Notes: a model not told the origin generated them from the letters alone. DNA of 64,000 nt from Flavobacteriaceae bacterium (GCA_046329175.1 JAXLVE010000003.1:18902-82901); one strand, 5' to 3'. Counted from the stretch's first letter, positions 1-64,000 are shown. Numbers and translations: made by a program.

Positions 1-37
1 TATTTTGTTGTGGTTCAAATGATTCTTTTTGTGCTGC

Positions 38-120
38 TGCCCTAGCCCCGATCGAAGCGGTTATCCTTTTGGGTTGGGGTTCAACCCGAAAGATAAGAGC
101 GCAGAGCGGGTTCTTGGCTT
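38..120. repeat. REP-like structured intergenic repeat, subfamily A (copy 1 of 3)
   Basis: Aligns by eye almost base-for-base with 42970-43052 and 60301-60381. Shared flanks are tgccctagccccgatNgNagcgg..atcctttt and aaagat..agcggg. The central hairpin is cttttgggtt/aacccgaaag. It lies immediately 3' of the xth stop. Confidence 0.6.
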
Positions 121-882
121 CTAACTAATTTCAACAGTGGTCGGACAATGATCGGAATGCTTGGCTTCGGGCAAAATGAGCGCACGTTTGATGCGGTTTC
201 GCAACGGTTCGCTGACCAAACAATAATCAATACGCCAACCTTTATTGTTGCCGCGGGCTCCGGCTCGATAACTCCACCAAGTGTAGTTGTGCGGTTCGGG
301 ATTGAGCATTCTAAAACTGTCGATAAAGCCTGATTTCATAAAGCGATCCAGCCAAGCGCGCTCTTCGGGTAAAAAGCCTGAAACGGTTTTGTTGCGCACC
401 GGATCGTGGATGTCAATGGCCTGGTGACAAATGTTGTAATCGCCGCAAATAATCAGATTGGGAATGGTTTTTTTGAGCTCATTGATGTAGCTCTGAAAAT
501 CGTCCATATACATGAATTTGTGGTCAAGCCGGTCGATGTTGGTGCCCGAAGGCAAGTACAAACTCATGACCGAAAAATCGTCAAAATCAACACGCAAATT
601 GCGCCCTTCAAAATCCATGTGGTCAATGCCGGTGCCGAATACGACATTTTTAGGTTGCACTTTAGACAAAATCGCCACACCGCTGTAGCCTTTTTTCTGT
701 GCCGGAAACCAATAGTGATACGGATAACCTGCCAGTTCTAAATCAAGCGTCGGAATTTGATCGGGCGTTGCCTTGATTTCTTGAAGACAAATCACATCGG
801 GGTCTGCGGCTTGCAACCACTGGATGAATCCTTTAGAGATGGCTGCGCGAATTCCGTTGACGTTATAGGAGATTATCTTCAT
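121..882 (-). CDS. xth: exodeoxyribonuclease III (AP endonuclease, ExoIII/APE family)
   Basis: 253 aa. N-terminus is MKIISYNVNGIR...ICLQE and the C-terminus contains RIDY...SDHCP, both typical of the ExoIII/EEP fold. Confidence 0.9.
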   Translation of the reverse strand: MKIISYNVNGIRAAISKGFIQWLQAADPDVICLQEIKATPDQIPTLDLELAGYPYHYWFPAQKKGYSGVAILSKVQPKNVVFGTGIDHMDFEGRNLRVDFDDFSVMSLYLPSGTNIDRLDHKFMYMDDFQSYINELKKTIPNLIICGDYNICHQAIDIHDPVRNKTVSGFLPEERAWLDRFMKSGFIDSFRMLNPEPHNYTWWSYRAGARGNNKGWRIDYCLVSEPLRNRIKRALILPEAKHSDHCPTTVEIS

Positions 883-968
883 TTTTGCATTTTGAAATTA
901 GTGGTTCAAAAGTAATAAAAAAGTGCCGAGGAAATTCAACAAAAGCCTTTCAAAGTAGAGTTTTTTGC

Positions 969-976
969 TATCTTTG
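969..976 (+). promoter_or_regulatory. candidate Bacteroidota sigma-A -7 box (TAnnTTTG)
   Basis: tatctttg matches TAnnTTTG and sits about 31 nt upstream of the ATG at 1007. Confidence 0.3.
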
Positions 977-1006
977 TTTCCGGCTCAATCAATTTAAAAT
1001 TTATTC

Positions 1007-2821
1007 ATGGGTTTAGTTACAGCTAAAGAAGTTGCCAAGGCGATTAATGTCGATAAATACGGCGTTTTTGGCACTTTTACAGGTTGGTTGCTCATGAAGG
1101 TTTTGAAGATTTCTACGCTGAATAAAATCTACGATCGCAACAAACATCTGCGCGATTTGGATTTTCTCAATGCCATCTTAGACGAGTTTCAGATTAAGTT
1201 TGAAATTCCCGAAGAAGACCTCAAACGTTTGCCCAAAGACGGCGCTTATATTACCATTTCAAACCATCCGCTGGGCGGCATTGACGGCATTTTGCTCTTG
1301 AAACTGATGCTGGAGCGCGAGCCGAATTTTAAAATCATCGCCAACTTTTTACTCCATCGCATTGATCCGATGAAACCGTACATCATGCCGGTGAATCCGT
1401 TTGAAAACCACAAAGATGCCAAGTCGAGTGTGGTGGGCATCAAAGAAACGCTGCGTCATTTGAGCGACGGAAAACCGTTGGGTATGTTTCCGGCGGGGGA
1501 AGTTTCTACTTATAAAGATGGCAAACTCGTCGTGGACAGAACATGGGAAGAAGGCGCGATCAAAGTCATTCGCAAAGCCCAAGTGCCCGTAGTTCCGATT
1601 TATTTTCACGCCAAAAACAGCCGCTTGTTTTACTTTTTGTCGAGTTTGAATTCAACTTTGCGCACCGCGAAATTGCCTTCGGAATTACTCACCCAAAAAG
1701 ACCGCGTAATTAAAGTGCGCATCGGGAAACCTATTTCAGTAGCCGAACAAAACGAGCACGCAACCATTGACGAATACTCAGAATTTTTGCGCAAAAAAAC
1801 CTACATGTTGGCCAATTCGTTTGACGATGAAGACAACAAACTTTTGTCTGCGCCCAACCTCAACAGTCTTAAATTACCGCGCAGTCCGAAGCAAATTGCC
1901 ACGCCGGCCAACCGCGAAAAAATGGCTGCCGAAGTGGAGCGTTTGCGCAACTCAGATTGCCGATTGACCGTGAGTAAAAACTACGAAGTATTCTTTACCG
2001 AGGCGCATAAAATTCCGAACATCTTGCATGAAATCGGGCGATTGCGCGAAGTGACTTTTAGAGAAATTGGCGAAGGCACAAACAATTCAATTGACCTCGA
2101 CAAATACGACGAATATTACCACCACATGTTTTTGTGGGACGAAGAAACCCAGCAAATTGCGGGCGCTTATCGCATGGGATTAGGCTCAGAGATATTTACC
2201 AAATACGGCATCAGCGGATTTTATTTGCAGGAATTGTTTCGATTTGAGCCTGAGTTGTTCGATATGATGAGCAAGTCTATTGAAATGGGACGCGCCTTTA
2301 TTACCAAAGAATATCAGCAAAAACCGATGCCGCTGTTCTTGCTTTGGAAAGGAATCGTGCACACGACTTTGCGTCATCCGGAGCATCGATATTTGATTGG
2401 CGGTGTGAGCATCAGCAATCAGTTTACTGAATTCTCAAAATCGCTGATGATTGAGTTTATGAAGTCGCACTATTACGATCCGTATGTAGCACAATATGTC
2501 TATCCGAAAAAAGAATACAAAGTAAAACTCAAAGATGCCGACAAGGATTTTGTATTTGAAGAAGCCGAAGCCGATTTGAACAAATTCGACAAAATCATTG
2601 ATGAAATTGAGCCAGGCACTTTGCGTTTGCCGGTGCTGATCAAAAAATACATCAAGCAAAACGCGCGCGTGATTGCCTTTAATGTCGACCCGCTGTTCAA
2701 CAATGCGGTGGATGGTTTAATGTATATTCGCATTGCCGATTTACCTGAGAGCACCGTCAAACCGGTCATGGAAGAATTTCAGGCAGAACTCGAACGCAAA
2801 CTCGCCGAAAAAGGCGAATAA
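1007..2821 (+). CDS. bifunctional acyltransferase, OlsF-like (PlsC-type O-acyltransferase plus GNAT/OlsB-like N-acyltransferase); amino-acid (ornithine/lysine) lipid synthase candidate
   Basis: 604 aa. The N-terminal half has the HX4D motif (NHPLGGIDG) and PAGE of PlsC acyltransferases. The C-terminal half resembles hemolysin-like/OlsB N-acyltransferases (FREIGEG...WDEE..IAGAYR). Confidence 0.6.
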   Translation: MGLVTAKEVAKAINVDKYGVFGTFTGWLLMKVLKISTLNKIYDRNKHLRDLDFLNAILDEFQIKFEIPEEDLKRLPKDGAYITISNHPLGGIDGILLLKLMLEREPNFKIIANFLLHRIDPMKPYIMPVNPFENHKDAKSSVVGIKETLRHLSDGKPLGMFPAGEVSTYKDGKLVVDRTWEEGAIKVIRKAQVPVVPIYFHAKNSRLFYFLSSLNSTLRTAKLPSELLTQKDRVIKVRIGKPISVAEQNEHATIDEYSEFLRKKTYMLANSFDDEDNKLLSAPNLNSLKLPRSPKQIATPANREKMAAEVERLRNSDCRLTVSKNYEVFFTEAHKIPNILHEIGRLREVTFREIGEGTNNSIDLDKYDEYYHHMFLWDEETQQIAGAYRMGLGSEIFTKYGISGFYLQELFRFEPELFDMMSKSIEMGRAFITKEYQQKPMPLFLLWKGIVHTTLRHPEHRYLIGGVSISNQFTEFSKSLMIEFMKSHYYDPYVAQYVYPKKEYKVKLKDADKDFVFEEAEADLNKFDKIIDEIEPGTLRLPVLIKKYIKQNARVIAFNVDPLFNNAVDGLMYIRIADLPESTVKPVMEEFQAELERKLAEKGE

Positions 2822-2833
2822 ATATTCATTACA

Positions 2834-3040
2834 ATGAGCGCATCTAAAACTCCGCAACCTGTTTCGGTTTCTAACCACGAATTAGTTTGTCCGATTTGTA
2901 GAAACAATTTATTTTATACCAGACAAGCCCAACTTAACACAGCAGTTGCTTCTTTTTTCAATCTAGATTGGGCTAATAAAAGCGCCACTTGTTTTGTGTG
3001 TTCAGAATGCACGCACATTTCGTGGTTTTTGGGTAAATAG
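2834..3040 (+). CDS. small zinc-ribbon-like hypothetical protein
   Basis: 68 aa with two Cys pairs (CPIC ... CFVCSEC). Starts 12 nt after the upstream gene. Confidence 0.4.
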   Translation: MSASKTPQPVSVSNHELVCPICRNNLFYTRQAQLNTAVASFFNLDWANKSATCFVCSECTHISWFLGK

Positions 3041-3421
3041 TTATTCTTTAATACGCCACGGCGGATTGAGTCTGTTTTCGCCGGCATAATACAAAATGAG
3101 TTGATGCCCGTCTGGATCTTTTAGCCGCGATTCCCGCCAAAGCCAAGGTTTATCGTTGGGCAATTCTTCAAAATCAAAACCTGCTTTTTGCAATTCGTGT
3201 ACTTTTTGGTCGAGGTTTTCGATTTCAAAATAAATCCAACAGCCTGAATTTATTTTCTCTTCTTCGAGATGTAACGAAAATGTAGTTTGACTATCCGGAC
3301 ATACAAAACGAGCATAATGCGGCGCAGAATAAACAATAAGTTCAAGACCGAGTTTCTTATAAAAATCTACCGAGCGGTCTAAATCTTTGGTGGGTAGGGT
3401 GAGTTGATTGAGGTTCATCAA
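3041..3421 (-). CDS. VOC (glyoxalase/bleomycin-resistance/dioxygenase) family protein
   Basis: 126 aa. Begins LTLPTKDLDRSVDFYKKLGL and ends DPDGHQLILY, typical of paired beta-alpha-beta-beta-beta VOC modules. Confidence 0.75.
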   Translation of the reverse strand: MMNLNQLTLPTKDLDRSVDFYKKLGLELIVYSAPHYARFVCPDSQTTFSLHLEEEKINSGCWIYFEIENLDQKVHELQKAGFDFEELPNDKPWLWRESRLKDPDGHQLILYYAGENRLNPPWRIKE

Positions 3422-3430
3422 GGCCGATTT

Positions 3431-3727
3431 TTAAAACCAGCCCTTTTTGTTTACCTGATACATTTGATAGAATTCTTCATCGGTTTTGGTCAGATAGATG
3501 ATGCCTTCAATCAGGCCAATCAAACTGCCGGCGATTCCACAGGTAATGATGCTAAAAACAATTTGAAGAATTCCTTCGGTGGTATAACCTAAAACAAATT
3601 TGTGGACGCCCAAACCTCCAAGTAAAATAGCCAGAATTCCAGCGGCTACTTTTTTGTTGTCAGGACGATATTGCGGTTGTGGTTCAGGTTGTGGCTGATT
3701 CCAAGCTTCGAATTTTTGTTCTTCCAT
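3431..3727 (-). CDS. TM2 domain-containing membrane protein
   Basis: 98 aa. A Pro/Gln-rich N-terminus is followed by two TM helices with a GLGVHKF motif characteristic of TM2 domains. Confidence 0.65.
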   Translation of the reverse strand: MEEQKFEAWNQPQPEPQPQYRPDNKKVAAGILAILLGGLGVHKFVLGYTTEGILQIVFSIITCGIAGSLIGLIEGIIYLTKTDEEFYQMYQVNKKGWF

Positions 3728-3769
3728 GATGTTTGTTTTAAAGTTAGCGTCATAAAAGTAAAAAAAGTT

Positions 3770-5131
3770 TTATAAAAAAGCACGGTCGTAGGCTTGCCAA
3801 AGTTCAATTTTATTTCCTTCCGGGTCGAGTATCCAACCAAACTTACCATAATCATAGCTTTGCGGTTCGCCAACTAAAGTTACACCCGATTGTCGCAATT
3901 TTTCGAGCAAAGCTTCTAAGTCATTCACGCGATAGTTGAGCATGAGCGGAGCTTGACTGGGTTCAAAATACTTGGTATCATCAGCAAACAACGACCATTG
4001 TGTCATGGCATCATTACCTTGCGGGTCTTTCCACCAAAATGAACAACCGTAATCATCTACCGGCAAACCCAAATGTTCGGCGTACCAAGCTTTGAGTTCT
4101 TTAGGGTTTTTAGCTTTGAAAAATACGCCGCCAATTCCGGTGACTTTGGGTTTTTCAGGCTCAGCTGTACTGATGCCAAAAATCTGTTCTTTGATTTTAT
4201 CGACAATGACTTGCGCCAATCGCTCGTGACTTTCAAACGTCCAACCGGCGATGTGCGGCGTAAGCAAAACGTTCGAAGCTTTGAGCAAATACTGATAAGC
4301 CTCAGGCAAAGTTTCACTGTTCAGGGTTTCAAACGATAGATTTTCATATTCAATCACGTCGAGCCCAACGCCGAGAATTTTATGGGTTTTAAGCGCAGTA
4401 ACCAAATCAGCAGTAACCACATTTTTGCCGCGCGAAGTATTGATCAGCCAAAACGGCTTGGCAAAAGCATTGATGAAATCAGCATTGACCAGGCCATTGG
4501 TTTGTTCGGTCCAAGGGATATGCAAACTGAGCACATCGGCTTTTTGCTGCAATTCTTCGAGTGAAACTTGCTTAGCGTTGGCATCGCCTACATGTTCTAA
4601 AATGTCATAACACAAAACTTCCACATCAAAACCACGGAGCTTTTTAGCAAAAGATTTTCCCATGTTTCCATAACCGATGATTCCGACGGTTTTGCCATCG
4701 AGTTCGTGTCCGCGGTTGCCCTCGCGGTTTCGGACGCCTTGTCTGATTTGCGCATCGGCCTCATTGAGATGATTAAAAAGAGAAAGCAACATGCCCAAAG
4801 CGTGTTCGCCCACCGCGTTTCTGTTGCCTTCAGGCGCGGCAATGAGCGCAATGTTTTTTTCTTGGGCGGCGGCCAGGTCAATGCTTTCGAGTCCGGCGCC
4901 GACGCGGGCGATGAATTTGAGTTGGGTGGCTTTTTCTAAAAAAGCGCGATCTATAGAAAATCGGCTGCGAATAACAATACCATGATATTCATGGATTTTA
5001 GCTTCAACTTCAGCTTTGGAAGAAGTGTAATCTTGGTGGTTTTCACAGCCTAATTCTTGCAATTGTTGCCACAAAAGCGGATGGTTGCTGTCGAGATGAA
5101 GGATTTTGAGTGGTGTGTTTTCGCTGCTCAT
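3770..5131 (-). CDS. D-isomer-specific 2-hydroxyacid dehydrogenase (SerA-like) fused to a C-terminal VOC/glyoxalase domain
   Basis: 453 aa. Residues 1 to about 320 carry the GIIGYGNMG NAD-binding loop and a PHIAGWT catalytic His region. Roughly the last 125 aa carry VOC motifs (GIGGVFFKAKNP..., DPEGNKIELWQ). Confidence 0.8.
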   Translation of the reverse strand: MSSENTPLKILHLDSNHPLLWQQLQELGCENHQDYTSSKAEVEAKIHEYHGIVIRSRFSIDRAFLEKATQLKFIARVGAGLESIDLAAAQEKNIALIAAPEGNRNAVGEHALGMLLSLFNHLNEADAQIRQGVRNREGNRGHELDGKTVGIIGYGNMGKSFAKKLRGFDVEVLCYDILEHVGDANAKQVSLEELQQKADVLSLHIPWTEQTNGLVNADFINAFAKPFWLINTSRGKNVVTADLVTALKTHKILGVGLDVIEYENLSFETLNSETLPEAYQYLLKASNVLLTPHIAGWTFESHERLAQVIVDKIKEQIFGISTAEPEKPKVTGIGGVFFKAKNPKELKAWYAEHLGLPVDDYGCSFWWKDPQGNDAMTQWSLFADDTKYFEPSQAPLMLNYRVNDLEALLEKLRQSGVTLVGEPQSYDYGKFGWILDPEGNKIELWQAYDRAFL

Positions 5132-5180
5132 TCTTAGACGTAATGGTTGTCAAAAATACAAATAAGATTCAGAGAAAACG

Positions 5181-5268
5181 CATGCGTGAGGGATGGCAGC
5201 GGCATCCTTTTCTGAAATGCAATGAAAGAAAAGATAAAGCGAACAGCCCGACCCGAAGGGGCACGCCC
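5181..5268. repeat. REP-like structured intergenic repeat, subfamily B (copy 1 of 3)
   Basis: gcgtgagggatggcagcggcatccttttct...agaaaagataaagcgaacagcccgacccgaaggggcacgccc. Aligns with 34984-35073 and, less well, with 33602-33682. Lies 3' of the proC stop. Confidence 0.6.
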
Positions 5269-5275
5269 AAAAACT

Positions 5276-6049
5276 CTATTCTTTTATTTTGTTGAGCGAT
5301 GTTTTGATGCCTTTGATGAGTGACGAACTAAAGCCTTGATGTTCCATTTCATTGAGCCCGACGATGGTGCAGCCTTGCGGTGTGGTTACGCGATCAATGA
5401 GTTGTTCTGGGTGGATTTTTTCTTCGAGCAACATGCGCGCTGCTCCTTTGGCGGTTTGGGCCGCGATGGCTAGTGCGGTTTGCGAATCAAAACCGATTTC
5501 GATTCCGGCTTGCATTGAGGCGCGAACATAACGCAAAGCATACGCAGTTCCGCAAGCGCCGAGCACCGTTGCGGCATCCATGAGTTTTTCTTCAATAATC
5601 GGAGCCGTGCCGAGTTGAGTAAATAACGCGACGACACTTTCAGCCGATTTTTGATCTTGGGTTTGATACGAAATACACGTAGCCGATTCGCCAAATTGAA
5701 TGGCAATATTAGGCATGATGCGCACCACCGGAAGGTCATTCTCGAGCATGGTGCGAATGTCTGTCAAAGAACAACCGCTCACCGCTGAGGCAATGATTTG
5801 CGCTTTGAGCTGCGGTTTGATTTCTTGTAAAACTGTTTGAACTTGATAAGGTTTGATGGCCAAAATGACCACATCGGCCTCATGGATGTTTTGGATATTG
5901 TTACTCGAAACCGTGATTCCGTGATTTTGCAAATGCGCTATGGCATCAGCCTGACGACGCGTAACGGTAACCGAATGTTGTGTATATTTTGAAATACCTA
6001 ATGCAATGGCGACTCCTAAGTTGCCACCGCCGATGATGTGAACGTTCAT
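5276..6049 (-). CDS. proC: pyrroline-5-carboxylate reductase
   Basis: 257 aa. N-terminal IIGGGNLG Rossmann loop and a C-terminal TTPQGCT motif typical of P5CR. Confidence 0.85.
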   Translation of the reverse strand: MNVHIIGGGNLGVAIALGISKYTQHSVTVTRRQADAIAHLQNHGITVSSNNIQNIHEADVVILAIKPYQVQTVLQEIKPQLKAQIIASAVSGCSLTDIRTMLENDLPVVRIMPNIAIQFGESATCISYQTQDQKSAESVVALFTQLGTAPIIEEKLMDAATVLGACGTAYALRYVRASMQAGIEIGFDSQTALAIAAQTAKGAARMLLEEKIHPEQLIDRVTTPQGCTIVGLNEMEHQGFSSSLIKGIKTSLNKIKE

Positions 6050-6061
6050 AATTTTTGGTTT

Positions 6062-7411
6062 TTAGAATCCTAGTATGAGTCGGGCAATGGTAAAATAAAG
6101 AACAATCCCGAATACGTCATTGGTGGTCGTGATAAAAGGACCCGTTGCGATGGCGGGGTCAATTTTGTTTCGGTGCAAAAACAGCGGAACCAAAGTGCCC
6201 AAAGTAGCTGCAAACAAAATCACCACTATAATAGAAATAGATATGGCCAAACCAACTTGATATTGTTGGTACATCACCGAATGATACAACAACAAAAACA
6301 TCGAAATGATGGTACCCGATATCATGGCCACGGTGAGTTCTTTGCTGAAGTATTGTTTGCTGAATTCTTTGAGCGTTCCGTTGGCCAAACCTTGTACGAC
6401 AATCGCCGAAGCCTGAACGCCAATGTTTCCGGCGGTGGCCGAGAGCAGTGGTACAAAGATGATTAACGTAGAATATTTTTGAAAAGCGACTTCGTTGCCT
6501 TTGAGTACATAGGAGGCGACAATTTCAATAACCATCCCTATGAGTAGCCACGGCAAACGCGCTTTGGTGAGTTCAAGAACGCTGTCATTAGCCTCAACGT
6601 CTTGGGTAATACCCGCTGCCAATTGGTAATCTTTGTCGGCTTCTTCTTTAATCACATCCACGATGTCATCAATGGTGATGCGGCCTACCAAACGCCCGAG
6701 TTCATCGACCACGGGAATCGCCTCAAGGTCATATTTTTGCATGATGCGCGCAACTTCAATATCTTCGGTATCTACCTTAACATAGTTGAGTTTGCTGATA
6801 TATACATCGCGAATTGGCGTTTTGGTGGAAGTCGTGAGCAAGTCTTTGAGCGACAAACGGCCTTTGAGTCGGTCTTCGTCATCGACCACATAAATCGAAT
6901 GCACGCGCGAGATGTTCTCGGCCTGAATGCGCATTTCTTTCACACAAGTGAGCACGTTCCAGTTTTCGTTGACCTTCACGAGCTCTTTGTGCATGATCCC
7001 GCCAGCAGTGTCTTCTTTGTAACGCAACAAATCGACAATGTCTTTGGCGTGCTCTACATCTTCAAGCTCTTGAATTACTTCTTCTTTCTTGGCTTGTGAA
7101 AGTTCGGCAATGATATCGGCCGCATCGTTGGTCTCGAGTTCGTCGAGCTCTTCGGCAATTTCTTTTGGCGATAGACGACTGAGGATGTTCTCGCGCAAAT
7201 CGTCTTCAAGTTCCAGGAGAATCTCGGCCGTTTTTTCGCTGTCGAGCACCTTGAAAATATAGGTAGCGTCGTCAAAGTCAAGCTCGTCGAGAATTTCAGC
7301 AATATCCGCGTGGTGCAAGTCATTCAACAAGGCTTCGAGTTGCTCGTCCTTTTTGGTTTGAATGAGTTGCTCCAGTTCTTGGATCAGTTCTTTGCTGATT
7401 TTAAACTCCAT
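6062..7411 (-). CDS. mgtE: magnesium transporter MgtE
   Basis: 449 aa. Acidic MgtE N-domain, a CBS pair and five C-terminal TM helices with the TTTNDV-like motif ([11 protein letters not shown]). Confidence 0.9.
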
Positions 7412-8180
7412 CGGCCTGAATTTTTTGCGTCAGTTCAATAAATTGCTCGACCGAAAGTTGCTCCGGCCGGAGGTCAAAGATAGTATCTTCTCGTAAATTA
7501 TCGGACAAATTTAGCGATTTTAAACTGTTGCGAAGCGTTTTGCGGCGCTGTTGGAAAGCCGTTTTGACCACTGTGAAAAATAGTTTCTCTTCACACGGCA
7601 AATGATAATTTTCTTTGCGGATAAGTCTAAGCACACCCGATTTTACTTTGGGCGGCGGATTAAAAACGTGTTCGCCCACGGTAAAAAGATATTCCGCATC
7701 ATAAAACGCTTGCGTTAAAACCGAGAGAATTCCATAGGTTTTACTACCTTTTTTTTCGCAAATTCGCTCGGCGACTTCTTTTTGAAACATCCCAGAAAAT
7801 TCAGGAATTTGTGCCCGAAGCTCCAGCGTTTTAAAGACAATTTGCGAGGAAATATTATACGGAAAGTTTCCGATGATGGCCAATGGTTCATCTTTAAAAA
7901 CTTCGTTGAGGTTGTATTTGAGAAAATCCTTCGAAAGAATTTTTCCGTGCAATTTAGGATAGTGTTGCTCGAGATAAGCCACCGACTCGGTATCGATTTC
8001 AATTACGTAGGTATCTAGTGGTTTTTCGAGTAAATATTTAGTCAAAACACCCATGCCCGGTCCAATTTCGAGCACCTTCTGGTATCCGTTCAAGGTAAGC
8101 GTATCGGCGATTTTGGCTGCTATATTCTCGTCTTTGAGAAAGTGCTGTCCGAGGTGTTTTTTGGCCGTAACTTTATCCAT
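7401..8180 (-). CDS. rsmA: 16S rRNA (adenine1518/1519-N6)-dimethyltransferase
   Basis: 259 aa. [16 protein letters not shown] and NFPYNISS motifs of KsgA/RsmA. Its 3' end overlaps the mgtE start by 11 nt. Confidence 0.9.
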
Positions 8181-8197
8181 GTTTGAGGCGTTTATAA

Positions 8198-8524
8198 TTA
8201 ATTATTGTTCTGCCAAAACTCTGAAACCAACTCGAGTTCAGTTCTAAACGCGACCATTTTATCGCCAAACAAACGTGCGCCTTCTTCGCGCAAACGCGGC
8301 GCATCTTCGAGGTAATATTTGTCTAAAGTATCCTTGCTGTCGGTGGTATACTGAATGGCGTAGGTTGTGCCGCCCATTTCTTCGGTAATGAGTACTTTAA
8401 TCAGACGAGCCGAGGTGAATTTTCCGGTGGCCAAAACCTCAGGAATGTGTTTTTCTTGCATCCAGTTGAGCCAAATGTCATGCACGCTGTTGTCAATATT
8501 GATGGTGACGTTGTAAAGAATCAT
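8198..8524 (-). CDS. DUF4286-like protein
   Basis: 108 aa. [11 protein letters not shown]...[15 protein letters not shown] matches my recollection of the DUF4286 family common in Flavobacteriia. Confidence 0.6.
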
Positions 8525-8565
8525 TTTGTTTGGTTTTAAAGACGACGCCCGGCATCATCTCAGAT

Positions 8566-10344
8566 TTATAAAGTATTATCGCCGCGCAATTCTCGGTATT
8601 TTCGGCGCGCGTCGGTAAAGTAAATACTGTCTTCGTGGTGAAAGATAATTTGCTCGTACAACGCTTTGGCCTTGGCGGTATCTTTGAGTTGGTTGTTGTA
8701 GATTTCGGCCGAAAAATAATAGGCTTCGTCTATGTATATTCCGTCTTGGTAATGATCGATGATGGTTTGATATTGCGATAAAGCCGACTGATAATCACCG
8801 AGTTTTTCATAGACTTTGCCCAATCGATATAAAGTTACCGGCTCAATTTCTTGACCTTTAAAACTTTTGAGAATTGCCTGAAACTGTTCAAGCGCTTGTT
8901 GATTTTTGTTTTGATACAACAAAAAGTCCGCCTTGGCGAATTGTTTGAGCGCGGTTTGGGTAGAATCGGCGACGGTGTTGTCATTGATAAGCAAAAAATA
9001 CTCAAGCGCATCATTAGCTATCAGCTGAGAAGAAGCCGATTTGAGTTCTTTGAATTGTTTTTGCGCCCATGAAAAATCGGTTTTAAAATAACTCGTGCGC
9101 GCTGCCTTAAAACTGGCTTCATGTCCGACGATGTCATTTTTGAGATCTTCTTCAATTTGGGCGTAATAAATTTGCGCTTGACTAAACTTTTCTTCGTAGA
9201 GATAAATATCCGCGAGTTCCATTTTGACATCGGCTTTCTGGAATTCGTTGAGCGGAAGATTGAGCGCGTTTTTCAGAATGGTCTTTCCGGCTTCGGCTTG
9301 CGAAAGATGAAAAGCTTTGAAATGCGCTTGTAAAATCTGCAACGGCAACGAATATGGACTCACGCCAAATTGTTTGATGAGCATATCGAGTTCAGCATCG
9401 ATGACTGGCAAATCTTTGGCGGTGGCTCCATCGATTTTGAGTTGCATCAAATAGGTATGTGAGCGAATTTTGAGTTCAGTATCTTGGGTATTTTCAAGCA
9501 CAAAACCAAAAATATCAGAGGCGGTGGTTTTATCGCCTTCTTCAATACACAATTGCGCGAGGTTGACAATGTTGGCAAAGGTTTCGGGATTGCGGCGATA
9601 AATGGCTTTTTGCTGGATAAAAGCTTTGCCGTATTCTTTTTGCTGTACGTAAAACCAGCTCAGATATTCGTTCCAAAACAAATCTTGACTTTTCTGAGCC
9701 CGCACAAGCAGCGCCTTTCTGAGCGCCTCGTTGAAATTCACATCGGCATCTTCGGTCATAAAACGCGTGAGCTGATTTTGAATCATGACGTTGTTTTGCG
9801 GATTGCGCTGTGCCTCGGTCAAGAACATTTCAATCATCATATCGGTATTGCCCAATTGTCCGTAGAGCAAGGCCATCTGAAAATTAAAATTGAAATTGGG
9901 CTCGACTTGCTGAGCTGTTTGATACGACTTTAAAGCATTTTCAAATAAAGAATGTCGCTCAAAAGTGCTCGCAATCATATATACTTCATTCGGGAATTTG
10001 ACAATTTTATCAAAGGCCTTTTCGTAGAATTTCTGTGCCTGAGCGTTGTCTTTTTGCAGCTGATAATTGTAGCCCAACTCCACCCAAAGAGACGCCTGTT
10101 GAAAAGTCTTAATGCGGTCTTCGAGTACTTGTTCGGCTTGTTTGTATTGCTCGAGTTGCTGATAACATTCAATGATGCGCTGAAAGTAAACGTAATTATA
10201 CGGTTGGGTTTTGAGCAATGATTCGTAGCTCAGACGTGCCTTTTCAAAATCGCCTTTGTCAAAATAGTTTTGCGCCAATTGCTCATTTTGCGAAAACACC
10301 ATTCCACAACAAAACACAGCAAGCAACAAAACAATCTTTTTCAT
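8566..10344 (-). CDS. tetratricopeptide-repeat protein (secreted/periplasmic)
   Basis: 592 aa. N-terminal signal peptide (MKKIVLLLAVFCCGMVFSQ) and many A..Y/F..A TPR-like helical repeats. Confidence 0.75.
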   Translation of the reverse strand: MKKIVLLLAVFCCGMVFSQNEQLAQNYFDKGDFEKARLSYESLLKTQPYNYVYFQRIIECYQQLEQYKQAEQVLEDRIKTFQQASLWVELGYNYQLQKDNAQAQKFYEKAFDKIVKFPNEVYMIASTFERHSLFENALKSYQTAQQVEPNFNFNFQMALLYGQLGNTDMMIEMFLTEAQRNPQNNVMIQNQLTRFMTEDADVNFNEALRKALLVRAQKSQDLFWNEYLSWFYVQQKEYGKAFIQQKAIYRRNPETFANIVNLAQLCIEEGDKTTASDIFGFVLENTQDTELKIRSHTYLMQLKIDGATAKDLPVIDAELDMLIKQFGVSPYSLPLQILQAHFKAFHLSQAEAGKTILKNALNLPLNEFQKADVKMELADIYLYEEKFSQAQIYYAQIEEDLKNDIVGHEASFKAARTSYFKTDFSWAQKQFKELKSASSQLIANDALEYFLLINDNTVADSTQTALKQFAKADFLLYQNKNQQALEQFQAILKSFKGQEIEPVTLYRLGKVYEKLGDYQSALSQYQTIIDHYQDGIYIDEAYYFSAEIYNNQLKDTAKAKALYEQIIFHHEDSIYFTDARRKYRELRGDNTL

Positions 10345-10422
10345 GAATCAGCAATCAATTAAGGTTGGTCTAAGATATTGGTTTTAACCGCAAACTTATC
10401 ACAAGTGTAAAAAGATTAACTT

Positions 10423-11694
10423 TTAGTTGATGATATCAAAGCCGGTGTACGGACGCAATACTTCAGGCACGACGATTCCGTCTGGCGTTTGATAATTCTC
10501 GATAATTCCGGCCAAAACGCGTGGCAAAGCCAAGGCGCTTCCGTTGAGTGTATGCGCCAAATGGTTTTTGCCGTTGGCATCGCGATAACGCAATTTGAGG
10601 CGGTTGGCTTGGAAGGTTTCAAAATTAGATACCGAACTGATTTCGAGCCAACGATCTTGCGCGGTTGAGAACACTTCAAAATCATACGTCAAAGCCGAGG
10701 TAAAGCCCATATCGCCGCCGCACAAACGCAAAATTCTATACGGAAGTTTGAGCTCGCGCAGCAAGGTTTTGACATGTTCGACCATGCCGTCTAAAGCTTC
10801 ATAAGATTTGTCTGGATGCTCGATGCGTACGATTTCGACTTTGTCAAACTGGTGTAAACGGTTCAGTCCGCGCACATGCGAACCATAAGATCCTGCCTCG
10901 CGACGGAAGCACGGCGTATATCCGGTACACAACACAGGCAATTCGCTCTCCGGCAAAATAACATCGCGGTATAAATTAGTCACCGGAACTTCAGCTGTTG
11001 GAATCAAGTACAAATCATCAATGCCTACGTGATACATTTGGCCTTCTTTGTCCGGCAATTGTCCAGTTCCGTAGCCTGAAGCTTCGTTGACCAAATGCGG
11101 TACTTGAAATTCTTTATAGCCGGCTTCGGTATTTTTGTCTAAGAAATAACTGATCAGTGCGCGCTGCAAACGCGCTCCTTTGCCTTTATACACCGGAAAA
11201 CCTGCTCCGGTGATTTTTACGCCGAGTTCAAAATCAACAATGTCATATTTTTTGAGCAATTCCCAATGCGGTTGAGCACCTTCGTGCAAAGTCGGGATTT
11301 CGCCTTCTTGATGCACAGTTAAATTGTCATCAGCTGTTTTGCCAGGCGGAACAATATCAGCTGGCAAATTGGGCAACGTATATAGTTTTTGCGTAAGCTC
11401 ATGCGCCAAGGCATCAACTTTTTCTGAAAGTTCTTTGCTTTGTTCTTTGAGCAAAACGGTTTTTTCTTTGAGAATCGCTGCTTTGGCTTGCTCGCCGCTT
11501 TTCATGAGCTGACCAATGGATGCCGATAGTTTATTAGATTCTGAAAGTGTGTTGTCTAACTCAACTTGGGCAGCTCTGCGCGCCTCGTCCATTTCAACAA
11601 TTTCAGACACCGTTGCACGCGCATCGAGGTTGCGTTTGGCCAATGCCTGAATCACTTTTTCTTGATTTTCTCTAATAAATCCGATCTGTAACAT
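10423..11694 (-). CDS. serS: seryl-tRNA synthetase
   Basis: Class II aaRS motifs (FRRE..., GSALA...RVL) and an N-terminal coiled-coil arm. I chose the internal ATG at 11694 (MLQIGFIREN) rather than the longest ORF start at 11727. Confidence 0.9.
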   Translation of the reverse strand: MLQIGFIRENQEKVIQALAKRNLDARATVSEIVEMDEARRAAQVELDNTLSESNKLSASIGQLMKSGEQAKAAILKEKTVLLKEQSKELSEKVDALAHELTQKLYTLPNLPADIVPPGKTADDNLTVHQEGEIPTLHEGAQPHWELLKKYDIVDFELGVKITGAGFPVYKGKGARLQRALISYFLDKNTEAGYKEFQVPHLVNEASGYGTGQLPDKEGQMYHVGIDDLYLIPTAEVPVTNLYRDVILPESELPVLCTGYTPCFRREAGSYGSHVRGLNRLHQFDKVEIVRIEHPDKSYEALDGMVEHVKTLLRELKLPYRILRLCGGDMGFTSALTYDFEVFSTAQDRWLEISSVSNFETFQANRLKLRYRDANGKNHLAHTLNGSALALPRVLAGIIENYQTPDGIVVPEVLRPYTGFDIIN

Positions 11695-11861
11695 GTTATT
11701 GGTTTTAAATTGCGTTAAGCAGCGCAAATGTAATAAATGATTTGCTTACCGTGGTGAGAAATTGACAAATAGCGGGATTTCTGTTATCAAGCATTAATTT
11801 GCTGAAAATTAACAACTGTAGTTTGAATTATTGATTAAATTCGCCAAAAAAATTTCGCAAA

Positions 11862-13835
11862 ATGAAAAAATTATACCTACTACTTGCTTTGCTTCCTTAT
11901 CTGCAAATATCAGCGCAAACACTCGATAAAGAATTTGAGGTTTTAGTCAATTCTGAACGAAAAGCCGCCTCAAAAAGAATGGCGGTGGTCATCAATCCGG
12001 ACACTTATAATTATGATGTGACTTATCATAAACTTGAATTCAAAGTGGACCCGGCCAATTTTTACATCGACGGAAAAGTAACCACCACCTACACCGCCGT
12101 GACCGATATGACCACTTTGGTTTTTGACTTAGCGCGCATAACGGATACTTCTGACCCGAATTATGCCACACAAATTGAAGTAAGTTCGGTAAAAATGAAT
12201 AACAACAATTTGGCTTTTACGCGCAACGACGAAGAAATCATCATCAACTTACCGACCACCCAAACCGCAGGAACTTCAGCCACAGTTGAAATTACTTATG
12301 CCGGTGCTCCGGCCGGAAGCGGTTTTGGCTCGTTTATTACAGACAACCATAACGGAACTCCGGTTATGTGGACGCTTTCAGAACCCTTTGGCGCGCGCGA
12401 TTGGTGGCCATGCAAACAAGATTTGAATGACAAAGCCAATTCTATTGATGTATATATTACGGCTCCGAGTGAATACAATTCGGTATCCAACGGTTTACAA
12501 CAATCTAAAACAGACAATGGCGATGGCACTTCGACTACTCATTTTCACCACGGATACCCAATTGCTGCTTATTTGATAGCCATGGCCGTGACCAATTATC
12601 AGATTTATGAGCAACAAGCCGGATTGGGAACCGCTGAGAGTCCATTTTTTCCGATTGTCAATTATATGTATCCCGAAACGGCTCCGACCAACACCAACAG
12701 TGTGGCTGTAACACCGACCATTTTAAATTTTTACGAAACCAAGTTTGGTCCTTATCCGTTTAGAAATGAAAAATACGGACATGCTCAATTTGCTTGGGGC
12801 GGCGGAATGGAACACACTACAGTCTCATTTATGACGGCTGGAAACAATGGCGCTTATTCACGAGGCTTGATCGCGCACGAAATGGGTCATCAGTGGTTTG
12901 GAGACAAAGTTACTTGTGGCAGCTGGAAAGACATTTGGCTCAACGAGGGTTTTGCCACTTATTTGGCCTCAATGACCATTGAATTTTTAGATGGCGATGC
13001 TGCCTTTGTCAACAACAAAAACAGCATGATTACATCAATCACTAGTAGCCCGAATGGTGCTATTTACATGACCGATACCGAAGCACTAAATGTGAATCGA
13101 ATATTCAGCAGCAGACTCTCGTACAACAAAGGCGCTATGGTGCTCAACATGTTGCGATTTAAATTGGGCGACACTGATTTCTTTCAAGGTTTGCGCAATT
13201 ATTTAAGCGATCCGAATTTAGCTTATGGTTATGCGCTGACTCCGAATTTGAAAGCGCATTTAGAAAACGCCTCAGGGGTTGATTTAACTGACTTTTTTAA
13301 CGACTGGGTGTACAACCAAGGATATCCGATTTACACCATCAGCGCACGAATGATTGCTCCGGGCCAGGCGCGTATTACACTCAATCAAACGCAGTCTGAC
13401 CCATCTGTGAGTTTCTTTGAACTTCCTGTTCCGGTTCGTTTGACAGGAAGCGGTGGTCAACAGCAAGATTACGTTTTAAACAATACAACCAACGGCCAGC
13501 AATTTGTGGTGAACGTTCCGTTTAATGCCACCGGAATTGAATTCAACCCGAAAAAAGATATTATTTCAAAAAACAGTACGGCTACTTTGGCGGCAGATGC
13601 TTTTGAATTTGAAGCAACTGCGACCGTTTATCCAAATCCGGCTACTGACGAGTTGAATATTGTGGTTCCGCAAAACCAAATGCTTCAATCGGTTGTTTTG
13701 TATAATGCTTTGGGGCAAAAAATAGGTGTTTACAATGCTGAAAAAGTAAACCTGAATGGTTTGTCTGCCGGCCTGTACAGCGCTGAAATCATGACCAATT
13801 CAGGTCGTTCACTTAAAAAATTCATAAAAAAATAA
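11862..13835 (+). CDS. M1-family zinc aminopeptidase with T9SS type-A C-terminal sorting domain
   Basis: 657 aa. Signal peptide, GGMEH and HEMGHQWFG...NEGFATY (HEXXH-E18) motifs, and a C-terminal VYPNPATDELNI... beta-sandwich tail typical of Por/T9SS CTD-A. Confidence 0.85.
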   Translation: MKKLYLLLALLPYLQISAQTLDKEFEVLVNSERKAASKRMAVVINPDTYNYDVTYHKLEFKVDPANFYIDGKVTTTYTAVTDMTTLVFDLARITDTSDPNYATQIEVSSVKMNNNNLAFTRNDEEIIINLPTTQTAGTSATVEITYAGAPAGSGFGSFITDNHNGTPVMWTLSEPFGARDWWPCKQDLNDKANSIDVYITAPSEYNSVSNGLQQSKTDNGDGTSTTHFHHGYPIAAYLIAMAVTNYQIYEQQAGLGTAESPFFPIVNYMYPETAPTNTNSVAVTPTILNFYETKFGPYPFRNEKYGHAQFAWGGGMEHTTVSFMTAGNNGAYSRGLIAHEMGHQWFGDKVTCGSWKDIWLNEGFATYLASMTIEFLDGDAAFVNNKNSMITSITSSPNGAIYMTDTEALNVNRIFSSRLSYNKGAMVLNMLRFKLGDTDFFQGLRNYLSDPNLAYGYALTPNLKAHLENASGVDLTDFFNDWVYNQGYPIYTISARMIAPGQARITLNQTQSDPSVSFFELPVPVRLTGSGGQQQDYVLNNTTNGQQFVVNVPFNATGIEFNPKKDIISKNSTATLAADAFEFEATATVYPNPATDELNIVVPQNQMLQSVVLYNALGQKIGVYNAEKVNLNGLSAGLYSAEIMTNSGRSLKKFIKK

Positions 13836-13910
13836 GTCTCAAGCCGAATCACATCGGTTCGTGAATAGAAAACCTTACTTTTGTGCGCTCAAAACGCATT
13901 AAAACACACT

Positions 13911-15254
13911 ATGGAAATTGCCATCAAACTCTCTCAGTTCTTGTTAAGCTTATCGTTATTGATTATCTTACACGAACTAGGACACTTCATACCGGCCAAA
14001 CTTTTTAAAACCCGCGTAGAAAAATTCTATTTATTTTTTGATGTAAAATATTCATTACTCAAAAAGAAAATAGGCGAAACCGAATACGGAATCGGCTGGT
14101 TGCCTTTGGGCGGATACGTGAAAATTTCGGGGATGATTGACGAGAGCATGGATACCGAACAAATGGCGCTTCCGGCTCAACCGTGGGAATTCCGTTCAAA
14201 ACCAGCTTGGCAAAGACTTATCATTATGCTCGGCGGTGTAACGGTTAATTTTATTTTGGCGTTTATCATTTACATCGGAATGGCCTTTTTTTATGGCGAT
14301 TTATATTTAAACAATTCTGAGCTTAAAGACGGAATTGCTGTGACTTCAGAAGTCGGCGAACATTTAGGCTTTAAAACAGGTGATAAAATTGTATCGATTG
14401 ACGGTGAGACGAATTTGCGTTTTGAAGAAATTCCGAATAAAATTTTGTTTTCAAAAAATGTGGTCATCAACAGAAATGGGCAGCAAATGACTTTGAAAAT
14501 GCCGATAGATTTGATTTCCAAATTGCTCGACAATCAAAAGAGAAACTTTATTGAATGGCGCGAACCGTTTATAGTAGGCATGGTTTCAGATTCATCTGCC
14601 AATAAAGATGTTTTGAAAGTTAAAGATGTGATGCGTTCCATCAATGGAATTGAAACCAAATATGCCGATCAAGTCGTTGAAATCGCCAAAGCCAATAAAG
14701 GAAAAACGCTTCCGGCAGTTATCTTACGCGATGAAAAAGAAGTTCCGATTAACTTGCACATCTCTCCGGCTGGAAAACTTGAGGTTTATGCCGCTTCTTT
14801 AGGCGTGGAAAGTCTTGAAAAATTAGGCGTTTACAAATTCAGCAAACAAGAATACGGCTTTTTTGAGTCGTTCCCGGTGGGCATTGAAAAAGGGAAAAAT
14901 CAACTCATTGGTTACGGAAAACAGCTCAAAGCTATCTTCAATCCAAGTACCGGAGCCTACAAAGGTGTGGGCGGATTCAAAGCTATTTTTGATATTTTCC
15001 CGAAAAGTTGGAGCTGGGAAATATTCTGGAATATCACTGCTTTGTTATCCATTATGTTGGGCGTGATGAACTTGTTGCCGATTCCGGCGCTCGATGGTGG
15101 ACACGTAATGTTCTTGCTCTATGAAATGATCAGCGGCCGCAAGCCCAGCGACAAATTCATGGAATATGCCCAAATGGTTGGCTTTGTGCTCTTAATCAGT
15201 TTGTTGGTGTTTGCCAACGGAAACGACATTTATAAAGCTATTTTTCACAAATAA
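13911..15254 (+). CDS. rseP: RIP site-2 metalloprotease RseP
   Basis: HELGHF at the N-terminus, PDZ-like middle region and NLLPIPALDGGH near the C-terminus. ATG at 13911 preferred over the upstream alternative start. Confidence 0.9.
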   Translation: MEIAIKLSQFLLSLSLLIILHELGHFIPAKLFKTRVEKFYLFFDVKYSLLKKKIGETEYGIGWLPLGGYVKISGMIDESMDTEQMALPAQPWEFRSKPAWQRLIIMLGGVTVNFILAFIIYIGMAFFYGDLYLNNSELKDGIAVTSEVGEHLGFKTGDKIVSIDGETNLRFEEIPNKILFSKNVVINRNGQQMTLKMPIDLISKLLDNQKRNFIEWREPFIVGMVSDSSANKDVLKVKDVMRSINGIETKYADQVVEIAKANKGKTLPAVILRDEKEVPINLHISPAGKLEVYAASLGVESLEKLGVYKFSKQEYGFFESFPVGIEKGKNQLIGYGKQLKAIFNPSTGAYKGVGGFKAIFDIFPKSWSWEIFWNITALLSIMLGVMNLLPIPALDGGHVMFLLYEMISGRKPSDKFMEYAQMVGFVLLISLLVFANGNDIYKAIFHK

Positions 15255-15304
15255 TATTTTTTGAAAATTTTGCGGTTTTTATTTGCGTAAAATATTTTTC
15301 GCAT

Positions 15305-15312
15305 TATATTTG
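15305..15312 (+). promoter_or_regulatory. candidate -7 box (TAnnTTTG) for tRNA-Asn
   Basis: tatatttg lies 26 nt upstream of the first tRNA nucleotide. Confidence 0.35.
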
Positions 15313-15337
15313 CACCGCTTTTAAAGGCAACACGCCT

Positions 15338-15411
15338 TCCTCCTTAGCTCAGTTGGTTAGAGCATCTGACTGTTAATCAGAGGGTCCTTGGTTCGAGCCC
15401 AAGAGGGGGAG
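15338..15411 (+). tRNA. tRNA-Asn (anticodon GTT)
   Basis: Cloverleaf read by hand. The acceptor stem TCCTCCT pairs with AGGGGGA, the D-arm is AGCTCAGTTGGTTAGAGC, the anticodon loop is CTGTTAA, and the T-arm is CTTGG TTCGAGC CCAAG. CCA is not encoded. Confidence 0.9.
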
Positions 15412-15422
15412 CAACAAAGCAA

Positions 15423-15454
15423 AAGCCTTCACAGAAATGTGAGGGCTTTTTTTT
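15423..15454 (+). terminator. intrinsic terminator after tRNA-Asn
   Basis: aagccttcaca-gaaa-tgtgagggctt hairpin with one G-U pair, followed by a run of T. Confidence 0.6.
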
Positions 15455-15470
15455 ACTAAATCTAAAACTT

Positions 15471-16106
15471 ATGAAAACACTCCGATTAATCCCTATCGTT
15501 CTAGCATTCATTCTTGTTTGTTTATCTTGTAGTTCAAGCGAAAGTAGCTCTAAAATGAGTTGTATGGAAGCAGTTAGCAAAAGTGACGTAGCTAGTGAAG
15601 CATACGATAATGCCACAAGTTCTAATTATGTTTCTTTGTGTAATGCATACAAAAATGCTCTACAAAATGAAATAAATGCCTGTGGCGACCCAGATGGTGA
15701 TTTACAAAACATCATTGATAATTTGGGAGATTGCGGTTCAACTCCAGCCCCAAGCGTAACAGTCACCGTAGGCACACTTGAAAAGACTTTTGAAACCAAC
15801 AGAACCGTTACCGTGGTGGGTACGACCCGAAAAATAAAGGTTTACGACAATGTCAATAACAGCGATTTTGTCTATTTTGAAATTCAACAAGGAGCCACTG
15901 GAGTTAACAAGATTAACAACTTCAACATTCACTTAATTTCTTCGGATTACAATCCAATGCCTGTTGATGAAGGAGGAAATTGGACGTCTAACATAACTAC
16001 CAATACAACAACCAAAATTAACGGTACTTTTTCAGGTTATGTTACCTCTCCTACAACTGGAGCTGACCTTTCATTAACCCAAGGCATTATCAACATTAAC
16101 TTATAA
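15471..16106 (+). CDS. hypothetical lipoprotein
   Basis: 211 aa. Signal peptide with a lipobox-like LSC|S, a Cys-containing helical N-terminal part and a Thr/Asn-rich beta-rich C-terminal part. I do not recognise a family. Confidence 0.55.
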   Translation: MKTLRLIPIVLAFILVCLSCSSSESSSKMSCMEAVSKSDVASEAYDNATSSNYVSLCNAYKNALQNEINACGDPDGDLQNIIDNLGDCGSTPAPSVTVTVGTLEKTFETNRTVTVVGTTRKIKVYDNVNNSDFVYFEIQQGATGVNKINNFNIHLISSDYNPMPVDEGGNWTSNITTNTTTKINGTFSGYVTSPTTGADLSLTQGIININL

Positions 16107-16127
16107 TTTAACCATCTCTTATATAAA

Positions 16128-16158
16128 TAAAATCCCAGAGTAAATTCTGGGATTTTAT
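16128..16158. terminator. bidirectional intrinsic terminator between convergent genes
   Basis: aatcccaga-gtaaat-tctgggatt hairpin flanked by an A-run on the 5' side and a T-run on the 3' side. Confidence 0.6.
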
Positions 16159-16191
16159 TTATATGTCTGGTTTTAAAATTAACATAACTAC

Positions 16192-17394
16192 TCACGGCAA
16201 AAAAGCATAGCCTCTTTTGGTTTTCCACAGAAAGTATTTTTCGAGCAAAACTTTGCTGAAATCATAGAGAACATTCGGAATCATCAGCGCAATAGTTCTG
16301 GGTTTGAACAAATGATTTGAAAAAATAATCACTTCTTTTTTGCCGCAATCCATAATACAAACTCCGGGAATTTTGCCCCAAGCTTTTTGTTTTAAATCTG
16401 TTCTGCCTTGGCTAACGCGTAGGATGTTTTCGGCGACAATCTTTCCGGTTTCGTCAGAAGGATAACCCGTTTTTGGGCTGGCAAACGGAATGGTTTTAGG
16501 GGTAAACGGCAACTTGACATCCACGGCAATTCCGGCCGCCCAAACATCCGGAACCGTTAAATGTCGGTAATCATCACCTACTGGAATATAACCATTGGCG
16601 GTTGCTTGCAAAGTGGGTGATTGTGCAACAAAATCAACACCTACAAACGGAGGCATCAACATCGTGAATTTACTCGGCAAAACCTCACCAGTAGACAAAA
16701 CAACAGCATCAGGTTTGACTTCTTTAACCCCAACTTGTGTGCGGTAGTGAATATGAAACATCTTCATAAAAGCTTTGAGCATTCCTTCGCCCAAAGGCAT
16801 CCCATCAATCCCGAAATGACCCAAATAATCCTCAGGCGTAATCCAATATAAATCTACTTTCTTACGGATGTTTTGTTCGCGCAACCATTTCTCAACATTA
16901 AACAAAAACTCATAAGCTGCGCCCATACAACCCGCATTTTGCGTGGCGCCAATCACTATTGGCCCCGGATTGACTTTAAAATCTTCTAGGGCTTTTCTGG
17001 TTTTCATGGCTCCGTTTGGCGTTCCGATATAGTGCGCATACTCTTCAACGCCCGGAGCAATATCATATTTAACTTTTGGTCCGGTGGCTACTACCAAGTA
17101 ATCGTATGTATAATCTCCGTGATCGGTTTTGACCACTTTTTGGTTGGCATCGACAGATAGGGCTTCGGCGTGTACAAAATCAACTCCTTTTTGGGTTAAA
17201 ATTTTATCTTTTCTGAATGAGATGTCTTTGATGTCTCTTCTGCCAAAAGGCACCCAAATCAGCGATGGAATAAATAAAAACAACGGAGATTTATCAATCA
17301 AGATAACTTTGTGGTTTTGTTTTCCTTTTCGTTTGAGTTCCAAAGCTGTTGTCATCCCGGCAAAGCTTCCTCCTATTATAACAGTCGTTTTCAT
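16192..17394 (-). CDS. FAD-dependent pyridine nucleotide-disulfide oxidoreductase, sulfide:quinone oxidoreductase-like
   Basis: 400 aa. N-terminal IIGGSFAG FAD loop. Conserved Cys in NAGCMGAAYEF and in GVCIMDCG, positioned like the redox Cys of SQR-type enzymes. Confidence 0.6.
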   Translation of the reverse strand: MKTTVIIGGSFAGMTTALELKRKGKQNHKVILIDKSPLFLFIPSLIWVPFGRRDIKDISFRKDKILTQKGVDFVHAEALSVDANQKVVKTDHGDYTYDYLVVATGPKVKYDIAPGVEEYAHYIGTPNGAMKTRKALEDFKVNPGPIVIGATQNAGCMGAAYEFLFNVEKWLREQNIRKKVDLYWITPEDYLGHFGIDGMPLGEGMLKAFMKMFHIHYRTQVGVKEVKPDAVVLSTGEVLPSKFTMLMPPFVGVDFVAQSPTLQATANGYIPVGDDYRHLTVPDVWAAGIAVDVKLPFTPKTIPFASPKTGYPSDETGKIVAENILRVSQGRTDLKQKAWGKIPGVCIMDCGKKEVIIFSNHLFKPRTIALMIPNVLYDFSKVLLEKYFLWKTKRGYAFLP

Positions 17395-17609
17395 TTGTTG
17401 TGAATTTGTACTTCAAAATTACGGCTTGAAAATCGAGCCGAATGTGTCAAATGTCACGTATAGCATAAGTTTTAGGCTAAAGTTTGACTGATAAATCTTT
17501 GTTGAAATTCAATAATCGGACAAATGTTAAAAGCGAAAAATAATATTATTTATAATTTGTCTAAATAAATATAGATTGTATTTTTGCTCGCGAATCAAAC
17601 AATCCTATT

Positions 17610-19838
17610 ATGAAATATACTTTCCAAATCCTATGCTTGAGTCTTGTCGGACAAATGCTGGGACAAACTTCTGTTCAGAAAAAAGACAGCACTGTTGTTT
17701 TGAACACCGTCATTGTTGCGCCCAAACAACAAAGCCCCGAACGCATGCCTGAAGTCAAAAACAACACGCTTTACTCCGGCAAAAAAAACGAAGTCATCAA
17801 ACTCGAAAATATCAATGGAAATTTCGCTAACAACAATGCGCGTGAGATTTTCTCAAGGGTGCCTGGAGTAACCGTTTGGGAAAACGAAGGTTCGGGAATA
17901 CAAGTAAACGTCGGTGTTCGAGGTTTGAGCCCCAACCGAAGCTGGGAGTTTAACACGCGTCAAAACGGTTATGACATTTCATCGGATGTTTTTGGCTATC
18001 CAGAAGCTTATTACAATCCGCCGATGGAAGCCGTTGAAAGCATACAAATCATCCGCGGAGGCGCATCATTGCAATTCGGACCTCAGTTTGGCGGTATGCT
18101 GAATTACATCCTCAAAAGAGAAAACAACAAAAAGTTTTCATTTGAAACGCAAAATACTGTGGGCAGTTATGATATGCTAAGCTCATACAATGCCTTGGGC
18201 GGAACCTACAAAAATTGGTCGTATTATGTTTACAACGACATACGCAGTGGAAACGGCTGGAGAAAAAACAACCGATATAATGTGCGCAACACCCATGCTT
18301 TTGTAGCATATCGATTTACTGAAAAAACAAAGCTTTCAGCCGAATACACCAACATGGACTACAAAATGCAACAACCCGGAGGCCTTACCGATGCACAATT
18401 TGAAGACAATCCGCGACAATCCTTCAGAGAGCGCAACTGGTTCGGTACGCCTTGGAACGTTTTTTCTTTGCAAATAGACTCAGAAATTAATGAACATTTC
18501 TCTTGGAACACCAAGCTTTTTGGTTTGGTCAGTCAGCGCAACAGTGTGGGATTTACCGGTGCCGCAAGTACTTTAGACGAGATCAATCCGGACACGAATT
18601 CATACGCCAATCGACGTGTAGATCGCGATTCGTATGAGAATTTCGGGCTTGAAACACGCGGCATTTACAAATTCAACTTAGGTAAAATAAAAAACAATTT
18701 GGCTTTTGGGGTTCGTGTTTATCAAGCCAAAACCCATCGTCAGCAAGAAGGAAAAGGCAGCACAGGTTCTGGTTTTGATTTGAGTATTGAAGGAGATTTT
18801 GCGCGCGATTTAGATTTCAAAACCCAAAATCTGGCTTTTTTTGCCGAGAATCAATTTAAACTTTCGGAGAAATTCAGTATCACACCGGGCTTGCGTTATG
18901 AAAATATTCAATCTGAAGCGAGTGGTCAGTTTGGCCTAAATTCTGGGAATCCGGTGATGTTAGACAAAACTACACTCAAAAGAAGCCAACCGCTTTTGGG
19001 CCTAGGGCTTGAATACAAACTCAGAACAACGAATTTTTACGCCAACATTTCGCAAGCTTATCGCCCGGTTTTGTTTTCTGATTTGACTCCACCAGCCGTG
19101 ACCGATGTCATTGACGCTGATTTAAAAGATGCCGACGGATTCAATGCCGATTTAGGCTACCGCGGAACCTATAAAAACATACTCAACTTTGACTTCGGCT
19201 TATTTTATTTAAGCTACAACAATCGAATTGGCGGCGTTCGTCAGTTTGTGAACAATGACCCAACACAAGGAACTTATTTGTACCGAACCAACTTGGGCGA
19301 AACGGTGAGCAAAGGGATTGAAAGTTTTGTCAACCTAAACATTACAGAATTATTTGCAGTAAAAAATGCGTACGGAAATGTGGATGCCTTTGCCTCTATG
19401 AGTTTTATCGATGCCCGATATACCGACTTCAAAACCTATACCTCAAGCGGTTCGGCTCCGAATATCGCGATTCAACAAAGTAATCTTTCGGGTAATAGAG
19501 TTGAAAACGCGCCGAGATACATCCATAGTTTTGGCTTGTCTTGGAGCACAAATCAATTTTCAAGTACGCTTCAATATCGCATGTCCGGCGAAATCTTTAC
19601 CGATGCGAACAATACAAAAGCCCCTTCAGCTAGCGGAACTACAGGACTGCTCGACGGATATCAATTGCTGGATTTATCAGCTGAATACAAATTCATGAGT
19701 TCCTATAATATCAAAGCAGGCATCAATAACTTAACGAATGAATCTTATGCAACGCGTCGATCTGGAGGATATCCCGGCCCAGGAATTTTACCCGGCGATG
19801 CCAGAACGTTTTACATTTCTTTGGGTATGAAGTTGTAA
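17610..19838 (+). CDS. TonB-dependent outer-membrane receptor (siderophore/metal type)
   Basis: 742 aa. Signal peptide, plug-domain motifs (IQIIRGGASLQFG) and a long beta-barrel with alternating aromatic strands to the C-terminus. Confidence 0.85.
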   Translation: MKYTFQILCLSLVGQMLGQTSVQKKDSTVVLNTVIVAPKQQSPERMPEVKNNTLYSGKKNEVIKLENINGNFANNNAREIFSRVPGVTVWENEGSGIQVNVGVRGLSPNRSWEFNTRQNGYDISSDVFGYPEAYYNPPMEAVESIQIIRGGASLQFGPQFGGMLNYILKRENNKKFSFETQNTVGSYDMLSSYNALGGTYKNWSYYVYNDIRSGNGWRKNNRYNVRNTHAFVAYRFTEKTKLSAEYTNMDYKMQQPGGLTDAQFEDNPRQSFRERNWFGTPWNVFSLQIDSEINEHFSWNTKLFGLVSQRNSVGFTGAASTLDEINPDTNSYANRRVDRDSYENFGLETRGIYKFNLGKIKNNLAFGVRVYQAKTHRQQEGKGSTGSGFDLSIEGDFARDLDFKTQNLAFFAENQFKLSEKFSITPGLRYENIQSEASGQFGLNSGNPVMLDKTTLKRSQPLLGLGLEYKLRTTNFYANISQAYRPVLFSDLTPPAVTDVIDADLKDADGFNADLGYRGTYKNILNFDFGLFYLSYNNRIGGVRQFVNNDPTQGTYLYRTNLGETVSKGIESFVNLNITELFAVKNAYGNVDAFASMSFIDARYTDFKTYTSSGSAPNIAIQQSNLSGNRVENAPRYIHSFGLSWSTNQFSSTLQYRMSGEIFTDANNTKAPSASGTTGLLDGYQLLDLSAEYKFMSSYNIKAGINNLTNESYATRRSGGYPGPGILPGDARTFYISLGMKL

Positions 19839-19865
19839 AAAACAGAGAAATTAAAACCAACCAAA

Positions 19866-19892
19866 AGCTCGATCCTGTGTCGGGCTTTTTTT
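19866..19892 (+). terminator. intrinsic terminator after the TonB-dependent receptor
   Basis: agctcga-tcctgtg-tcgggct hairpin followed by ttttttt. Confidence 0.55.
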
Positions 19893-20171
19893 ATTAAAAA
19901 TTCTAAAACTTTGAACGTTAAAATCATCTTAAAAAAAGAATATTTTTTTATATTTGTTCATGTAGCCTATTTCGAGATTTATCAGGTTTTTTTATAAATT
20001 TTAAAGCATATCTCAGCGATAGAAATTAAAACTTGTATAAGCCCCACAGAAATTAAGATTTTAACCCATTTTTTATTTCTGAATCCATCTGATAGAATTC
20101 AAAAGCTGCTCAGATTAACTATGAACCTATTGTTTTTTTTGACCCATCAGAAAAAACTAAGCTATGATAAC

Positions 20172-20447
20172 ATGAAAAAAAACTACATCGCATCCCTCGC
20201 GCTGGTTTTTTGCGCTCCGATTTGTTTGGCACAAGAACAAAAAAAAGAGACTAATTCCGAGTCTAAAATTCAACTGGAAAAGACCGCTGAAGAAAGCAAA
20301 GCTTCACCTCAAATTGCACCTTTACAAACTGGTTCAGCTCAGAAAAAAGTAAAAGCGGCTCCTGAAGTTTTTTATATAGTTGATGACAAAGCGGTTGATT
20401 ACAAAACATATCTGCTTCATTTACAAAAAACCAAAAATCAACATTAA
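20172..20447 (+). CDS. small secreted hypothetical protein, translationally coupled to the giant adhesin gene
   Basis: 91 aa from the internal ATG (MKKNYIASLALVFCAPICLAQ is a signal peptide). Lys/Glu/Gln-rich low-complexity middle. Its TAA stop overlaps the adhesin ATG (TAATG at 20445-20449). Confidence 0.5.
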   Translation: MKKNYIASLALVFCAPICLAQEQKKETNSESKIQLEKTAEESKASPQIAPLQTGSAQKKVKAAPEVFYIVDDKAVDYKTYLLHLQKTKNQH

Positions 20448-22840
20448 TGCATCGCGGTTTATTGCATAAACTGCTTTTTTCAATTGTCGTCTTTTTTGCT
20501 GGCATAACTTCTTTGTGGGCACAACCAACCAACGATTTGTGTAGTGCAGCTCAAGTATTGACGGTAGAGGTTGGCACCTGTACTTCTGCGTTTTACACCA
20601 ACGTAGCCGCAACAACTACCGGAAACCCTACAACTCCACCCTGTTGGAATCCGGCAACCATGAGTAATACCGTTTGGTTTTCATTTGTTGCGACCACTGC
20701 AGATGTTGAAATCGGAACCAATTTCGGAGGAACGCTCTCCAATACGCAAATTGCGGTTTATAGCGGAACTTGCGCTTCTTTGAATCTATTAGCTTGTCAA
20801 GAAGATGTCAATACTGCCGGAGGTTTACTCTTTAACAACGTGGTTTTGCACGGACTTACCGTTGGAAACACCTATTACATCGCTGTTGACGGAAATGGAA
20901 CCCAAACCGGAACTTTTGGGATCTGCATACAACAAGCTGCTCCGGTGGGACCACCGTTGCCTACTCAAGATTGTGCCGGTTCACAAACCCTTTGCAACTT
21001 AAATAACATTACAGTGCCTGATGGCCCCGGTGGCGTTGGCCCTACCCAAGAATGGCCCAGCTGTTTTGGGTCGCCCGGCGAACGTTCATCCAATTGGTAT
21101 TCATTTACTGCCGGAACTTCTGGTACACTTTGCTTTACGATTAATCCAAGCACAGACATCGATTATGATTTTGCCGTATACAATAGTTCAACAGGGTGTC
21201 CCGGAACTGAAATCGTCTGTAATTGGGATCCGGATTCTCCAGTAACAGGTTTAGGTTGTACCGGATTTCAATGTGAATCGTGCATTGCGGTAACCGCCGG
21301 ACAAACCTACACAATTTTGGTTGATCGATTTACAGCGGCTTCCACTTCTGGTTTTACTTTAGATTTTGCCGGAACTACCGCAACCATTGCCAGTCCGAAC
21401 CCAAGTTTTACTGCAACAACTGTTTGCTTGGGCTCTCCAACACAATTCACCAATACTACTCCTGGAAATTACACTTATAGCTGGAACTTTGGAGATGGCG
21501 GTACTTCCAACCTTGAAAACCCAACGCACACCTACACCACCACGGGTCCGCATACGGTTACTTTGTTGATTACAGCGGTTCCAGGTGGATGTCAAAATTC
21601 AATTTCGCAAACCGTTACGGTTAACCCAATGCCAACGGCAAGTGCCGGAACAGGCACTACTCTATGTTCTGGAGCATGCTATAATTTAAGTGGTTCTACC
21701 GATGCTGTTGGGTATTTAGGAACAACAACATTCAGCAACAATACTTCTTTTGCTATTCCGGACGGAAGTACTACCGGTGTTTTTTCACCCATCATAGTTT
21801 CGGGCATCACGCCAACAACGGTCTCCAACACAACCATTGCCTCGGTTTGTTTAGACATTTCACATACTTTTGATGGTGATTTGGATATTTTTCTACAAGC
21901 ACCCAATGGTGTTCAAATAGATTTGTCCTCTGACAATGGCGGAGGCGGAGACAATTACACAGGCACCTGTTTTAGCTCGTCGGCCACAACTTTAATTACC
22001 GCTGGAACCGTTCCTTTTAATGGGTCATATATACCTGAACAAGCCTTTAGTACTTTAAACGGATCCAACGTCAATGGAACTTGGCAATTATTTGTTCGTG
22101 ACGACACCGGAATTGACACCGGAACCATCAACAGTTGGTCGATTACTTTAAGCAATCAGGTTCCTGCATTTTCGTGGTCGCCCATAACGGCTATGACCAA
22201 TGCCAATACATTAACGCCAACCGTATGTCCTACTTCAACAACAACCTATACGCTCACGGCAACCAACGGCCCAGGATGCACCACTACAAGTTCTGTAATT
22301 ATTAACGTTAGCGGTGGTGCTACCGCGAATATTAGTTATCCAGTAGCTGCGGTTTGTACCACAGCTGGAACACAGGTGGTTACACTTACCGGAACTGGAA
22401 GCTACACCAGCGGGACCTATAGTGCGGGAGCCGGGCTTTCAATTAACACTTCATCGGGTTTGATTACTCCAAGTTCAAGCACGCCCGGCCCATACACAAT
22501 AACTTATACGATTCCCGCTTCAGGCGGATGTCCAGCCGTTACGGCAACTACAACCATAACCATTACGGCTCCACCTACTGCCGGAACTTTATCGGGAACG
22601 CAAAACATTTGTATTGGTGATTCGGTGACTTTTGGTTCTACTGTTTCAGGCGGAACTTGGACGTCTTCTAATCCTGCGGTGGCGACTATTAATGCTGCTA
22701 GTGGAGCAATCGTTGGCATTTCTGCCGGAACAGCGACCATGACCTATACTGTTCTGGGTTCGGGTGGATGTCCTAATGCTTCGGATGTGCGAACAATTAC
22801 CGTAACTGCTGTCGGCCCGGAACTCAATCCATTTGTATAG
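20447..22840 (+). CDS. adhesin fragment 1: signal peptide, two Cys-rich N-terminal domains, PKD domain, proprotein-convertase P-domain, Ig-like domain, first Big_2-like unit
   Basis: 797 aa. The signal peptide is MHRGLLHKLLFSIVVFFAGITSLWAQ. The PKD motif YSWNFGDGGTS..HTY..GPHTVTL is at about 21394-21627. The P-domain (HTFDGDLDIFLQAPNG...NGTWQLFVRDD..GTINSWSITL) is at about 21748-22155. The ORF ends in an out-of-frame stop inside a repeat unit. Confidence 0.8.
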   Translation: MHRGLLHKLLFSIVVFFAGITSLWAQPTNDLCSAAQVLTVEVGTCTSAFYTNVAATTTGNPTTPPCWNPATMSNTVWFSFVATTADVEIGTNFGGTLSNTQIAVYSGTCASLNLLACQEDVNTAGGLLFNNVVLHGLTVGNTYYIAVDGNGTQTGTFGICIQQAAPVGPPLPTQDCAGSQTLCNLNNITVPDGPGGVGPTQEWPSCFGSPGERSSNWYSFTAGTSGTLCFTINPSTDIDYDFAVYNSSTGCPGTEIVCNWDPDSPVTGLGCTGFQCESCIAVTAGQTYTILVDRFTAASTSGFTLDFAGTTATIASPNPSFTATTVCLGSPTQFTNTTPGNYTYSWNFGDGGTSNLENPTHTYTTTGPHTVTLLITAVPGGCQNSISQTVTVNPMPTASAGTGTTLCSGACYNLSGSTDAVGYLGTTTFSNNTSFAIPDGSTTGVFSPIIVSGITPTTVSNTTIASVCLDISHTFDGDLDIFLQAPNGVQIDLSSDNGGGGDNYTGTCFSSSATTLITAGTVPFNGSYIPEQAFSTLNGSNVNGTWQLFVRDDTGIDTGTINSWSITLSNQVPAFSWSPITAMTNANTLTPTVCPTSTTTYTLTATNGPGCTTTSSVIINVSGGATANISYPVAAVCTTAGTQVVTLTGTGSYTSGTYSAGAGLSINTSSGLITPSSSTPGPYTITYTIPASGGCPAVTATTTITITAPPTAGTLSGTQNICIGDSVTFGSTVSGGTWTSSNPAVATINAASGAIVGISAGTATMTYTVLGSGGCPNASDVRTITVTAVGPELNPFV

Positions 22841-23508
22841 GGGATTCTGTGACTTTTAGTTCTTCTGTTTCAGGCGGAACTTGGACGTCTTCTAATCCTG
22901 CTATTGCTACAATTAATGCTTCAACCGGAGCCATTGTCGGAGTATCGGCTGGAACAGCGACCATGACTTATACCGTTTTGGGTTCAGGTGGATGTCCCAA
23001 TGCCACAGCGACTAGAACGATTACCGTAACTGCGCCTGTGTCGGCCGGAACTTTATCCGGAACTCAAAATATTTGCATTGGTGATTCAGTTACTTTTAGT
23101 TCTTCTGTTTCAGGCGGAACTTGGACTTCTTCGAATCCTGCGGTGGCGACTATTAATGCTGCTAGTGGAGCAATCGTTGGCATTTCTGCCGGAACAGCGA
23201 CCATGACCTATACCGTTGCGGGTTCAGGCGGTTGTCCGAATGCCACGGCGACGAGAACCGTGACCGTAACCGCGCCTGTGTCGGCCGGAACTTTATCCGG
23301 AACTCAATCCATTTGTATAGGGGATTCTGTGACTTTTAGTTCTTCTGTTTCAGGCGGAACTTGGACGTCTTCTAATCCTGCAGTGGCAACCATCAATGCT
23401 TCAACTGGAGCCATTGTCGGAGTATCTGCGGGAACTGCGACCATGACCTATACTGTTCTCGGTTCGGGTGGATGTCCGAATGCTTCGGATGTTCGAACAG
23501 TAAATGTT
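22568..23508 (+). repeat. Big_2-like 240-bp tandem units, run 1 (4 units; unit 2 carries the 16-nt net deletion)
   Basis: Unit boundaries were read at 22568, 22808, 23032 and 23272. The consensus is APVSAGTLSGTQ(N/S)ICIGDSVTFSSSVSGGTWTSSNPAVATINASTGAIVGVSAGTATMTYTVLGSGGCPNATATRTVTVT. Confidence 0.85.
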
Positions 23509-23697
23509 AATAGCATTCTATCACCGGTGATCAATTGCGGAACTTCGACCACTTCATCGGTTCAATTCACTTGGACGGCTGTTAGTGGTGCTACCGGATA
23601 TAATCTCACTTATCAAATCAATGCCGGAGCGGTGACTAATGTCGGGGCCATCGGAAATGTAACTTCCCTATGCGTTCTCTTCTTTATCGCCGGGTGA
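22849..23697 (+). CDS. adhesin fragment 2 (Big_2-like units 2-4 and the start of linker A1); no signal peptide of its own
   Basis: 282 aa. This frame is open from 22777. The sequence is a direct continuation of the repeat consensus (GDSVTFSSSVSGGTWTSSNP...). Confidence 0.7.
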   Translation: MTFSSSVSGGTWTSSNPAIATINASTGAIVGVSAGTATMTYTVLGSGGCPNATATRTITVTAPVSAGTLSGTQNICIGDSVTFSSSVSGGTWTSSNPAVATINAASGAIVGISAGTATMTYTVAGSGGCPNATATRTVTVTAPVSAGTLSGTQSICIGDSVTFSSSVSGGTWTSSNPAVATINASTGAIVGVSAGTATMTYTVLGSGGCPNASDVRTVNVNSILSPVINCGTSTTSSVQFTWTAVSGATGYNLTYQINAGAVTNVGAIGNVTSLCVLFFIAG

Positions 23698-23785
23698 TGT
23701 CATTACGCGCAACACTGCCCCGACTGGGCCTGCGCCAAGTTGTTTCACTTCGAGTTCGCTTTCGTGTACAGCCAACAATTGCGTT

Positions 23786-26700
23786 TTGCCAACGGCTTCG
23801 ATTGCTTATAGTGGAAGTCCGTTCTGCACAACTCTGTCTTCAGCTCAATCGGTAACTCTGAGCGGAACCGGAAGCTACACCGGAGGAACATTCTCTGCAC
23901 CAGCAGGGCTTTCTATCAATGGTTCGAGTGGAGATATCACACCAAGCACTTCAACTCCGGGGCCGTATACGGTGACTTATACCATTTTGGGAACTGGCGG
24001 ATGTCCGAATGTGGTGGCTACAACCAGTGTCATCATTACCGCGCCTGTGTCAGCCGGAACTCTTTCCGGAACGCAATCCATTTGCGTTGGCGATTCAGTC
24101 ACTTTTAGCAGTACTGTTTCAGGCGGAACTTGGACTTCTTCTAATCCTGCAGTGGCAACCATAAATGCTTCAACTGGAGCCATTGTCGGAGTATCTGCCG
24201 GAACAGCAACCATGACCTATACTGTTCTCGGTTCGGGTGGATGTCCCAATGCCACAGCGACTAGAACCGTGACTGTAACTGCGCCGGTTTCTGCAGGAAC
24301 TTTATCCGGAACACAATCCATTTGCATCGGTGATTCCGTCACTTTTAGTAGTACTGTTTCAGGTGGAACTTGGACTTCATCCAATCCTGCAGTGGCAACC
24401 ATCAATGCTTCAACTGGAGCCATTGTCGGAGTATCTGCGGGAACTGCGACCATGACTTATACCGTTTTGGGTTCGGGCGGTTGTCCGAATGCAACAGCGA
24501 CGCGAACTATAACCGTGACTGCGCCTGTGGTAGCTGGAACTTTATCGGGAACTCAATCCATTTGTATCGGTGATTCAGTCACTTTTAGTAGTACTGTTTC
24601 AGGCGGAACTTGGACGTCTTCTAATCCTGCGGTGGCAACCATCAATGCGTCAACCGGAGCCATTGTCGGGGTGTCGGCCGGAAGCGCCACCATGACTTAT
24701 ACCGTTGTGGGTTCAGGCGGATGTCCGAATGCAACAGCGACTAGAACTATAACCGTGACTGCGCCGGTATCAGCCGGAACTTTATCCGGAACGCAAAACA
24801 TTTGTACCGGTGATTCGGTGACTTTTGGTTCTTCTGTTTTGGGCGGAACTTGGGCTTCTTCTAATCCTGCAGTGGCAACCATCAATGCGTCAACCGGAGC
24901 CATTGTCGGGGTGTCTGCCGGAACTGCGACCATGACTTATACCGTTTTGGGTTCAGGCGGTTGTCCCAATGCTTCGGATGTCCGAACGATGACAGTGAAT
25001 AGCATTCTATCGCCGGTGATCAATTGCGGAACTTCGACCACTTCATCGGTTCAATTCACTTGGGCTAGTGTTAGTGGGGCTATCGGATACAATCTCTCCT
25101 ATCAAATCAACGCTGGCGCTGTGGTGAGTGTCGGAGCCATCGGAAATGTAACTTCTTATCTTTTCTCTTCATTATCGCCGGGTGATGTCGTTAGCATAAC
25201 ACTCACCCCGACTGGGCCTGCGCCGAGTTGCTTTGCTTCGAGTTCACTCTCGTGCACAGCCAATAATTGCGTTTTACCAACGGCTTCGATTGCTTATGCA
25301 GGAAGTCCGTTCTGCGCAACTCTGTCTTCGGCTCAAGCGGTAACTTTAAGCGGAACCGGAAGCTACACCGGAGGAACTTTCTCTGCGCCAGTAGGGCTTT
25401 CCATCAATAGTTCGAGTGGTGATATCACACCAAGCACTTCAACTCCGGGGCCGTATACGGTGACTTATACCATTTTGGGAACTGGCGGATGTCCGAATGT
25501 GGTGGCTACAACCAGTGTCAGCATTACCGCGCCTGTGTCAGCCGGAACTCTTTCCGGAACGCAATCCATTTGCGTTGGTGATTCAGTTACTTTTGGCAGT
25601 ACCGTTTCAGGCGGAACTTGGACGTCTTCCAATCCTGCAGTGGCAACCATCAATGCTTCAACCGGAGCCATTGTCGGCGTATCGGCCGGAACTGCGACCA
25701 TGACCTATACCGTTGCGGGTTCAGGCGGTTGTCCCAATGCCACAGCGACTAGAACCGTGACTGTAACTGCGCCGGTTTCTGCCGGAACTTTATCGGGAAC
25801 GCAAAACATTTGCATTGGTGATTCCGTCACTTTTAGTACTACCGTTTCAGGCGGAACTTGGACTTCTTCTAATCCTGCAATCGCGACTATTAATGCGGCT
25901 AGTGGAGCCATTGTTGGTGTGTCTGCCGGAACTGCAACCATGACTTATACCGTTCTGGGTTCGGGTGGATGTCTGAATGCAACAGCAACGAGAACCGTAA
26001 CCGTAACTGCTCCTGTGTCGGCCGGAACTTTATCCGGAACTCAATCCATTTGTATAGGGGATTCTGTGACTTTTAGTTCTTCTGTTTCAGGCGGAACTTG
26101 GACGTCTTCTAATCCTGCAGTGGCAACCATCAATGCTTCAACCGGAGCCATTGTCGGGGTGTCGGCCGGAAGCGCCACCATGACGTATACCGTTCTGGGT
26201 TCGGGTGGATGTCCTAATGCTTCGGATGTGCGAACAATTACCGTAACTGCGCCGGTATCAGCCGGAACTCTATCCGGAACTCAAAATATTTGCATTGGTG
26301 ATTCAGTTACTTTTAGTTCTTCTGTTTCAGGCGGAACTTGGACGTCTTCTAATCCTGTAGTGGCAACCATCAATGCTTCAACCGGAGCCATTGTCGGGGT
26401 GTCGGCCGGAACTGCGACCATGACCTATACCGTTGCGGGTTCAGGCGGTTGTCCCAATGCAACAGCAACGAGAACCGTAACCGTAACTGCGCCGGTATCA
26501 GCCGGAACTCTATCCGGAACTCAAAATATTTGCATTGGTGATTCAGTTACTTTTAGTTCTTCTGTTTCAGGTGGAACTTGGACGTCTTCTAATCCTGCAG
26601 TAGCAACCATCAATGCTTCAACTGGAGCCATTGTCGGAGTATCTGCCGGAACAGCAACCATGACGTATACCGTTCTGGGTTCGGGTGGTTGTCCCAATGC

Positions 26701-29700
26701 AACGGCAACGAGAACCGTAACCGTAACCGCGCCGGTATCTGCCGGAACTTTATCGGGAACGCAAAACATTTGTATTGGTGATTCGGTGACTTTTGGTTCT
26801 TCTGTTTCAGGCGGAACTTGGACGTCTTCTAATCCTGTAGTGGCAACCATAAATGCTTCAACCGGAGCCATTGTCGGTGTGTCTGCTGGAAGCGCCACCA
26901 TGACTTATACCGTTCTGGGTTCGGGTGGTTGTCCCAATGCAACGGCAACGAGAACCGTAACCGTAACTGCGCCGGTATCAGCCGGAACTCTATCCGGAAC
27001 TCAAAATATTTGCATCGGTGATTCAGTTACTTTTAGTTCTTCTGTTTTAGGCGGAACTTGGACTTCTTCCAATCCTGCGGTGGCAACCATCAATGCTGCT
27101 AGTGGAGCCATTGTTGGTGTGTCTGCCGGAACTGCGACCATGACCTATACTGTTCTGGGTTCGGGTGGATGTCCGAATGCTTCGGATGTTCGAACAGTAA
27201 ATGTTAATAGCATTCTATCACCGGTGATCAATTGCGGAACTTCGACCACTTCATCGGTTCAATTCACTTGGACGGCTGTTAGTGGTGCTACCGGATATAA
27301 TCTCACTTATCAAATCAATGCCGGAGCGGTGACTAATGTCGGGGCCATCGGAAATGTAACTTCCTATGCGTTCTCTTCTTTATCGCCGGGTGATGTCGTT
27401 AGCATAACACTCACCCCGACTGGGCCTGCGCCAAGTTGTTTCACTTCGAGTTCGCTTTCGTGTACAGCCAACAATTGCGTTTTGCCAACGGCTTCGATTG
27501 CTTATAGTGGAAGTCCGTTCTGCACAACTCTGTCTTCAGCTCAATCGGTAACTCTGAGCGGAACCGGAAGCTACACCGGAGGAACATTCTCTGCACCAGC
27601 AGGGCTTTCTATCAATGGTTCGAGTGGAGATATCACACCAAGCACTTCAACTCCGGGGCCGTATACGGTGACTTATACCATTTTGGGAACCGGCGGTTGT
27701 CCGAATGTGGTGGCTACGACTAGTGTAACCATTACCGCACCGGTATCAGCCGGAACACTCTCTGGAATACAAAATATTTGTATCGGAGATTCCGTCACTT
27801 TTGGCAGTACTATTTCAGGCGGAACTTGGACATCATCAAATCCTGCAGTGGCGACTATTAATGCTGCTAGTGGAGCCATTGTCGGCGTATCGGCCGGAAC
27901 TGCGACCATGACTTATACCGTTCTGGGTTCAGGCGGTTGTCCGAATGCGACAGCGACAAGAACGGTGACGGTGACAACGCCTGTTTCTGCAGGGACTTTA
28001 TCCGGAAGTCAATCCATTTGTATTGGTGATTCTGTCACTTTTGGAAGTTCTGTTTCAGGCGGAACTTGGACTTCTTCTAATCCTGCAGTGGCAACCATAA
28101 ATGCTTCAACTGGAGCCATTGTCGGTGTGTCTGCTGGAACAGCAACCATGACTTATACCGTTGTGGGTTCGGGTGGTTGTCCCAATGCAACGGCGACTAG
28201 AACTATAACCGTGACTGCGCCGGTATCAGCCGGAACTTTATCCGGAACTCAATCCATTTGTATCGGTGATTCAGTCACTTTTAGTAGTACTGTTTCAGGC
28301 GGAACTTGGACTTCTTCTAATCCTGCGGTGGCAACCATCAATACTGCTAGTGGAGCCATTGTTGGTGTGTCTGCCGGAACAGCGACCATGACCTATACTG
28401 TTCTCGGTTCGGGTGGATGTCCGAATGCTTCGGATGTCCGAACGATGACAGTGAATAGCATTCTATCGCCGGTAATCAATTGTGGAACTTCAACTACTTC
28501 ATCGGTTCAGTTCACTTGGGCTAGTGTTAGTGGGGCTATCGGATACAATCTCTCCTATCAAATCAACGCCGGAGCGGTGACTAATGTCGGGGCCATCGGA
28601 AATGTAACTTCTTATTTATTTTCTTCATTATCGCCGGGTGATGTCGTTAGCATAACTTTAATCCCGACTGGGCCTGCGCCAAGTTGCTTTGCATCGAGTT
28701 CACTTTCGTGTACAGCCAATAATTGCGTTTTGCCAACGGCTTCTATTGCTTATGCAGGAAGTCCGTTCTGCGCTTCTTTGACTTCTGCTCAAGCGGTAAC
28801 TCTAACCGGAACCGGAAGCTACACCGGAGGAACTTTCTCTGCGCCAGTAGGGCTTTCCATCAATAGTTCGAGTGGTGATATCACACCAAGCACTTCAACT
28901 CCGGGGCCGTATACGGTGACTTATACCATTTTGGGAACTGGCGGATGTCCGAATGTGGTGGCTACAACCAGTGTCATCATTACCGCGCCTGTGTCAGCCG
29001 GAACACTCTCTGGAATACAAAATATTTGTATTGGTGATTCTGTGCCTTTTTCTTCTTCTGTTTTGGGTGGAACTTGGACGTCTTCTAATCCTGCAGTGGC
29101 AACCATCAATGCTTCAACCGGAGCCATTGTCGGAGTATCTGCCGGAACAGCAACCATGACCTATACTGTTCTCGGTTCGGGTGGATGTCCCAATGCCACA
29201 GCGACTAGAACCGTAACCGTAACTGCTCCTGTGTCGGCCGGAACTTTATCCGGAACTCAATCCATTTGTATAGGGGATTCTGTGACTTTTAGTTCTTCTG
29301 TTTCAGGCGGAACTTGGACGTCTTCTAATCCTGCAGTGGCAACCATCAATGCTTCAACCGGATCCATTGTCGGGGTGTCGGCCGGAAGCGCCACCATGAC
29401 GTATACCGTTCTGGGTTCGGGTGGATGTCCTAATGCTTCGGATGTGCGAACAATTACCTTAACTGCGCCGGTATCAGCCGGAACTCTATCCGGAACTCAA
29501 AATATTTGCATTGGTGATTCAGTTACTTTTAGTTCTTCTGTTTCAGGCGGAACTTGGACGTCTTCTAATCCTGCTATTGCTACAATTAATGCTTCAACCG
29601 GAGCCATTGTCGGAGTATCGGCTGGAACAGCGACCATGACTTATACCGTTTTGGGTTCAGGTGGATGTCCCAATGCCACAGCGACTAGAACGATTACCGT

Positions 29701-32700
29701 AACTGCGCCTGTGTCAGCCGGAACTCTTTCCGGAACGCAATCCATTTGCGTTGGCGATTCAGTCACTTTTAGTTCTTCTGTTTCAGGCGGAACTTGGACT
29801 TCTTCTAATCCTGCAGTGGCAACCATAAATGCTTCAACTGGAGCCATTGTCGGAGTATCTGCCGGAACAGCAACCATGACGTATACCGTTTTGGGTTCAG
29901 GTGGTTGTCCGAATGCTTCGGATGTGCGAACTATAACAGTGACCGCACCGGTGTCTGCCGGAACTTTATCCGGAACTCAATCCATTTGTATAGGGGATTC
30001 TGTGACTTTTAGTTCTTCTGTTTCAGGCGGAACTTGGACGTCTTCTAATCCTGTAGTGGCAACCATCAATGCTTCAACCGGAGCCATTGTCGGTGTGTCT
30101 GCTGGAAGCGCCACCATGACTTATACCGTTCTGGGTTCGGGTGGTTGTCCCAATGCAACGGCAACGAGAACCGTAACCGTAACCGCGCCGGTATCTGCCG
30201 GAACTTTATCGGGAACGCAAAACATTTGTATTGGTGATTCGGTGACTTTTGGTTCTTCTGTTTCAGGCGGAACTTGGACTTCTTCTAATCCTGCGGTGGC
30301 AACCATCAATACTGCTAGTGGAGCCATTGTCGGCGTATCGGCCGGTAGTGCTACCATGACTTATACCGTTCTGGGTTCGGGTGGATGTCCGAATGCCTCG
30401 GCGACGAGAACCGTGACCGTAACCGCGCCGGTTTCTGCCGGAACTTTATCCGGAACTCAAAATATTTGCATTGGTGATTCCGTCACTTTTAGTAGTACCG
30501 TTTCAGGCGGAACTTGGACTTCTTCTAATCCTGCTATTGCTACAATTAATGCTTCAACCGGAGCCATTGTCGGAGTATCGGCTGGAACAGCGACCATGAC
30601 TTATACCGTTTTGGGTTCAGGTGGATGTCCCAATGCCACAGCGACTAGAACTATAACCGTAACTGCACCGGTTTCAGCCGGAACTTTATCCGGAACACAA
30701 AATATTTGTATCGGTGATTCAGTTACTTTTAGTTCTTCTGTTTCAGGTGGAACTTGGACTTCATCTAATCCTGCAATCGCGACCATTAATGCGGCTAGTG
30801 GAGCCATTGTTGGTGTGTCTGCCGGAGGTGCAACCATGACTTATACCGTTGCGGGTTCAGGTGGTTGTCCCAATGCAACAGCGACGCGAACTATAACCGT
30901 AACTGCGCCGGTATCAGCTGGAACTTTATCCGGAACACAAAATATTTGTATCGGCGATTCAGTCACTTTTTCTTCTTCGGTTTTAGGAGGAACTTGGATT
31001 TCATCGAATCCAGCGGTGGCAACCATCAATACTGCTAGTGGAGCGATTGTCGGGGTATCTGCCGGTAGTGCTACCATGACCTATACCGTTTTGGGTTCAG
31101 GCGGATGTCCCAATGCAACAGCGACTAGAACCGTGACCGTAACTGCGCCAGTCTCTGCCGGAACTTTATCCGGAACTCAAAATATTTGCATTGGTGATTC
31201 AGTTACTTTTAGTTCTTCTGTTTCAGGCGGAACTTGGACTTCTTCTAATACCGCCGTGGCGACTATTAATGCTTCAACCGGAGCCATTGTCGGAGTAACT
31301 GCTGGAACTGCCACCATGACGTATACCGTTCTGGGTTCGGGTGGATGTCCTAATGCTTCGGATGTGCGAACAATTACCGTAACTGCGCCGGTATCAGCCG
31401 GAACTTTATCCGGAACTCAAAATATTTGCATTGGTGATTCAGTTACTTTTAGTTCTTCTGTTTCAGGCGGAACTTGGACGTCTTCTAATCCTGCGGTGGC
31501 GACTATTAATGCTGCTAGTGGAGCAATCGTTGGCATTTCTGCCGGAACAGCGACCATGACCTATACTGTTCTGGGTTCGGGTGGATGTCCTAATGCTTCG
31601 GATGTGCGAACAATTACCGTAACTGCGCCGGTATCAGCCGGAACTCTATCCGGAACTCAAAATATTTGCATTGGTGATTCAGTTACTTTTAGTTCTTCTG
31701 TTTCAGGCGGAACTTGGACGTCTTCTAATCCTGCAGTGGCAACCATCAATGCTTCAACCGGAGCCATTGTCGGGGTGTCGGCCGGAACAGCAACCATGAC
31801 TTATACCGTTCTGGGTTCGGGTGGATGTCTGAATGCAACAGCAACGAGAACCGTAACCGTAACTGCTCCTGTGTCGGCCGGAACTTTATCCGGAACTCAA
31901 AATATTTGCATTGGTGATTCAGTTACTTTTAGTTCTTCTGTTTCAGGTGGAACTTGGACTTCTTCGAATCCTGCGGTGGCGACTATTAATGCTGCTAGTG
32001 GAGCAATCGTTGGCATTTCTGCCGGAACAGCGACCATGACCTATACTGTTCTGGGTTCGGGCGGTTGTCCGAATGCCACGGCGACGAGAACCGTGACCGT
32101 AACCGCGCCGGTTTCTGCTGGAACACTCTCTGGAACGCAGTCCGTTTGTATCGGAGATTCGGTCACTTTTAGTTCTTCTGTTTCAGGCGGAACTTGGACG
32201 TCTTCTAATCCTGCTATTGCTACAATTAATGCTTCAACCGGAGCCATTGTCGGAGTATCGGCTGGAACAGCGACCATGACTTATACCGTTTTGGGTTCAG
32301 GTGGATGTCCCAATGCCACAGCGACTAGAACTATAACCGTAACTGCACCGGTTTCAGCCGGAACTTTATCTGGAACTCAATCCATTTGTATTGGTGATTC
32401 CGTCCCTTTTGGTTCTTCTGTTTCAGGTGGAACTTGGACTTCATCTAATCCTGCAATCGCGACCATTAATGCGGCTAGTGGAGCCATTGTTGGTGTGTCT
32501 GCCGGAGGTGCAACCATGACTTATACCGTTGCGGGTTCAGGCGGATGTCCGAATGCCACAGCAACGCGGACTATAACCATAAAGCCATCTCCGCAAATAC
32601 TAAATCCAAGTACTTATTCAATTTGTACCGGCGAAAACATCACCATAAACCTCACTGCTAATATTCCGGGCACAACTTTTACATGGTTGGTGACGCAAAA

Positions 32701-33601
32701 CAATGTAAGTGGCGCGAACATCGGTTCCGGAAATACCATTTCAGCTACCCTAACCAACAATAATGGCAATGCCGGGTCAGTCGTTTATGGTGTGATTCCG
32801 ATGGCCAATGGCTGCGAGGGAAATCCGTTTTACATTACCGTGCGCGTCTGGCCATTGCCTAAACCACAGTTGAACGACGGTTTTGTGTGTCTGAACATTT
32901 TGACCAACCAAGCGGTGCAAAGCCATTTGTTGCAAACCGGATTAGATAATTCAAACTACACTTTTGATTGGTATTTTAACGGAACGCACATCAGCGGAGC
33001 CAACAGCAATAATTATGAAGCCGAGCAAGCCGGAACCTATTCAGTGGTTGCAACCAACGTTCATACGAATTGCGTTTCTGAGGAAGTATTTGCCACGGTC
33101 ACCTCATCGTATGTGGCCAATAGTTTTGTAGCCGAACCTAGCGAAGCTTTTGCCGACGCGCCATACATCATTGTGCATACTCCGGCAGGCACCGGTCCGT
33201 TTTTGTATCAATTGGATTTTGGACCGCTCCAAAATTCGAATACTTTTTACAATGTAAGCAGCGGTTTGCATACCATTCGCGTCAAAGATGAAGTAGGTTG
33301 TACGGATTTACTCGGGCAAGTTTGGATTTTGAATTACCCGAAATTCTTTACCCCGAACAACGATACCTATAACGACACATGGAATATTCCCGATTTGGCC
33401 AATCAGCAAAATGCGCACATTTACATTTTTGATCGATACGAAAAATTCATCAAAGAAATTAGTCCGCAAGGCGAAGGTTGGGATGGAACTCACAACGGAT
33501 ATCCGCTGCCTTCGACCGACTATTGGTTCTCGGTAGATTATACCGATCCGAACACGTTTGTACGCAGAAATTTTAAAGCGCATTTTTCTTTGAAACGCTA
33601 A
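23786..33601 (+). CDS. adhesin fragment 3: 29 Big_2-like units, 3.7 linker modules, PKD-like and Ig-like C-terminal domains, T9SS type-B sorting domain
   Basis: 3271 aa. This frame is open from 23663, so the called TTG start is internal to a domain. The C-terminus FFTPNNDTYNDTWNI...IYIFDRYEKFI...WDGTHNGYPLPSTDYWF matches the gliding-motility-associated/T9SS type-B CTD pattern. Confidence 0.85.
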   Translation: MPTASIAYSGSPFCTTLSSAQSVTLSGTGSYTGGTFSAPAGLSINGSSGDITPSTSTPGPYTVTYTILGTGGCPNVVATTSVIITAPVSAGTLSGTQSICVGDSVTFSSTVSGGTWTSSNPAVATINASTGAIVGVSAGTATMTYTVLGSGGCPNATATRTVTVTAPVSAGTLSGTQSICIGDSVTFSSTVSGGTWTSSNPAVATINASTGAIVGVSAGTATMTYTVLGSGGCPNATATRTITVTAPVVAGTLSGTQSICIGDSVTFSSTVSGGTWTSSNPAVATINASTGAIVGVSAGSATMTYTVVGSGGCPNATATRTITVTAPVSAGTLSGTQNICTGDSVTFGSSVLGGTWASSNPAVATINASTGAIVGVSAGTATMTYTVLGSGGCPNASDVRTMTVNSILSPVINCGTSTTSSVQFTWASVSGAIGYNLSYQINAGAVVSVGAIGNVTSYLFSSLSPGDVVSITLTPTGPAPSCFASSSLSCTANNCVLPTASIAYAGSPFCATLSSAQAVTLSGTGSYTGGTFSAPVGLSINSSSGDITPSTSTPGPYTVTYTILGTGGCPNVVATTSVSITAPVSAGTLSGTQSICVGDSVTFGSTVSGGTWTSSNPAVATINASTGAIVGVSAGTATMTYTVAGSGGCPNATATRTVTVTAPVSAGTLSGTQNICIGDSVTFSTTVSGGTWTSSNPAIATINAASGAIVGVSAGTATMTYTVLGSGGCLNATATRTVTVTAPVSAGTLSGTQSICIGDSVTFSSSVSGGTWTSSNPAVATINASTGAIVGVSAGSATMTYTVLGSGGCPNASDVRTITVTAPVSAGTLSGTQNICIGDSVTFSSSVSGGTWTSSNPVVATINASTGAIVGVSAGTATMTYTVAGSGGCPNATATRTVTVTAPVSAGTLSGTQNICIGDSVTFSSSVSGGTWTSSNPAVATINASTGAIVGVSAGTATMTYTVLGSGGCPNATATRTVTVTAPVSAGTLSGTQNICIGDSVTFGSSVSGGTWTSSNPVVATINASTGAIVGVSAGSATMTYTVLGSGGCPNATATRTVTVTAPVSAGTLSGTQNICIGDSVTFSSSVLGGTWTSSNPAVATINAASGAIVGVSAGTATMTYTVLGSGGCPNASDVRTVNVNSILSPVINCGTSTTSSVQFTWTAVSGATGYNLTYQINAGAVTNVGAIGNVTSYAFSSLSPGDVVSITLTPTGPAPSCFTSSSLSCTANNCVLPTASIAYSGSPFCTTLSSAQSVTLSGTGSYTGGTFSAPAGLSINGSSGDITPSTSTPGPYTVTYTILGTGGCPNVVATTSVTITAPVSAGTLSGIQNICIGDSVTFGSTISGGTWTSSNPAVATINAASGAIVGVSAGTATMTYTVLGSGGCPNATATRTVTVTTPVSAGTLSGSQSICIGDSVTFGSSVSGGTWTSSNPAVATINASTGAIVGVSAGTATMTYTVVGSGGCPNATATRTITVTAPVSAGTLSGTQSICIGDSVTFSSTVSGGTWTSSNPAVATINTASGAIVGVSAGTATMTYTVLGSGGCPNASDVRTMTVNSILSPVINCGTSTTSSVQFTWASVSGAIGYNLSYQINAGAVTNVGAIGNVTSYLFSSLSPGDVVSITLIPTGPAPSCFASSSLSCTANNCVLPTASIAYAGSPFCASLTSAQAVTLTGTGSYTGGTFSAPVGLSINSSSGDITPSTSTPGPYTVTYTILGTGGCPNVVATTSVIITAPVSAGTLSGIQNICIGDSVPFSSSVLGGTWTSSNPAVATINASTGAIVGVSAGTATMTYTVLGSGGCPNATATRTVTVTAPVSAGTLSGTQSICIGDSVTFSSSVSGGTWTSSNPAVATINASTGSIVGVSAGSATMTYTVLGSGGCPNASDVRTITLTAPVSAGTLSGTQNICIGDSVTFSSSVSGGTWTSSNPAIATINASTGAIVGVSAGTATMTYTVLGSGGCPNATATRTITVTAPVSAGTLSGTQSICVGDSVTFSSSVSGGTWTSSNPAVATINASTGAIVGVSAGTATMTYTVLGSGGCPNASDVRTITVTAPVSAGTLSGTQSICIGDSVTFSSSVSGGTWTSSNPVVATINASTGAIVGVSAGSATMTYTVLGSGGCPNATATRTVTVTAPVSAGTLSGTQNICIGDSVTFGSSVSGGTWTSSNPAVATINTASGAIVGVSAGSATMTYTVLGSGGCPNASATRTVTVTAPVSAGTLSGTQNICIGDSVTFSSTVSGGTWTSSNPAIATINASTGAIVGVSAGTATMTYTVLGSGGCPNATATRTITVTAPVSAGTLSGTQNICIGDSVTFSSSVSGGTWTSSNPAIATINAASGAIVGVSAGGATMTYTVAGSGGCPNATATRTITVTAPVSAGTLSGTQNICIGDSVTFSSSVLGGTWISSNPAVATINTASGAIVGVSAGSATMTYTVLGSGGCPNATATRTVTVTAPVSAGTLSGTQNICIGDSVTFSSSVSGGTWTSSNTAVATINASTGAIVGVTAGTATMTYTVLGSGGCPNASDVRTITVTAPVSAGTLSGTQNICIGDSVTFSSSVSGGTWTSSNPAVATINAASGAIVGISAGTATMTYTVLGSGGCPNASDVRTITVTAPVSAGTLSGTQNICIGDSVTFSSSVSGGTWTSSNPAVATINASTGAIVGVSAGTATMTYTVLGSGGCLNATATRTVTVTAPVSAGTLSGTQNICIGDSVTFSSSVSGGTWTSSNPAVATINAASGAIVGISAGTATMTYTVLGSGGCPNATATRTVTVTAPVSAGTLSGTQSVCIGDSVTFSSSVSGGTWTSSNPAIATINASTGAIVGVSAGTATMTYTVLGSGGCPNATATRTITVTAPVSAGTLSGTQSICIGDSVPFGSSVSGGTWTSSNPAIATINAASGAIVGVSAGGATMTYTVAGSGGCPNATATRTITIKPSPQILNPSTYSICTGENITINLTANIPGTTFTWLVTQNNVSGANIGSGNTISATLTNNNGNAGSVVYGVIPMANGCEGNPFYITVRVWPLPKPQLNDGFVCLNILTNQAVQSHLLQTGLDNSNYTFDWYFNGTHISGANSNNYEAEQAGTYSVVATNVHTNCVSEEVFATVTSSYVANSFVAEPSEAFADAPYIIVHTPAGTGPFLYQLDFGPLQNSNTFYNVSSGLHTIRVKDEVGCTDLLGQVWILNYPKFFTPNNDTYNDTWNIPDLANQQNAHIYIFDRYEKFIKEISPQGEGWDGTHNGYPLPSTDYWFSVDYTDPNTFVRRNFKAHFSLKR
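24041..24997 (+). repeat. Big_2-like 240-bp tandem units, run 2 (4 units)
   Basis: Unit starts (gcgcc(t/g)gt...) at 24041, 24281, 24521 and 24761. The last unit ends ...ASDVRTMTV before linker B1. Confidence 0.85.
25529..27205 (+). repeat. Big_2-like 240-bp tandem units, run 3 (7 units)
   Basis: 1677 nt, which is 7 x 240 minus 3. It is bounded by linker B1 (24998-25528) and linker A2 (27206-27736). Confidence 0.85.
27737..28453 (+). repeat. Big_2-like 240-bp tandem units, run 4 (3 units)
   Basis: 717 nt, which is 3 x 240 minus 3. It is bounded by linker A2 and linker B2 (28454-28984). Confidence 0.85.
28985..32584 (+). repeat. Big_2-like 240-bp tandem units, run 5 (15 units)
   Basis: 3600 nt, which is 15 x 240. 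Boundaries were checked at 29225, 29465 and 32345. The run ends where ...TRTITIKPSPQ begins. Confidence 0.85.
33328..33598 (+). other. T9SS type-B (gliding-motility-associated) C-terminal sorting domain of the giant adhesin
   Basis: LNYPKFFTPNNDTYNDTWNIPDL....IYIFDRYEKFIKEI.....GWDGTHNGYPLPSTDYWFSVDY... Confidence 0.75.
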
Positions 33602-33682
33602 GCCCGCGTGAGCGATGAACGCGGAAAGCCCGCAGCACAGTGAGGACTTGAAGCAAACAGCGCGACCCGTAGGGGCACGCCC
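33602..33682. repeat. REP-like structured intergenic repeat, subfamily B (divergent copy)
   Basis: The flanks cgcgtgagcgatgaacgcgg ... aacagcgcgacccgtaggggcacgccc are shared with 5181-5268 and 34984-35073, but the centre differs. It lies between convergent genes. Confidence 0.5.
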
Positions 33683-33723
33683 AAAAACAAAAAAGGCCCT
33701 TGAATAAGAGCCTGTATTTGAAG

Positions 33724-34959
33724 TTATTTTTTGAGTACTCCGAGCACCGTTCCTAGCAATACTTGAGCGCCGGTGGCCAAATCTTCGTAGGATGAATACT
33801 CGAGCGGATTGTGACTGATGCCGTCTTTGCAGCGTACGAAAATCATTCCGTAATCGCAGGCGTAGGACAAAGCAAGCGCATCGTGAAAAGGCCCGCTCAT
33901 GAGTTCGGGCGCATCTAAATTGAGTTTTTCGCACTCTGCATGAATGATTTTTTTGATCCAATCGGCGCAATAACGCGGCTCGCTGTTGGTGTCTTCAGAA
34001 ATAGAATATTCGAGTTTGTGTTTTTGACAGATGGCATCGATGCGATCGCGTAGTTGTTTTTCGTAGCGATTCCGACGATCTAGGTCAATGTCGCGCAAAT
34101 CAACGGTCATCTCAACTTCTTCGGCAATGATGTTGCGCGAAGCCGGAAAGACTTTCATGGTTCCCACGGTTCCCACAGTAGGATTGCCCGGAACTTGAGT
34201 TGCGATTTCATGCAAAGCGACAGTAATTTCAGCGGCACCCAACAGAGCATCGCGACGCATTGGCATTGGAACTGAGCCCGCGTGACCCGCCATTCCTTTG
34301 AGTTTGACCGTCCACCAAAGCGGACCGGAAATGCCCGAGACAACACCGATGGGTTTTTGGGCCACGTCTAGAACCGGACCTTGTTCGATGTGTAATTCGA
34401 GGAAGCAAAAAATACTGCCTTGCGGATACTCAGAGGCTTTGAATTGAGTGATGTCACAGCCAAAATCTTGGAGTGCTTGGGAGCGTGTGATGCCGTCTTT
34501 GTCAGCGCGGTTGAGTTCGCCTTCTTCGAGTTTGCCTAAAATACCGCGCGAACCAAAAAGGCCTTTGTTGAATCGCCAGCCTTCTTCGTCGGCGAAAGAA
34601 ATGACTTCGATGGAGCGCTCGGGTTGCAGACCGTTTTCGTGTAAAGTGCGGACTACTTCAATCGCGCACAACACGCCGGCAACTCCGTCAAAACGACCAC
34701 CATAGGGTTGTGAGTCAAGATGTGAGCCCATCATCAGTACAGGCAAGTCGGGATTTTTGCCTTCGAGTCTGCCGATTAAATTGCCGAAATTGTCGATGCG
34801 CACCGACATACCGGCTTGTTTCATCCAAGAACCGGCCAGTTCAAAACCTTGCTTTTCAAGCGCAGTGTGCGCCGGGCGACAGGTTCCGGTTTCGCCGATT
34901 TTGCCGATTTCGCTCATGGCTTCAAAATAACTTTGAAGACGGGAACTGTTTATTTTCAT
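33724..34959 (-). CDS. M20-family Zn-dependent amidohydrolase (N-carbamoyl-L-amino-acid / beta-ureidopropionate / allantoate amidohydrolase type)
   Basis: 411 aa. The motifs GSHLDSQPYGGRFDGVAGV and ..FADEEG.. are typical of the AmaB/AllC/PydC branch of peptidase family M20. Confidence 0.8.
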   Translation of the reverse strand: MKINSSRLQSYFEAMSEIGKIGETGTCRPAHTALEKQGFELAGSWMKQAGMSVRIDNFGNLIGRLEGKNPDLPVLMMGSHLDSQPYGGRFDGVAGVLCAIEVVRTLHENGLQPERSIEVISFADEEGWRFNKGLFGSRGILGKLEEGELNRADKDGITRSQALQDFGCDITQFKASEYPQGSIFCFLELHIEQGPVLDVAQKPIGVVSGISGPLWWTVKLKGMAGHAGSVPMPMRRDALLGAAEITVALHEIATQVPGNPTVGTVGTMKVFPASRNIIAEEVEMTVDLRDIDLDRRNRYEKQLRDRIDAICQKHKLEYSISEDTNSEPRYCADWIKKIIHAECEKLNLDAPELMSGPFHDALALSYACDYGMIFVRCKDGISHNPLEYSSYEDLATGAQVLLGTVLGVLKK

Positions 34960-34983
34960 AGAGTTATTGTTGTTTGATGAATG

Positions 34984-35073
34984 CCCGCGTGAGGGATGGG
35001 AGCGGCTATCCTTGGGTGCCGGTGTCCGGCGCTCAAGATAATAGCGAAAAGCCCGACCCGCAGGTGCACGCCC
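34984..35073. repeat. REP-like structured intergenic repeat, subfamily B (copy 3)
   Basis: cgcgtgagggatgggagcggctatccttgggtgccgg-tgt-ccggcgctcaagataatagcgaaaagcccgacccgcaggtgcacgccc. Lies 3' of the preA stop, inside the operon. Confidence 0.6.
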
Positions 35074-35078
35074 TCATT

Positions 35079-36347
35079 TTAATGATCGTTAAGCGGTAAG
35101 CCTTGCGCCTGCCAATCTTTCCAGTTGATGTATTCGGGAGCGACGCGTTGAACTTGCATAGTGATGCAATTGTCAACCGGACAGACCAATTTGCAAAGGT
35201 TGCAACCCACGCATTCTTTTTCGTTGATGGTGTAGTTGTTATACGGCACGCCGCGCTCGATGTTGATGGATTGATGTGAGGTGTCTTCGCAGGCAATATA
35301 GCACAATCCGCAGTGAATACACTTGTCTTGATCGATGTTGGCTACGTGGTGGTAGTTGATGTCGAGGTCTTCCCAATGCGTGATTTTCTCGACGGATTTA
35401 CCAATAAAGTCGGTGGTTTTTTGATAGCCTTTTTCGTCCATCCAGTTGCTGAGGCCTTCGCACAAATCTTCTACTATGCGGAAACCATGCGTCATGGCAG
35501 CGGTACAAACCTGAACCGAAGTAGCGCCCAAAAGCATGAATTCGGCGGCGTCTTTCCAAGTGCTCACGCCTCCGATGCCCGAAACCGGAACACGACTCGC
35601 AATCGGATCTTGTGAAATGGTGGTGAGCATTTTGAGCGCAATCGGTTTGACGGCCGGCCCGCAATAACCGCCAAAAACACTTTGTCCGGCCACATACGGA
35701 TTGGGTACTAAAGTATCGAGGTCAATTCCGGTGACACTTTGGATGGTATTGATCAGACTCAGTGCGTTGGTTCCTCCTTCGACGGCTGCGCGTCCGGTGG
35801 GAACGACTGAATGCACATTCGGAGTCAGTTTGGTGATGACGGGAATCGTGGCTTTTTCCATGACCCATTCGACGACCATTTTGGCGATTTCTGGATCCTG
35901 ACCCACGGCAGCGCCCATTCCGCGCTCGGTCATTCCGTGGGGACAGCCAAAATTGAGCTCAAAGCCCATAGCACCGGCATCTTCGCATTTTTTGATGAGT
36001 TCGTGCCAAGCAGTTCGATTGTTGTCGGCCATGAGCGAAACAATCATGGCGCGGTCTGGGAACATTTTGACGACTTCGGTAATTTCGCGTAAGTTGATCT
36101 CGAGCGGTCTGTCGCTGATGAGCTCGATGTTGTTGAAGCCCATGATGCGTTTTTTTCCGTAATCAACAGACGAATAGCGCGAAGAAACGTTTTTGACTTG
36201 TGAGCCCAACGTTTTCCAAACCACTCCGCCCCAGCCGGCTTCGAAAGCACGGACAACGTTGATTTTTTTATCGGTGGGCGGCGCACTGGCCAGCCAAAAT
36301 GGATTCGGTGATTTGATTCCTAAAAAATCGGTTGATAAATCTGCCAT
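35079..36347 (-). CDS. preA: NAD-dependent dihydropyrimidine dehydrogenase subunit PreA (DHODH-like TIM barrel plus 2x[4Fe-4S])
   Basis: 422 aa. DHOD/DPD-like core (ELNFGCPHGM, GGVSTW) and a C-terminal CIHCGLCYIACED / CVGCNLCKLVCP ferredoxin pair. Confidence 0.85.
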   Translation of the reverse strand: MADLSTDFLGIKSPNPFWLASAPPTDKKINVVRAFEAGWGGVVWKTLGSQVKNVSSRYSSVDYGKKRIMGFNNIELISDRPLEINLREITEVVKMFPDRAMIVSLMADNNRTAWHELIKKCEDAGAMGFELNFGCPHGMTERGMGAAVGQDPEIAKMVVEWVMEKATIPVITKLTPNVHSVVPTGRAAVEGGTNALSLINTIQSVTGIDLDTLVPNPYVAGQSVFGGYCGPAVKPIALKMLTTISQDPIASRVPVSGIGGVSTWKDAAEFMLLGATSVQVCTAAMTHGFRIVEDLCEGLSNWMDEKGYQKTTDFIGKSVEKITHWEDLDINYHHVANIDQDKCIHCGLCYIACEDTSHQSINIERGVPYNNYTINEKECVGCNLCKLVCPVDNCITMQVQRVAPEYINWKDWQAQGLPLNDH

Positions 36348-36359
36348 ATACTTTGTCTG

Positions 36360-37745
36360 TTAATTGTTGAACGTTGGTTTTAATTCGCATTCCAAAATGT
36401 AATCGGGCGCAATGATTTCTTTGACGATGGCCGCTGCTCCGTCTTTTCCGGCTTGAACCGCATCGACGACTTCTTTGCCTCCGTTGACACAATCTCCACC
36501 GGCAAAAACTTTAGCCGTTGGCGTGGTTGATTTTCCGGAGACCGCAATTTTGCCTTTGTTGTTTTGCAGGTTGCTGGCTTGAACGAGTTCTTCAAACGGC
36601 ATTTGCCCCGCCGCTTTGATAACCATATCCACATCCAAAGTAAAAGTTTCTCCGGAAGCTACTGGGCTTCTTCTGCCGGAAGCATCAGGCTCTCCGAGTT
36701 TCATGACTTCGCAAACCAATTGAGAAACTTTGCCGTTTTCGCCTTTGATTTCTTTGGGTGCGGCCAACCAAATGATTTTACATCCGTCTAATTTGGCGAT
36801 GTCTAATTCTTTTTGGGTACACGGCATTTCGGCTTGGGTTCTGCGGTAAATTAAGGTAACCTCAGCAGCGCCCAATCGTTTGGCTTGTGTAGCCGCATCA
36901 ATAGCGGTCATCCCCATACCAATGACAGCTACTTGATCGCCCACGGCAATTTTTGAATAATCGTTGTTGCGCAATTCGTAGATGAATTTGATGGCATCTT
37001 CAACGCCTTCTAAATCTTCGCCTGGAATATCGAGTTGACGCGCCATTCCCACACCAAAAGCCAAATACACCGCGTCGTAGTTTTGGCGCAATTGCTCGAG
37101 CGTGATGTCTTTGCCTAAAGCATGATTGTATTTAATATCAATGCCACCAATCGCTGTGATGTAATCAACCTCGTCCTGGCAGAATTCAGGCGTTACTTTA
37201 TAGGCCGCGATGCCGTAGGTCATGAGTCCGCCGCCTTTGGCTTCTTTTTCATAAATGGTCACATCGATGCCTTCGCGACTCAAGGTATGTGCACAACTCA
37301 GTCCGGCCGGACCGGCGCCTACAATGGCTACTTTTTTGCCAATCGATGGTTTGCGCTCAAAGAGTTGCCATTTGTTTTCCATGGCTTTTTCGGTTGAATA
37401 GCGTTGCAGACGAGCAATATTAATCGGCTCTTCGTGCATCATATTATACACACAAGCACCTTCGCACAATTTCTCGACCGGGCATACTTTACTGCAACCG
37501 GCGCCCATGATGTTGGAAGAGAAAATGGTATGCGCCGATCCTTTGAGGTTGTCGGTGGCGATTTGCTTGATGAATTTCGGCACATTGATCGATGTCGGAC
37601 AAGACTTCATACACGGTGCGTCGTAACAGAACAAGCAGCGGTTGGCCTCTGTAAGCGCCGCGTCGCGGGTTTCAAACGGCGGATGGATATCGGCAAAGCT
37701 TTCCTGATATTCAGCCGCGGTTAATCGGTTATTTTTGATAGCCAT
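36360..37745 (-). CDS. preT: NAD-dependent dihydropyrimidine dehydrogenase subunit PreT (GltD-like)
   Basis: N-terminal Cys clusters (RCLFCYDAPC, CPT), then VAIVGAGPAGLSCA and VAVIGMGMTAID dinucleotide folds. ATG at 37745 (MAIKNNRL) chosen, because the longer ORF would overlap the upstream gene. Confidence 0.85.
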   Translation of the reverse strand: MAIKNNRLTAAEYQESFADIHPPFETRDAALTEANRCLFCYDAPCMKSCPTSINVPKFIKQIATDNLKGSAHTIFSSNIMGAGCSKVCPVEKLCEGACVYNMMHEEPINIARLQRYSTEKAMENKWQLFERKPSIGKKVAIVGAGPAGLSCAHTLSREGIDVTIYEKEAKGGGLMTYGIAAYKVTPEFCQDEVDYITAIGGIDIKYNHALGKDITLEQLRQNYDAVYLAFGVGMARQLDIPGEDLEGVEDAIKFIYELRNNDYSKIAVGDQVAVIGMGMTAIDAATQAKRLGAAEVTLIYRRTQAEMPCTQKELDIAKLDGCKIIWLAAPKEIKGENGKVSQLVCEVMKLGEPDASGRRSPVASGETFTLDVDMVIKAAGQMPFEELVQASNLQNNKGKIAVSGKSTTPTAKVFAGGDCVNGGKEVVDAVQAGKDGAAAIVKEIIAPDYILECELKPTFNN

Positions 37746-37782
37746 AAATCTTTTTCGTTTATTGGTTTGGTTAATTTTGTCT

Positions 37783-38649
37783 TTATAATTGCGTGATTTC
37801 GGTATAGGTTTCCGGTCGACGGTCGCGATAAAACTGCCATTTGCCACGGATTTGCTCGATGAGTTCCAAATCAAATTCGGCTACGAGCAATTCGTCTTTA
37901 TCTTCAGAAGCACAGGCAAAAATTTCACCCAGCGGATTCACGAAATAAGAAGTTCCGTAAAAACGCCCGAGATTCCACGGTTTTTCTTCGCCCACCCGGT
38001 TGATACAACCCATAAAATAACCATTGGCTACAGCATGAGCGGGTTGTTCGAGCTTCCATAAATATTGCGATTGACCCACGGTTGTAGCCGATGGATTGTA
38101 CACAATTTCAGCTCCGTTTAAGCCCAAACATCTCGCGCCATCGGGAAAATGTCGGTCATAGCAAATGTAAACACCGACTTTAGCATACTTGGTTTGAAAA
38201 ACGGGATAACCGAGATTTCCGGGTTTGAAAAAATATTTCTCCCAAAAACCGCCTGTTTGCGGAATGTGGTTTTTTCGGTATTTGCCCAAATAAGTTCCGT
38301 CGGCATCAATGACTGCGGCGGTATTATAGAGCACACCGGCCTGATCTTTTTCATACACCGGAACGATGATGACCATTTGGTATTTTTTGGCGTACTCTTG
38401 CATGAGCTCGGTAGTTGGCCCCGGAACAGATTCGGCCGAAGCATACCATTTACTGTCTTGCCCCGGGCAGAAATACGGCGTATTGAAGATTTCCTGAAAA
38501 CACAAAATTTGCACGCCTTGTCGGCCGGCTTCTTCGATGTACGGAATATGCTTTTGCAACATCGCCTCTTTGATTTCATCGATGGTGCCTTCGCCTTCGG
38601 TTTTGGCCAAACTCAGTTGAATTAAACCTGATTTTACAATTCTTGCCAT
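37783..38649 (-). CDS. nitrilase-superfamily N-carbamoyl amidohydrolase (beta-ureidopropionase / beta-alanine synthase type)
   Basis: The catalytic triad context is CFQE (Glu), YRKNHIP (Lys) and VYICYDRHFPD (Cys). ATG at 38649 (MARIVKSGLIQ). Confidence 0.8.
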   Translation of the reverse strand: MARIVKSGLIQLSLAKTEGEGTIDEIKEAMLQKHIPYIEEAGRQGVQILCFQEIFNTPYFCPGQDSKWYASAESVPGPTTELMQEYAKKYQMVIIVPVYEKDQAGVLYNTAAVIDADGTYLGKYRKNHIPQTGGFWEKYFFKPGNLGYPVFQTKYAKVGVYICYDRHFPDGARCLGLNGAEIVYNPSATTVGQSQYLWKLEQPAHAVANGYFMGCINRVGEEKPWNLGRFYGTSYFVNPLGEIFACASEDKDELLVAEFDLELIEQIRGKWQFYRDRRPETYTEITQL

Positions 38650-38654
38650 ATATT

Positions 38655-40037
38655 TTAAATTTTTCCGTCTACTTTGTTGCGTTTGATGAATTGTCCGTAT
38701 CCTTTCGGGACTTTGCACTCGTTGTTGTCGATGGCAATTTGACCGCGCAACAAAACAGTTTTGACTTTTCCGGTGAGTTGCCAGCCCTCATAACCGCTGT
38801 AATCGACATTCATATGATGTGTAGCGGCTGAAATGGTGTGTTTTTCATTCGGATCAATCAGGATGATATCGGCGTCGCTACCCACGGCAATGGTTCCTTT
38901 TTTCGGAAACATCCCAAAGATTTTCGCAGCGTTGGTCGAGGCCACTTCAACATATTTATTCAAGGTAATTTTGCCTTTACTGACACCTTCGCTAAAGAGC
39001 AATTCCATGCGGTTTTCAATGGCCGGATGTCCGTTCGGGATTTTTGAAAAATCGTCTTTACCCATGAGTTTTTGTTCCCACATAAACGGACAGTGGTCAG
39101 TAGCCACCACATTGACCATGCCTTGATTCAAGCCGGCCCAAAGTGCTTCTTGATCTTTTTTCTCACGAAGCGGCGGCGACATCACCCATTTGGCTCCTTC
39201 AAAATTTTGCTCATACAGACTGGCATCTAAAATCAGATACTGAATACAAGTTTCAACAAAAACATGTTGGTTGCGACGGGTGGCAAAACGCACGGCATTG
39301 AGCGCGCCTTCGCAGGTGAGATGCACAATATAACCCGGACAGCCCGTATAATCGGCCATGTCAGCAAATCGGCTGCTGGCTTCGGCTTCTGTGACTTCGG
39401 GTTGTGATAAATAATGATAGAGCGGCGCTAGTTTTCCTTCGGCTTTATGCTTGGCAATCAAGTAATCAATCATATCGCCATTGGTCGCGTGCACGTTGAT
39501 GAGCCCACCGTGTTTTTTGACTTCTTGCATGAGCCCAACCATCTGACGATCGTCAATCATGAGTGCACCTTTATAAGCCATAAAAGTTTTAAACGAGGTG
39601 ATGCCTTCGTTTTCTATAAAGTGCTGAATTTCTTTCTTGGTTTCGTCGTTAAAATCGGTCACGGCCATGTGAAAACTGTAATCGCCTACAGCGTTGTTGT
39701 CGCTGCGGCCTTTCCATTCTTGCAAAGCTGAATTCAAACTTTTTCCTTGGGTTTGCAGGATGAAATCAATCACCGTCGTGGTTCCGCCAAAAAGAGCAGC
39801 ACGGGTTCCGGTTTCGTAATTATCGCTTGAATACGTGCCCATAAATGGCATATCTAGATGCACATGCGGATCGATTCCGCCGGGCATCACGAGTTTTCCG
39901 GTGGCGTCAATCACGGTATCGGCCGCAACGTTGAGGTTTTTGCCGATGGCCGAGACGGTCTCGCCTTCAATAAAAACATCCGCCATATAATCGTCAGTGG
40001 CAGTGATGACTCTTCCGTTTTTGATTAAAATACTCAT
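38655..40037 (-). CDS. dihydropyrimidinase (D-hydantoinase)
   Basis: 460 aa. Has GGIDPHVHLDMPFMGT, and the carbamylated-Lys region FKTFMAYKG, typical of cyclic amidohydrolases. Confidence 0.9.
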   Translation of the reverse strand: MSILIKNGRVITATDDYMADVFIEGETVSAIGKNLNVAADTVIDATGKLVMPGGIDPHVHLDMPFMGTYSSDNYETGTRAALFGGTTTVIDFILQTQGKSLNSALQEWKGRSDNNAVGDYSFHMAVTDFNDETKKEIQHFIENEGITSFKTFMAYKGALMIDDRQMVGLMQEVKKHGGLINVHATNGDMIDYLIAKHKAEGKLAPLYHYLSQPEVTEAEASSRFADMADYTGCPGYIVHLTCEGALNAVRFATRRNQHVFVETCIQYLILDASLYEQNFEGAKWVMSPPLREKKDQEALWAGLNQGMVNVVATDHCPFMWEQKLMGKDDFSKIPNGHPAIENRMELLFSEGVSKGKITLNKYVEVASTNAAKIFGMFPKKGTIAVGSDADIILIDPNEKHTISAATHHMNVDYSGYEGWQLTGKVKTVLLRGQIAIDNNECKVPKGYGQFIKRNKVDGKI

Positions 40038-40090
40038 ATCTTTTTAAGTTGCTGAGTGCCTAAATGCCTGATTGGCTGAGACTACTCACA

Positions 40091-41548
40091 TTAAATTGTT
40101 CTATTTTTCATTAAAATCCAATAAACAAAACCGCTGATGCCGAATCCAACAAACCAAGCGTAGTGGTATAAATCCGAAAGCCAGGCCGGAAAAGTATCGA
40201 CACTAACCGCTTGAATCGTAGTTAAAAAACCTGGAATATTGGGTAAAATGCCCAAGATAAGCGCCCAAATTGCTAGGGTATTAAACCCTTTGGTAAAGCT
40301 GTATTGCCCTTGCGGATGATATAAATCGTCTAAGATTAAAGTCTGTTTGCGAATGAAATAATAATCGGCAATCATGATGCCGCCCACCGGACCAAGTAAA
40401 CTCGAATAGCCTACGAGCCAGGTAAAAATATAGCCCGACGGATCAGCGATGAGTTTCCAAGGAAAAATCAAAATCCCGATGATTCCGGTAATATAACCGC
40501 CCTTTTTGAAATCAATTTTAGAAGGTGAAAGATGCGCAAAATCATTGGCCGGACTCACGATATTGGCCGCGATGTTTGTTGCCAAAGTGGAAATAGCCAC
40601 AGCAATCATCGCGATACTGACCAGTAATTTGCTGTCAAATTTTCCGGCCAAAACCACCGGATCCCAAATGGTCGTTCCAAAAACAATGGCCGTAGCCGAA
40701 GTAACCACCACGCCTACAAAAGCAAACAAAGTCATCGAAGTCGGAAGTCCGTACAATTGCCCTTTGATTTGCGCTTGTTGTGAAGTGGCATATCGAGTAA
40801 AATCAGGGATGTTGAGCGATAGTGTGGCCCAAAACCCAACCATGCCCGTGAGCGCCGGAAAGAAATAGGTAAAGAATTCTGTACTGCTCGTAAATTTAGA
40901 AGGCGTATTTAAAATCGGGCCTAACCCATGTGCGGCATTGAGTGCCCATAAAAGTAAAGCCAGAGCAGCCAAAGGCAGAAAGAACGCTTTAAACACCAAG
41001 AGTTTTTTGATGCTGTCCACGCCTAAATACACCACATACATATTGAGCAACCAAAACAAAATAAAGCAAATAGCCGGTCCGGTTTGTAAGCCCCAACTGT
41101 CTGGGAAAATTTGTGGTAAAGTCTCAAGCGAGGGCATCCATAAGCGCGCCATTTGATAAAGCGCAAAACCACCAATCCAGGTTTGAATGCCAAACCAACC
41201 GCAGGCCACAATGGCTCGGAGCAAAGCGGGAATATTCGCGCCGACGGTTCCGAAACTTGCGCGCGCAAACACCGGAAACGGAATGCCGTATTTGGCGCCG
41301 GCGTGTCCGTTGAGGATCATCGGAATGAGCACAATAGTATTGCCTAAAAAAATTGTCAAAATGGCTTGCCACCAACTCATGCCGCCTTCAATAAGCGAAC
41401 TCGAAAGCATATAAGTAGGAATACACAAACTCATGCTGATCCAAAGGGCTGCATAATTCCAGGTCGTCCAACTTCGTCTTTGGGCCGCAATAGGCGCCAA
41501 ATCTTCGCTATACAAAGCGGTGTTTGTATGGTTTTGGTTTTCGCTCAT
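40091..41548 (-). CDS. NCS1-family nucleobase/hydantoin:cation symporter
   Basis: 485 aa with about 12 TM segments. The N-terminal DLAPI....R.W and NxxxxxP patterns are typical of uracil/allantoin/hydantoin permeases. Confidence 0.85.
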   Translation of the reverse strand: MSENQNHTNTALYSEDLAPIAAQRRSWTTWNYAALWISMSLCIPTYMLSSSLIEGGMSWWQAILTIFLGNTIVLIPMILNGHAGAKYGIPFPVFARASFGTVGANIPALLRAIVACGWFGIQTWIGGFALYQMARLWMPSLETLPQIFPDSWGLQTGPAICFILFWLLNMYVVYLGVDSIKKLLVFKAFFLPLAALALLLWALNAAHGLGPILNTPSKFTSSTEFFTYFFPALTGMVGFWATLSLNIPDFTRYATSQQAQIKGQLYGLPTSMTLFAFVGVVVTSATAIVFGTTIWDPVVLAGKFDSKLLVSIAMIAVAISTLATNIAANIVSPANDFAHLSPSKIDFKKGGYITGIIGILIFPWKLIADPSGYIFTWLVGYSSLLGPVGGIMIADYYFIRKQTLILDDLYHPQGQYSFTKGFNTLAIWALILGILPNIPGFLTTIQAVSVDTFPAWLSDLYHYAWFVGFGISGFVYWILMKNRTI

Positions 41549-41560
41549 AAGTGATTGATT

Positions 41561-42910
41561 TTATTCCATGGCAGCGTCGGCAATTTTGAGCGCTTCGCTG
41601 ATAATGGTCAAACCTTCGTCGATTTGTTCTTTGGTGATGTTGAGCGGAGGCGCAATAAAGATGTAGCCCCAACGCACAAAAGTGTACATACCGAGTTCTC
41701 TGATTTTGGCTGCCACTTGGTTGGATACTTTTAAATCGTCGCCGGCCGCGTTATAAGGCGCCATGAGTTCGCCGGTGGTTTTGTTTTTGAGCACATCTAA
41801 ACAACCCAACAATCCGGTGTTTCTAAAAGTACCCATGCTTGGGTGCTGCGCGCGCATTTGGTCAATGCGCATTTCCATGTAAGCGCCCATTTCACGGGTG
41901 TTTTCAATCAGACGATCGCTTTCGTAGATGTTGATGACCGCGAGTGCCGCTGCCAGAGCCACCGGATGCGCATTATAGGTAAGCCCAATCATCATAGGCG
42001 TGGCATCGAACTTGGCGGCAATTTTATCCGAAACCATCAAACAACCGAGTGGTAAATATGAAGCGGTCAAACCTTTGGCCATACAAACCATATCGGGAAT
42101 GATGTCGTGATTTTCAAAACCGAACCATTTTCCGGTGCGGCCAAATCCACTCATGACCTCATCGGCGATGAACAAAATACCGTATTTCTCACACAGTGCT
42201 TTGACGCCTTTAAGATAACCTTTTGGATAATGCAAACAACCCGAAGATCCGCTTTCGCCTTCAAAAATAAAAGCCGCAATATTGGTTTTTCCTTCGAGGT
42301 GAATGATGCGCTCGACGTATTCTAAACTCAACGAAAGTTTGGTCGCGTCATCGAGATTTTTCATACCGTAGAAATAATACGGATCATCTAAATGAACCAC
42401 ATTGGGCATTTGTTGCGAATCATTGGCGAGTTTTCGCGGGTCGCCGCCAACGGTCATTCCACCGATGGAACCACCGTGAAAAGCGCGATAACGGCCGATG
42501 ATTTTATGTCTGCCGGTATACAATCTGGCAAGTTTGATGGCGTTGTCAATAGACGAAGTTCCGCACAAAGTAAAAAAGGCTTTGTTGAGATCGCCCGGAC
42601 AAATTTCGGCAAGCTTGCGCGATAATTTGGCGCGCACTTCGGTGGTGCAACTCGGCGTAACAAAGCTGACTTTGTTCATTTGCTCAACCACCGCATCGGT
42701 AACACGTTGGTCTCCGTGGCCGATATTCACCGACATGAGGCCGGAAGAGAAATCGATGATGCGGTTTCCGTCGCAGTCATATAAATAGACGCCCTCGGCG
42801 CGATCAATAGCAATAGGATTGACAGCGGCTTGGGCCGACCATGAAAACAAACTGAATTGTTTGCTGTCGTTGATGATTTGTTCTTTTGATAAGGTTTCTT
42901 CTGTTGTCAT
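41561..42910 (-). CDS. class-III (omega) aminotransferase, beta-alanine:pyruvate/2-oxoglutarate transaminase candidate
   Basis: 449 aa. ADEVMSGFGRTGKWF with the PLP Lys in MAKGLTA. The operon context indicates beta-alanine or beta-aminoisobutyrate as substrate. Confidence 0.8.
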   Translation of the reverse strand: MTTEETLSKEQIINDSKQFSLFSWSAQAAVNPIAIDRAEGVYLYDCDGNRIIDFSSGLMSVNIGHGDQRVTDAVVEQMNKVSFVTPSCTTEVRAKLSRKLAEICPGDLNKAFFTLCGTSSIDNAIKLARLYTGRHKIIGRYRAFHGGSIGGMTVGGDPRKLANDSQQMPNVVHLDDPYYFYGMKNLDDATKLSLSLEYVERIIHLEGKTNIAAFIFEGESGSSGCLHYPKGYLKGVKALCEKYGILFIADEVMSGFGRTGKWFGFENHDIIPDMVCMAKGLTASYLPLGCLMVSDKIAAKFDATPMMIGLTYNAHPVALAAALAVINIYESDRLIENTREMGAYMEMRIDQMRAQHPSMGTFRNTGLLGCLDVLKNKTTGELMAPYNAAGDDLKVSNQVAAKIRELGMYTFVRWGYIFIAPPLNITKEQIDEGLTIISEALKIADAAME

Positions 42911-42969
42911 TGTATTTTGTTTTTGAAGAATCTGTTTTGGGTTTAAGCGAATCTTTCTGGCAGACTCGA

Positions 42970-43052
42970 TGCCCTAGCCCCGATTGCAGCGGAAATCCTT
43001 TTGGCGCTGGCGTTCAGCGCAAAAGATTGCAGCTTAAAGCGGGAATAGCTTC
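42970..43052. repeat. REP-like structured intergenic repeat, subfamily A (copy 2 of 3)
   Basis: tgccctagccccgattgcagcggaaatccttttggcgct-ggcgttc-agcgcaaaagattgcagcttaaagcgggaatagcttc. Lies 3' of the mmsA stop, inside the operon. Confidence 0.6.
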
Positions 43053-43085
43053 TAGTAATTCGTAATTTATAATTCTTAATTGACT

Positions 43086-44543
43086 CTAGCTCATCCAGTT
43101 CACACCCGCCTCGGCATTCCACTTGACGGTGGTTTTCTTGAGCTTGGTCCAGAACTCGATGGAGCTTTTTCCGGTGATGTCGCCCACGCCAAACTTGCTC
43201 TCGTTCCAGCCGCCAAAACTGAACGGCTCGCGCGGAACCGGCACGCCTACATTGACGCCCACCATTCCGGCGCTGGCTTTTTCCATGATGTAACGGGCCA
43301 TGCCTCCGTTTTGGGTGAAGACGCTCGCGGCGTTTCCGTACGGGCTTTTGTTTTCAATCGCCAAGGCTTCGTCAACCGTGTTGGTGCGCATGATGGAAAT
43401 GACCGGTCCGAAAATTTCTTCGCGGGCTACACTCATATCTGGCGTGACATAATCAATGACCGTTGGGCCGACATAGGTTCCGCCTTCTTTGCCGGATACT
43501 TTGGCATTGCGGCCATCGACGAGGATTTTGGCCCCGTCTTTTTCGGCTTGGGTGATATAACTTTCGATGCGCTCTTGAGATTCTTTGTTGATGACGGCTC
43601 CGAGGTTTTGTCCGGGAACAATTTTTCGGGCTTCGTCGCAAATTTTAGCGATGATATGATCGACATTTCCGACGCCGACCATCGCGGAAGCGGCCATACA
43701 TCTTTGACCGGCACAACCGGACATCGATGCAGCTACGTTTTGTGCAGTCATATCCGGAATCGCATCGGGCAAAACCATCAAGTGATTTTTAGCACCGCCC
43801 AACGCCAAACATCTTTTTAAGTTTTGTGTGGCGCGTTGATAGACAATCTTGGCCACTTTGGTCGAGCCGACAAACGAAACGGCCTCGATGTTCGGGTGGT
43901 CGCAAATGGCGTTGACCATTTCTACATCGCCGTGCACCACGTTAAATACACCGTCGGGCAAACCTGCTTCTTTGAGCAATTCGGCGATGCGACCACAACT
44001 GAGCGGCACTTTTTCAGATGGTTTCATGATCATGCAATTGCCGAGTGCGATGGCATTGGGAATCGTCCAGTTGGGTACCATCGAAGGAAAGTTAAACGGA
44101 ACAATCGAAGCAACCACACCCAAAGCCACATGTTCGGTGCGGCATTCAACACCTTTGCTGACTTCTAAAAGTTCTCCGGTAATGAGTTGTGGAAGTGACG
44201 TAGCAAACTCGGTGAGTTCGATGCATTTTTCGATTTCGGCGACAGATTCACCATAGGTTTTTCCGTTTTCTTCGCTGCACAGTTCAGCGAGTTCTTTCAT
44301 GTTTTTTTCGAGCAAGGCTTTATAGCGGAAGAACACTTGTACGCGTTCTTTAATCGGGGTTCGGCTCCAGGCAGGAAATGCGGCTTGTGCGGCTTGAACG
44401 GCCTTATCTAAATCTGATACGCCCGACATGGGGACTGTTGAGAGTAGATTTCCGTCTAAAGGTGAAACCACGTTTAAGGTTCGGGCTGCAGAGGCCGGTG
44501 TAAACTTTCCGTTGATGAAGTTTTGAATCGCTGGGTATTTCAT
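43086..44543 (-). CDS. mmsA: CoA-acylating (methyl)malonate-semialdehyde dehydrogenase
   Basis: 485 aa ALDH-family protein. It has the catalytic Cys in GCAGQRCMA and lacks the general-base Glu context, like MmsA. It is the first gene of the pyrimidine catabolic operon. Confidence 0.85.
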   Translation of the reverse strand: MKYPAIQNFINGKFTPASAARTLNVVSPLDGNLLSTVPMSGVSDLDKAVQAAQAAFPAWSRTPIKERVQVFFRYKALLEKNMKELAELCSEENGKTYGESVAEIEKCIELTEFATSLPQLITGELLEVSKGVECRTEHVALGVVASIVPFNFPSMVPNWTIPNAIALGNCMIMKPSEKVPLSCGRIAELLKEAGLPDGVFNVVHGDVEMVNAICDHPNIEAVSFVGSTKVAKIVYQRATQNLKRCLALGGAKNHLMVLPDAIPDMTAQNVAASMSGCAGQRCMAASAMVGVGNVDHIIAKICDEARKIVPGQNLGAVINKESQERIESYITQAEKDGAKILVDGRNAKVSGKEGGTYVGPTVIDYVTPDMSVAREEIFGPVISIMRTNTVDEALAIENKSPYGNAASVFTQNGGMARYIMEKASAGMVGVNVGVPVPREPFSFGGWNESKFGVGDITGKSSIEFWTKLKKTTVKWNAEAGVNWMS

Positions 44544-44843
44544 GTAGTACTATTTATTTTACAAATTATTAATAAAAATAATAACAATAACTTAATATGC
44601 AACCTGCAATAATACACAATTGACAACATTAACATAACATTGTTTCGGATTTTATTTTTACAAACTATTGAAAGATGGTTTATTAAAAAATTAAAATTGC
44701 TGAAAATGAACAAATTACACCTTTTAATAAATTGTTTCATCATGCTTTCTTACAAAAGTTAAATTTTTAGCCGAAATGCCTATTTCTGTATTATCCTTTG
44801 AATAAAAGCCTAATTTTGAAATTCCTTGCTTGAAAATATGGCT

Positions 44844-46262
44844 ATGAAAAGACTTTTTTTATTATTCCCGCTGATGTTGTTGTTTTATTGCAGCAATGTT
44901 GAAATGAATGAAAATGCTGATGCTTCGGTACAAAAAGCAACCAATCCGGATGTGGTCACGGAAGTTTTCAACCTTAAGCAAGTTCCCACCATCACCGTTG
45001 AAGTGAGTTTGGATCAGTGGAATAAAATCCTCACCAACTACGATTTGAATCCGGCCAATGATAAAAAAGTGGTCTCGAAATTTACTTTTTCGGTAAACGG
45101 CAGAACGACTGTAATTGACAGCGTTGGACTCAGACTCAAAGGCAATACAAGCCGACGCCGTCCTGAAGGCGATACCGGTTTGTTACACGATGCGGTTAAT
45201 CCAGATTGGCATCATTGTCATTTTGGTTTTGACTTTTCTAAATACCGTGACGGACAAAATTTTAAAGGTCTGGACAAACTCAATTTGAAGTGGTTCAAAG
45301 ACGATGCGGCCTATTGTCGCGAAATCTACAGCTATGATTTGTTTAAAAGATTTGGTTGTTGGAACGCGCCCTCGGCTTCGTATTGCAGACTATACATTAA
45401 AGTACAAGGCGATGCACAACCGTCCTATTTTGGGGTTTACGCAATGATTGAAAACATCGACGAAGTATTCATTGCCAAAAATGCCGCTCAATGGGGCGCT
45501 GGTGTTGGTTTTTTGTGGAAAGGCGGCTGGAGCGGCGCTAACAATGCCAATTTTGTTTCAACCGAAAGTATCGGTGTTGAGGATGTGAACATCAATCCGG
45601 CACTGTCAACTTATTACGCCTATGATTTAAAAACCCGCAAAAGCGAACTGACTTCGGCCAAAACTGAATTGTTGCAATTTATCTCAGATTTAAATACCCG
45701 AACTGGAACTGATTTTCAAAATTGGATTGCCCAAAAAATGGATGTGCCTTTGTTTTTAAAAACCTATGCCGTGAATGTTGTCTTGGGCATGTGGGACGAT
45801 TATTGGGTTAACGGAAACAACTTTTATTTTTATTTTGCACCCAACGGCAAAGCTTATTTTATTCCGTATGATTATGACAATACGCTCGGAACTTCGCAAA
45901 TAATCGCTAATTCAGGAACACAAAATCCGCTTGCTTGGGGCAATATGACGCAGCGTCCACTAATTACTAAAATCTTGGCTATTCCACAATATCAACAGCT
46001 ATATAAAAGCTATTTGTCAGAGTTGGTCAGCACTAATAAAGATTATTTTTACTACAGCAAAAGTGTTCCGCGTATTCAAGCCTGGCAGAGTATGATTGCT
46101 CCTTATGTAAGCAACGATACCGGCGAGGACATGCTGATTGAAGACAAACCTGCCTTTTGGGGTAACCAACCGAATTATCGTTTGTTAACCGGAGGCCCTT
46201 TTGGCGGAAGCTCCGGCCCGGCCAATTTCTTTACCAGTAAAAGAACCGTAATTCCTTGGTAA
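44844..46262 (+). CDS. CotH-family (atypical kinase fold) secreted lipoprotein
   Basis: Signal/lipobox MKRLFLLFPLMLLFYCS. LRLKGNTSRR, KWFKDDAAYCREIYSYDLF and NFYFYF...PYDYDNTLG match CotH conserved blocks. Start chosen at the third in-frame initiator. Confidence 0.7.
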   Translation: MKRLFLLFPLMLLFYCSNVEMNENADASVQKATNPDVVTEVFNLKQVPTITVEVSLDQWNKILTNYDLNPANDKKVVSKFTFSVNGRTTVIDSVGLRLKGNTSRRRPEGDTGLLHDAVNPDWHHCHFGFDFSKYRDGQNFKGLDKLNLKWFKDDAAYCREIYSYDLFKRFGCWNAPSASYCRLYIKVQGDAQPSYFGVYAMIENIDEVFIAKNAAQWGAGVGFLWKGGWSGANNANFVSTESIGVEDVNINPALSTYYAYDLKTRKSELTSAKTELLQFISDLNTRTGTDFQNWIAQKMDVPLFLKTYAVNVVLGMWDDYWVNGNNFYFYFAPNGKAYFIPYDYDNTLGTSQIIANSGTQNPLAWGNMTQRPLITKILAIPQYQQLYKSYLSELVSTNKDYFYYSKSVPRIQAWQSMIAPYVSNDTGEDMLIEDKPAFWGNQPNYRLLTGGPFGGSSGPANFFTSKRTVIPW

Positions 46263-46269
46263 TAAAAAA

Positions 46270-46293
46270 AAGCCGCTCTTGTGGAACGGCTTT
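46270..46293. terminator. bidirectional terminator hairpin between convergent genes
   Basis: aagccg-ctcttgtggaa-cggctt, flanked by an A-run upstream and a T-rich tract downstream. Confidence 0.45.
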
Positions 46294-46312
46294 GGTTATT
46301 TTGAATTATTGC

Positions 46313-46849
46313 TTAAAATTTAAAAGATGCTCCGAGTTGAATGACTTGGTGTTTTGCGTCAACATCTTTGAAAATGTTTGTCAAACCATGTACATAACGA
46401 GCACTTAGCGATAATCCAACCGGGAAATTTATTCCCAAACCTCCGGCCACCGATGCGTCAAAGCTGTTTAAATCATCATTGTTTTCAAGATTGTCATTGA
46501 CTTTGTAACCGATTTGTGGCCCGGCTTCAAGACTAATGGTTTTGAGCATATATACGCGCGCCATAACCGGAAGTTGCAAATAGCCAATGGTGTAATTCGT
46601 GTCGTTGGCTTTGTATCCCTGCATCGAATATTGCAACTCAGGTTGAATGAAAAACAACTCCGGAACTACCACAAATTCTTTATAAACACCTGCATAAAAT
46701 GAGGTAATCGGTTTTACATCTGATACATCTTTTCCGGTAATCGTCGCCACACTCGCTCCTGCTCTGATGCCAATTTTTTGCGCTTGAACAGTCGATAATG
46801 CCATCAGGCCCATAGTCAAAACTATTGTTTTAAAAATTTTCATATTCAT
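46313..46849 (-). CDS. small outer-membrane beta-barrel (porin-family) protein
   Basis: 178 aa. Signal peptide ending VQAQ, alternating hydrophobic strands and a C-terminal ...LGASFKF terminal Phe. Confidence 0.75.
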   Translation of the reverse strand: MNMKIFKTIVLTMGLMALSTVQAQKIGIRAGASVATITGKDVSDVKPITSFYAGVYKEFVVVPELFFIQPELQYSMQGYKANDTNYTIGYLQLPVMARVYMLKTISLEAGPQIGYKVNDNLENNDDLNSFDASVAGGLGINFPVGLSLSARYVHGLTNIFKDVDAKHQVIQLGASFKF

Positions 46850-46900
46850 ATCATTGTTGGGTTTAACGCTTCAAAAATAAACATTAATCTCAAAGACAAA

Positions 46901-48490
46901 TTATCGCTTGAAAATTAGTTCCGATAATCGTCCGTCTCGTTTATAAACATCGTCATAAAAACGCAATATTCCTTCGCGGTCAACCCAAGCAGTGAAATAA
47001 CCAATATACACCGGAACGGGTTCTTTTAAAGTATACCACGATTCTGTTCCGGCATACATTACTTTTTCAACCTTTTCGGGCGTCCAATTCGGATCGTCTT
47101 CGAGTAAAGTTTGCGCCAATTCTAGCGGTTTGGCCACGCGGATACAACCATGGCTAAAAGCTCTTGAATTTCGGTTGAACAGACTTTTAGCCGGAGAATC
47201 GTGCAAGTAAATATTGTTCGAATTCGGGAATAAAAACTTCACCCAACCCAGTGAATTTTGCGCGCCGGGTTTTTGTCTGACGCGCCCTTTGTTCCATTCC
47301 ATATCGTGTTTAGCGAGGTAATCTTTGTCTTTTTCGATGGCCGGTTTGATCTCTTTTTTGATGATGCTCGGCGGCACATTCCAATACGGACTAAAGACAA
47401 TGTATTTCATCATTCCGCTAAAAATCACGGTTTGATTCATGACTTTTCCAACCACAACGTTTGATTCTAAGGCGGGCTTTCCGTTTTTGTAATACACCAA
47501 TTCATACGACGGAATATTGACAGCTATATATTGTTTGCCTTGGCTCATCTCGGCGGGAATCCATCGGCAACGCTCCATATTAACCATGAGCGTTTTGATA
47601 CGACTTTTGAGCGGAATATTCATCGAACGAATCATTTTTCCTGAAATCAATTCTGATGGCGTTAAACCAATGGTTGCTTTGTATTTTCTGACAGGGCGAG
47701 CCAAAGATTCGTCAAAAATTGCACTTTGATTGTCTTGATTCAGATAACCCATCAAATACAATCGCTTGCGCACATGAGCCACCAAATCTGAAGTATCACC
47801 AACTTTGAGCGGATCCATATCAAACGGAATTTTGACCGTATCTACATCGTTTTTACGCGCTGCTTTTTGGTAACGCCCGAGCATTTCTTTGAGCTTGTAA
47901 TATTGTGGCAAAATATTTCGCTCGTTCTTTTCAATCAGCTTCGGATTGGCCATCAGTGAATCGAGATAATGCACATAAGAAACCTTCTTACGCGGCAAAT
48001 ACCAACCCAGTTCCCGAGAGGTTTTTGCATCAAATCCGTGAAAAACTTTGTCGGCATAAAAAAAATAAAAAGCCGAAATCAGATAGTCATTTTCAGAATT
48101 GCTCAAAGCGGGTTTGCCGGGTTGAAAAATTTCTTCAAGATAAGATTTGTAGAGAATTTTAGTGTGAACGCCTTCGGTTTCAATCGTGTTGATTTTACTG
48201 TGCAGTAAATGACCTAATTCTGTAATTCCTTTAGCATCAAACCAAATAAATTTCCAGTGATGGTTTCGATATAATTCGCGCATTTGCGGCTCATATTGGG
48301 CCAATTTCGGATATCGTTTGACAAACCAATGTAACTTTAGGCTATCGGGAGCGACTTCTTCAATGGGCTTTTCAGGAAGATTTTTTTTGTGAGACTGATG
48401 ATTTGATTTTTGATGATCATCGCGTTTACAAGCGGTCATCGCCAAAATAAAAATCAGAGTAAGACGCAAAATCCAAAGACGACCCAACAT
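46901..48490 (-). CDS. L,D-transpeptidase (YcbB/YkuD family) lipoprotein
   Basis: YkuD catalytic motif SHGCIRV, preceded by IYLHDSP. A PG-binding-like middle region is present. ATG at 48490 gives the lipoprotein signal MLGRLWILRLTLIFILAMTAC. Confidence 0.8.
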   Translation of the reverse strand: MLGRLWILRLTLIFILAMTACKRDDHQKSNHQSHKKNLPEKPIEEVAPDSLKLHWFVKRYPKLAQYEPQMRELYRNHHWKFIWFDAKGITELGHLLHSKINTIETEGVHTKILYKSYLEEIFQPGKPALSNSENDYLISAFYFFYADKVFHGFDAKTSRELGWYLPRKKVSYVHYLDSLMANPKLIEKNERNILPQYYKLKEMLGRYQKAARKNDVDTVKIPFDMDPLKVGDTSDLVAHVRKRLYLMGYLNQDNQSAIFDESLARPVRKYKATIGLTPSELISGKMIRSMNIPLKSRIKTLMVNMERCRWIPAEMSQGKQYIAVNIPSYELVYYKNGKPALESNVVVGKVMNQTVIFSGMMKYIVFSPYWNVPPSIIKKEIKPAIEKDKDYLAKHDMEWNKGRVRQKPGAQNSLGWVKFLFPNSNNIYLHDSPAKSLFNRNSRAFSHGCIRVAKPLELAQTLLEDDPNWTPEKVEKVMYAGTESWYTLKEPVPVYIGYFTAWVDREGILRFYDDVYKRDGRLSELIFKR

Positions 48491-48589
48491 GAAGAAAAAA
48501 TTTAGCTGTGTAAAAGTACACAAACTAAAGGCACATCAATGTTGACAAAACCGAAGATTATCTATTTTTAAAAAATCAAATGTAAAATT

Positions 48590-49093
48590 ATGAGAAACTT
48601 ATTCTTTTTATGCCTGATGATTGTATGTTCCGGCAGCATGCTTTGGGCGCAAAACAAAACGACCATCGAGATTGATGCCTTGCTCAATCAATGGCACAAA
48701 GATGCCGCAGTGGCCGATGCTGAAGCCTATTTTGGCGCTATGGCAGATGATGGAATTTTTATCGGAACCGACGCTACCGAAAACTGGAACAAAAAGCAAT
48801 TTCAAGCTTTTGCCAAACCTTATTTTGACAAAGGAAAAGCTTGGGATTTCAAACCTTTTGAGCGTCATATTTATCTAAGTGCCGACGGAAAAACGGCTTG
48901 GTTTGATGAACTTTTAGACACTTGGATGAAAATTTGTCGCGGTTCGGGCGTATTGCAAAAAGAAGGAAACGCCTGGAAAATCAAACATTATGTGCTTTCG
49001 ACAACGGTTCCGAATGACAACATTAATGAAGTAGTCAAAATTAAAACGCTCATTGAAGACGAGCAAATCAAAAAACTCAAAAAAACCAAATAA
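48590..49093 (+). CDS. NTF2-like (SnoaL/DUF4440-like) secreted protein
   Basis: 167 aa. Signal peptide, then the W..D...AD...YF pattern and a size typical of the NTF2 fold. Confidence 0.5.
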   Translation: MRNLFFLCLMIVCSGSMLWAQNKTTIEIDALLNQWHKDAAVADAEAYFGAMADDGIFIGTDATENWNKKQFQAFAKPYFDKGKAWDFKPFERHIYLSADGKTAWFDELLDTWMKICRGSGVLQKEGNAWKIKHYVLSTTVPNDNINEVVKIKTLIEDEQIKKLKKTK

Positions 49094-49113
49094 GCCTTAT
49101 ATAAAAAATGTTG

Positions 49114-49150
49114 AATTCCTGCTTTTCAAAAAAGAGCAGGAATTTTTTTT
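49114..49150 (+). terminator. intrinsic terminator
   Basis: aattcctgct-(11 nt loop)-agcaggaatt followed by tttttttt. Confidence 0.65.
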
Positions 49151-49214
49151 GCCTCAAAAAAACCCAAAATGAATTTATTGCGTACATGGCTCAAACAACC
49201 TAAATCTTAATGCC

Positions 49215-49619
49215 ATGAAACTTCGTAAAAAAATTGAAATCGCTTTGGTTAGCGCTCTCGGCATCTCGCTCATGCTGTCCATCATTTTGCTAACGCAATA
49301 TGCCACAAGCCAACCGATTGAAAAAACAAAACTTGAAATAAGCAAAATCAAGTTCAACCAACCGCTGGGCCCAATGAAAAAAATGGAGGTAAAAGCTATT
49401 CTTCGCGCCATTCCCGGAATTGAAGACGAGGTGATTGTTCAAGGCAATACCGCGGTTTGTTTTAGAGATGCCAAAATTTGTGACGAACAAAAAATGATGG
49501 ATCAATTATCGGCGGGTCATTATCTCGGTCAAATATCCAGATTAACTACAGAATACGACCATTCAGTCTACAGAGGAAAGCTCCACCGATTTGCGATTGC
49601 TACCAGAAATTCCGAATAA
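49215..49619 (+). CDS. membrane-anchored hypothetical protein, paralog 1
   Basis: 134 aa. One N-terminal TM helix, then a domain alignable to the next gene (KLEISKIKFNQP...IPGIEDEVIVQGNTAVCF versus TIQISRIDFDQP...IPGVKKGVLVKKNVVVYF). Confidence 0.55.
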   Translation: MKLRKKIEIALVSALGISLMLSIILLTQYATSQPIEKTKLEISKIKFNQPLGPMKKMEVKAILRAIPGIEDEVIVQGNTAVCFRDAKICDEQKMMDQLSAGHYLGQISRLTTEYDHSVYRGKLHRFAIATRNSE

Positions 49620-49767
49620 ATTTTATGAAATAAACAACCCTTTTTTTCCCAATCAACCCATCCAACCCTAGATAGCTGTTCAGGGCAGCTTTGATAAAAT
49701 TTAAACCCGCGGCCCATCACTGCATCAAGAAAAACCCTGGATTTCTAACGCAAAGTTAGATTTGCTC

Positions 49768-49803
49768 CCGCCTGTCAAGTTGATGATGGCAGGCGGTTTT
49801 TTT
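49768..49803 (+). terminator. intrinsic terminator inside the 204-nt leader of paralog 2 (possible attenuator)
   Basis: ccgcctg-(15 nt)-caggcgg followed by ttttttt, ending 20 nt before the ATG at 49824. Confidence 0.55.
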
Positions 49804-49823
49804 AACTAAACGAAACAAACAAA

Positions 49824-50249
49824 ATGAAAAAGAAAATCAAATTAGTCCTCTTGGGTCTTAGTGGAACGGCTTTGCTTTTATTTTTGGTTTTAATCGTCCA
49901 TATTGCTCTTGTTAAACCTCCTGAAAATGCGACCATTCAAATTAGTCGAATTGATTTTGACCAGCCATTTGACGTTCAAAAAACGGCTGAAATAACCCGA
50001 CAAATAGAATCCATTCCGGGTGTAAAAAAAGGTGTTTTGGTCAAAAAAAATGTGGTGGTTTATTTTCATGATAACCGCGTGGCTGATTCCAAAAAAGTCT
50101 TTGATGAACTCACGAAAAAAGGAAACTACAAAGCCAAAAGATTTATCATCAGCGCTGATTTATCGCAAAAACAAGTTTGTCCAGTGATGAATCAAAACAG
50201 TTTTTATTTCAAATTATCCAAAATAGTTCACAAGTACATTCACCCATAA
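49824..50249 (+). CDS. membrane-anchored hypothetical protein, paralog 2
   Basis: 141 aa. One N-terminal TM helix and a ferredoxin-like (HMA-like but without CxxC) pattern shared with 49215-49619. Confidence 0.6.
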   Translation: MKKKIKLVLLGLSGTALLLFLVLIVHIALVKPPENATIQISRIDFDQPFDVQKTAEITRQIESIPGVKKGVLVKKNVVVYFHDNRVADSKKVFDELTKKGNYKAKRFIISADLSQKQVCPVMNQNSFYFKLSKIVHKYIHP

Positions 50250-50261
50250 TTTATAGAAATC

Positions 50262-50852
50262 ATGAAAAACAATTTTAAACTTTGCCTTTTAGTTTTGATG
50301 GCTGCGGGCTCATTCTCTTCGTGTAGTAAAGACGATGACTCATCAACACCCGCAAAACCCTCTATTTATGCCCGATTGGGCGGAACCGCTTTAGTTCAAG
50401 ACCCTGATGCTCCCACCGGAACGATGATTGAAGCCGGAAGATTGAGCTACCGAAAAGTCGTCAATTCAACCGTGCAGCTCATCGTTGCTGATATTCAAGC
50501 GGATGCTCCAGGCAATTTGAGTGCGCATTTTGCTCCGTTATTGTCTGAAGTCGGTGCCGGAAACACAACCAATTTGGCCATTTTAACCGACAATCTAACA
50601 GACTTCTTTTCGTACAATACCGGCGGAACGAATCCTGTGAATAAATACGAAGGAAAAAACATGGCCGATGCGCACAATCCTGCTACCAACCCAAGAATGG
50701 GCGTTAAATCAACCAACGCCGATTACGACAAATTTGAGGGCTATGTAGGCGCAGCTGCTCAAGCGAATGGGGTTGCTGCCAATACAGAATTATACAACGA
50801 CGTTGTAGCTGTTTTGGAATCGCTTAGAAGCCCGATTGTACAAACTCCTTAA
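50262..50852 (+). CDS. lipoprotein with group-1 truncated-hemoglobin-like domain
   Basis: 196 aa. Lipobox FSSC|S. The trHb-like blocks YARLGG, FFSYNTGG..KYEGKNMADAH and ADYDKFEGYV...ANGV are present, with an insertion after the first block. Confidence 0.5.
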   Translation: MKNNFKLCLLVLMAAGSFSSCSKDDDSSTPAKPSIYARLGGTALVQDPDAPTGTMIEAGRLSYRKVVNSTVQLIVADIQADAPGNLSAHFAPLLSEVGAGNTTNLAILTDNLTDFFSYNTGGTNPVNKYEGKNMADAHNPATNPRMGVKSTNADYDKFEGYVGAAAQANGVAANTELYNDVVAVLESLRSPIVQTP

Positions 50853-50877
50853 GAAACCTCTTTTGTTTTTTATGAAA

Positions 50878-50907
50878 AGCCGCCTCGTAAAAAAGGCGGT
50901 TTTTTTA
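50878..50907 (+). terminator. intrinsic terminator
   Basis: ccgcct-cgtaaaaa-aggcgg followed by ttttttt. Confidence 0.6.
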
Positions 50908-51846
50908 TTTACTTAAATTTTCGAGCATTTCATCTGTAATCGCTGATAAGTCAAAACTGTGTTTCCAGTTCCAATCTTGGCGAGCCGAAGAATCATCAAT
51001 GCTCGCCGGCCAACTGTCAGCTATTTTCTGACGGAAATCCGGCTTATAACTAATTTTAAAATCGGGAATGCGCGTTTGAATTTCGGCGGCAATTTCCGCC
51101 GGAGTAAAGCTAATTCCAGCCAGATTATAAGAGGAACGAATTTTAATCTGTTCAGAAGGCGCTTGCATGATTTCAATAGTGGCGCGAATTGCGTCGTCCA
51201 TATACATCATCGGAAGTTTTGAATTTTCAGACAAAAAGCACTCAAAGGTTCCCTCTTTTAAAGCTTTGTGGTAAATGTCTACGGCGTAGTCGGTGGTTCC
51301 GCCGCCGGGTTCTGTTGTCCAACTAATCAAGCCCGGATACCGGATGCTGCGGACATCCACACCGTATTGATGGTGATAATATTCGCACCAACGCTCACCG
51401 GTTTGCTTCGAAATTCCATACACCGTAGTAGGCTCCATGATGGTGAATTGCGGCGTGTTTTCTTTGGGCGTTGTCGGGCCAAAAACCGCAATGCTCGAAG
51501 GCCAAAATATTTTTTTGATTTTTCCGGCCTTGGCCAAATTGAGCACGTGAAAAAGCGAATTCATGTTCAAATCCCAAGCAAATGCCGGGTTTTTTTCAGC
51601 AGTTGCCGAAAGCAGTGCCGCCATCAAATACACATCGGTAATCTGATATTGTTCGATAAGATGTTCAATTTGGTTGTAATCGAGCGCATTGACCACTTCA
51701 AAAATACCATTGTTGACAATGTCGTTGTTGAGTTTTCGGATGTCAGACGCGACAACATTTTCAACGCCGTACATATTTCTCAGACGCGTGGTCAGCTCGG
51801 TGCCGATTTGTCCGCAAGCGCCGATAATGAGTATTTTTGTGTTCAT
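50905..51846 (-). CDS. tdh: SDR/epimerase-fold L-threonine 3-dehydrogenase
   Basis: 313 aa. IIGACGQIG glycine loop and YGISK catalytic YxxxK. The overall pattern resembles the UDP-glucose-4-epimerase-like TDH family. Confidence 0.65.
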   Translation of the reverse strand: MNTKILIIGACGQIGTELTTRLRNMYGVENVVASDIRKLNNDIVNNGIFEVVNALDYNQIEHLIEQYQITDVYLMAALLSATAEKNPAFAWDLNMNSLFHVLNLAKAGKIKKIFWPSSIAVFGPTTPKENTPQFTIMEPTTVYGISKQTGERWCEYYHHQYGVDVRSIRYPGLISWTTEPGGGTTDYAVDIYHKALKEGTFECFLSENSKLPMMYMDDAIRATIEIMQAPSEQIKIRSSYNLAGISFTPAEIAAEIQTRIPDFKISYKPDFRQKIADSWPASIDDSSARQDWNWKHSFDLSAITDEMLENLSK

Positions 51847-51980
51847 TTGTTTTGGATTTGCGTGTAAAGATAAAGCAATTTGAGCGGTCGAAAATGGTAA
51901 TTAATTCACAAAAACACAACTCAAACTACAAACTGTTGGATTTCTTTCGGTTTACCTTTGTAAATTTGCCACTCAATTAT

Positions 51981-52568
51981 ATGATGATGAATTTTAAATC
52001 GCTGTTGATTCTTTTTTTGATGTCCTTTCCGCTGGCTTGTCAACAAACCGACGAGCGCGAATTGGCGCAACAGCAAAAAGCACTTCAAGCCCGCACACTC
52101 ATCTTGAACGAAATCAAAAGCGGTTGGCATTTTCACACACCAGCCTTACGCCCGGATACACAGAATATGTTGCGCAATTGGGCCGAACTCAGACAATTCA
52201 ACTCTGAGATTATGCAAACGCCAGGAAGCTCCATCGGCGGATTTCAGAAAAAAGCCAAAACCCTATCCAAAAAAGCAGCAGAATTGGGCAAAAGTATTCC
52301 GGCCGAATTTGATAAACCCGAAGTAAAATCGCGGATTGCGGCGCTAACCACCAAAATTAATCAAATCAATTTATACCTCAATATTCGCGAAATTCCGGCC
52401 AAAAAAATCAGCGCTTTGGTAGCCGATGCTGATGCGGCTTGGTCAGCACTCTATCGCGAAATGAACGAAATTGTCCAAAAAAGCAAAATCCCGCTTGAAG
52501 AAGGCGAATCAGATATTCTCATGATGCAAGATTCTTCACGCGCCATTCCGGATTTAGCGACCCAATAA
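51981..52568 (+). CDS. hypothetical lipoprotein (helical)
   Basis: The internal ATG gives MMMNFKSLLILFLMSFPLAC|QQ. The remainder is predicted helical. I do not recognise a family. Confidence 0.5.
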   Translation: MMMNFKSLLILFLMSFPLACQQTDERELAQQQKALQARTLILNEIKSGWHFHTPALRPDTQNMLRNWAELRQFNSEIMQTPGSSIGGFQKKAKTLSKKAAELGKSIPAEFDKPEVKSRIAALTTKINQINLYLNIREIPAKKISALVADADAAWSALYREMNEIVQKSKIPLEEGESDILMMQDSSRAIPDLATQ

Positions 52569-52580
52569 AAGCCTATTACA

Positions 52581-55500
52581 TTGAGCAACAACAGCGTTAT
52601 TCAGATTTTTGACGCTTCGGTAAAAGCCAAGCAAATCAGTGAAAACCTCAGCCTTGACCGCAGCAAATTGCATGTTAAAGGCCTCGTAGGTTCGGGCTTA
52701 TCATTGCTGGTTCAATCGGTTTTTAAGCAAAGTCATCGCCCGTTTTTACTGATTTTAAACGACAAAGAAGAAGCGGCCTATCACCTCAACGATCTTGAGC
52801 AAATGCTCTCTGAAGAAGATGTGCTCTTTTATCCGGGCTCGTATCGTCGGCCTTATCAAATTGAAGAAACCGACAACGCCAATGTGCTTTTGCGCGCCGA
52901 GGTGCTCAACCGGATTAATTCGCGCAAAAAACCCGCGCTGATTGTGACTTATCCCGAAGCTTTGTTTGAGAAAGTCGTGACCAAAAAAGAACTCGACAAA
53001 AACACACTCAAAGTAGCCGTGGGCGATCAGATTTCGATTGAATTCATCAACGAAGTTTTGTTTGAATACGAATTTAAGCGTGTTGATTTTATCAGTGAAC
53101 CCGGCGAATTTTCGGTGCGCGGTGGTATTATTGATGTGTTTTCATTCTCGAACGACCATCCGTATCGCATCGAGTTTTTTGGCAATGAAGTTGACAGCAT
53201 CCGAACCTTTGACGTCGAGACGCAATTGTCAATTGAAAAGAAAAAGAAGATTGCCATTATTCCGAATGTTGAAAATAAATTCTTTCAAGAATTGCGCGAG
53301 AGTTTCTTGCAATACATCGCGCCGGACACCGTCATTTGGGCACAAAACTCTGAACTTTTATCGTCTAAACTCGACAAATTATTTGACAAAGCCTCCGATA
53401 TTTTTCGCAGTCTCGACGCAACGATTCAGCAAGTTGAACCCGAGAAAATTTTCTTGAACGGAACAGCCATCGCCAAGCAAATGTTTGATTTTTCTTGTAT
53501 AGAACTCGGAAATGAAACGCTTTTTCAACCAGCTAAAACTTTTGAATTTTTACAGCGTCCGCAACCTTCGTTCAACAAACAATTTGATTTGCTTTTGAAC
53601 GATTTGAGCGAGTTGCATTTTAACGGTTACAAAAACTATCTTTTTTGCAGCAATACTTCGCAAGAAAAGCGTTTTCACGATATTTTTGAAAGCCTCGAAG
53701 ACGAAGGCCAAAGCCTTTCAAGCCGTCAATACCACACAATTAATCTGCCTTTATATCAAGGTTTTATTGATGACGAGAATCAATTGGCGTGTTATACCGA
53801 TCATCAGATTTTTGAGCGTTACCACAAGTTCAGCATCAAAAACGGTTATGCCAAAAAGCAAACCATCACACTCAAAGAACTCAATACTTTGTCTGTGGGC
53901 GATTATGTGACGCACATTGATCACGGCATCGGAAAATTTGGCGGTTTGCAAAAAATTCAAGTCGAAGGCAAAACCCAAGAAGCCATAAAACTGGTCTATG
54001 CCGACAACGACATTGTGTATGTGAGCATTCACTCATTGCACAAAATCTCAAAATACAACGGTAAAGACGGAGCGCCGCCCAAAATCTACAAACTCGGTTC
54101 GAGCGCCTGGAAAGTGCTCAAGCAAAAAACCAAAGCGCGCGTCAAACACATTGCGTTCAATCTGATTCAACTGTATGCCAAACGCAAACTCGAAAAAGGT
54201 TATCGCTATGCGCCCGACAGCTATATGCAAGCCGAATTAGAAAGCTCGTTTATTTATGAAGATACGCCCGATCAGCTCAAGGCCACGCAAGAAGTCAAAG
54301 CCGACATGGAAAGTGATCGCCCGATGGATCGTTTGGTCTGTGGCGATGTCGGATTCGGAAAAACCGAAGTGGCCATTCGCGCTGCATTTAAAGCCGTCGA
54401 CAACGGAAAACAAGTAGCAGTGCTGGTTCCGACGACAATTTTGGCTTATCAACACTTTAGAACTTTTTCGGATCGACTCAAAGATATGCCGGTAACGATT
54501 GGTTATTTGAATCGATTTAGAAGCGCCAAACAAAAAACCGAAACGCTTAAGCAACTCGCCGAAGGTAAACTCGATATTGTGATTGGAACGCATCAATTGG
54601 TCAACAAAAATGTACAATTCAAAGATTTGGGATTGCTCATTGTGGATGAAGAACAGAAGTTTGGTGTGAACGTAAAAGACAAACTCAAAACGATTGCGGC
54701 CAATGTCGACACGCTGACTCTGACGGCCACGCCGATTCCGCGAACACTGCAATTTTCACTGATGGCTGCGCGCGATTTATCGGTAATTTCGACGCCTCCG
54801 CCCAATCGCTATCCGATTGAAACCAGCGTGGTAGGCTTTAATGAAGAGCTCATCCGCGATGCTATTTCGTATGAAATTCAACGCAACGGACAAGTGTTTT
54901 TTATCAACAACCGCATTGAAAACATCAAAGAAGTGGCCGGTATGATTCAGCGCTTGGTGCCCGATGCGCGCATTGGTGTGGGCCACGGTCAAATGGACGG
55001 CAGCAAACTTGAAGAACTGATGCTCGCCTTTATGACTGGAGAATTCGATGTTTTGGTTTCGACCACGATTATTGAAAGCGGACTCGACGTGCCGAACGCC
55101 AATACAATTTTCATCAACAATGCCAATAATTTTGGGCTTTCAGACTTGCATCAGATGCGCGGTCGTGTGGGTCGAAGCAACAAAAAAGCGTTCTGTTATT
55201 TTATTTGTCCGCCGTTTTCGGCCATGACCGAAGATGCGCGCAAACGCATCCACGCTTTGCAACAATACAGTGAGCTCGGTAGCGGATTCAACATCGCTAT
55301 GAAGGATTTAGAAATTCGCGGCGCTGGTGATTTACTCGGCGGGGAACAAAGTGGTTTTATCAATGAGATTGGTTTTGAGACCTATCAGAAAATCATGAAC
55401 GAGGCTATTGAAGAGCTCAAAGAAAACGAATTCAAGGAATTGTATGAATCCGAAGATAACGCAGAGAAAGACTATGTGAAAGACATGCAAATCGACACGG

Positions 55501-55940
55501 ATTTTGAATTGCTCTTTCCCGATGAATACATCAACAATATTTCAGAGCGTTTGAATTTGTACAATGAACTCAGCCAAATCAAAAACGAAGATGAGCTCAA
55601 GGTGTATGAAAACAAACTCATTGATCGCTTCGGGCCGTTGCCAAAACCAGCCGTTTCGCTTTTGTCAAGCATCAAAATGAAATGGTTGGCCACGCATTTG
55701 GGTATCGAAAAACTCGTGCTCAAACAAGGCAAAATGATTGGGTATTTTGTGTCGGATCAACAGAGTGATTACTACACTTCAAATCAGTTTCACAAGGTGT
55801 TGCAATTTATTCAAAAGCAAGCGCAATTGTGCAGAATGAAAGAAAAACAAACTCCGTCAGGCTTGCGTTTGCTAATTACTTTTGAGAACGTCAAATCCAT
55901 CCGACGAGCACTCGAACTCATTGAGCTCATGGCCGGTTAA
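52581..55940 (+). CDS. mfd: transcription-repair coupling factor
   Basis: 1119 aa. UvrB-homology N-terminus and the RNAP-interacting domain are present. The superfamily-2 helicase motifs include GDVGFGKTEV, DEEQKFG and the QLHQMRGRVGRS-like LHQMRGRVGRS. A TRG motif is also present. TTG start. Confidence 0.9.
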   Translation: MSNNSVIQIFDASVKAKQISENLSLDRSKLHVKGLVGSGLSLLVQSVFKQSHRPFLLILNDKEEAAYHLNDLEQMLSEEDVLFYPGSYRRPYQIEETDNANVLLRAEVLNRINSRKKPALIVTYPEALFEKVVTKKELDKNTLKVAVGDQISIEFINEVLFEYEFKRVDFISEPGEFSVRGGIIDVFSFSNDHPYRIEFFGNEVDSIRTFDVETQLSIEKKKKIAIIPNVENKFFQELRESFLQYIAPDTVIWAQNSELLSSKLDKLFDKASDIFRSLDATIQQVEPEKIFLNGTAIAKQMFDFSCIELGNETLFQPAKTFEFLQRPQPSFNKQFDLLLNDLSELHFNGYKNYLFCSNTSQEKRFHDIFESLEDEGQSLSSRQYHTINLPLYQGFIDDENQLACYTDHQIFERYHKFSIKNGYAKKQTITLKELNTLSVGDYVTHIDHGIGKFGGLQKIQVEGKTQEAIKLVYADNDIVYVSIHSLHKISKYNGKDGAPPKIYKLGSSAWKVLKQKTKARVKHIAFNLIQLYAKRKLEKGYRYAPDSYMQAELESSFIYEDTPDQLKATQEVKADMESDRPMDRLVCGDVGFGKTEVAIRAAFKAVDNGKQVAVLVPTTILAYQHFRTFSDRLKDMPVTIGYLNRFRSAKQKTETLKQLAEGKLDIVIGTHQLVNKNVQFKDLGLLIVDEEQKFGVNVKDKLKTIAANVDTLTLTATPIPRTLQFSLMAARDLSVISTPPPNRYPIETSVVGFNEELIRDAISYEIQRNGQVFFINNRIENIKEVAGMIQRLVPDARIGVGHGQMDGSKLEELMLAFMTGEFDVLVSTTIIESGLDVPNANTIFINNANNFGLSDLHQMRGRVGRSNKKAFCYFICPPFSAMTEDARKRIHALQQYSELGSGFNIAMKDLEIRGAGDLLGGEQSGFINEIGFETYQKIMNEAIEELKENEFKELYESEDNAEKDYVKDMQIDTDFELLFPDEYINNISERLNLYNELSQIKNEDELKVYENKLIDRFGPLPKPAVSLLSSIKMKWLATHLGIEKLVLKQGKMIGYFVSDQQSDYYTSNQFHKVLQFIQKQAQLCRMKEKQTPSGLRLLITFENVKSIRRALELIELMAG

Positions 55941-56624
55941 TCAGAAAAAATTGTGGATGCTTTGTGCTAAAAAAGCAGCATCCATTTGTTCTATAGAATG
56001 TGGAACTTCTTTGTGCACTATACATTGCGCATGTGGCAAAAGATGTGTCATGTGGCGTGTTTCATCAATGCTCACCATTTGATCTTTATCGCCAATGGTG
56101 AGTAAAACTGGAGTGGCAATTTGCTCAAATTCTTTCTCACTAAGCGGTGGATTCTCTCCCATTTCCAACATCATTTGGGCTGTTTTTTGCATCAATTCAG
56201 GCCATGATTTGCCGTGGAGTTTTTCTAAACTTTTGGCCCATTGCGGCACTTTTTTCAGAACTATTTCAGGCTGTAGCATTTGTGCTTCACGGATTGCGCT
56301 CTCGGGGTTCCAATCCCATTTGGTGCCCAAAGTAAAAATCTTAGAAACCTTTTCAGGATGTTGATTTGCCAGATAAACTGCGACATAACCGCCCATACTA
56401 TATCCGAAAACATTGATTTTTTCAAGGTTATTTTGATTGAGATAATCGCTGACTTCTTCCGCAAAAACAGCGATTGAAAAACCTGCCGGACTTGCCGGTT
56501 TATCCCCGTGCCCTGAAAAATTGAGCGTGTACAATACGTAGTGCTGATCCAGAACAGCCATGAGCGGTTTAAAATAAGCGGTGCTGCCGAGCGCTCCGTG
56601 CAAGAGCAATAGTTTTGGTTTCAT
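55941..56624 (-). CDS. alpha/beta-fold hydrolase
   Basis: 227 aa. LLLHGALGS oxyanion region and GYSMGG nucleophile elbow. Confidence 0.8.
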   Translation of the reverse strand: MKPKLLLLHGALGSTAYFKPLMAVLDQHYVLYTLNFSGHGDKPASPAGFSIAVFAEEVSDYLNQNNLEKINVFGYSMGGYVAVYLANQHPEKVSKIFTLGTKWDWNPESAIREAQMLQPEIVLKKVPQWAKSLEKLHGKSWPELMQKTAQMMLEMGENPPLSEKEFEQIATPVLLTIGDKDQMVSIDETRHMTHLLPHAQCIVHKEVPHSIEQMDAAFLAQSIHNFF

Positions 56625-56629
56625 AGCGA

Positions 56630-56654
56630 TAAAAAAACCACTCCGAAGAGTGGC
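56630..56654 (-). terminator. intrinsic terminator of the metalloprotease gene
   Basis: On the minus strand: ccactc-ttcg-gagtgg followed by ttttttt. Confidence 0.6.
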
Positions 56655-56659
56655 TATAA

Positions 56660-58843
56660 TTAGTTGGTTTTCACGATTTTAAAATGCGCTTCTCGGTCTC
56701 CGAATTTAAGCGTAAAGAAATAGGTTCCGCGCGCAAACGAAGACAGATCAACTTGTGCTTCGGGTTTGTTGATTTGTTTTTGGAACAACAAACGACCTTC
56801 TAGGTTATGCACTATAACTTCTCTTAGATTGAGTCGAGCTGAAATATTCAAATTCCCTTTGACCGGATTGGGCCAATATGTAAAGTCAATGTCGGATTCA
56901 AAAGCGGTGTTTGCGAGTCTGTTTTCGCAGGCAATATTTGCTTGGTAACCCGCTGCTGTAACTCCGCCGTCTGAGTAAAATTTAATGGTTAATGAACCAT
57001 CACTTGCGGTTGAGACGAATGGCCCAGGAATGTTGTTTCCGGTAAAACCTCCTCCGCTTAAATCAGGTGCGCTAGTTGAGTTTCCGTCATACACATACAA
57101 GTAATCATAATCTTGTTCCAAGTCAAATTCTGTAAATGTCAAACGGATATTTTTGTTGGGTAAATTCGGAATAATGGTTCTGACATAGGTTTCAGAATCT
57201 TCGTAATTATCGGTGGTTCCGCCCGTATCGGTAATCGAAATACCACTGCAATAATTCGCACCCGTGATCACGATGGTTTTTTCGTCCGGGGCAAACAAAC
57301 CACCAGTACATATTGGACGCACGCGTACTTTGTAGTAAACATTGGCGGACAATCCGGTAGCGCTGTATGATGGAGCACTCACGTTATTCCACACGATATT
57401 GGTACTACTAAAAGGTGTTACGGCTACTTGCCAATTGGTGGTTCCCGAGCTGTCAACCCATGTAATTTGCGCAGTTCCGCTGGTAACATTGGTCGTTGAA
57501 ATACTCGAAACCGTATTGATACAAGTGTGAATACAATCGGTGCTCAAGCAGGTTCCTCCGTTAACTTTCCCCAGAATGCGCGCCGCCGGTTGCGGGCCAA
57601 AACCGTTAGAGAAATTAATCCCTACATTGAGCAAATGACAATAACTCATGATGGTTCCTTTAACCGAGTTGGAAGGTATCGGCCCTACATCACAATTGCC
57701 TTCTGCATAACTTGAATTGGCCGTTGGACCACAACCGTCAATAGCGGTGTTGTTCCCGTTCCAAACACAGGCGTGGGTATGCGGCGATCCCATCAAATGC
57801 CCTAATTCGTGGGTGATTACTTCAATGGTCCAAGAAAAAACAGGAACCGTATTATAATCAATCGACAAATCTGAATAACTAAAATTATCTTGGGTACAAA
57901 TACCATTGATGCCCACAGCTACTCCGCCCAAACCTCCGTCGTCGCGACCTACGAGTTGGCCTAAATCGCCATCAAAAACCGGTCTGACTTCATTGAATTT
58001 GAATAAATAATCAGACGAAGAAGTTCCGATGCCATCATAAGGATCAGCGGTTGTCCAAATGTAAATAGACTTAATCGCGGTGGTGATTCCGTCGTTGTTA
58101 TAAATGGTTTGCACGTTGTTGAACACGGCAGTCATCCAGTTGGTGGTCGTAGTCGTGCTGCTGTTGTTGTCTTGATATAAATCGTTGTCAATTTCAAAAT
58201 AAATAGTCACACATTTTAGACTCAGAGCCTCTGCTGAACGGTTTGTTTCTGTTGTCGATGACTGATTATTATCGCGGGTATGACAATTAAAATTATGGTT
58301 GATTTTGAGCTCAGCGTCGGAATAAACCAAATAATCTGTAGCGTTGTCTTTCTTGCGGATTTTAGCCACCACAATGTTTCCGAAGCCTTCAGCCGAAATC
58401 ACACCGTAAAGTTCATCGTTGAAAAAGCTAAAAGCGACCAATGAATTTTCATCGCCTTTGATGATTCCTCGGTAATACAACCCAGGACTGTAGGGTAGAT
58501 TTCTTTGGTTTGGCGCATCCACGTGAAAACCTTCGGCCAAAACATCTGCTCGATACATTTGAACGGTGATGTTTTTTTGTTGATACGGAACGGTGATTTC
58601 AATGGCACTTTTGGAATCGGTCATCAGCTGCTGCAAAACATCCATTTGCAATCGAACCGCACCCGCTTTGTCAACTGTTTTTTTGATATCAGCCGAAAGC
58701 GGATAATCAGACTGAGAAAGAATAGAATAATTGTGAAAAGTTTCATTTCTGGAAATAAGTTCTTGCACCTTTTGCGCTACCTTTTTCTGGGCAAACAATG
58801 CGGTCGCAAAAACCAAAAGAGCCATCGTCAATAGTTTTTTCAT
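56660..58843 (-). CDS. secreted metzincin (reprolysin-like) zinc protease with Fn3, CUB-like and T9SS type-A C-terminal domains
   Basis: 727 aa. Signal peptide and HELGHLMGSPH (HExxHxxGxxH). An Fn3-like block follows (AQITWVDSSG..WQVAV...YYKVRVRPIC), then a CUB-like block (NYEDSETYVRTI....IRLTFTEFDLEQDYDYLYVYDG...FYSDGGVTAAGYQA). The C-terminus WPNPVKGNLNI... is a CTD-A tail. Confidence 0.8.
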   Translation of the reverse strand: MKKLLTMALLVFATALFAQKKVAQKVQELISRNETFHNYSILSQSDYPLSADIKKTVDKAGAVRLQMDVLQQLMTDSKSAIEITVPYQQKNITVQMYRADVLAEGFHVDAPNQRNLPYSPGLYYRGIIKGDENSLVAFSFFNDELYGVISAEGFGNIVVAKIRKKDNATDYLVYSDAELKINHNFNCHTRDNNQSSTTETNRSAEALSLKCVTIYFEIDNDLYQDNNSSTTTTTNWMTAVFNNVQTIYNNDGITTAIKSIYIWTTADPYDGIGTSSSDYLFKFNEVRPVFDGDLGQLVGRDDGGLGGVAVGINGICTQDNFSYSDLSIDYNTVPVFSWTIEVITHELGHLMGSPHTHACVWNGNNTAIDGCGPTANSSYAEGNCDVGPIPSNSVKGTIMSYCHLLNVGINFSNGFGPQPAARILGKVNGGTCLSTDCIHTCINTVSSISTTNVTSGTAQITWVDSSGTTNWQVAVTPFSSTNIVWNNVSAPSYSATGLSANVYYKVRVRPICTGGLFAPDEKTIVITGANYCSGISITDTGGTTDNYEDSETYVRTIIPNLPNKNIRLTFTEFDLEQDYDYLYVYDGNSTSAPDLSGGGFTGNNIPGPFVSTASDGSLTIKFYSDGGVTAAGYQANIACENRLANTAFESDIDFTYWPNPVKGNLNISARLNLREVIVHNLEGRLLFQKQINKPEAQVDLSSFARGTYFFTLKFGDREAHFKIVKTN

Positions 58844-58899
58844 AGTAGATTTTTTTCAAATGTAGTAATTAAGTCGGCTGAATCAAACTTGTTGGGGTA

Positions 58900-59259
58900 T
58901 CAAAAGTGAAAAAAGGCATCTTCTAAATGTTCTATAATGAACTCATTAGCCTTTTTATAAATAGAAATAATATCAAATCGAACCGAAACATCTAAGTTTT
59001 GCCGAACTACATAAGCATCGATGGCCTGAGTCAGTAATTTGATTTTTTGCGGTTTGACAAATTCGTGGGGCAAACCAAAATCAACACTTGAGCGGGTTTT
59101 GACTTCGACGGCTGCCAAAATGGAATCTTTAATAGCGATGATATCGACCTCGGCTTTTTGGTAATACCAATTGGTTTCAAGAATGTGATAACCTTGCTCT
59201 TCAAGGTAAGCAACCGCTTTTTGTTCGCCTTCTTTTCCGAGTTGGTTGTGCTGTGCCAT
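58900..59259 (-). CDS. YraN-family (UPF0102) endonuclease-like protein
   Basis: 119 aa. G..GE..A..YL...GY.IL..NW......E.DII, followed by EVKTR. This is a PD-(D/E)xK-like pattern. Confidence 0.8.
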   Translation of the reverse strand: MAQHNQLGKEGEQKAVAYLEEQGYHILETNWYYQKAEVDIIAIKDSILAAVEVKTRSSVDFGLPHEFVKPQKIKLLTQAIDAYVVRQNLDVSVRFDIISIYKKANEFIIEHLEDAFFHF

Positions 59260-59264
59260 GACTG

Positions 59265-60239
59265 CTACATAAAAGTGACCTCAGCTCCGGAATCGGTCAC
59301 GTTGACTTGAACCGTTTTGCCCAAAATGAGCGCACGATTATCTTTGATATGCCCAGCCGGAAAGTTATAAATTACGGGGATTTTGCTGTCTTTAAGAACG
59401 TCTTGAATAATCTCCACCGCATCTTTACCCCACGGAATTTCGTTGTCGTTCATACTGGTCATTCCGCCCACAATCACCGCTTTGAGTCCGTCAAAATAAC
59501 CATTGCGTTTGAGGTTCATCATCATGCGATCGATGTGGTATAAATACTCATCCAAATCTTCGATGAACAAGATTTTTCCTTTGTAATCAAGTGCCGATTT
59601 TGATCCGATGATGCTGTAAATTACCGATAGATTTCCACCCACAAGTTCACCTTTGGCCGTTCCTTTTTTGTTGAACGGATGCGCTGGAATGCTGTATTTC
59701 AATGGTTGCCCGAACAGAGCTTTTCTCAAACTCTCGAGCGCTTCCGGTGTGGCTTTTTCAAAACTTTGCGCCATAATGGCGTGTAGCGTTTCAATACCCA
59801 TTTGATTGATGTGGCTGTGCAAGACCGTCATATCACTAAAACCCACAACCCATTTGGGCTTTTGTTTGAACTTTGAAAAATCAATGCGGTCCACAATACG
59901 CACGGTTCCGTAGCCGCCTTTGCCGCCGAGTATCGCTTTGATTTTGGGATTGTCGAGCATTTCCTGAAAATCTTCGGCGCGCAACCAATCGGGGCCGGCT
60001 AGCTGATGATCTTCTTTGCCGATGGTTTTGCCCAAAACTACATGTAAACCCCAACTTTCGAGGATTTTAATCGCCGGTTTGAGCGCTTCTTGATCTATTT
60101 TTCGGGCGGTGGCCAAAATACCGATGGTGTCTCCTTTGTGTAAAAATTCTGGTGTAATCATTTTTCGTTGGGCTATAGATTGCGCGTAAATGAAAAATCC
60201 GATGATGAGATAAACGAATGTGAAACGGTGACTTTTCAT
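59265..60239 (-). CDS. S66-family LD-carboxypeptidase
   Basis: 324 aa. GFSDMTVLH nucleophile motif, with later E and H catalytic-region patterns. N-terminal signal/anchor present. Confidence 0.8.
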   Translation of the reverse strand: MKSHRFTFVYLIIGFFIYAQSIAQRKMITPEFLHKGDTIGILATARKIDQEALKPAIKILESWGLHVVLGKTIGKEDHQLAGPDWLRAEDFQEMLDNPKIKAILGGKGGYGTVRIVDRIDFSKFKQKPKWVVGFSDMTVLHSHINQMGIETLHAIMAQSFEKATPEALESLRKALFGQPLKYSIPAHPFNKKGTAKGELVGGNLSVIYSIIGSKSALDYKGKILFIEDLDEYLYHIDRMMMNLKRNGYFDGLKAVIVGGMTSMNDNEIPWGKDAVEIIQDVLKDSKIPVIYNFPAGHIKDNRALILGKTVQVNVTDSGAEVTFM

Positions 60240-60300
60240 TACTTAATTTGTTCGGTAAGCAAATATAAACATCTTGGTCAGATTATCGAGCGTGAACAGA

Positions 60301-60381
60301 TTCTCTAGCGCTGATAGAAGCGGCATCCTTGGGCGGCCGGGTTGGCCACCCAAGATACAGCGGATAGCAGCAAATAGCTCC
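60301..60381. repeat. REP-like structured intergenic repeat, subfamily A (copy 3 of 3)
   Basis: ttctctagcgctgatagaagcggcatccttgggcggcc-gggt-tggccacccaagatacagcggatagcagcaaatagctc. Lies in the divergent intergenic region upstream of metG. Confidence 0.55.
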
Positions 60382-60442
60382 TGATAAAAAGCATCAAAAT
60401 CCGGATTCTATTGTTTATTTTTGCGGTCAATTATTCCGACGT

Positions 60443-62500
60443 ATGATACAAAATCCAAAAAGATACACCATCACGGCTGCTTTGCCTTACACCAACGGCC
60501 CGATCCATATTGGACACTTGGCCGGTGTTTATGTTCCCTCTGATATTTATGCCCGCTACCTTCGCTTGCAGGGTAAAGATGTGGCTTTCATCTGCGGAAG
60601 CGACGAACACGGCGTGGCTATTTCGATGAAAGCGCGCAAAGAAGGCATTACCCCGCAGGAAGTGATTGACAAATACGATGGCATCATCCGTCAATCGTTT
60701 GTTGATTTTGGTATTTCGTTCGACAATTACTCACGCACTTCTGCCGAGATTCACCATAAAACCGCTTCTGAATTTTTCAGAAAACTCTACGACGAAGGAA
60801 AATTCATCGAAGAAGAAACTGAACAACTCTACGATGCCAAAGCCGGGCAATTTTTGGCCGATCGTTTTGTAACCGGTACTTGCCCAAAATGCGGCAATGA
60901 AGAAGCCTATGGTGATCAGTGCGAAAAATGTGGTTCAACGCTCAATGCAACCGATTTGATCAACCCAAAATCAACCATTACTGGTGAAACGCCTGTTTTA
61001 AAAACCACCAAACATTGGTTTTTACCTTTAGACCAATACGATGCTTTCCTGCGCGAATGGATTTTGCATGGACACAAAAACGATTGGAAACCCAATGTTT
61101 ATGGCCAAGTAAAATCATGGCTGGACGATGGCTTAAAACCTCGAGCGGTGACCCGCGATTTGGATTGGGGCATTGATGTTCCGGTAGCCGGTGCAGAGGG
61201 CAAAAAACTCTACGTTTGGTTTGATGCGCCGATTGGTTACATTTCATCCACCAAAGAATGGGCAGCGCGCGAAGGCAAAGAGTGGGAACCATATTGGAAG
61301 AGTGACGACACCAAACTCGTGCATTTTATCGGGAAAGACAATATTGTTTTTCACTGTGTGATTTTCCCGGCCATGCTCAAAGCAGAAGGCAGTTATATTT
61401 TGCCCGATAATGTTCCGGCCAATGAATTCTTAAACCTCGAAGGCAACAAACTCTCAACTTCAAAGAACTGGGCGGTTTGGTTGCACGAATACCTCAAAGA
61501 TTTTCCGGAGCAACAAGATGCTTTGCGTTATGCACTTACGGCCAATGCGCCCGAAACCAAAGACAACGATTTTACTTGGAAAGATTTTCAGGCGCGCAAC
61601 AACAATGAGCTCGCTGCTATTTATGGCAACTTCATCAACCGTGTAGTGGTTTTGACCCACAAATATTTTGACGGAATCGTTCCGCAACCGAATGCTTTTT
61701 CACCCGCTGATGAACAAGTCTTGAATGAACTGAAAACTCATCCAGCCGTGATTGCCAGTTCCGTTGAACGTTACCGATTCCGAGAAGCCTTAGGCGAACT
61801 GATGAATGTAGCCCGTTTGGGCAACAAATACCTGGCCGATGAAGAACCTTGGAAAGTCTACAAAACCGATCCGGACCGTGTAAAAACCCAACTTTATGTT
61901 GCCTTGCAAATCGCAACCGCATTGCGGGTTTTAAGTGAGCCTTTCTTGCCGTTTACCGCTCGTAAATTGCATCGTATTCTGAATTTGTCGCAAGCACCAT
62001 CTTGGAATTCACTAAGTGAAAAACCAGAATCTTTGGCGGTTGGGCATCAACTTGGCGCTGCTGAAATTTTATTTCCGCAAATTGAAGACACACAAATTCA
62101 ACAACAAATCGATCGCCTAGAAGCGACCAAAACCGCGAATCTTGCACAATCCAAAACTATGACTCCACAAAAAGAACTTGTCTCGTTTGACGACTTTGCT
62201 AAAATGGACCTGCGTGTGGGAACCATTTTAGAAGCTGAAAAAATGCCTAAAGCCAATAAACTTCTGGTCCTTAAAGTGGATACTGGAATTGATGTCCGCA
62301 CTATTGTTTCGGGCATTGCCGAAAGCTTTTCGCCAGAAGAAGTCATCGGAAAAAAAGTAACCGTTTTGGTCAACTTGGCTCCCAGAAACCTCAGAGGTGT
62401 TGAAAGTCAAGGAATGATTTTGATGACATCGGACGCAAGCGGAAAATTAGTATTTGTGAATCCGGATGCTGAGGCTGAAAATGGAGCTACAATTAGTTAG
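60443..62500 (+). CDS. metG: methionyl-tRNA synthetase (with C-terminal tRNA-binding/EMAP-like domain)
   Basis: 685 aa. HIGH-type motif (PIHIGHLAG), Zn knuckles CPKCG...CEKCG and KLSTSK (KMSKS). The C-terminal DLRVG....KL OB-fold is present. Confidence 0.92.
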
Positions 62501-62549
62501 CTTTTTTCAAACGTTTTGTTGAAATCTTCAATTAAATAAATGGTCTTTT

Positions 62550-63242
62550 ATGGAAATGAAAAATCTAAAAGTAATCGCCTTTGACGCCGACGATACTTTA
62601 TTTGTCAACGAACCATATTTTCAAGAAACAGAACAAAAGTTCTGTGCTTTGATGAGTGATTATCTCTCGCAACAAGGTTTGTCTCAAGAATTATTCAAAA
62701 CTGAGATTGCTAATCTAAACCTCTACGGCTATGGAATCAAAGGTTATATCCTATCAATGATTGAAGCGGCTATGAAGATTTCAAACAATACCATTTCGAT
62801 TGAAATTGTTGAGAAAATCATCCAATACGGAAAAGAATTGCTAGAAAAACCTATTGAATTGCTCGACGGTGTTGAAGACACACTCAAAGCGCTCGAAGGA
62901 AAATACAAACTCATCGTAGCGACCAAAGGCGATCTCAAAGACCAACAACGCAAACTACACGATTCAGGTTTAGGGCCCTATTTTCACCATATAGAAGTCA
63001 TGGCCGACAAACAAGAAATCAATTATCAGAAACTACTCAAGCGCCTTGAAATTGAGCCTCATGAATTTTTTATGATAGGAAACTCGCTCAAATCAGATGT
63101 TTTACCGGTTTTGGCCATTGGCGGTTATGCCGTTCACATTCCGTTCCACACAACTTGGGAGCACGAAAAAATTCACCATAAAGTAGAACACCCAAACTTC
63201 AAAACGCTCGAGAAAATTACCGATGTACTTGGTCTTCTGTAA
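62550..63242 (+). CDS. HAD-superfamily hydrolase
   Basis: 230 aa. Motif I FDADDTL, motif II VATKG, and motif III/IV K....GNSLKSDV. Confidence 0.8.
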   Translation: MEMKNLKVIAFDADDTLFVNEPYFQETEQKFCALMSDYLSQQGLSQELFKTEIANLNLYGYGIKGYILSMIEAAMKISNNTISIEIVEKIIQYGKELLEKPIELLDGVEDTLKALEGKYKLIVATKGDLKDQQRKLHDSGLGPYFHHIEVMADKQEINYQKLLKRLEIEPHEFFMIGNSLKSDVLPVLAIGGYAVHIPFHTTWEHEKIHHKVEHPNFKTLEKITDVLGLL

Positions 63243-63279
63243 CCCAATTTTTATGAAATTCAAGTCATCGAAAGTTGTG

Positions 63280-63612
63280 TTATTTACCCAAGAGTAACAT
63301 ATCGTTTAATACGACTTCGGTTATATATTTTTTTTCACCGTTTTTGTCATCATAACTTCGATGCGTGAGTTTGCCTTCAACAGCAATCTGCGTTCCTTTT
63401 GAAGTATATTTTTCGATGATTTCAGCCGATTTTCCCCAAGCAATTAAATGATGCCATTGGGTTTCGGTGACTTTTTCTCCTTTGTCATTTTTGTAGTTTT
63501 CGTTGGTAGCTAAGGTAAACTTAGCTCTTTTCTTCCCTGAATCTAAAGTCATAATTTCAGGATCATTTCCGATGTTGCCAATTAATTGGACTCTGTTTCT
63601 TAATGCATTCAT
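63280..63612 (-). CDS. ssb: single-stranded DNA-binding protein (short, OB-fold only)
   Basis: 110 aa. MNALRNRVQLIGNIGNDPE...TQWH.LIAWGK.AE. It lacks the acidic C-terminal tail. Confidence 0.8.
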   Translation of the reverse strand: MNALRNRVQLIGNIGNDPEIMTLDSGKKRAKFTLATNENYKNDKGEKVTETQWHHLIAWGKSAEIIEKYTSKGTQIAVEGKLTHRSYDDKNGEKKYITEVVLNDMLLLGK

Positions 63613-63871
63613 GGCTTGTAAAAATTTTAAAGTTATTATAGCATTTATCAGCCCTTTGAGAACTGTGTTGCCAAAGTTGGAATATTGCTCCGAAAAGATT
63701 CGGTTGTTAAGCGTTTATTTTCGTTTGTAGCCGTTTGCAATTGTTTGTCACAACAAATTTATTCTTACATTTGACTGAGCCTAAAACTCTTAGAAACTGT
63801 TTTTGGCAGCTACGTCAGCGCAGTTGTATCAATGGCCCCGGCAGTTTGAGAGAGCAATTTATTTATATGCC

Positions 63872-64000
63872 ATGAAAACTTGTTTAGAATGCCACGAAAG
63901 AGTCATCGGTCGTGATGACAAAAAATTTTGTAGTGATGGATGTCGCAACAGCTACAACAACCGAATCAACAAAGACGCCAACAACCTGATGCGCAATATC
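63872..64000 (+). CDS. partial ORF (5' end only) encoding a Cys-rich zinc-ribbon-like protein
   Basis: ATG at 63872, open to the window edge: MKTCLECHERVIGRDDKKFCSDGCRNSYNNRINKDANNLMRNI... Confidence 0.4.
   Translation, partial: MKTCLECHERVIGRDDKKFCSDGCRNSYNNRINKDANNLMRNI

Follow-up and report, generated by a model that had tools for sequence, protein, structure and literature searches.

A giant, repeat-built gene predicted to encode a T9SS-exported surface fiber, frame-broken as assembled, in a relative of Flavobacterium

The window analyzed here, a 64,000-nucleotide stretch of a Flavobacteriaceae bacterium (GCA_046329175.1 JAXLVE010000003.1:18902-82901), belongs to a GenBank MAG whose source organism is a relative of Flavobacterium. 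Between positions 20447 and 33601 it carries a giant coding region that begins with an ATG at 20447, ends with a stop codon at 33599-33601, and lies on the plus strand throughout, as do all of the features located below; this extent and strand agree with the original prediction. In its neighborhood are genes of pyrimidine catabolism, a gene for a TonB receptor, and a small secreted ORF. As assembled, the region is divided into three ORFs of 797, 282, and 3271 aa, and the GenBank annotation has the same split, with CDSs for a PKD protein (MFN8273672.1, 797 aa), a hypothetical protein (MFN8273673.1, 282 aa), and a type-B CTD protein (MFN8273674.1, 3271 aa). Judging from the sequence, we consider it about 80% probable that the entire region is a single gene for a T9SS-exported fiber or adhesin-like protein anchored at the cell surface, with a conceptual length of 4389 aa and a mass of ~428 kDa. 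The label "adhesin" is drawn from domain content.

The first 25 residues of the predicted product form a Sec signal peptide (20447-20521; MHRGLLHKLLFSIVVFFAGITSLWA, followed by Q), which was read from the translation and appears as a helix over residues 3-23 of the AF2 model. It is followed by two tandem Cys-rich beta-jelly-roll domains (20528-21382), recognized from a Pfam match, the AF2 model (pLDDT 84 for this region), and Foldseek. PF23759 (GBD_T9SS_assoc) matched the first of these on residues 28-147 (8.9e-7, 29.6 bits, cut-off 27) and the second only weakly (E 0.034). The best Foldseek matches were the tandem collagen-binding domains of ColG (5iku, 4.7e-10), botulinum HA70/HA3, SID1, and tandem CBM22, all with low TM-scores (0.2-0.3) that say nothing about the ligand. 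Based on the model, the jelly-roll pair would form the distal tip and is a putative ligand-binding module. A PKD domain (21398-21622; PF18911 at 1e-13, PF00801 at 4e-9) and a proprotein-convertase P-domain (21842-22150; PF01483 at 2.3e-11, 44.1 bits, cut-off 21) come next.

The stalk that follows has a two-level organization. Motif anchors and unit translations read directly put the number of units at 33, each exactly 240 nt long and arranged in five runs of 4, 4, 7, 3, and 15, and TRF on the array returned a period of 240 with 0% indels, so the unit count and arrangement given in the original prediction are borne out. Run 1 (22568-23511) comprises four 80-aa Big_2-like units, the second of which lacks 16 nt at its 5' end; runs 2 to 5 were delimited by anchors, TRF, and translations at 24041-25000, 25529-27208, 27737-28456, and 28985-32584. 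The spacing between runs, measured from motif anchors, is 768 nt in three cases and 769 nt in one. Each run is preceded by one module head, an Ig-like domain of the He_PIG type of ~86 aa; the first lies at 22310-22567 and the other four at 23783-24040, 25271-25528, 27479-27736, and 28727-28984, and their translations were aligned. PF05345 scored 2.6e-5 for the third head alone and 3.1e-12 for a longer segment. Four 90-aa linkers separate the modules (linker 1 at 23512-23782, delimited by alignment with its paralogs, and linkers 2-4 at 25001-25270, 27209-27478, and 28457-28726). These had been called Fn3-like, which should be read with caution: a linker profile searched against the PDB matched FN3con consensus designs (E 3.7e-4 and 9.3e-4) as well as a chimera containing FN3 (0.0076), and a linker in the AF2 model has seven strands, but the Pfam fn3 model gave no match to the linkers even at E<=10.

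The 80-aa unit passes the Big_2 model, with PF02368 reaching 49.7 bits (cut-off 22.8) in four stretches on a four-unit segment, where the related Ig model PF25354 outscores it at 77.5 bits. Two Cys and one D-S-V O-glycosylation sequon recur in every unit. An AF2 model of four consecutive stalk domains (pLDDT 85.5) is all-beta and made of beta-sandwiches, and its best PDB matches were stem and base fragments of the grappling-hook protein GhpA (E 2.4e-10, TMq 0.51), followed by cadherins, a Big_2-CBM56 structure (7r3t, 26% identity), and strings of FN3 domains. The Big_2 match, found here with Pfam, is shared with intimin/invasin, the Leptospira Lig proteins, and Salmonella SiiE, in which Big_2 rods keep a distal binding domain off the cell. 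Those tandem Big_2 adhesins differ in being secreted and anchored by type V or type I systems, whereas the units described here have a conserved Cys pair and score higher with PF25354 than with PF02368.

At the C-terminal end, a PKD-like domain (PKD_5, 32618-32860; PF19406 at 5.6e-17) is followed by weaker Ig/PKD-like sequence with weak matches to PF19081, PF16820, and PF13895, and then by a T9SS type-B C-terminal sorting domain (CTD) that, with the stop codon, occupies 33332-33601. TIGR04131 matched this domain at 1.6e-33 and 114.7 bits (cut-off 35), in an alignment that spans positions 2-85 of the 85-position model and ends on the last residue, and PF13585 (CHU_C) matched at 1.9e-11 and 44.4 bits (cut-off 27). 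The profile searches thus returned both the Big_2 and the type-B CTD models, and the domain order (GBD_T9SS_assoc, PKD, P_proprotein, Big_2/Ig units with He_PIG heads, PKD_5, CHU_C/TIGR04131) is the one originally proposed. Together with the all-beta AF2 model and the PDB matches to Ig-repeat fibers, they uphold the claim of a giant T9SS type-B rod of Ig-like domains. PF13585 after PKD-like and Ig_7-like domains is also seen in the large CHU_C proteins of Cytophaga hutchinsonii and in other proteins with a "gliding motility-associated C-terminal domain", from which the present gene differs in its N-terminal tip and in a grammar of He_PIG, Big_2, and FN3 modules that is specific to the protein family found here in Flavobacterium.

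A PorP/SprF-like partner gene often, but not always, adjoins the gene for a type-B cargo protein. PorP-like proteins anchor such cargo (PMC9143113). Among the scanned ORFs of at least 150 aa we found no PorP/SprF-like or PorE-like gene either adjoining the giant gene or elsewhere in the 64-kb window, so an anchor of this kind is hypothetical. The window contains two cargo genes with type-A CTDs (PF18962), one at 11862-13835 and the other at 56660-58843, which would fit a host with a T9SS; the core T9SS genes lie outside it. On the proposed mechanism, the protein would be exported by Sec, its type-B CTD would be recognized by the T9SS, and a PorP/SprF-like protein from another genomic locus would tether its C-terminus to the outer membrane. 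With some 45-50 beta-sandwich domains, it could then make up a rod whose length is of the order of 150 nm, and the jelly-roll tip, which resembles lectin- or collagen-binding modules, would be displayed at a distance from the cell.

The phylum is already known to contain very long surface-fiber genes built from repeats, and the giant gene joins them; its closest analogs are SprB and GhpA. With SprB of Flavobacterium johnsoniae, from the same genus, it shares giant size, a repeat-rich build, a Sec signal peptide, and the TIGR04131 domain, and PorP/SprF-like anchorage would be expected for both. The size, the repeats, and the type-B CTD (PMC9143113) could be taken to mean that it is an orthologue of SprB, the mobile gliding-motility adhesin that is propelled along the cell surface, yet we regard this as highly improbable. 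The SprB repeat PF13573 was absent at E<=0.01 from every type of segment scanned; genes of the sprC, sprD, or sprF type are missing from the immediate neighborhood; and the tip of jelly rolls, PKD, and P-domain belongs to a different family that is conserved at this locus across Flavobacterium. The stalk also differs, with its two-level hierarchy of Big_2-like, He_PIG, and FN3-like domains. The assignment to an "SprB class" therefore stands in a loose sense only, since both PF13573 and, within 64 kb, a sprF/porP-like neighbor are lacking.

GhpA of Aureispira sp. CCB-QB gave the best structural match to the stalk and has the same domain order. The four best matches to the stalk model were all GhpA fragments (PDB 9fly, 9flu, 9flv, and 9flw; E 2.4e-10 to 2.6e-7, TMq 0.46-0.51), and the GhpA stem consists of tens of slightly varying, Cys-containing Ig-like repeats before a C-terminal T9SS sorting domain, as here. 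The overall logic, in which a signal peptide and a functional module at the N-terminus precede a long stem of Ig repeats and a T9SS CTD, is also the same (10.1101/2024.01.29.577165), and the two Cys and the sequon of every unit fit a GhpA-like multimeric appendage, in which parallel copies are bundled into a rigid, disulfide-braced, and glycosylated stem with a distal capture module. We nonetheless think such an assembly unlikely here. Sequence identity to GhpA is no higher than 15-16%, and a match to it is to be expected from any string of Ig domains; the hook has a different fold from the tip described above; and oligomerization cannot be inferred from sequence. GhpA is a heptamer with PorP and PorE homologs encoded downstream (ghpB/ghpC), whereas no such homologs were found among the scanned ORFs downstream of the giant gene.

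The repeat units are less alike in DNA than had been supposed. Most had been described as near-identical, but mean pairwise DNA identity is 84% (76-99%), and only 7 of the 528 pairs reach 95% or more. Mean protein identity is higher, at 89%, and with a pS of 0.39, a pN of 0.07, and a dN/dS of ~0.13, we infer that purifying selection keeps the protein alike while the DNA has diverged into a mosaic. The low DNA identity and the pS value thus point to old or scrambled copies under purifying selection. Gram-positive adhesins of the alpha C/Rib, Esp, and Bap type likewise have tandem repeats of whole domains that differ in number between strains, and theirs are nearly identical in DNA and change readily in copy number, unlike the 84%-identical units of this gene. 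The longest exact run shared between two units has a median of only 32 nt.

Orthologues are found in related Flavobacterium genomes at the same site on the chromosome and share the modular design, but they vary in unit type, in total length (2543-4389 aa), and in the number of units in run 1 (3, 4, or 6). Run 1 has four units here, six in relative L001, and three in L002, all in frame, and module 1 has two units in L063 and seven in L064, also in frame, although the copy numbers of the relatives derive largely from short-read data, whose assembly can collapse repeats, and most related assemblies break within the giant gene. Comparison among relatives therefore yields the copy-number differences that were anticipated, and stalk length and composition may change as entire units and entire modules are gained or lost. 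The proposed change of length in whole-unit steps is supported by this comparison; the premise of recombinogenic near-identity is not upheld, given the 32-nt median. The L064 orthologue is the shortest, with two modules and 2543 aa, and is 72% identical at the N-terminus and 57% at the C-terminus, including the CTD; it is flanked by the same small upstream ORF and, downstream, by metabolic genes and an M20 hydrolase that is 86% identical.

The region had also been presented as one continuous coding sequence, and here the prediction overlooked a break: as assembled, the giant gene has no uninterrupted frame from start to stop. A stop map shows that frame 0 closes at 22838 and reopens after 23660, with 13 in-frame stops in between, while frame +2 is open solely over 22777-23697. 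The first lesion (22808-22824), found by alignment and anchor spacing, is a 16-nt deficit at the junction of units 1 and 2 of run 1, with gaps of 5 and 11 nt relative to all paralogous unit junctions and an anchor spacing of 224 rather than 240 nt; the resulting frameshift leads to the stop at 22838-22840. The second (23666-23717), found by alignment of linker 1 with its paralogs, consists of an extra C at 23666 that restores frame 0 and a scrambled 16-nt patch at 23702-23717, which acts like a local +1/-1 pair, turns the conserved VVSITLT into VITRNTA, and has a sequence unique in the window. The out-of-frame middle piece (MFN8273673.1, 22849-23697) still encodes perfect units 2-4 of run 1 and the start of linker 1, and adding 16 nt and removing 1 nt yields the 4389-aa ORF with zero internal stops. 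Only in this repaired reading are the signal peptide of the 797-aa ORF and the CTD of the 3271-aa ORF joined, and because of the two frame breaks in module 1, the assembled sequence could not produce a fiber.

That the three ORFs are three real genes functioning separately, as their entry in GenBank as separate CDSs would have it, is scarcely credible. The second and third open inside a domain, with GTG and TTG as start codons, and lack a signal peptide, so that the 3271-aa protein would have no route to the T9SS; the first ends in frameshift-derived junk (VGPELNPFV) and lacks a CTD. Two edits merge all three into one frame, and the orthologues are single ORFs.

Two small lesions and three frames instead suggest either a recent pseudogene or a gene that was locally mis-assembled. 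The 16-nt deletion and the +1 insertion may exist in the organism's DNA, a reading to which we give somewhat less than even odds and under which the cell would make no surface fiber and nothing more than a 797-aa periplasmic fragment devoid of a CTD. The frame breaks belong to the deposited record, whose annotation gives three CDSs, and large surface-protein genes are costly and frequently lost. The lesions may be real and the gene dead in the population, because a 16-nt deletion (5 + 11 nt) is atypical of sequencing error, unlike errors of the homopolymer type, and base accuracy seems good over the remainder of the contig: the other scanned ORFs of the window are undisrupted, and three flanking genes match L001 over their full length with zero frame breaks. 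Against this, 13 kb carry no other lesion, and neither the downstream frame of 9.8 kb nor the out-of-frame units show any damage, so that an inactivation could only have happened extremely recently. All five indel events are confined to two patches of 25 and 52 nt and include a compensated +1/-1 pair within 11 nt, which is unlike independent mutations, and the close relatives L001 and L002 read in frame across the junction where the first lesion lies. Signs of a technical origin are that the second lesion sits in a 534-nt tract otherwise 100% identical to its paralog (linker 3 and head 4), that every other scanned gene in the window is intact, and that the homolog L013, from a nanopore-based MAG, is likewise frame-broken. 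On balance, an error of assembly or polishing linked to the repeats seems to us slightly likelier than a genuine and very recent inactivation.

The giant gene has a conserved partner in the small ORF upstream (20121-20447, 108 aa). The stop codon of this ORF overlaps the ATG of the giant gene by 1 nt, and its likely start is M18, which gives the signal peptide MKKNYIASLALVFCAPICLA. The ORF had zero Pfam matches. In L001-L004 and L007 it directly precedes the giant gene, and a small ORF has the same position in L016, L019, and L064; its C-terminal motif APE[VI]FY..DD..V...YL.HL is common to L016. A terminator-like hairpin (19863-19889) is located between this ORF and the upstream TonB receptor gene.

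The tandem-repeat structure of the giant gene is encoded on the plus strand, from an ATG at 20447 to a stop codon at 33601. Tandem Repeats Finder reported five period-240 arrays with 0% indels, and the motif anchor GGCGGAACTTGGAC (codons for SGGTW) marked 33 units of 80 aa in runs of 4, 4, 7, 3, and 15. Anchors are exactly 240 nt apart inside runs, the sole exception being 224 nt between the first two units of run 1, and 768 nt apart between runs. The unit counts and coordinates of the original prediction were correct, as judged from the repeat finder, the anchor count, and the 33 translated units. The arrays have a G+C content of 0.49-0.51, compared with ~0.38-0.46 for most other sequence in the window and 0.47-0.51 at the top end, in a few blocks outside the repeats. 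Because their Thr/Ser/Gly/Ala-rich composition accounts for this, we rejected it as a sign of transfer. Three minus-strand ORFs of 78-126 aa within the units (22504-22740, 23977-24213, and 26521-26901) were dismissed as genes, as they are most likely by-products of repeat codon composition. Across 22568-32584, the repaired protein has exactly 33 D-[ST]-[AILVMT] motifs (the Bacteroidota O-glycosylation sequon), one per unit as GDSV and none elsewhere.

The encoded protein opens with a signal peptide and a GBD_T9SS_assoc domain (residues 28-147, E 8.9e-7), and a second Cys-rich domain matched the same model weakly (E 0.034). These are followed by a PKD domain (residues 318-392, 1e-13) and a P_proprotein domain (residues 466-568, 2.3e-11). 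The units scored 49.7 bits with Big_2 (cut-off 22.8) and 77.5 bits with PF25354, a related Ig model; the Big_2, PKD, and P_proprotein assignments made earlier were all recovered. Each module is opened by a He_PIG Ig domain, or head (2.6e-5 for one head alone), and the segment 3' of run 5 matched PKD_5 (5.6e-17). [quoted passage not shown] The 90-aa linkers between modules had been called Fn3-like. Neither fn3 nor any other Pfam model matched them at E<=10, but two PDB entries for FN3 consensus designs matched a 12-sequence linker profile (E 3.7e-4 and 9.3e-4). Two further genes of the window, an M1 peptidase and a reprolysin/CUB metalloprotease (11862-13835 and 56660-58843), encode cargo with the type-A CTD (Por_Secre_tail).

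The original prediction placed this protein in a single ORF, but we found three, separated by two lesions that we mapped against paralogous repeats. Frame 0 stays open over 20447-22840 (797 aa), a 282-aa ORF with a GTG start is annotated at 22849-23697 in frame +2 (open over 22777-23697), and a 3271-aa ORF with a TTG start is annotated at 23786-33601, frame 0 being open again after 23660; all three are on the plus strand. In GenBank they are the CDSs MFN8273672.1, MFN8273673.1, and MFN8273674.1 on a 197,655-bp MAG contig of a "Flavobacteriaceae bacterium", and automated annotation has turned one gene into three unrelated-looking proteins. At the first lesion, the junction of the first two units of run 1, 16 nt are missing as gaps of 5 and 11 nt, which gives the anchor spacing of 224 rather than 240 nt. 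At the second, linker 1 has one additional C at 23666, and 36 nt 3' of it lies a scrambled patch (23702-23717) that acts as a local +1/-1 pair and turns the conserved strand VVSITLT into VITRNTA. Apart from these changes, the 534-nt tract at 23461-23994 is 100% identical to linker 3 and head 4. No second copy of the patch sequence (23702-23719), and hence no templated source, was found anywhere in the window. Repair by +16 nt and -1 nt yields a 4389-aa ORF with no internal stops. Neither lesion lies at a simple-sequence tract, and 13 stops interrupt frame 0 between the two; on these grounds, programmed frameshifting and phase variation were rejected.

We give a probability of roughly 0.5 to the frame breaks being an artefact. 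Five indel events fall within just two patches of 25 and 52 nt that bound a clean 850-nt segment, the compensated +1/-1 pair sits in a tract otherwise identical to its paralogue, and the sequence is pristine for 2.4 kb upstream and 9.9 kb downstream of the lesions. The same junction is intact in close relatives, and the homologue is also broken in another long-read assembly, a nanopore-based Flavobacterium MAG (L013, 9938-20228). Its open frame stops at 18904 and the CTD-bearing C-terminus lies downstream at 19491-20228, from which we conclude that this homologue is frame-broken too. A deficit of 16 nt is atypical as a read error, and the ~40 other ORFs scanned in the window are all intact; both points argue for a genuine recent pseudogene, an explanation with a real claim that we place somewhat short of even odds. 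We think it unlikely that the breaks reflect a consensus of a mixed population. An exact lookup of the 797-aa protein for an independent assembly of the same strain returned no contig on record, and a pattern across the first lesion, allowing the lesion or the canonical form, had no match in metagenome contigs. The nearest sequences in protein-based scans for the strain were 87% (GTDB genomes) and 83% (metagenome contigs) identical.

A query of the N-terminal 648 aa recovered a protein family of Flavobacterium and Bacteroidota that shares these tip domains. When the 19 closest homologous loci were taken from the GTDB species representatives, the open frame ran into the contig end in 16, and the repeats are evidently where the assemblies of these relatives break. 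Cultured relatives whose assemblies break within the gene include Flavobacterium sp. CYK-55, XGLA_31, and F. paronense. Taken together with the three-way annotation split, this indicates that the family is systematically truncated or mis-annotated in databases. The MAG SZAS-72 (locus L001) is a very close relative, with neighbouring genes at 96-98% protein and 93-95% DNA identity, and has the same in-frame grammar of head, Big_2 run, and linker. Whole-unit differences in copy number, which a comparison of strains had been expected to reveal, are present: run 1 has six units in SZAS-72, three in Flavobacterium sp. CYK-55 (L002), and four in the window. Two metagenome contigs, L063 (10001-15211) and L064 (9926-17557), are each 72% identical to the window and carry two and seven copies, respectively, of a different, 94-aa unit (PNAGTDGSV.VCDSS...GGVWTRSSG...) in module 1, and Big_2-like units in module 2; unit types have therefore been swapped between modules. 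The sequon is missing from the equivalent units of both. The L064 homologue is complete (2543 aa) and syntenic, with 57% identity to the window in the C-terminus including the CTD and 86% in the downstream M20 hydrolase. The homologues of L019 (1764 aa) and of F. silvisoli RD-2-33 (L016, 3324 aa) are likewise complete, and a 1040-aa protein with one unit (P0003) may come from a collapsed assembly. In the window, the M20 hydrolase belongs to an apparent reductive pyrimidine/beta-alanine catabolism cluster that is convergent with the giant gene and directly 3' of it (33724-44543, minus strand). The cluster also encodes a DHO-dehydrogenase-like protein with 4Fe-4S domains, a Fer4_20/Pyr_redox subunit, a CN_hydrolase, an amidohydrolase, a cytosine/uracil-type permease, a class-III aminotransferase, and an aldehyde dehydrogenase. 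A CotH kinase-family gene (PF08757, 6.2e-40) at 44826-46262 looks unusual in this context.

Most of the units had been described as near-identical at the DNA level, and this did not hold. Over codons 12-80 of the 33 units (528 pairs), DNA identity averages 0.84 per pair (range 0.76-0.99) and protein identity 0.89, and only seven pairs reach at least 95% DNA identity. With a pS of 0.39, a pN of 0.07, and a dN/dS of ~0.13, the units are under purifying selection; variable sites make up 50 of 69 third codon positions and 38 of 138 at the first and second. Exact repeats in the array reach 277 nt at most, in a match between linker/head copies, and the longest in-register exact run between units has a median of 32 nt. 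Among pairs of informative sites, all four gametes were seen in 39% of those no more than 10 nt apart and in 68-83% of the more distant ones, a mosaic signal to which recurrent mutation at near-saturated synonymous sites could add. This divergence and mosaic variation led us to reject a recent burst of identical copies. At 46 of 69 informative sites both alleles are also seen among only seven units of SZAS-72, and there are no fixed differences. Unit identity within a genome (0.83-0.85) is only slightly above that between genomes (0.78-0.80), and one-to-one orthology with units of SZAS-72 or CYK-55 could not be clearly recovered (best cross-genome identity 0.86). As the giant gene as a whole is only 83-89% identical to that of SZAS-72 in DNA, this poor orthology is not decisive for concerted evolution. 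From these patterns, we read the array as old and under purifying selection, with variants that appear to be shuffled by short conversion tracts.

The tip is fast-diverging. Between 20447-21650 of the window and 10001-11200 of the SZAS-72 locus, pS is 0.55-0.67 over codons 1-400 (jelly rolls and PKD), two to three times that of the flanking genes (0.21-0.25), and it drops to 0.23-0.36 past codon ~400-500, while dN/dS stays at ~0.09. This suggests that a divergent allele has replaced the tip, rather than that positive selection has acted locally. Directly upstream, a small secreted ORF of 108 aa (20121-20447, probable start M18) overlaps the giant-gene ATG, has a pS of only 0.14, and is probably in one operon with the giant gene. 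A small ORF directly precedes the homologue in the relatives checked (L001-L004, L007, L016, L019, and L064), with sequence similarity found in L001-L004, L007, and L016. It matched no Pfam family and has the C-terminal motif APE[VI]FY..DD..V...YL.HL.

An AlphaFold2 model of the tip (residues 1-320, pLDDT 84.3) has an N-terminal helix and two jelly rolls, and its best matches, all with low TM-scores, were the ColG tandem collagen-binding domains (4.7e-10), botulinum HA70/HA3, and tandem CBM22. A model of unit, linker, head, and unit (336 aa, 24-row alignment, mean pLDDT 85.5) is all beta. Its best PDB matches were four fragments of GhpA, the Aureispira grappling-hook protein (E 2.4e-10 to 2.6e-7, TMq 0.46-0.51), followed by NUP210, cadherins, Big_2-CBM56, and FN3/Ig strings. 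The protein would be exported first by Sec and then by the T9SS, and a PorP-like protein, of the kind shown to retain type-B cargo (PMC9143113), would hold its C-terminus at the outer membrane. No PorP/SprF or PorE gene was found among the scanned ORFs of at least 150 aa in the 64-kb window, so the anchor would have to be encoded elsewhere. The stalk is predicted to be a rod that strings together about 45-50 beta-sandwich domains and is roughly 150 nm long, by scaling from the 240 nm of GhpA (5898 aa). GhpA is heptameric, and PorP/PorE homologues lie downstream of its gene (bioRxiv 10.1101/2024.01.29.577165). Such a rod would display the binding-type jelly-roll tip.

By CTD and logic, the protein groups with the T9SS type-B giant surface proteins, and it resembles SprB and GhpA in the outline of its working. 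The assignment to the SprB class stands to this extent only: the domain scan detected no SprB repeat and there is no sprF context, so it is not a member of the SprB family. Pfam and NCBIfam already list its components, its sequence is already deposited, if mis-split, and general knowledge of T9SS cargo is unchanged. The two-level module grammar common to Flavobacterium, the units with diverged DNA but conserved protein, and the fast divergence of the tip are noteworthy rather than surprising. If the gene is intact in the organism, it encodes one of the longest predicted surface fibres of freshwater Flavobacterium and would be a good natural example of how T9SS adhesins diversify in stalk length and tip specificity, through whole-unit and whole-module changes, tip allele replacement, and conservation of protein while DNA diverges. 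A bolder joint reading, which we consider improbable, is a cassette-type hypervariable surface-fibre system of freshwater Flavobacterium, in which tip alleles would be exchanged between close relatives and the stalk rebuilt from interchangeable modules and unit types. Given the four-gamete mosaic and the polymorphisms shared with SZAS-72, the units would be a recombining population with deliberately heterogeneous DNA and constant protein. The module-1 lesions would then be a real "off" state, reparable by gene conversion from sibling units as a repeat-templated reversible switch, and GhpA-like bundling would be possible.

Elsewhere in the window, the Flavo-1 RNA motif (RF01705) has five intergenic copies above the gathering score, at 40-117, 5179-5257, 34978-35062, 42972-43050, and 60303-60378, and one tRNA-Asn is encoded at 15338-15412.
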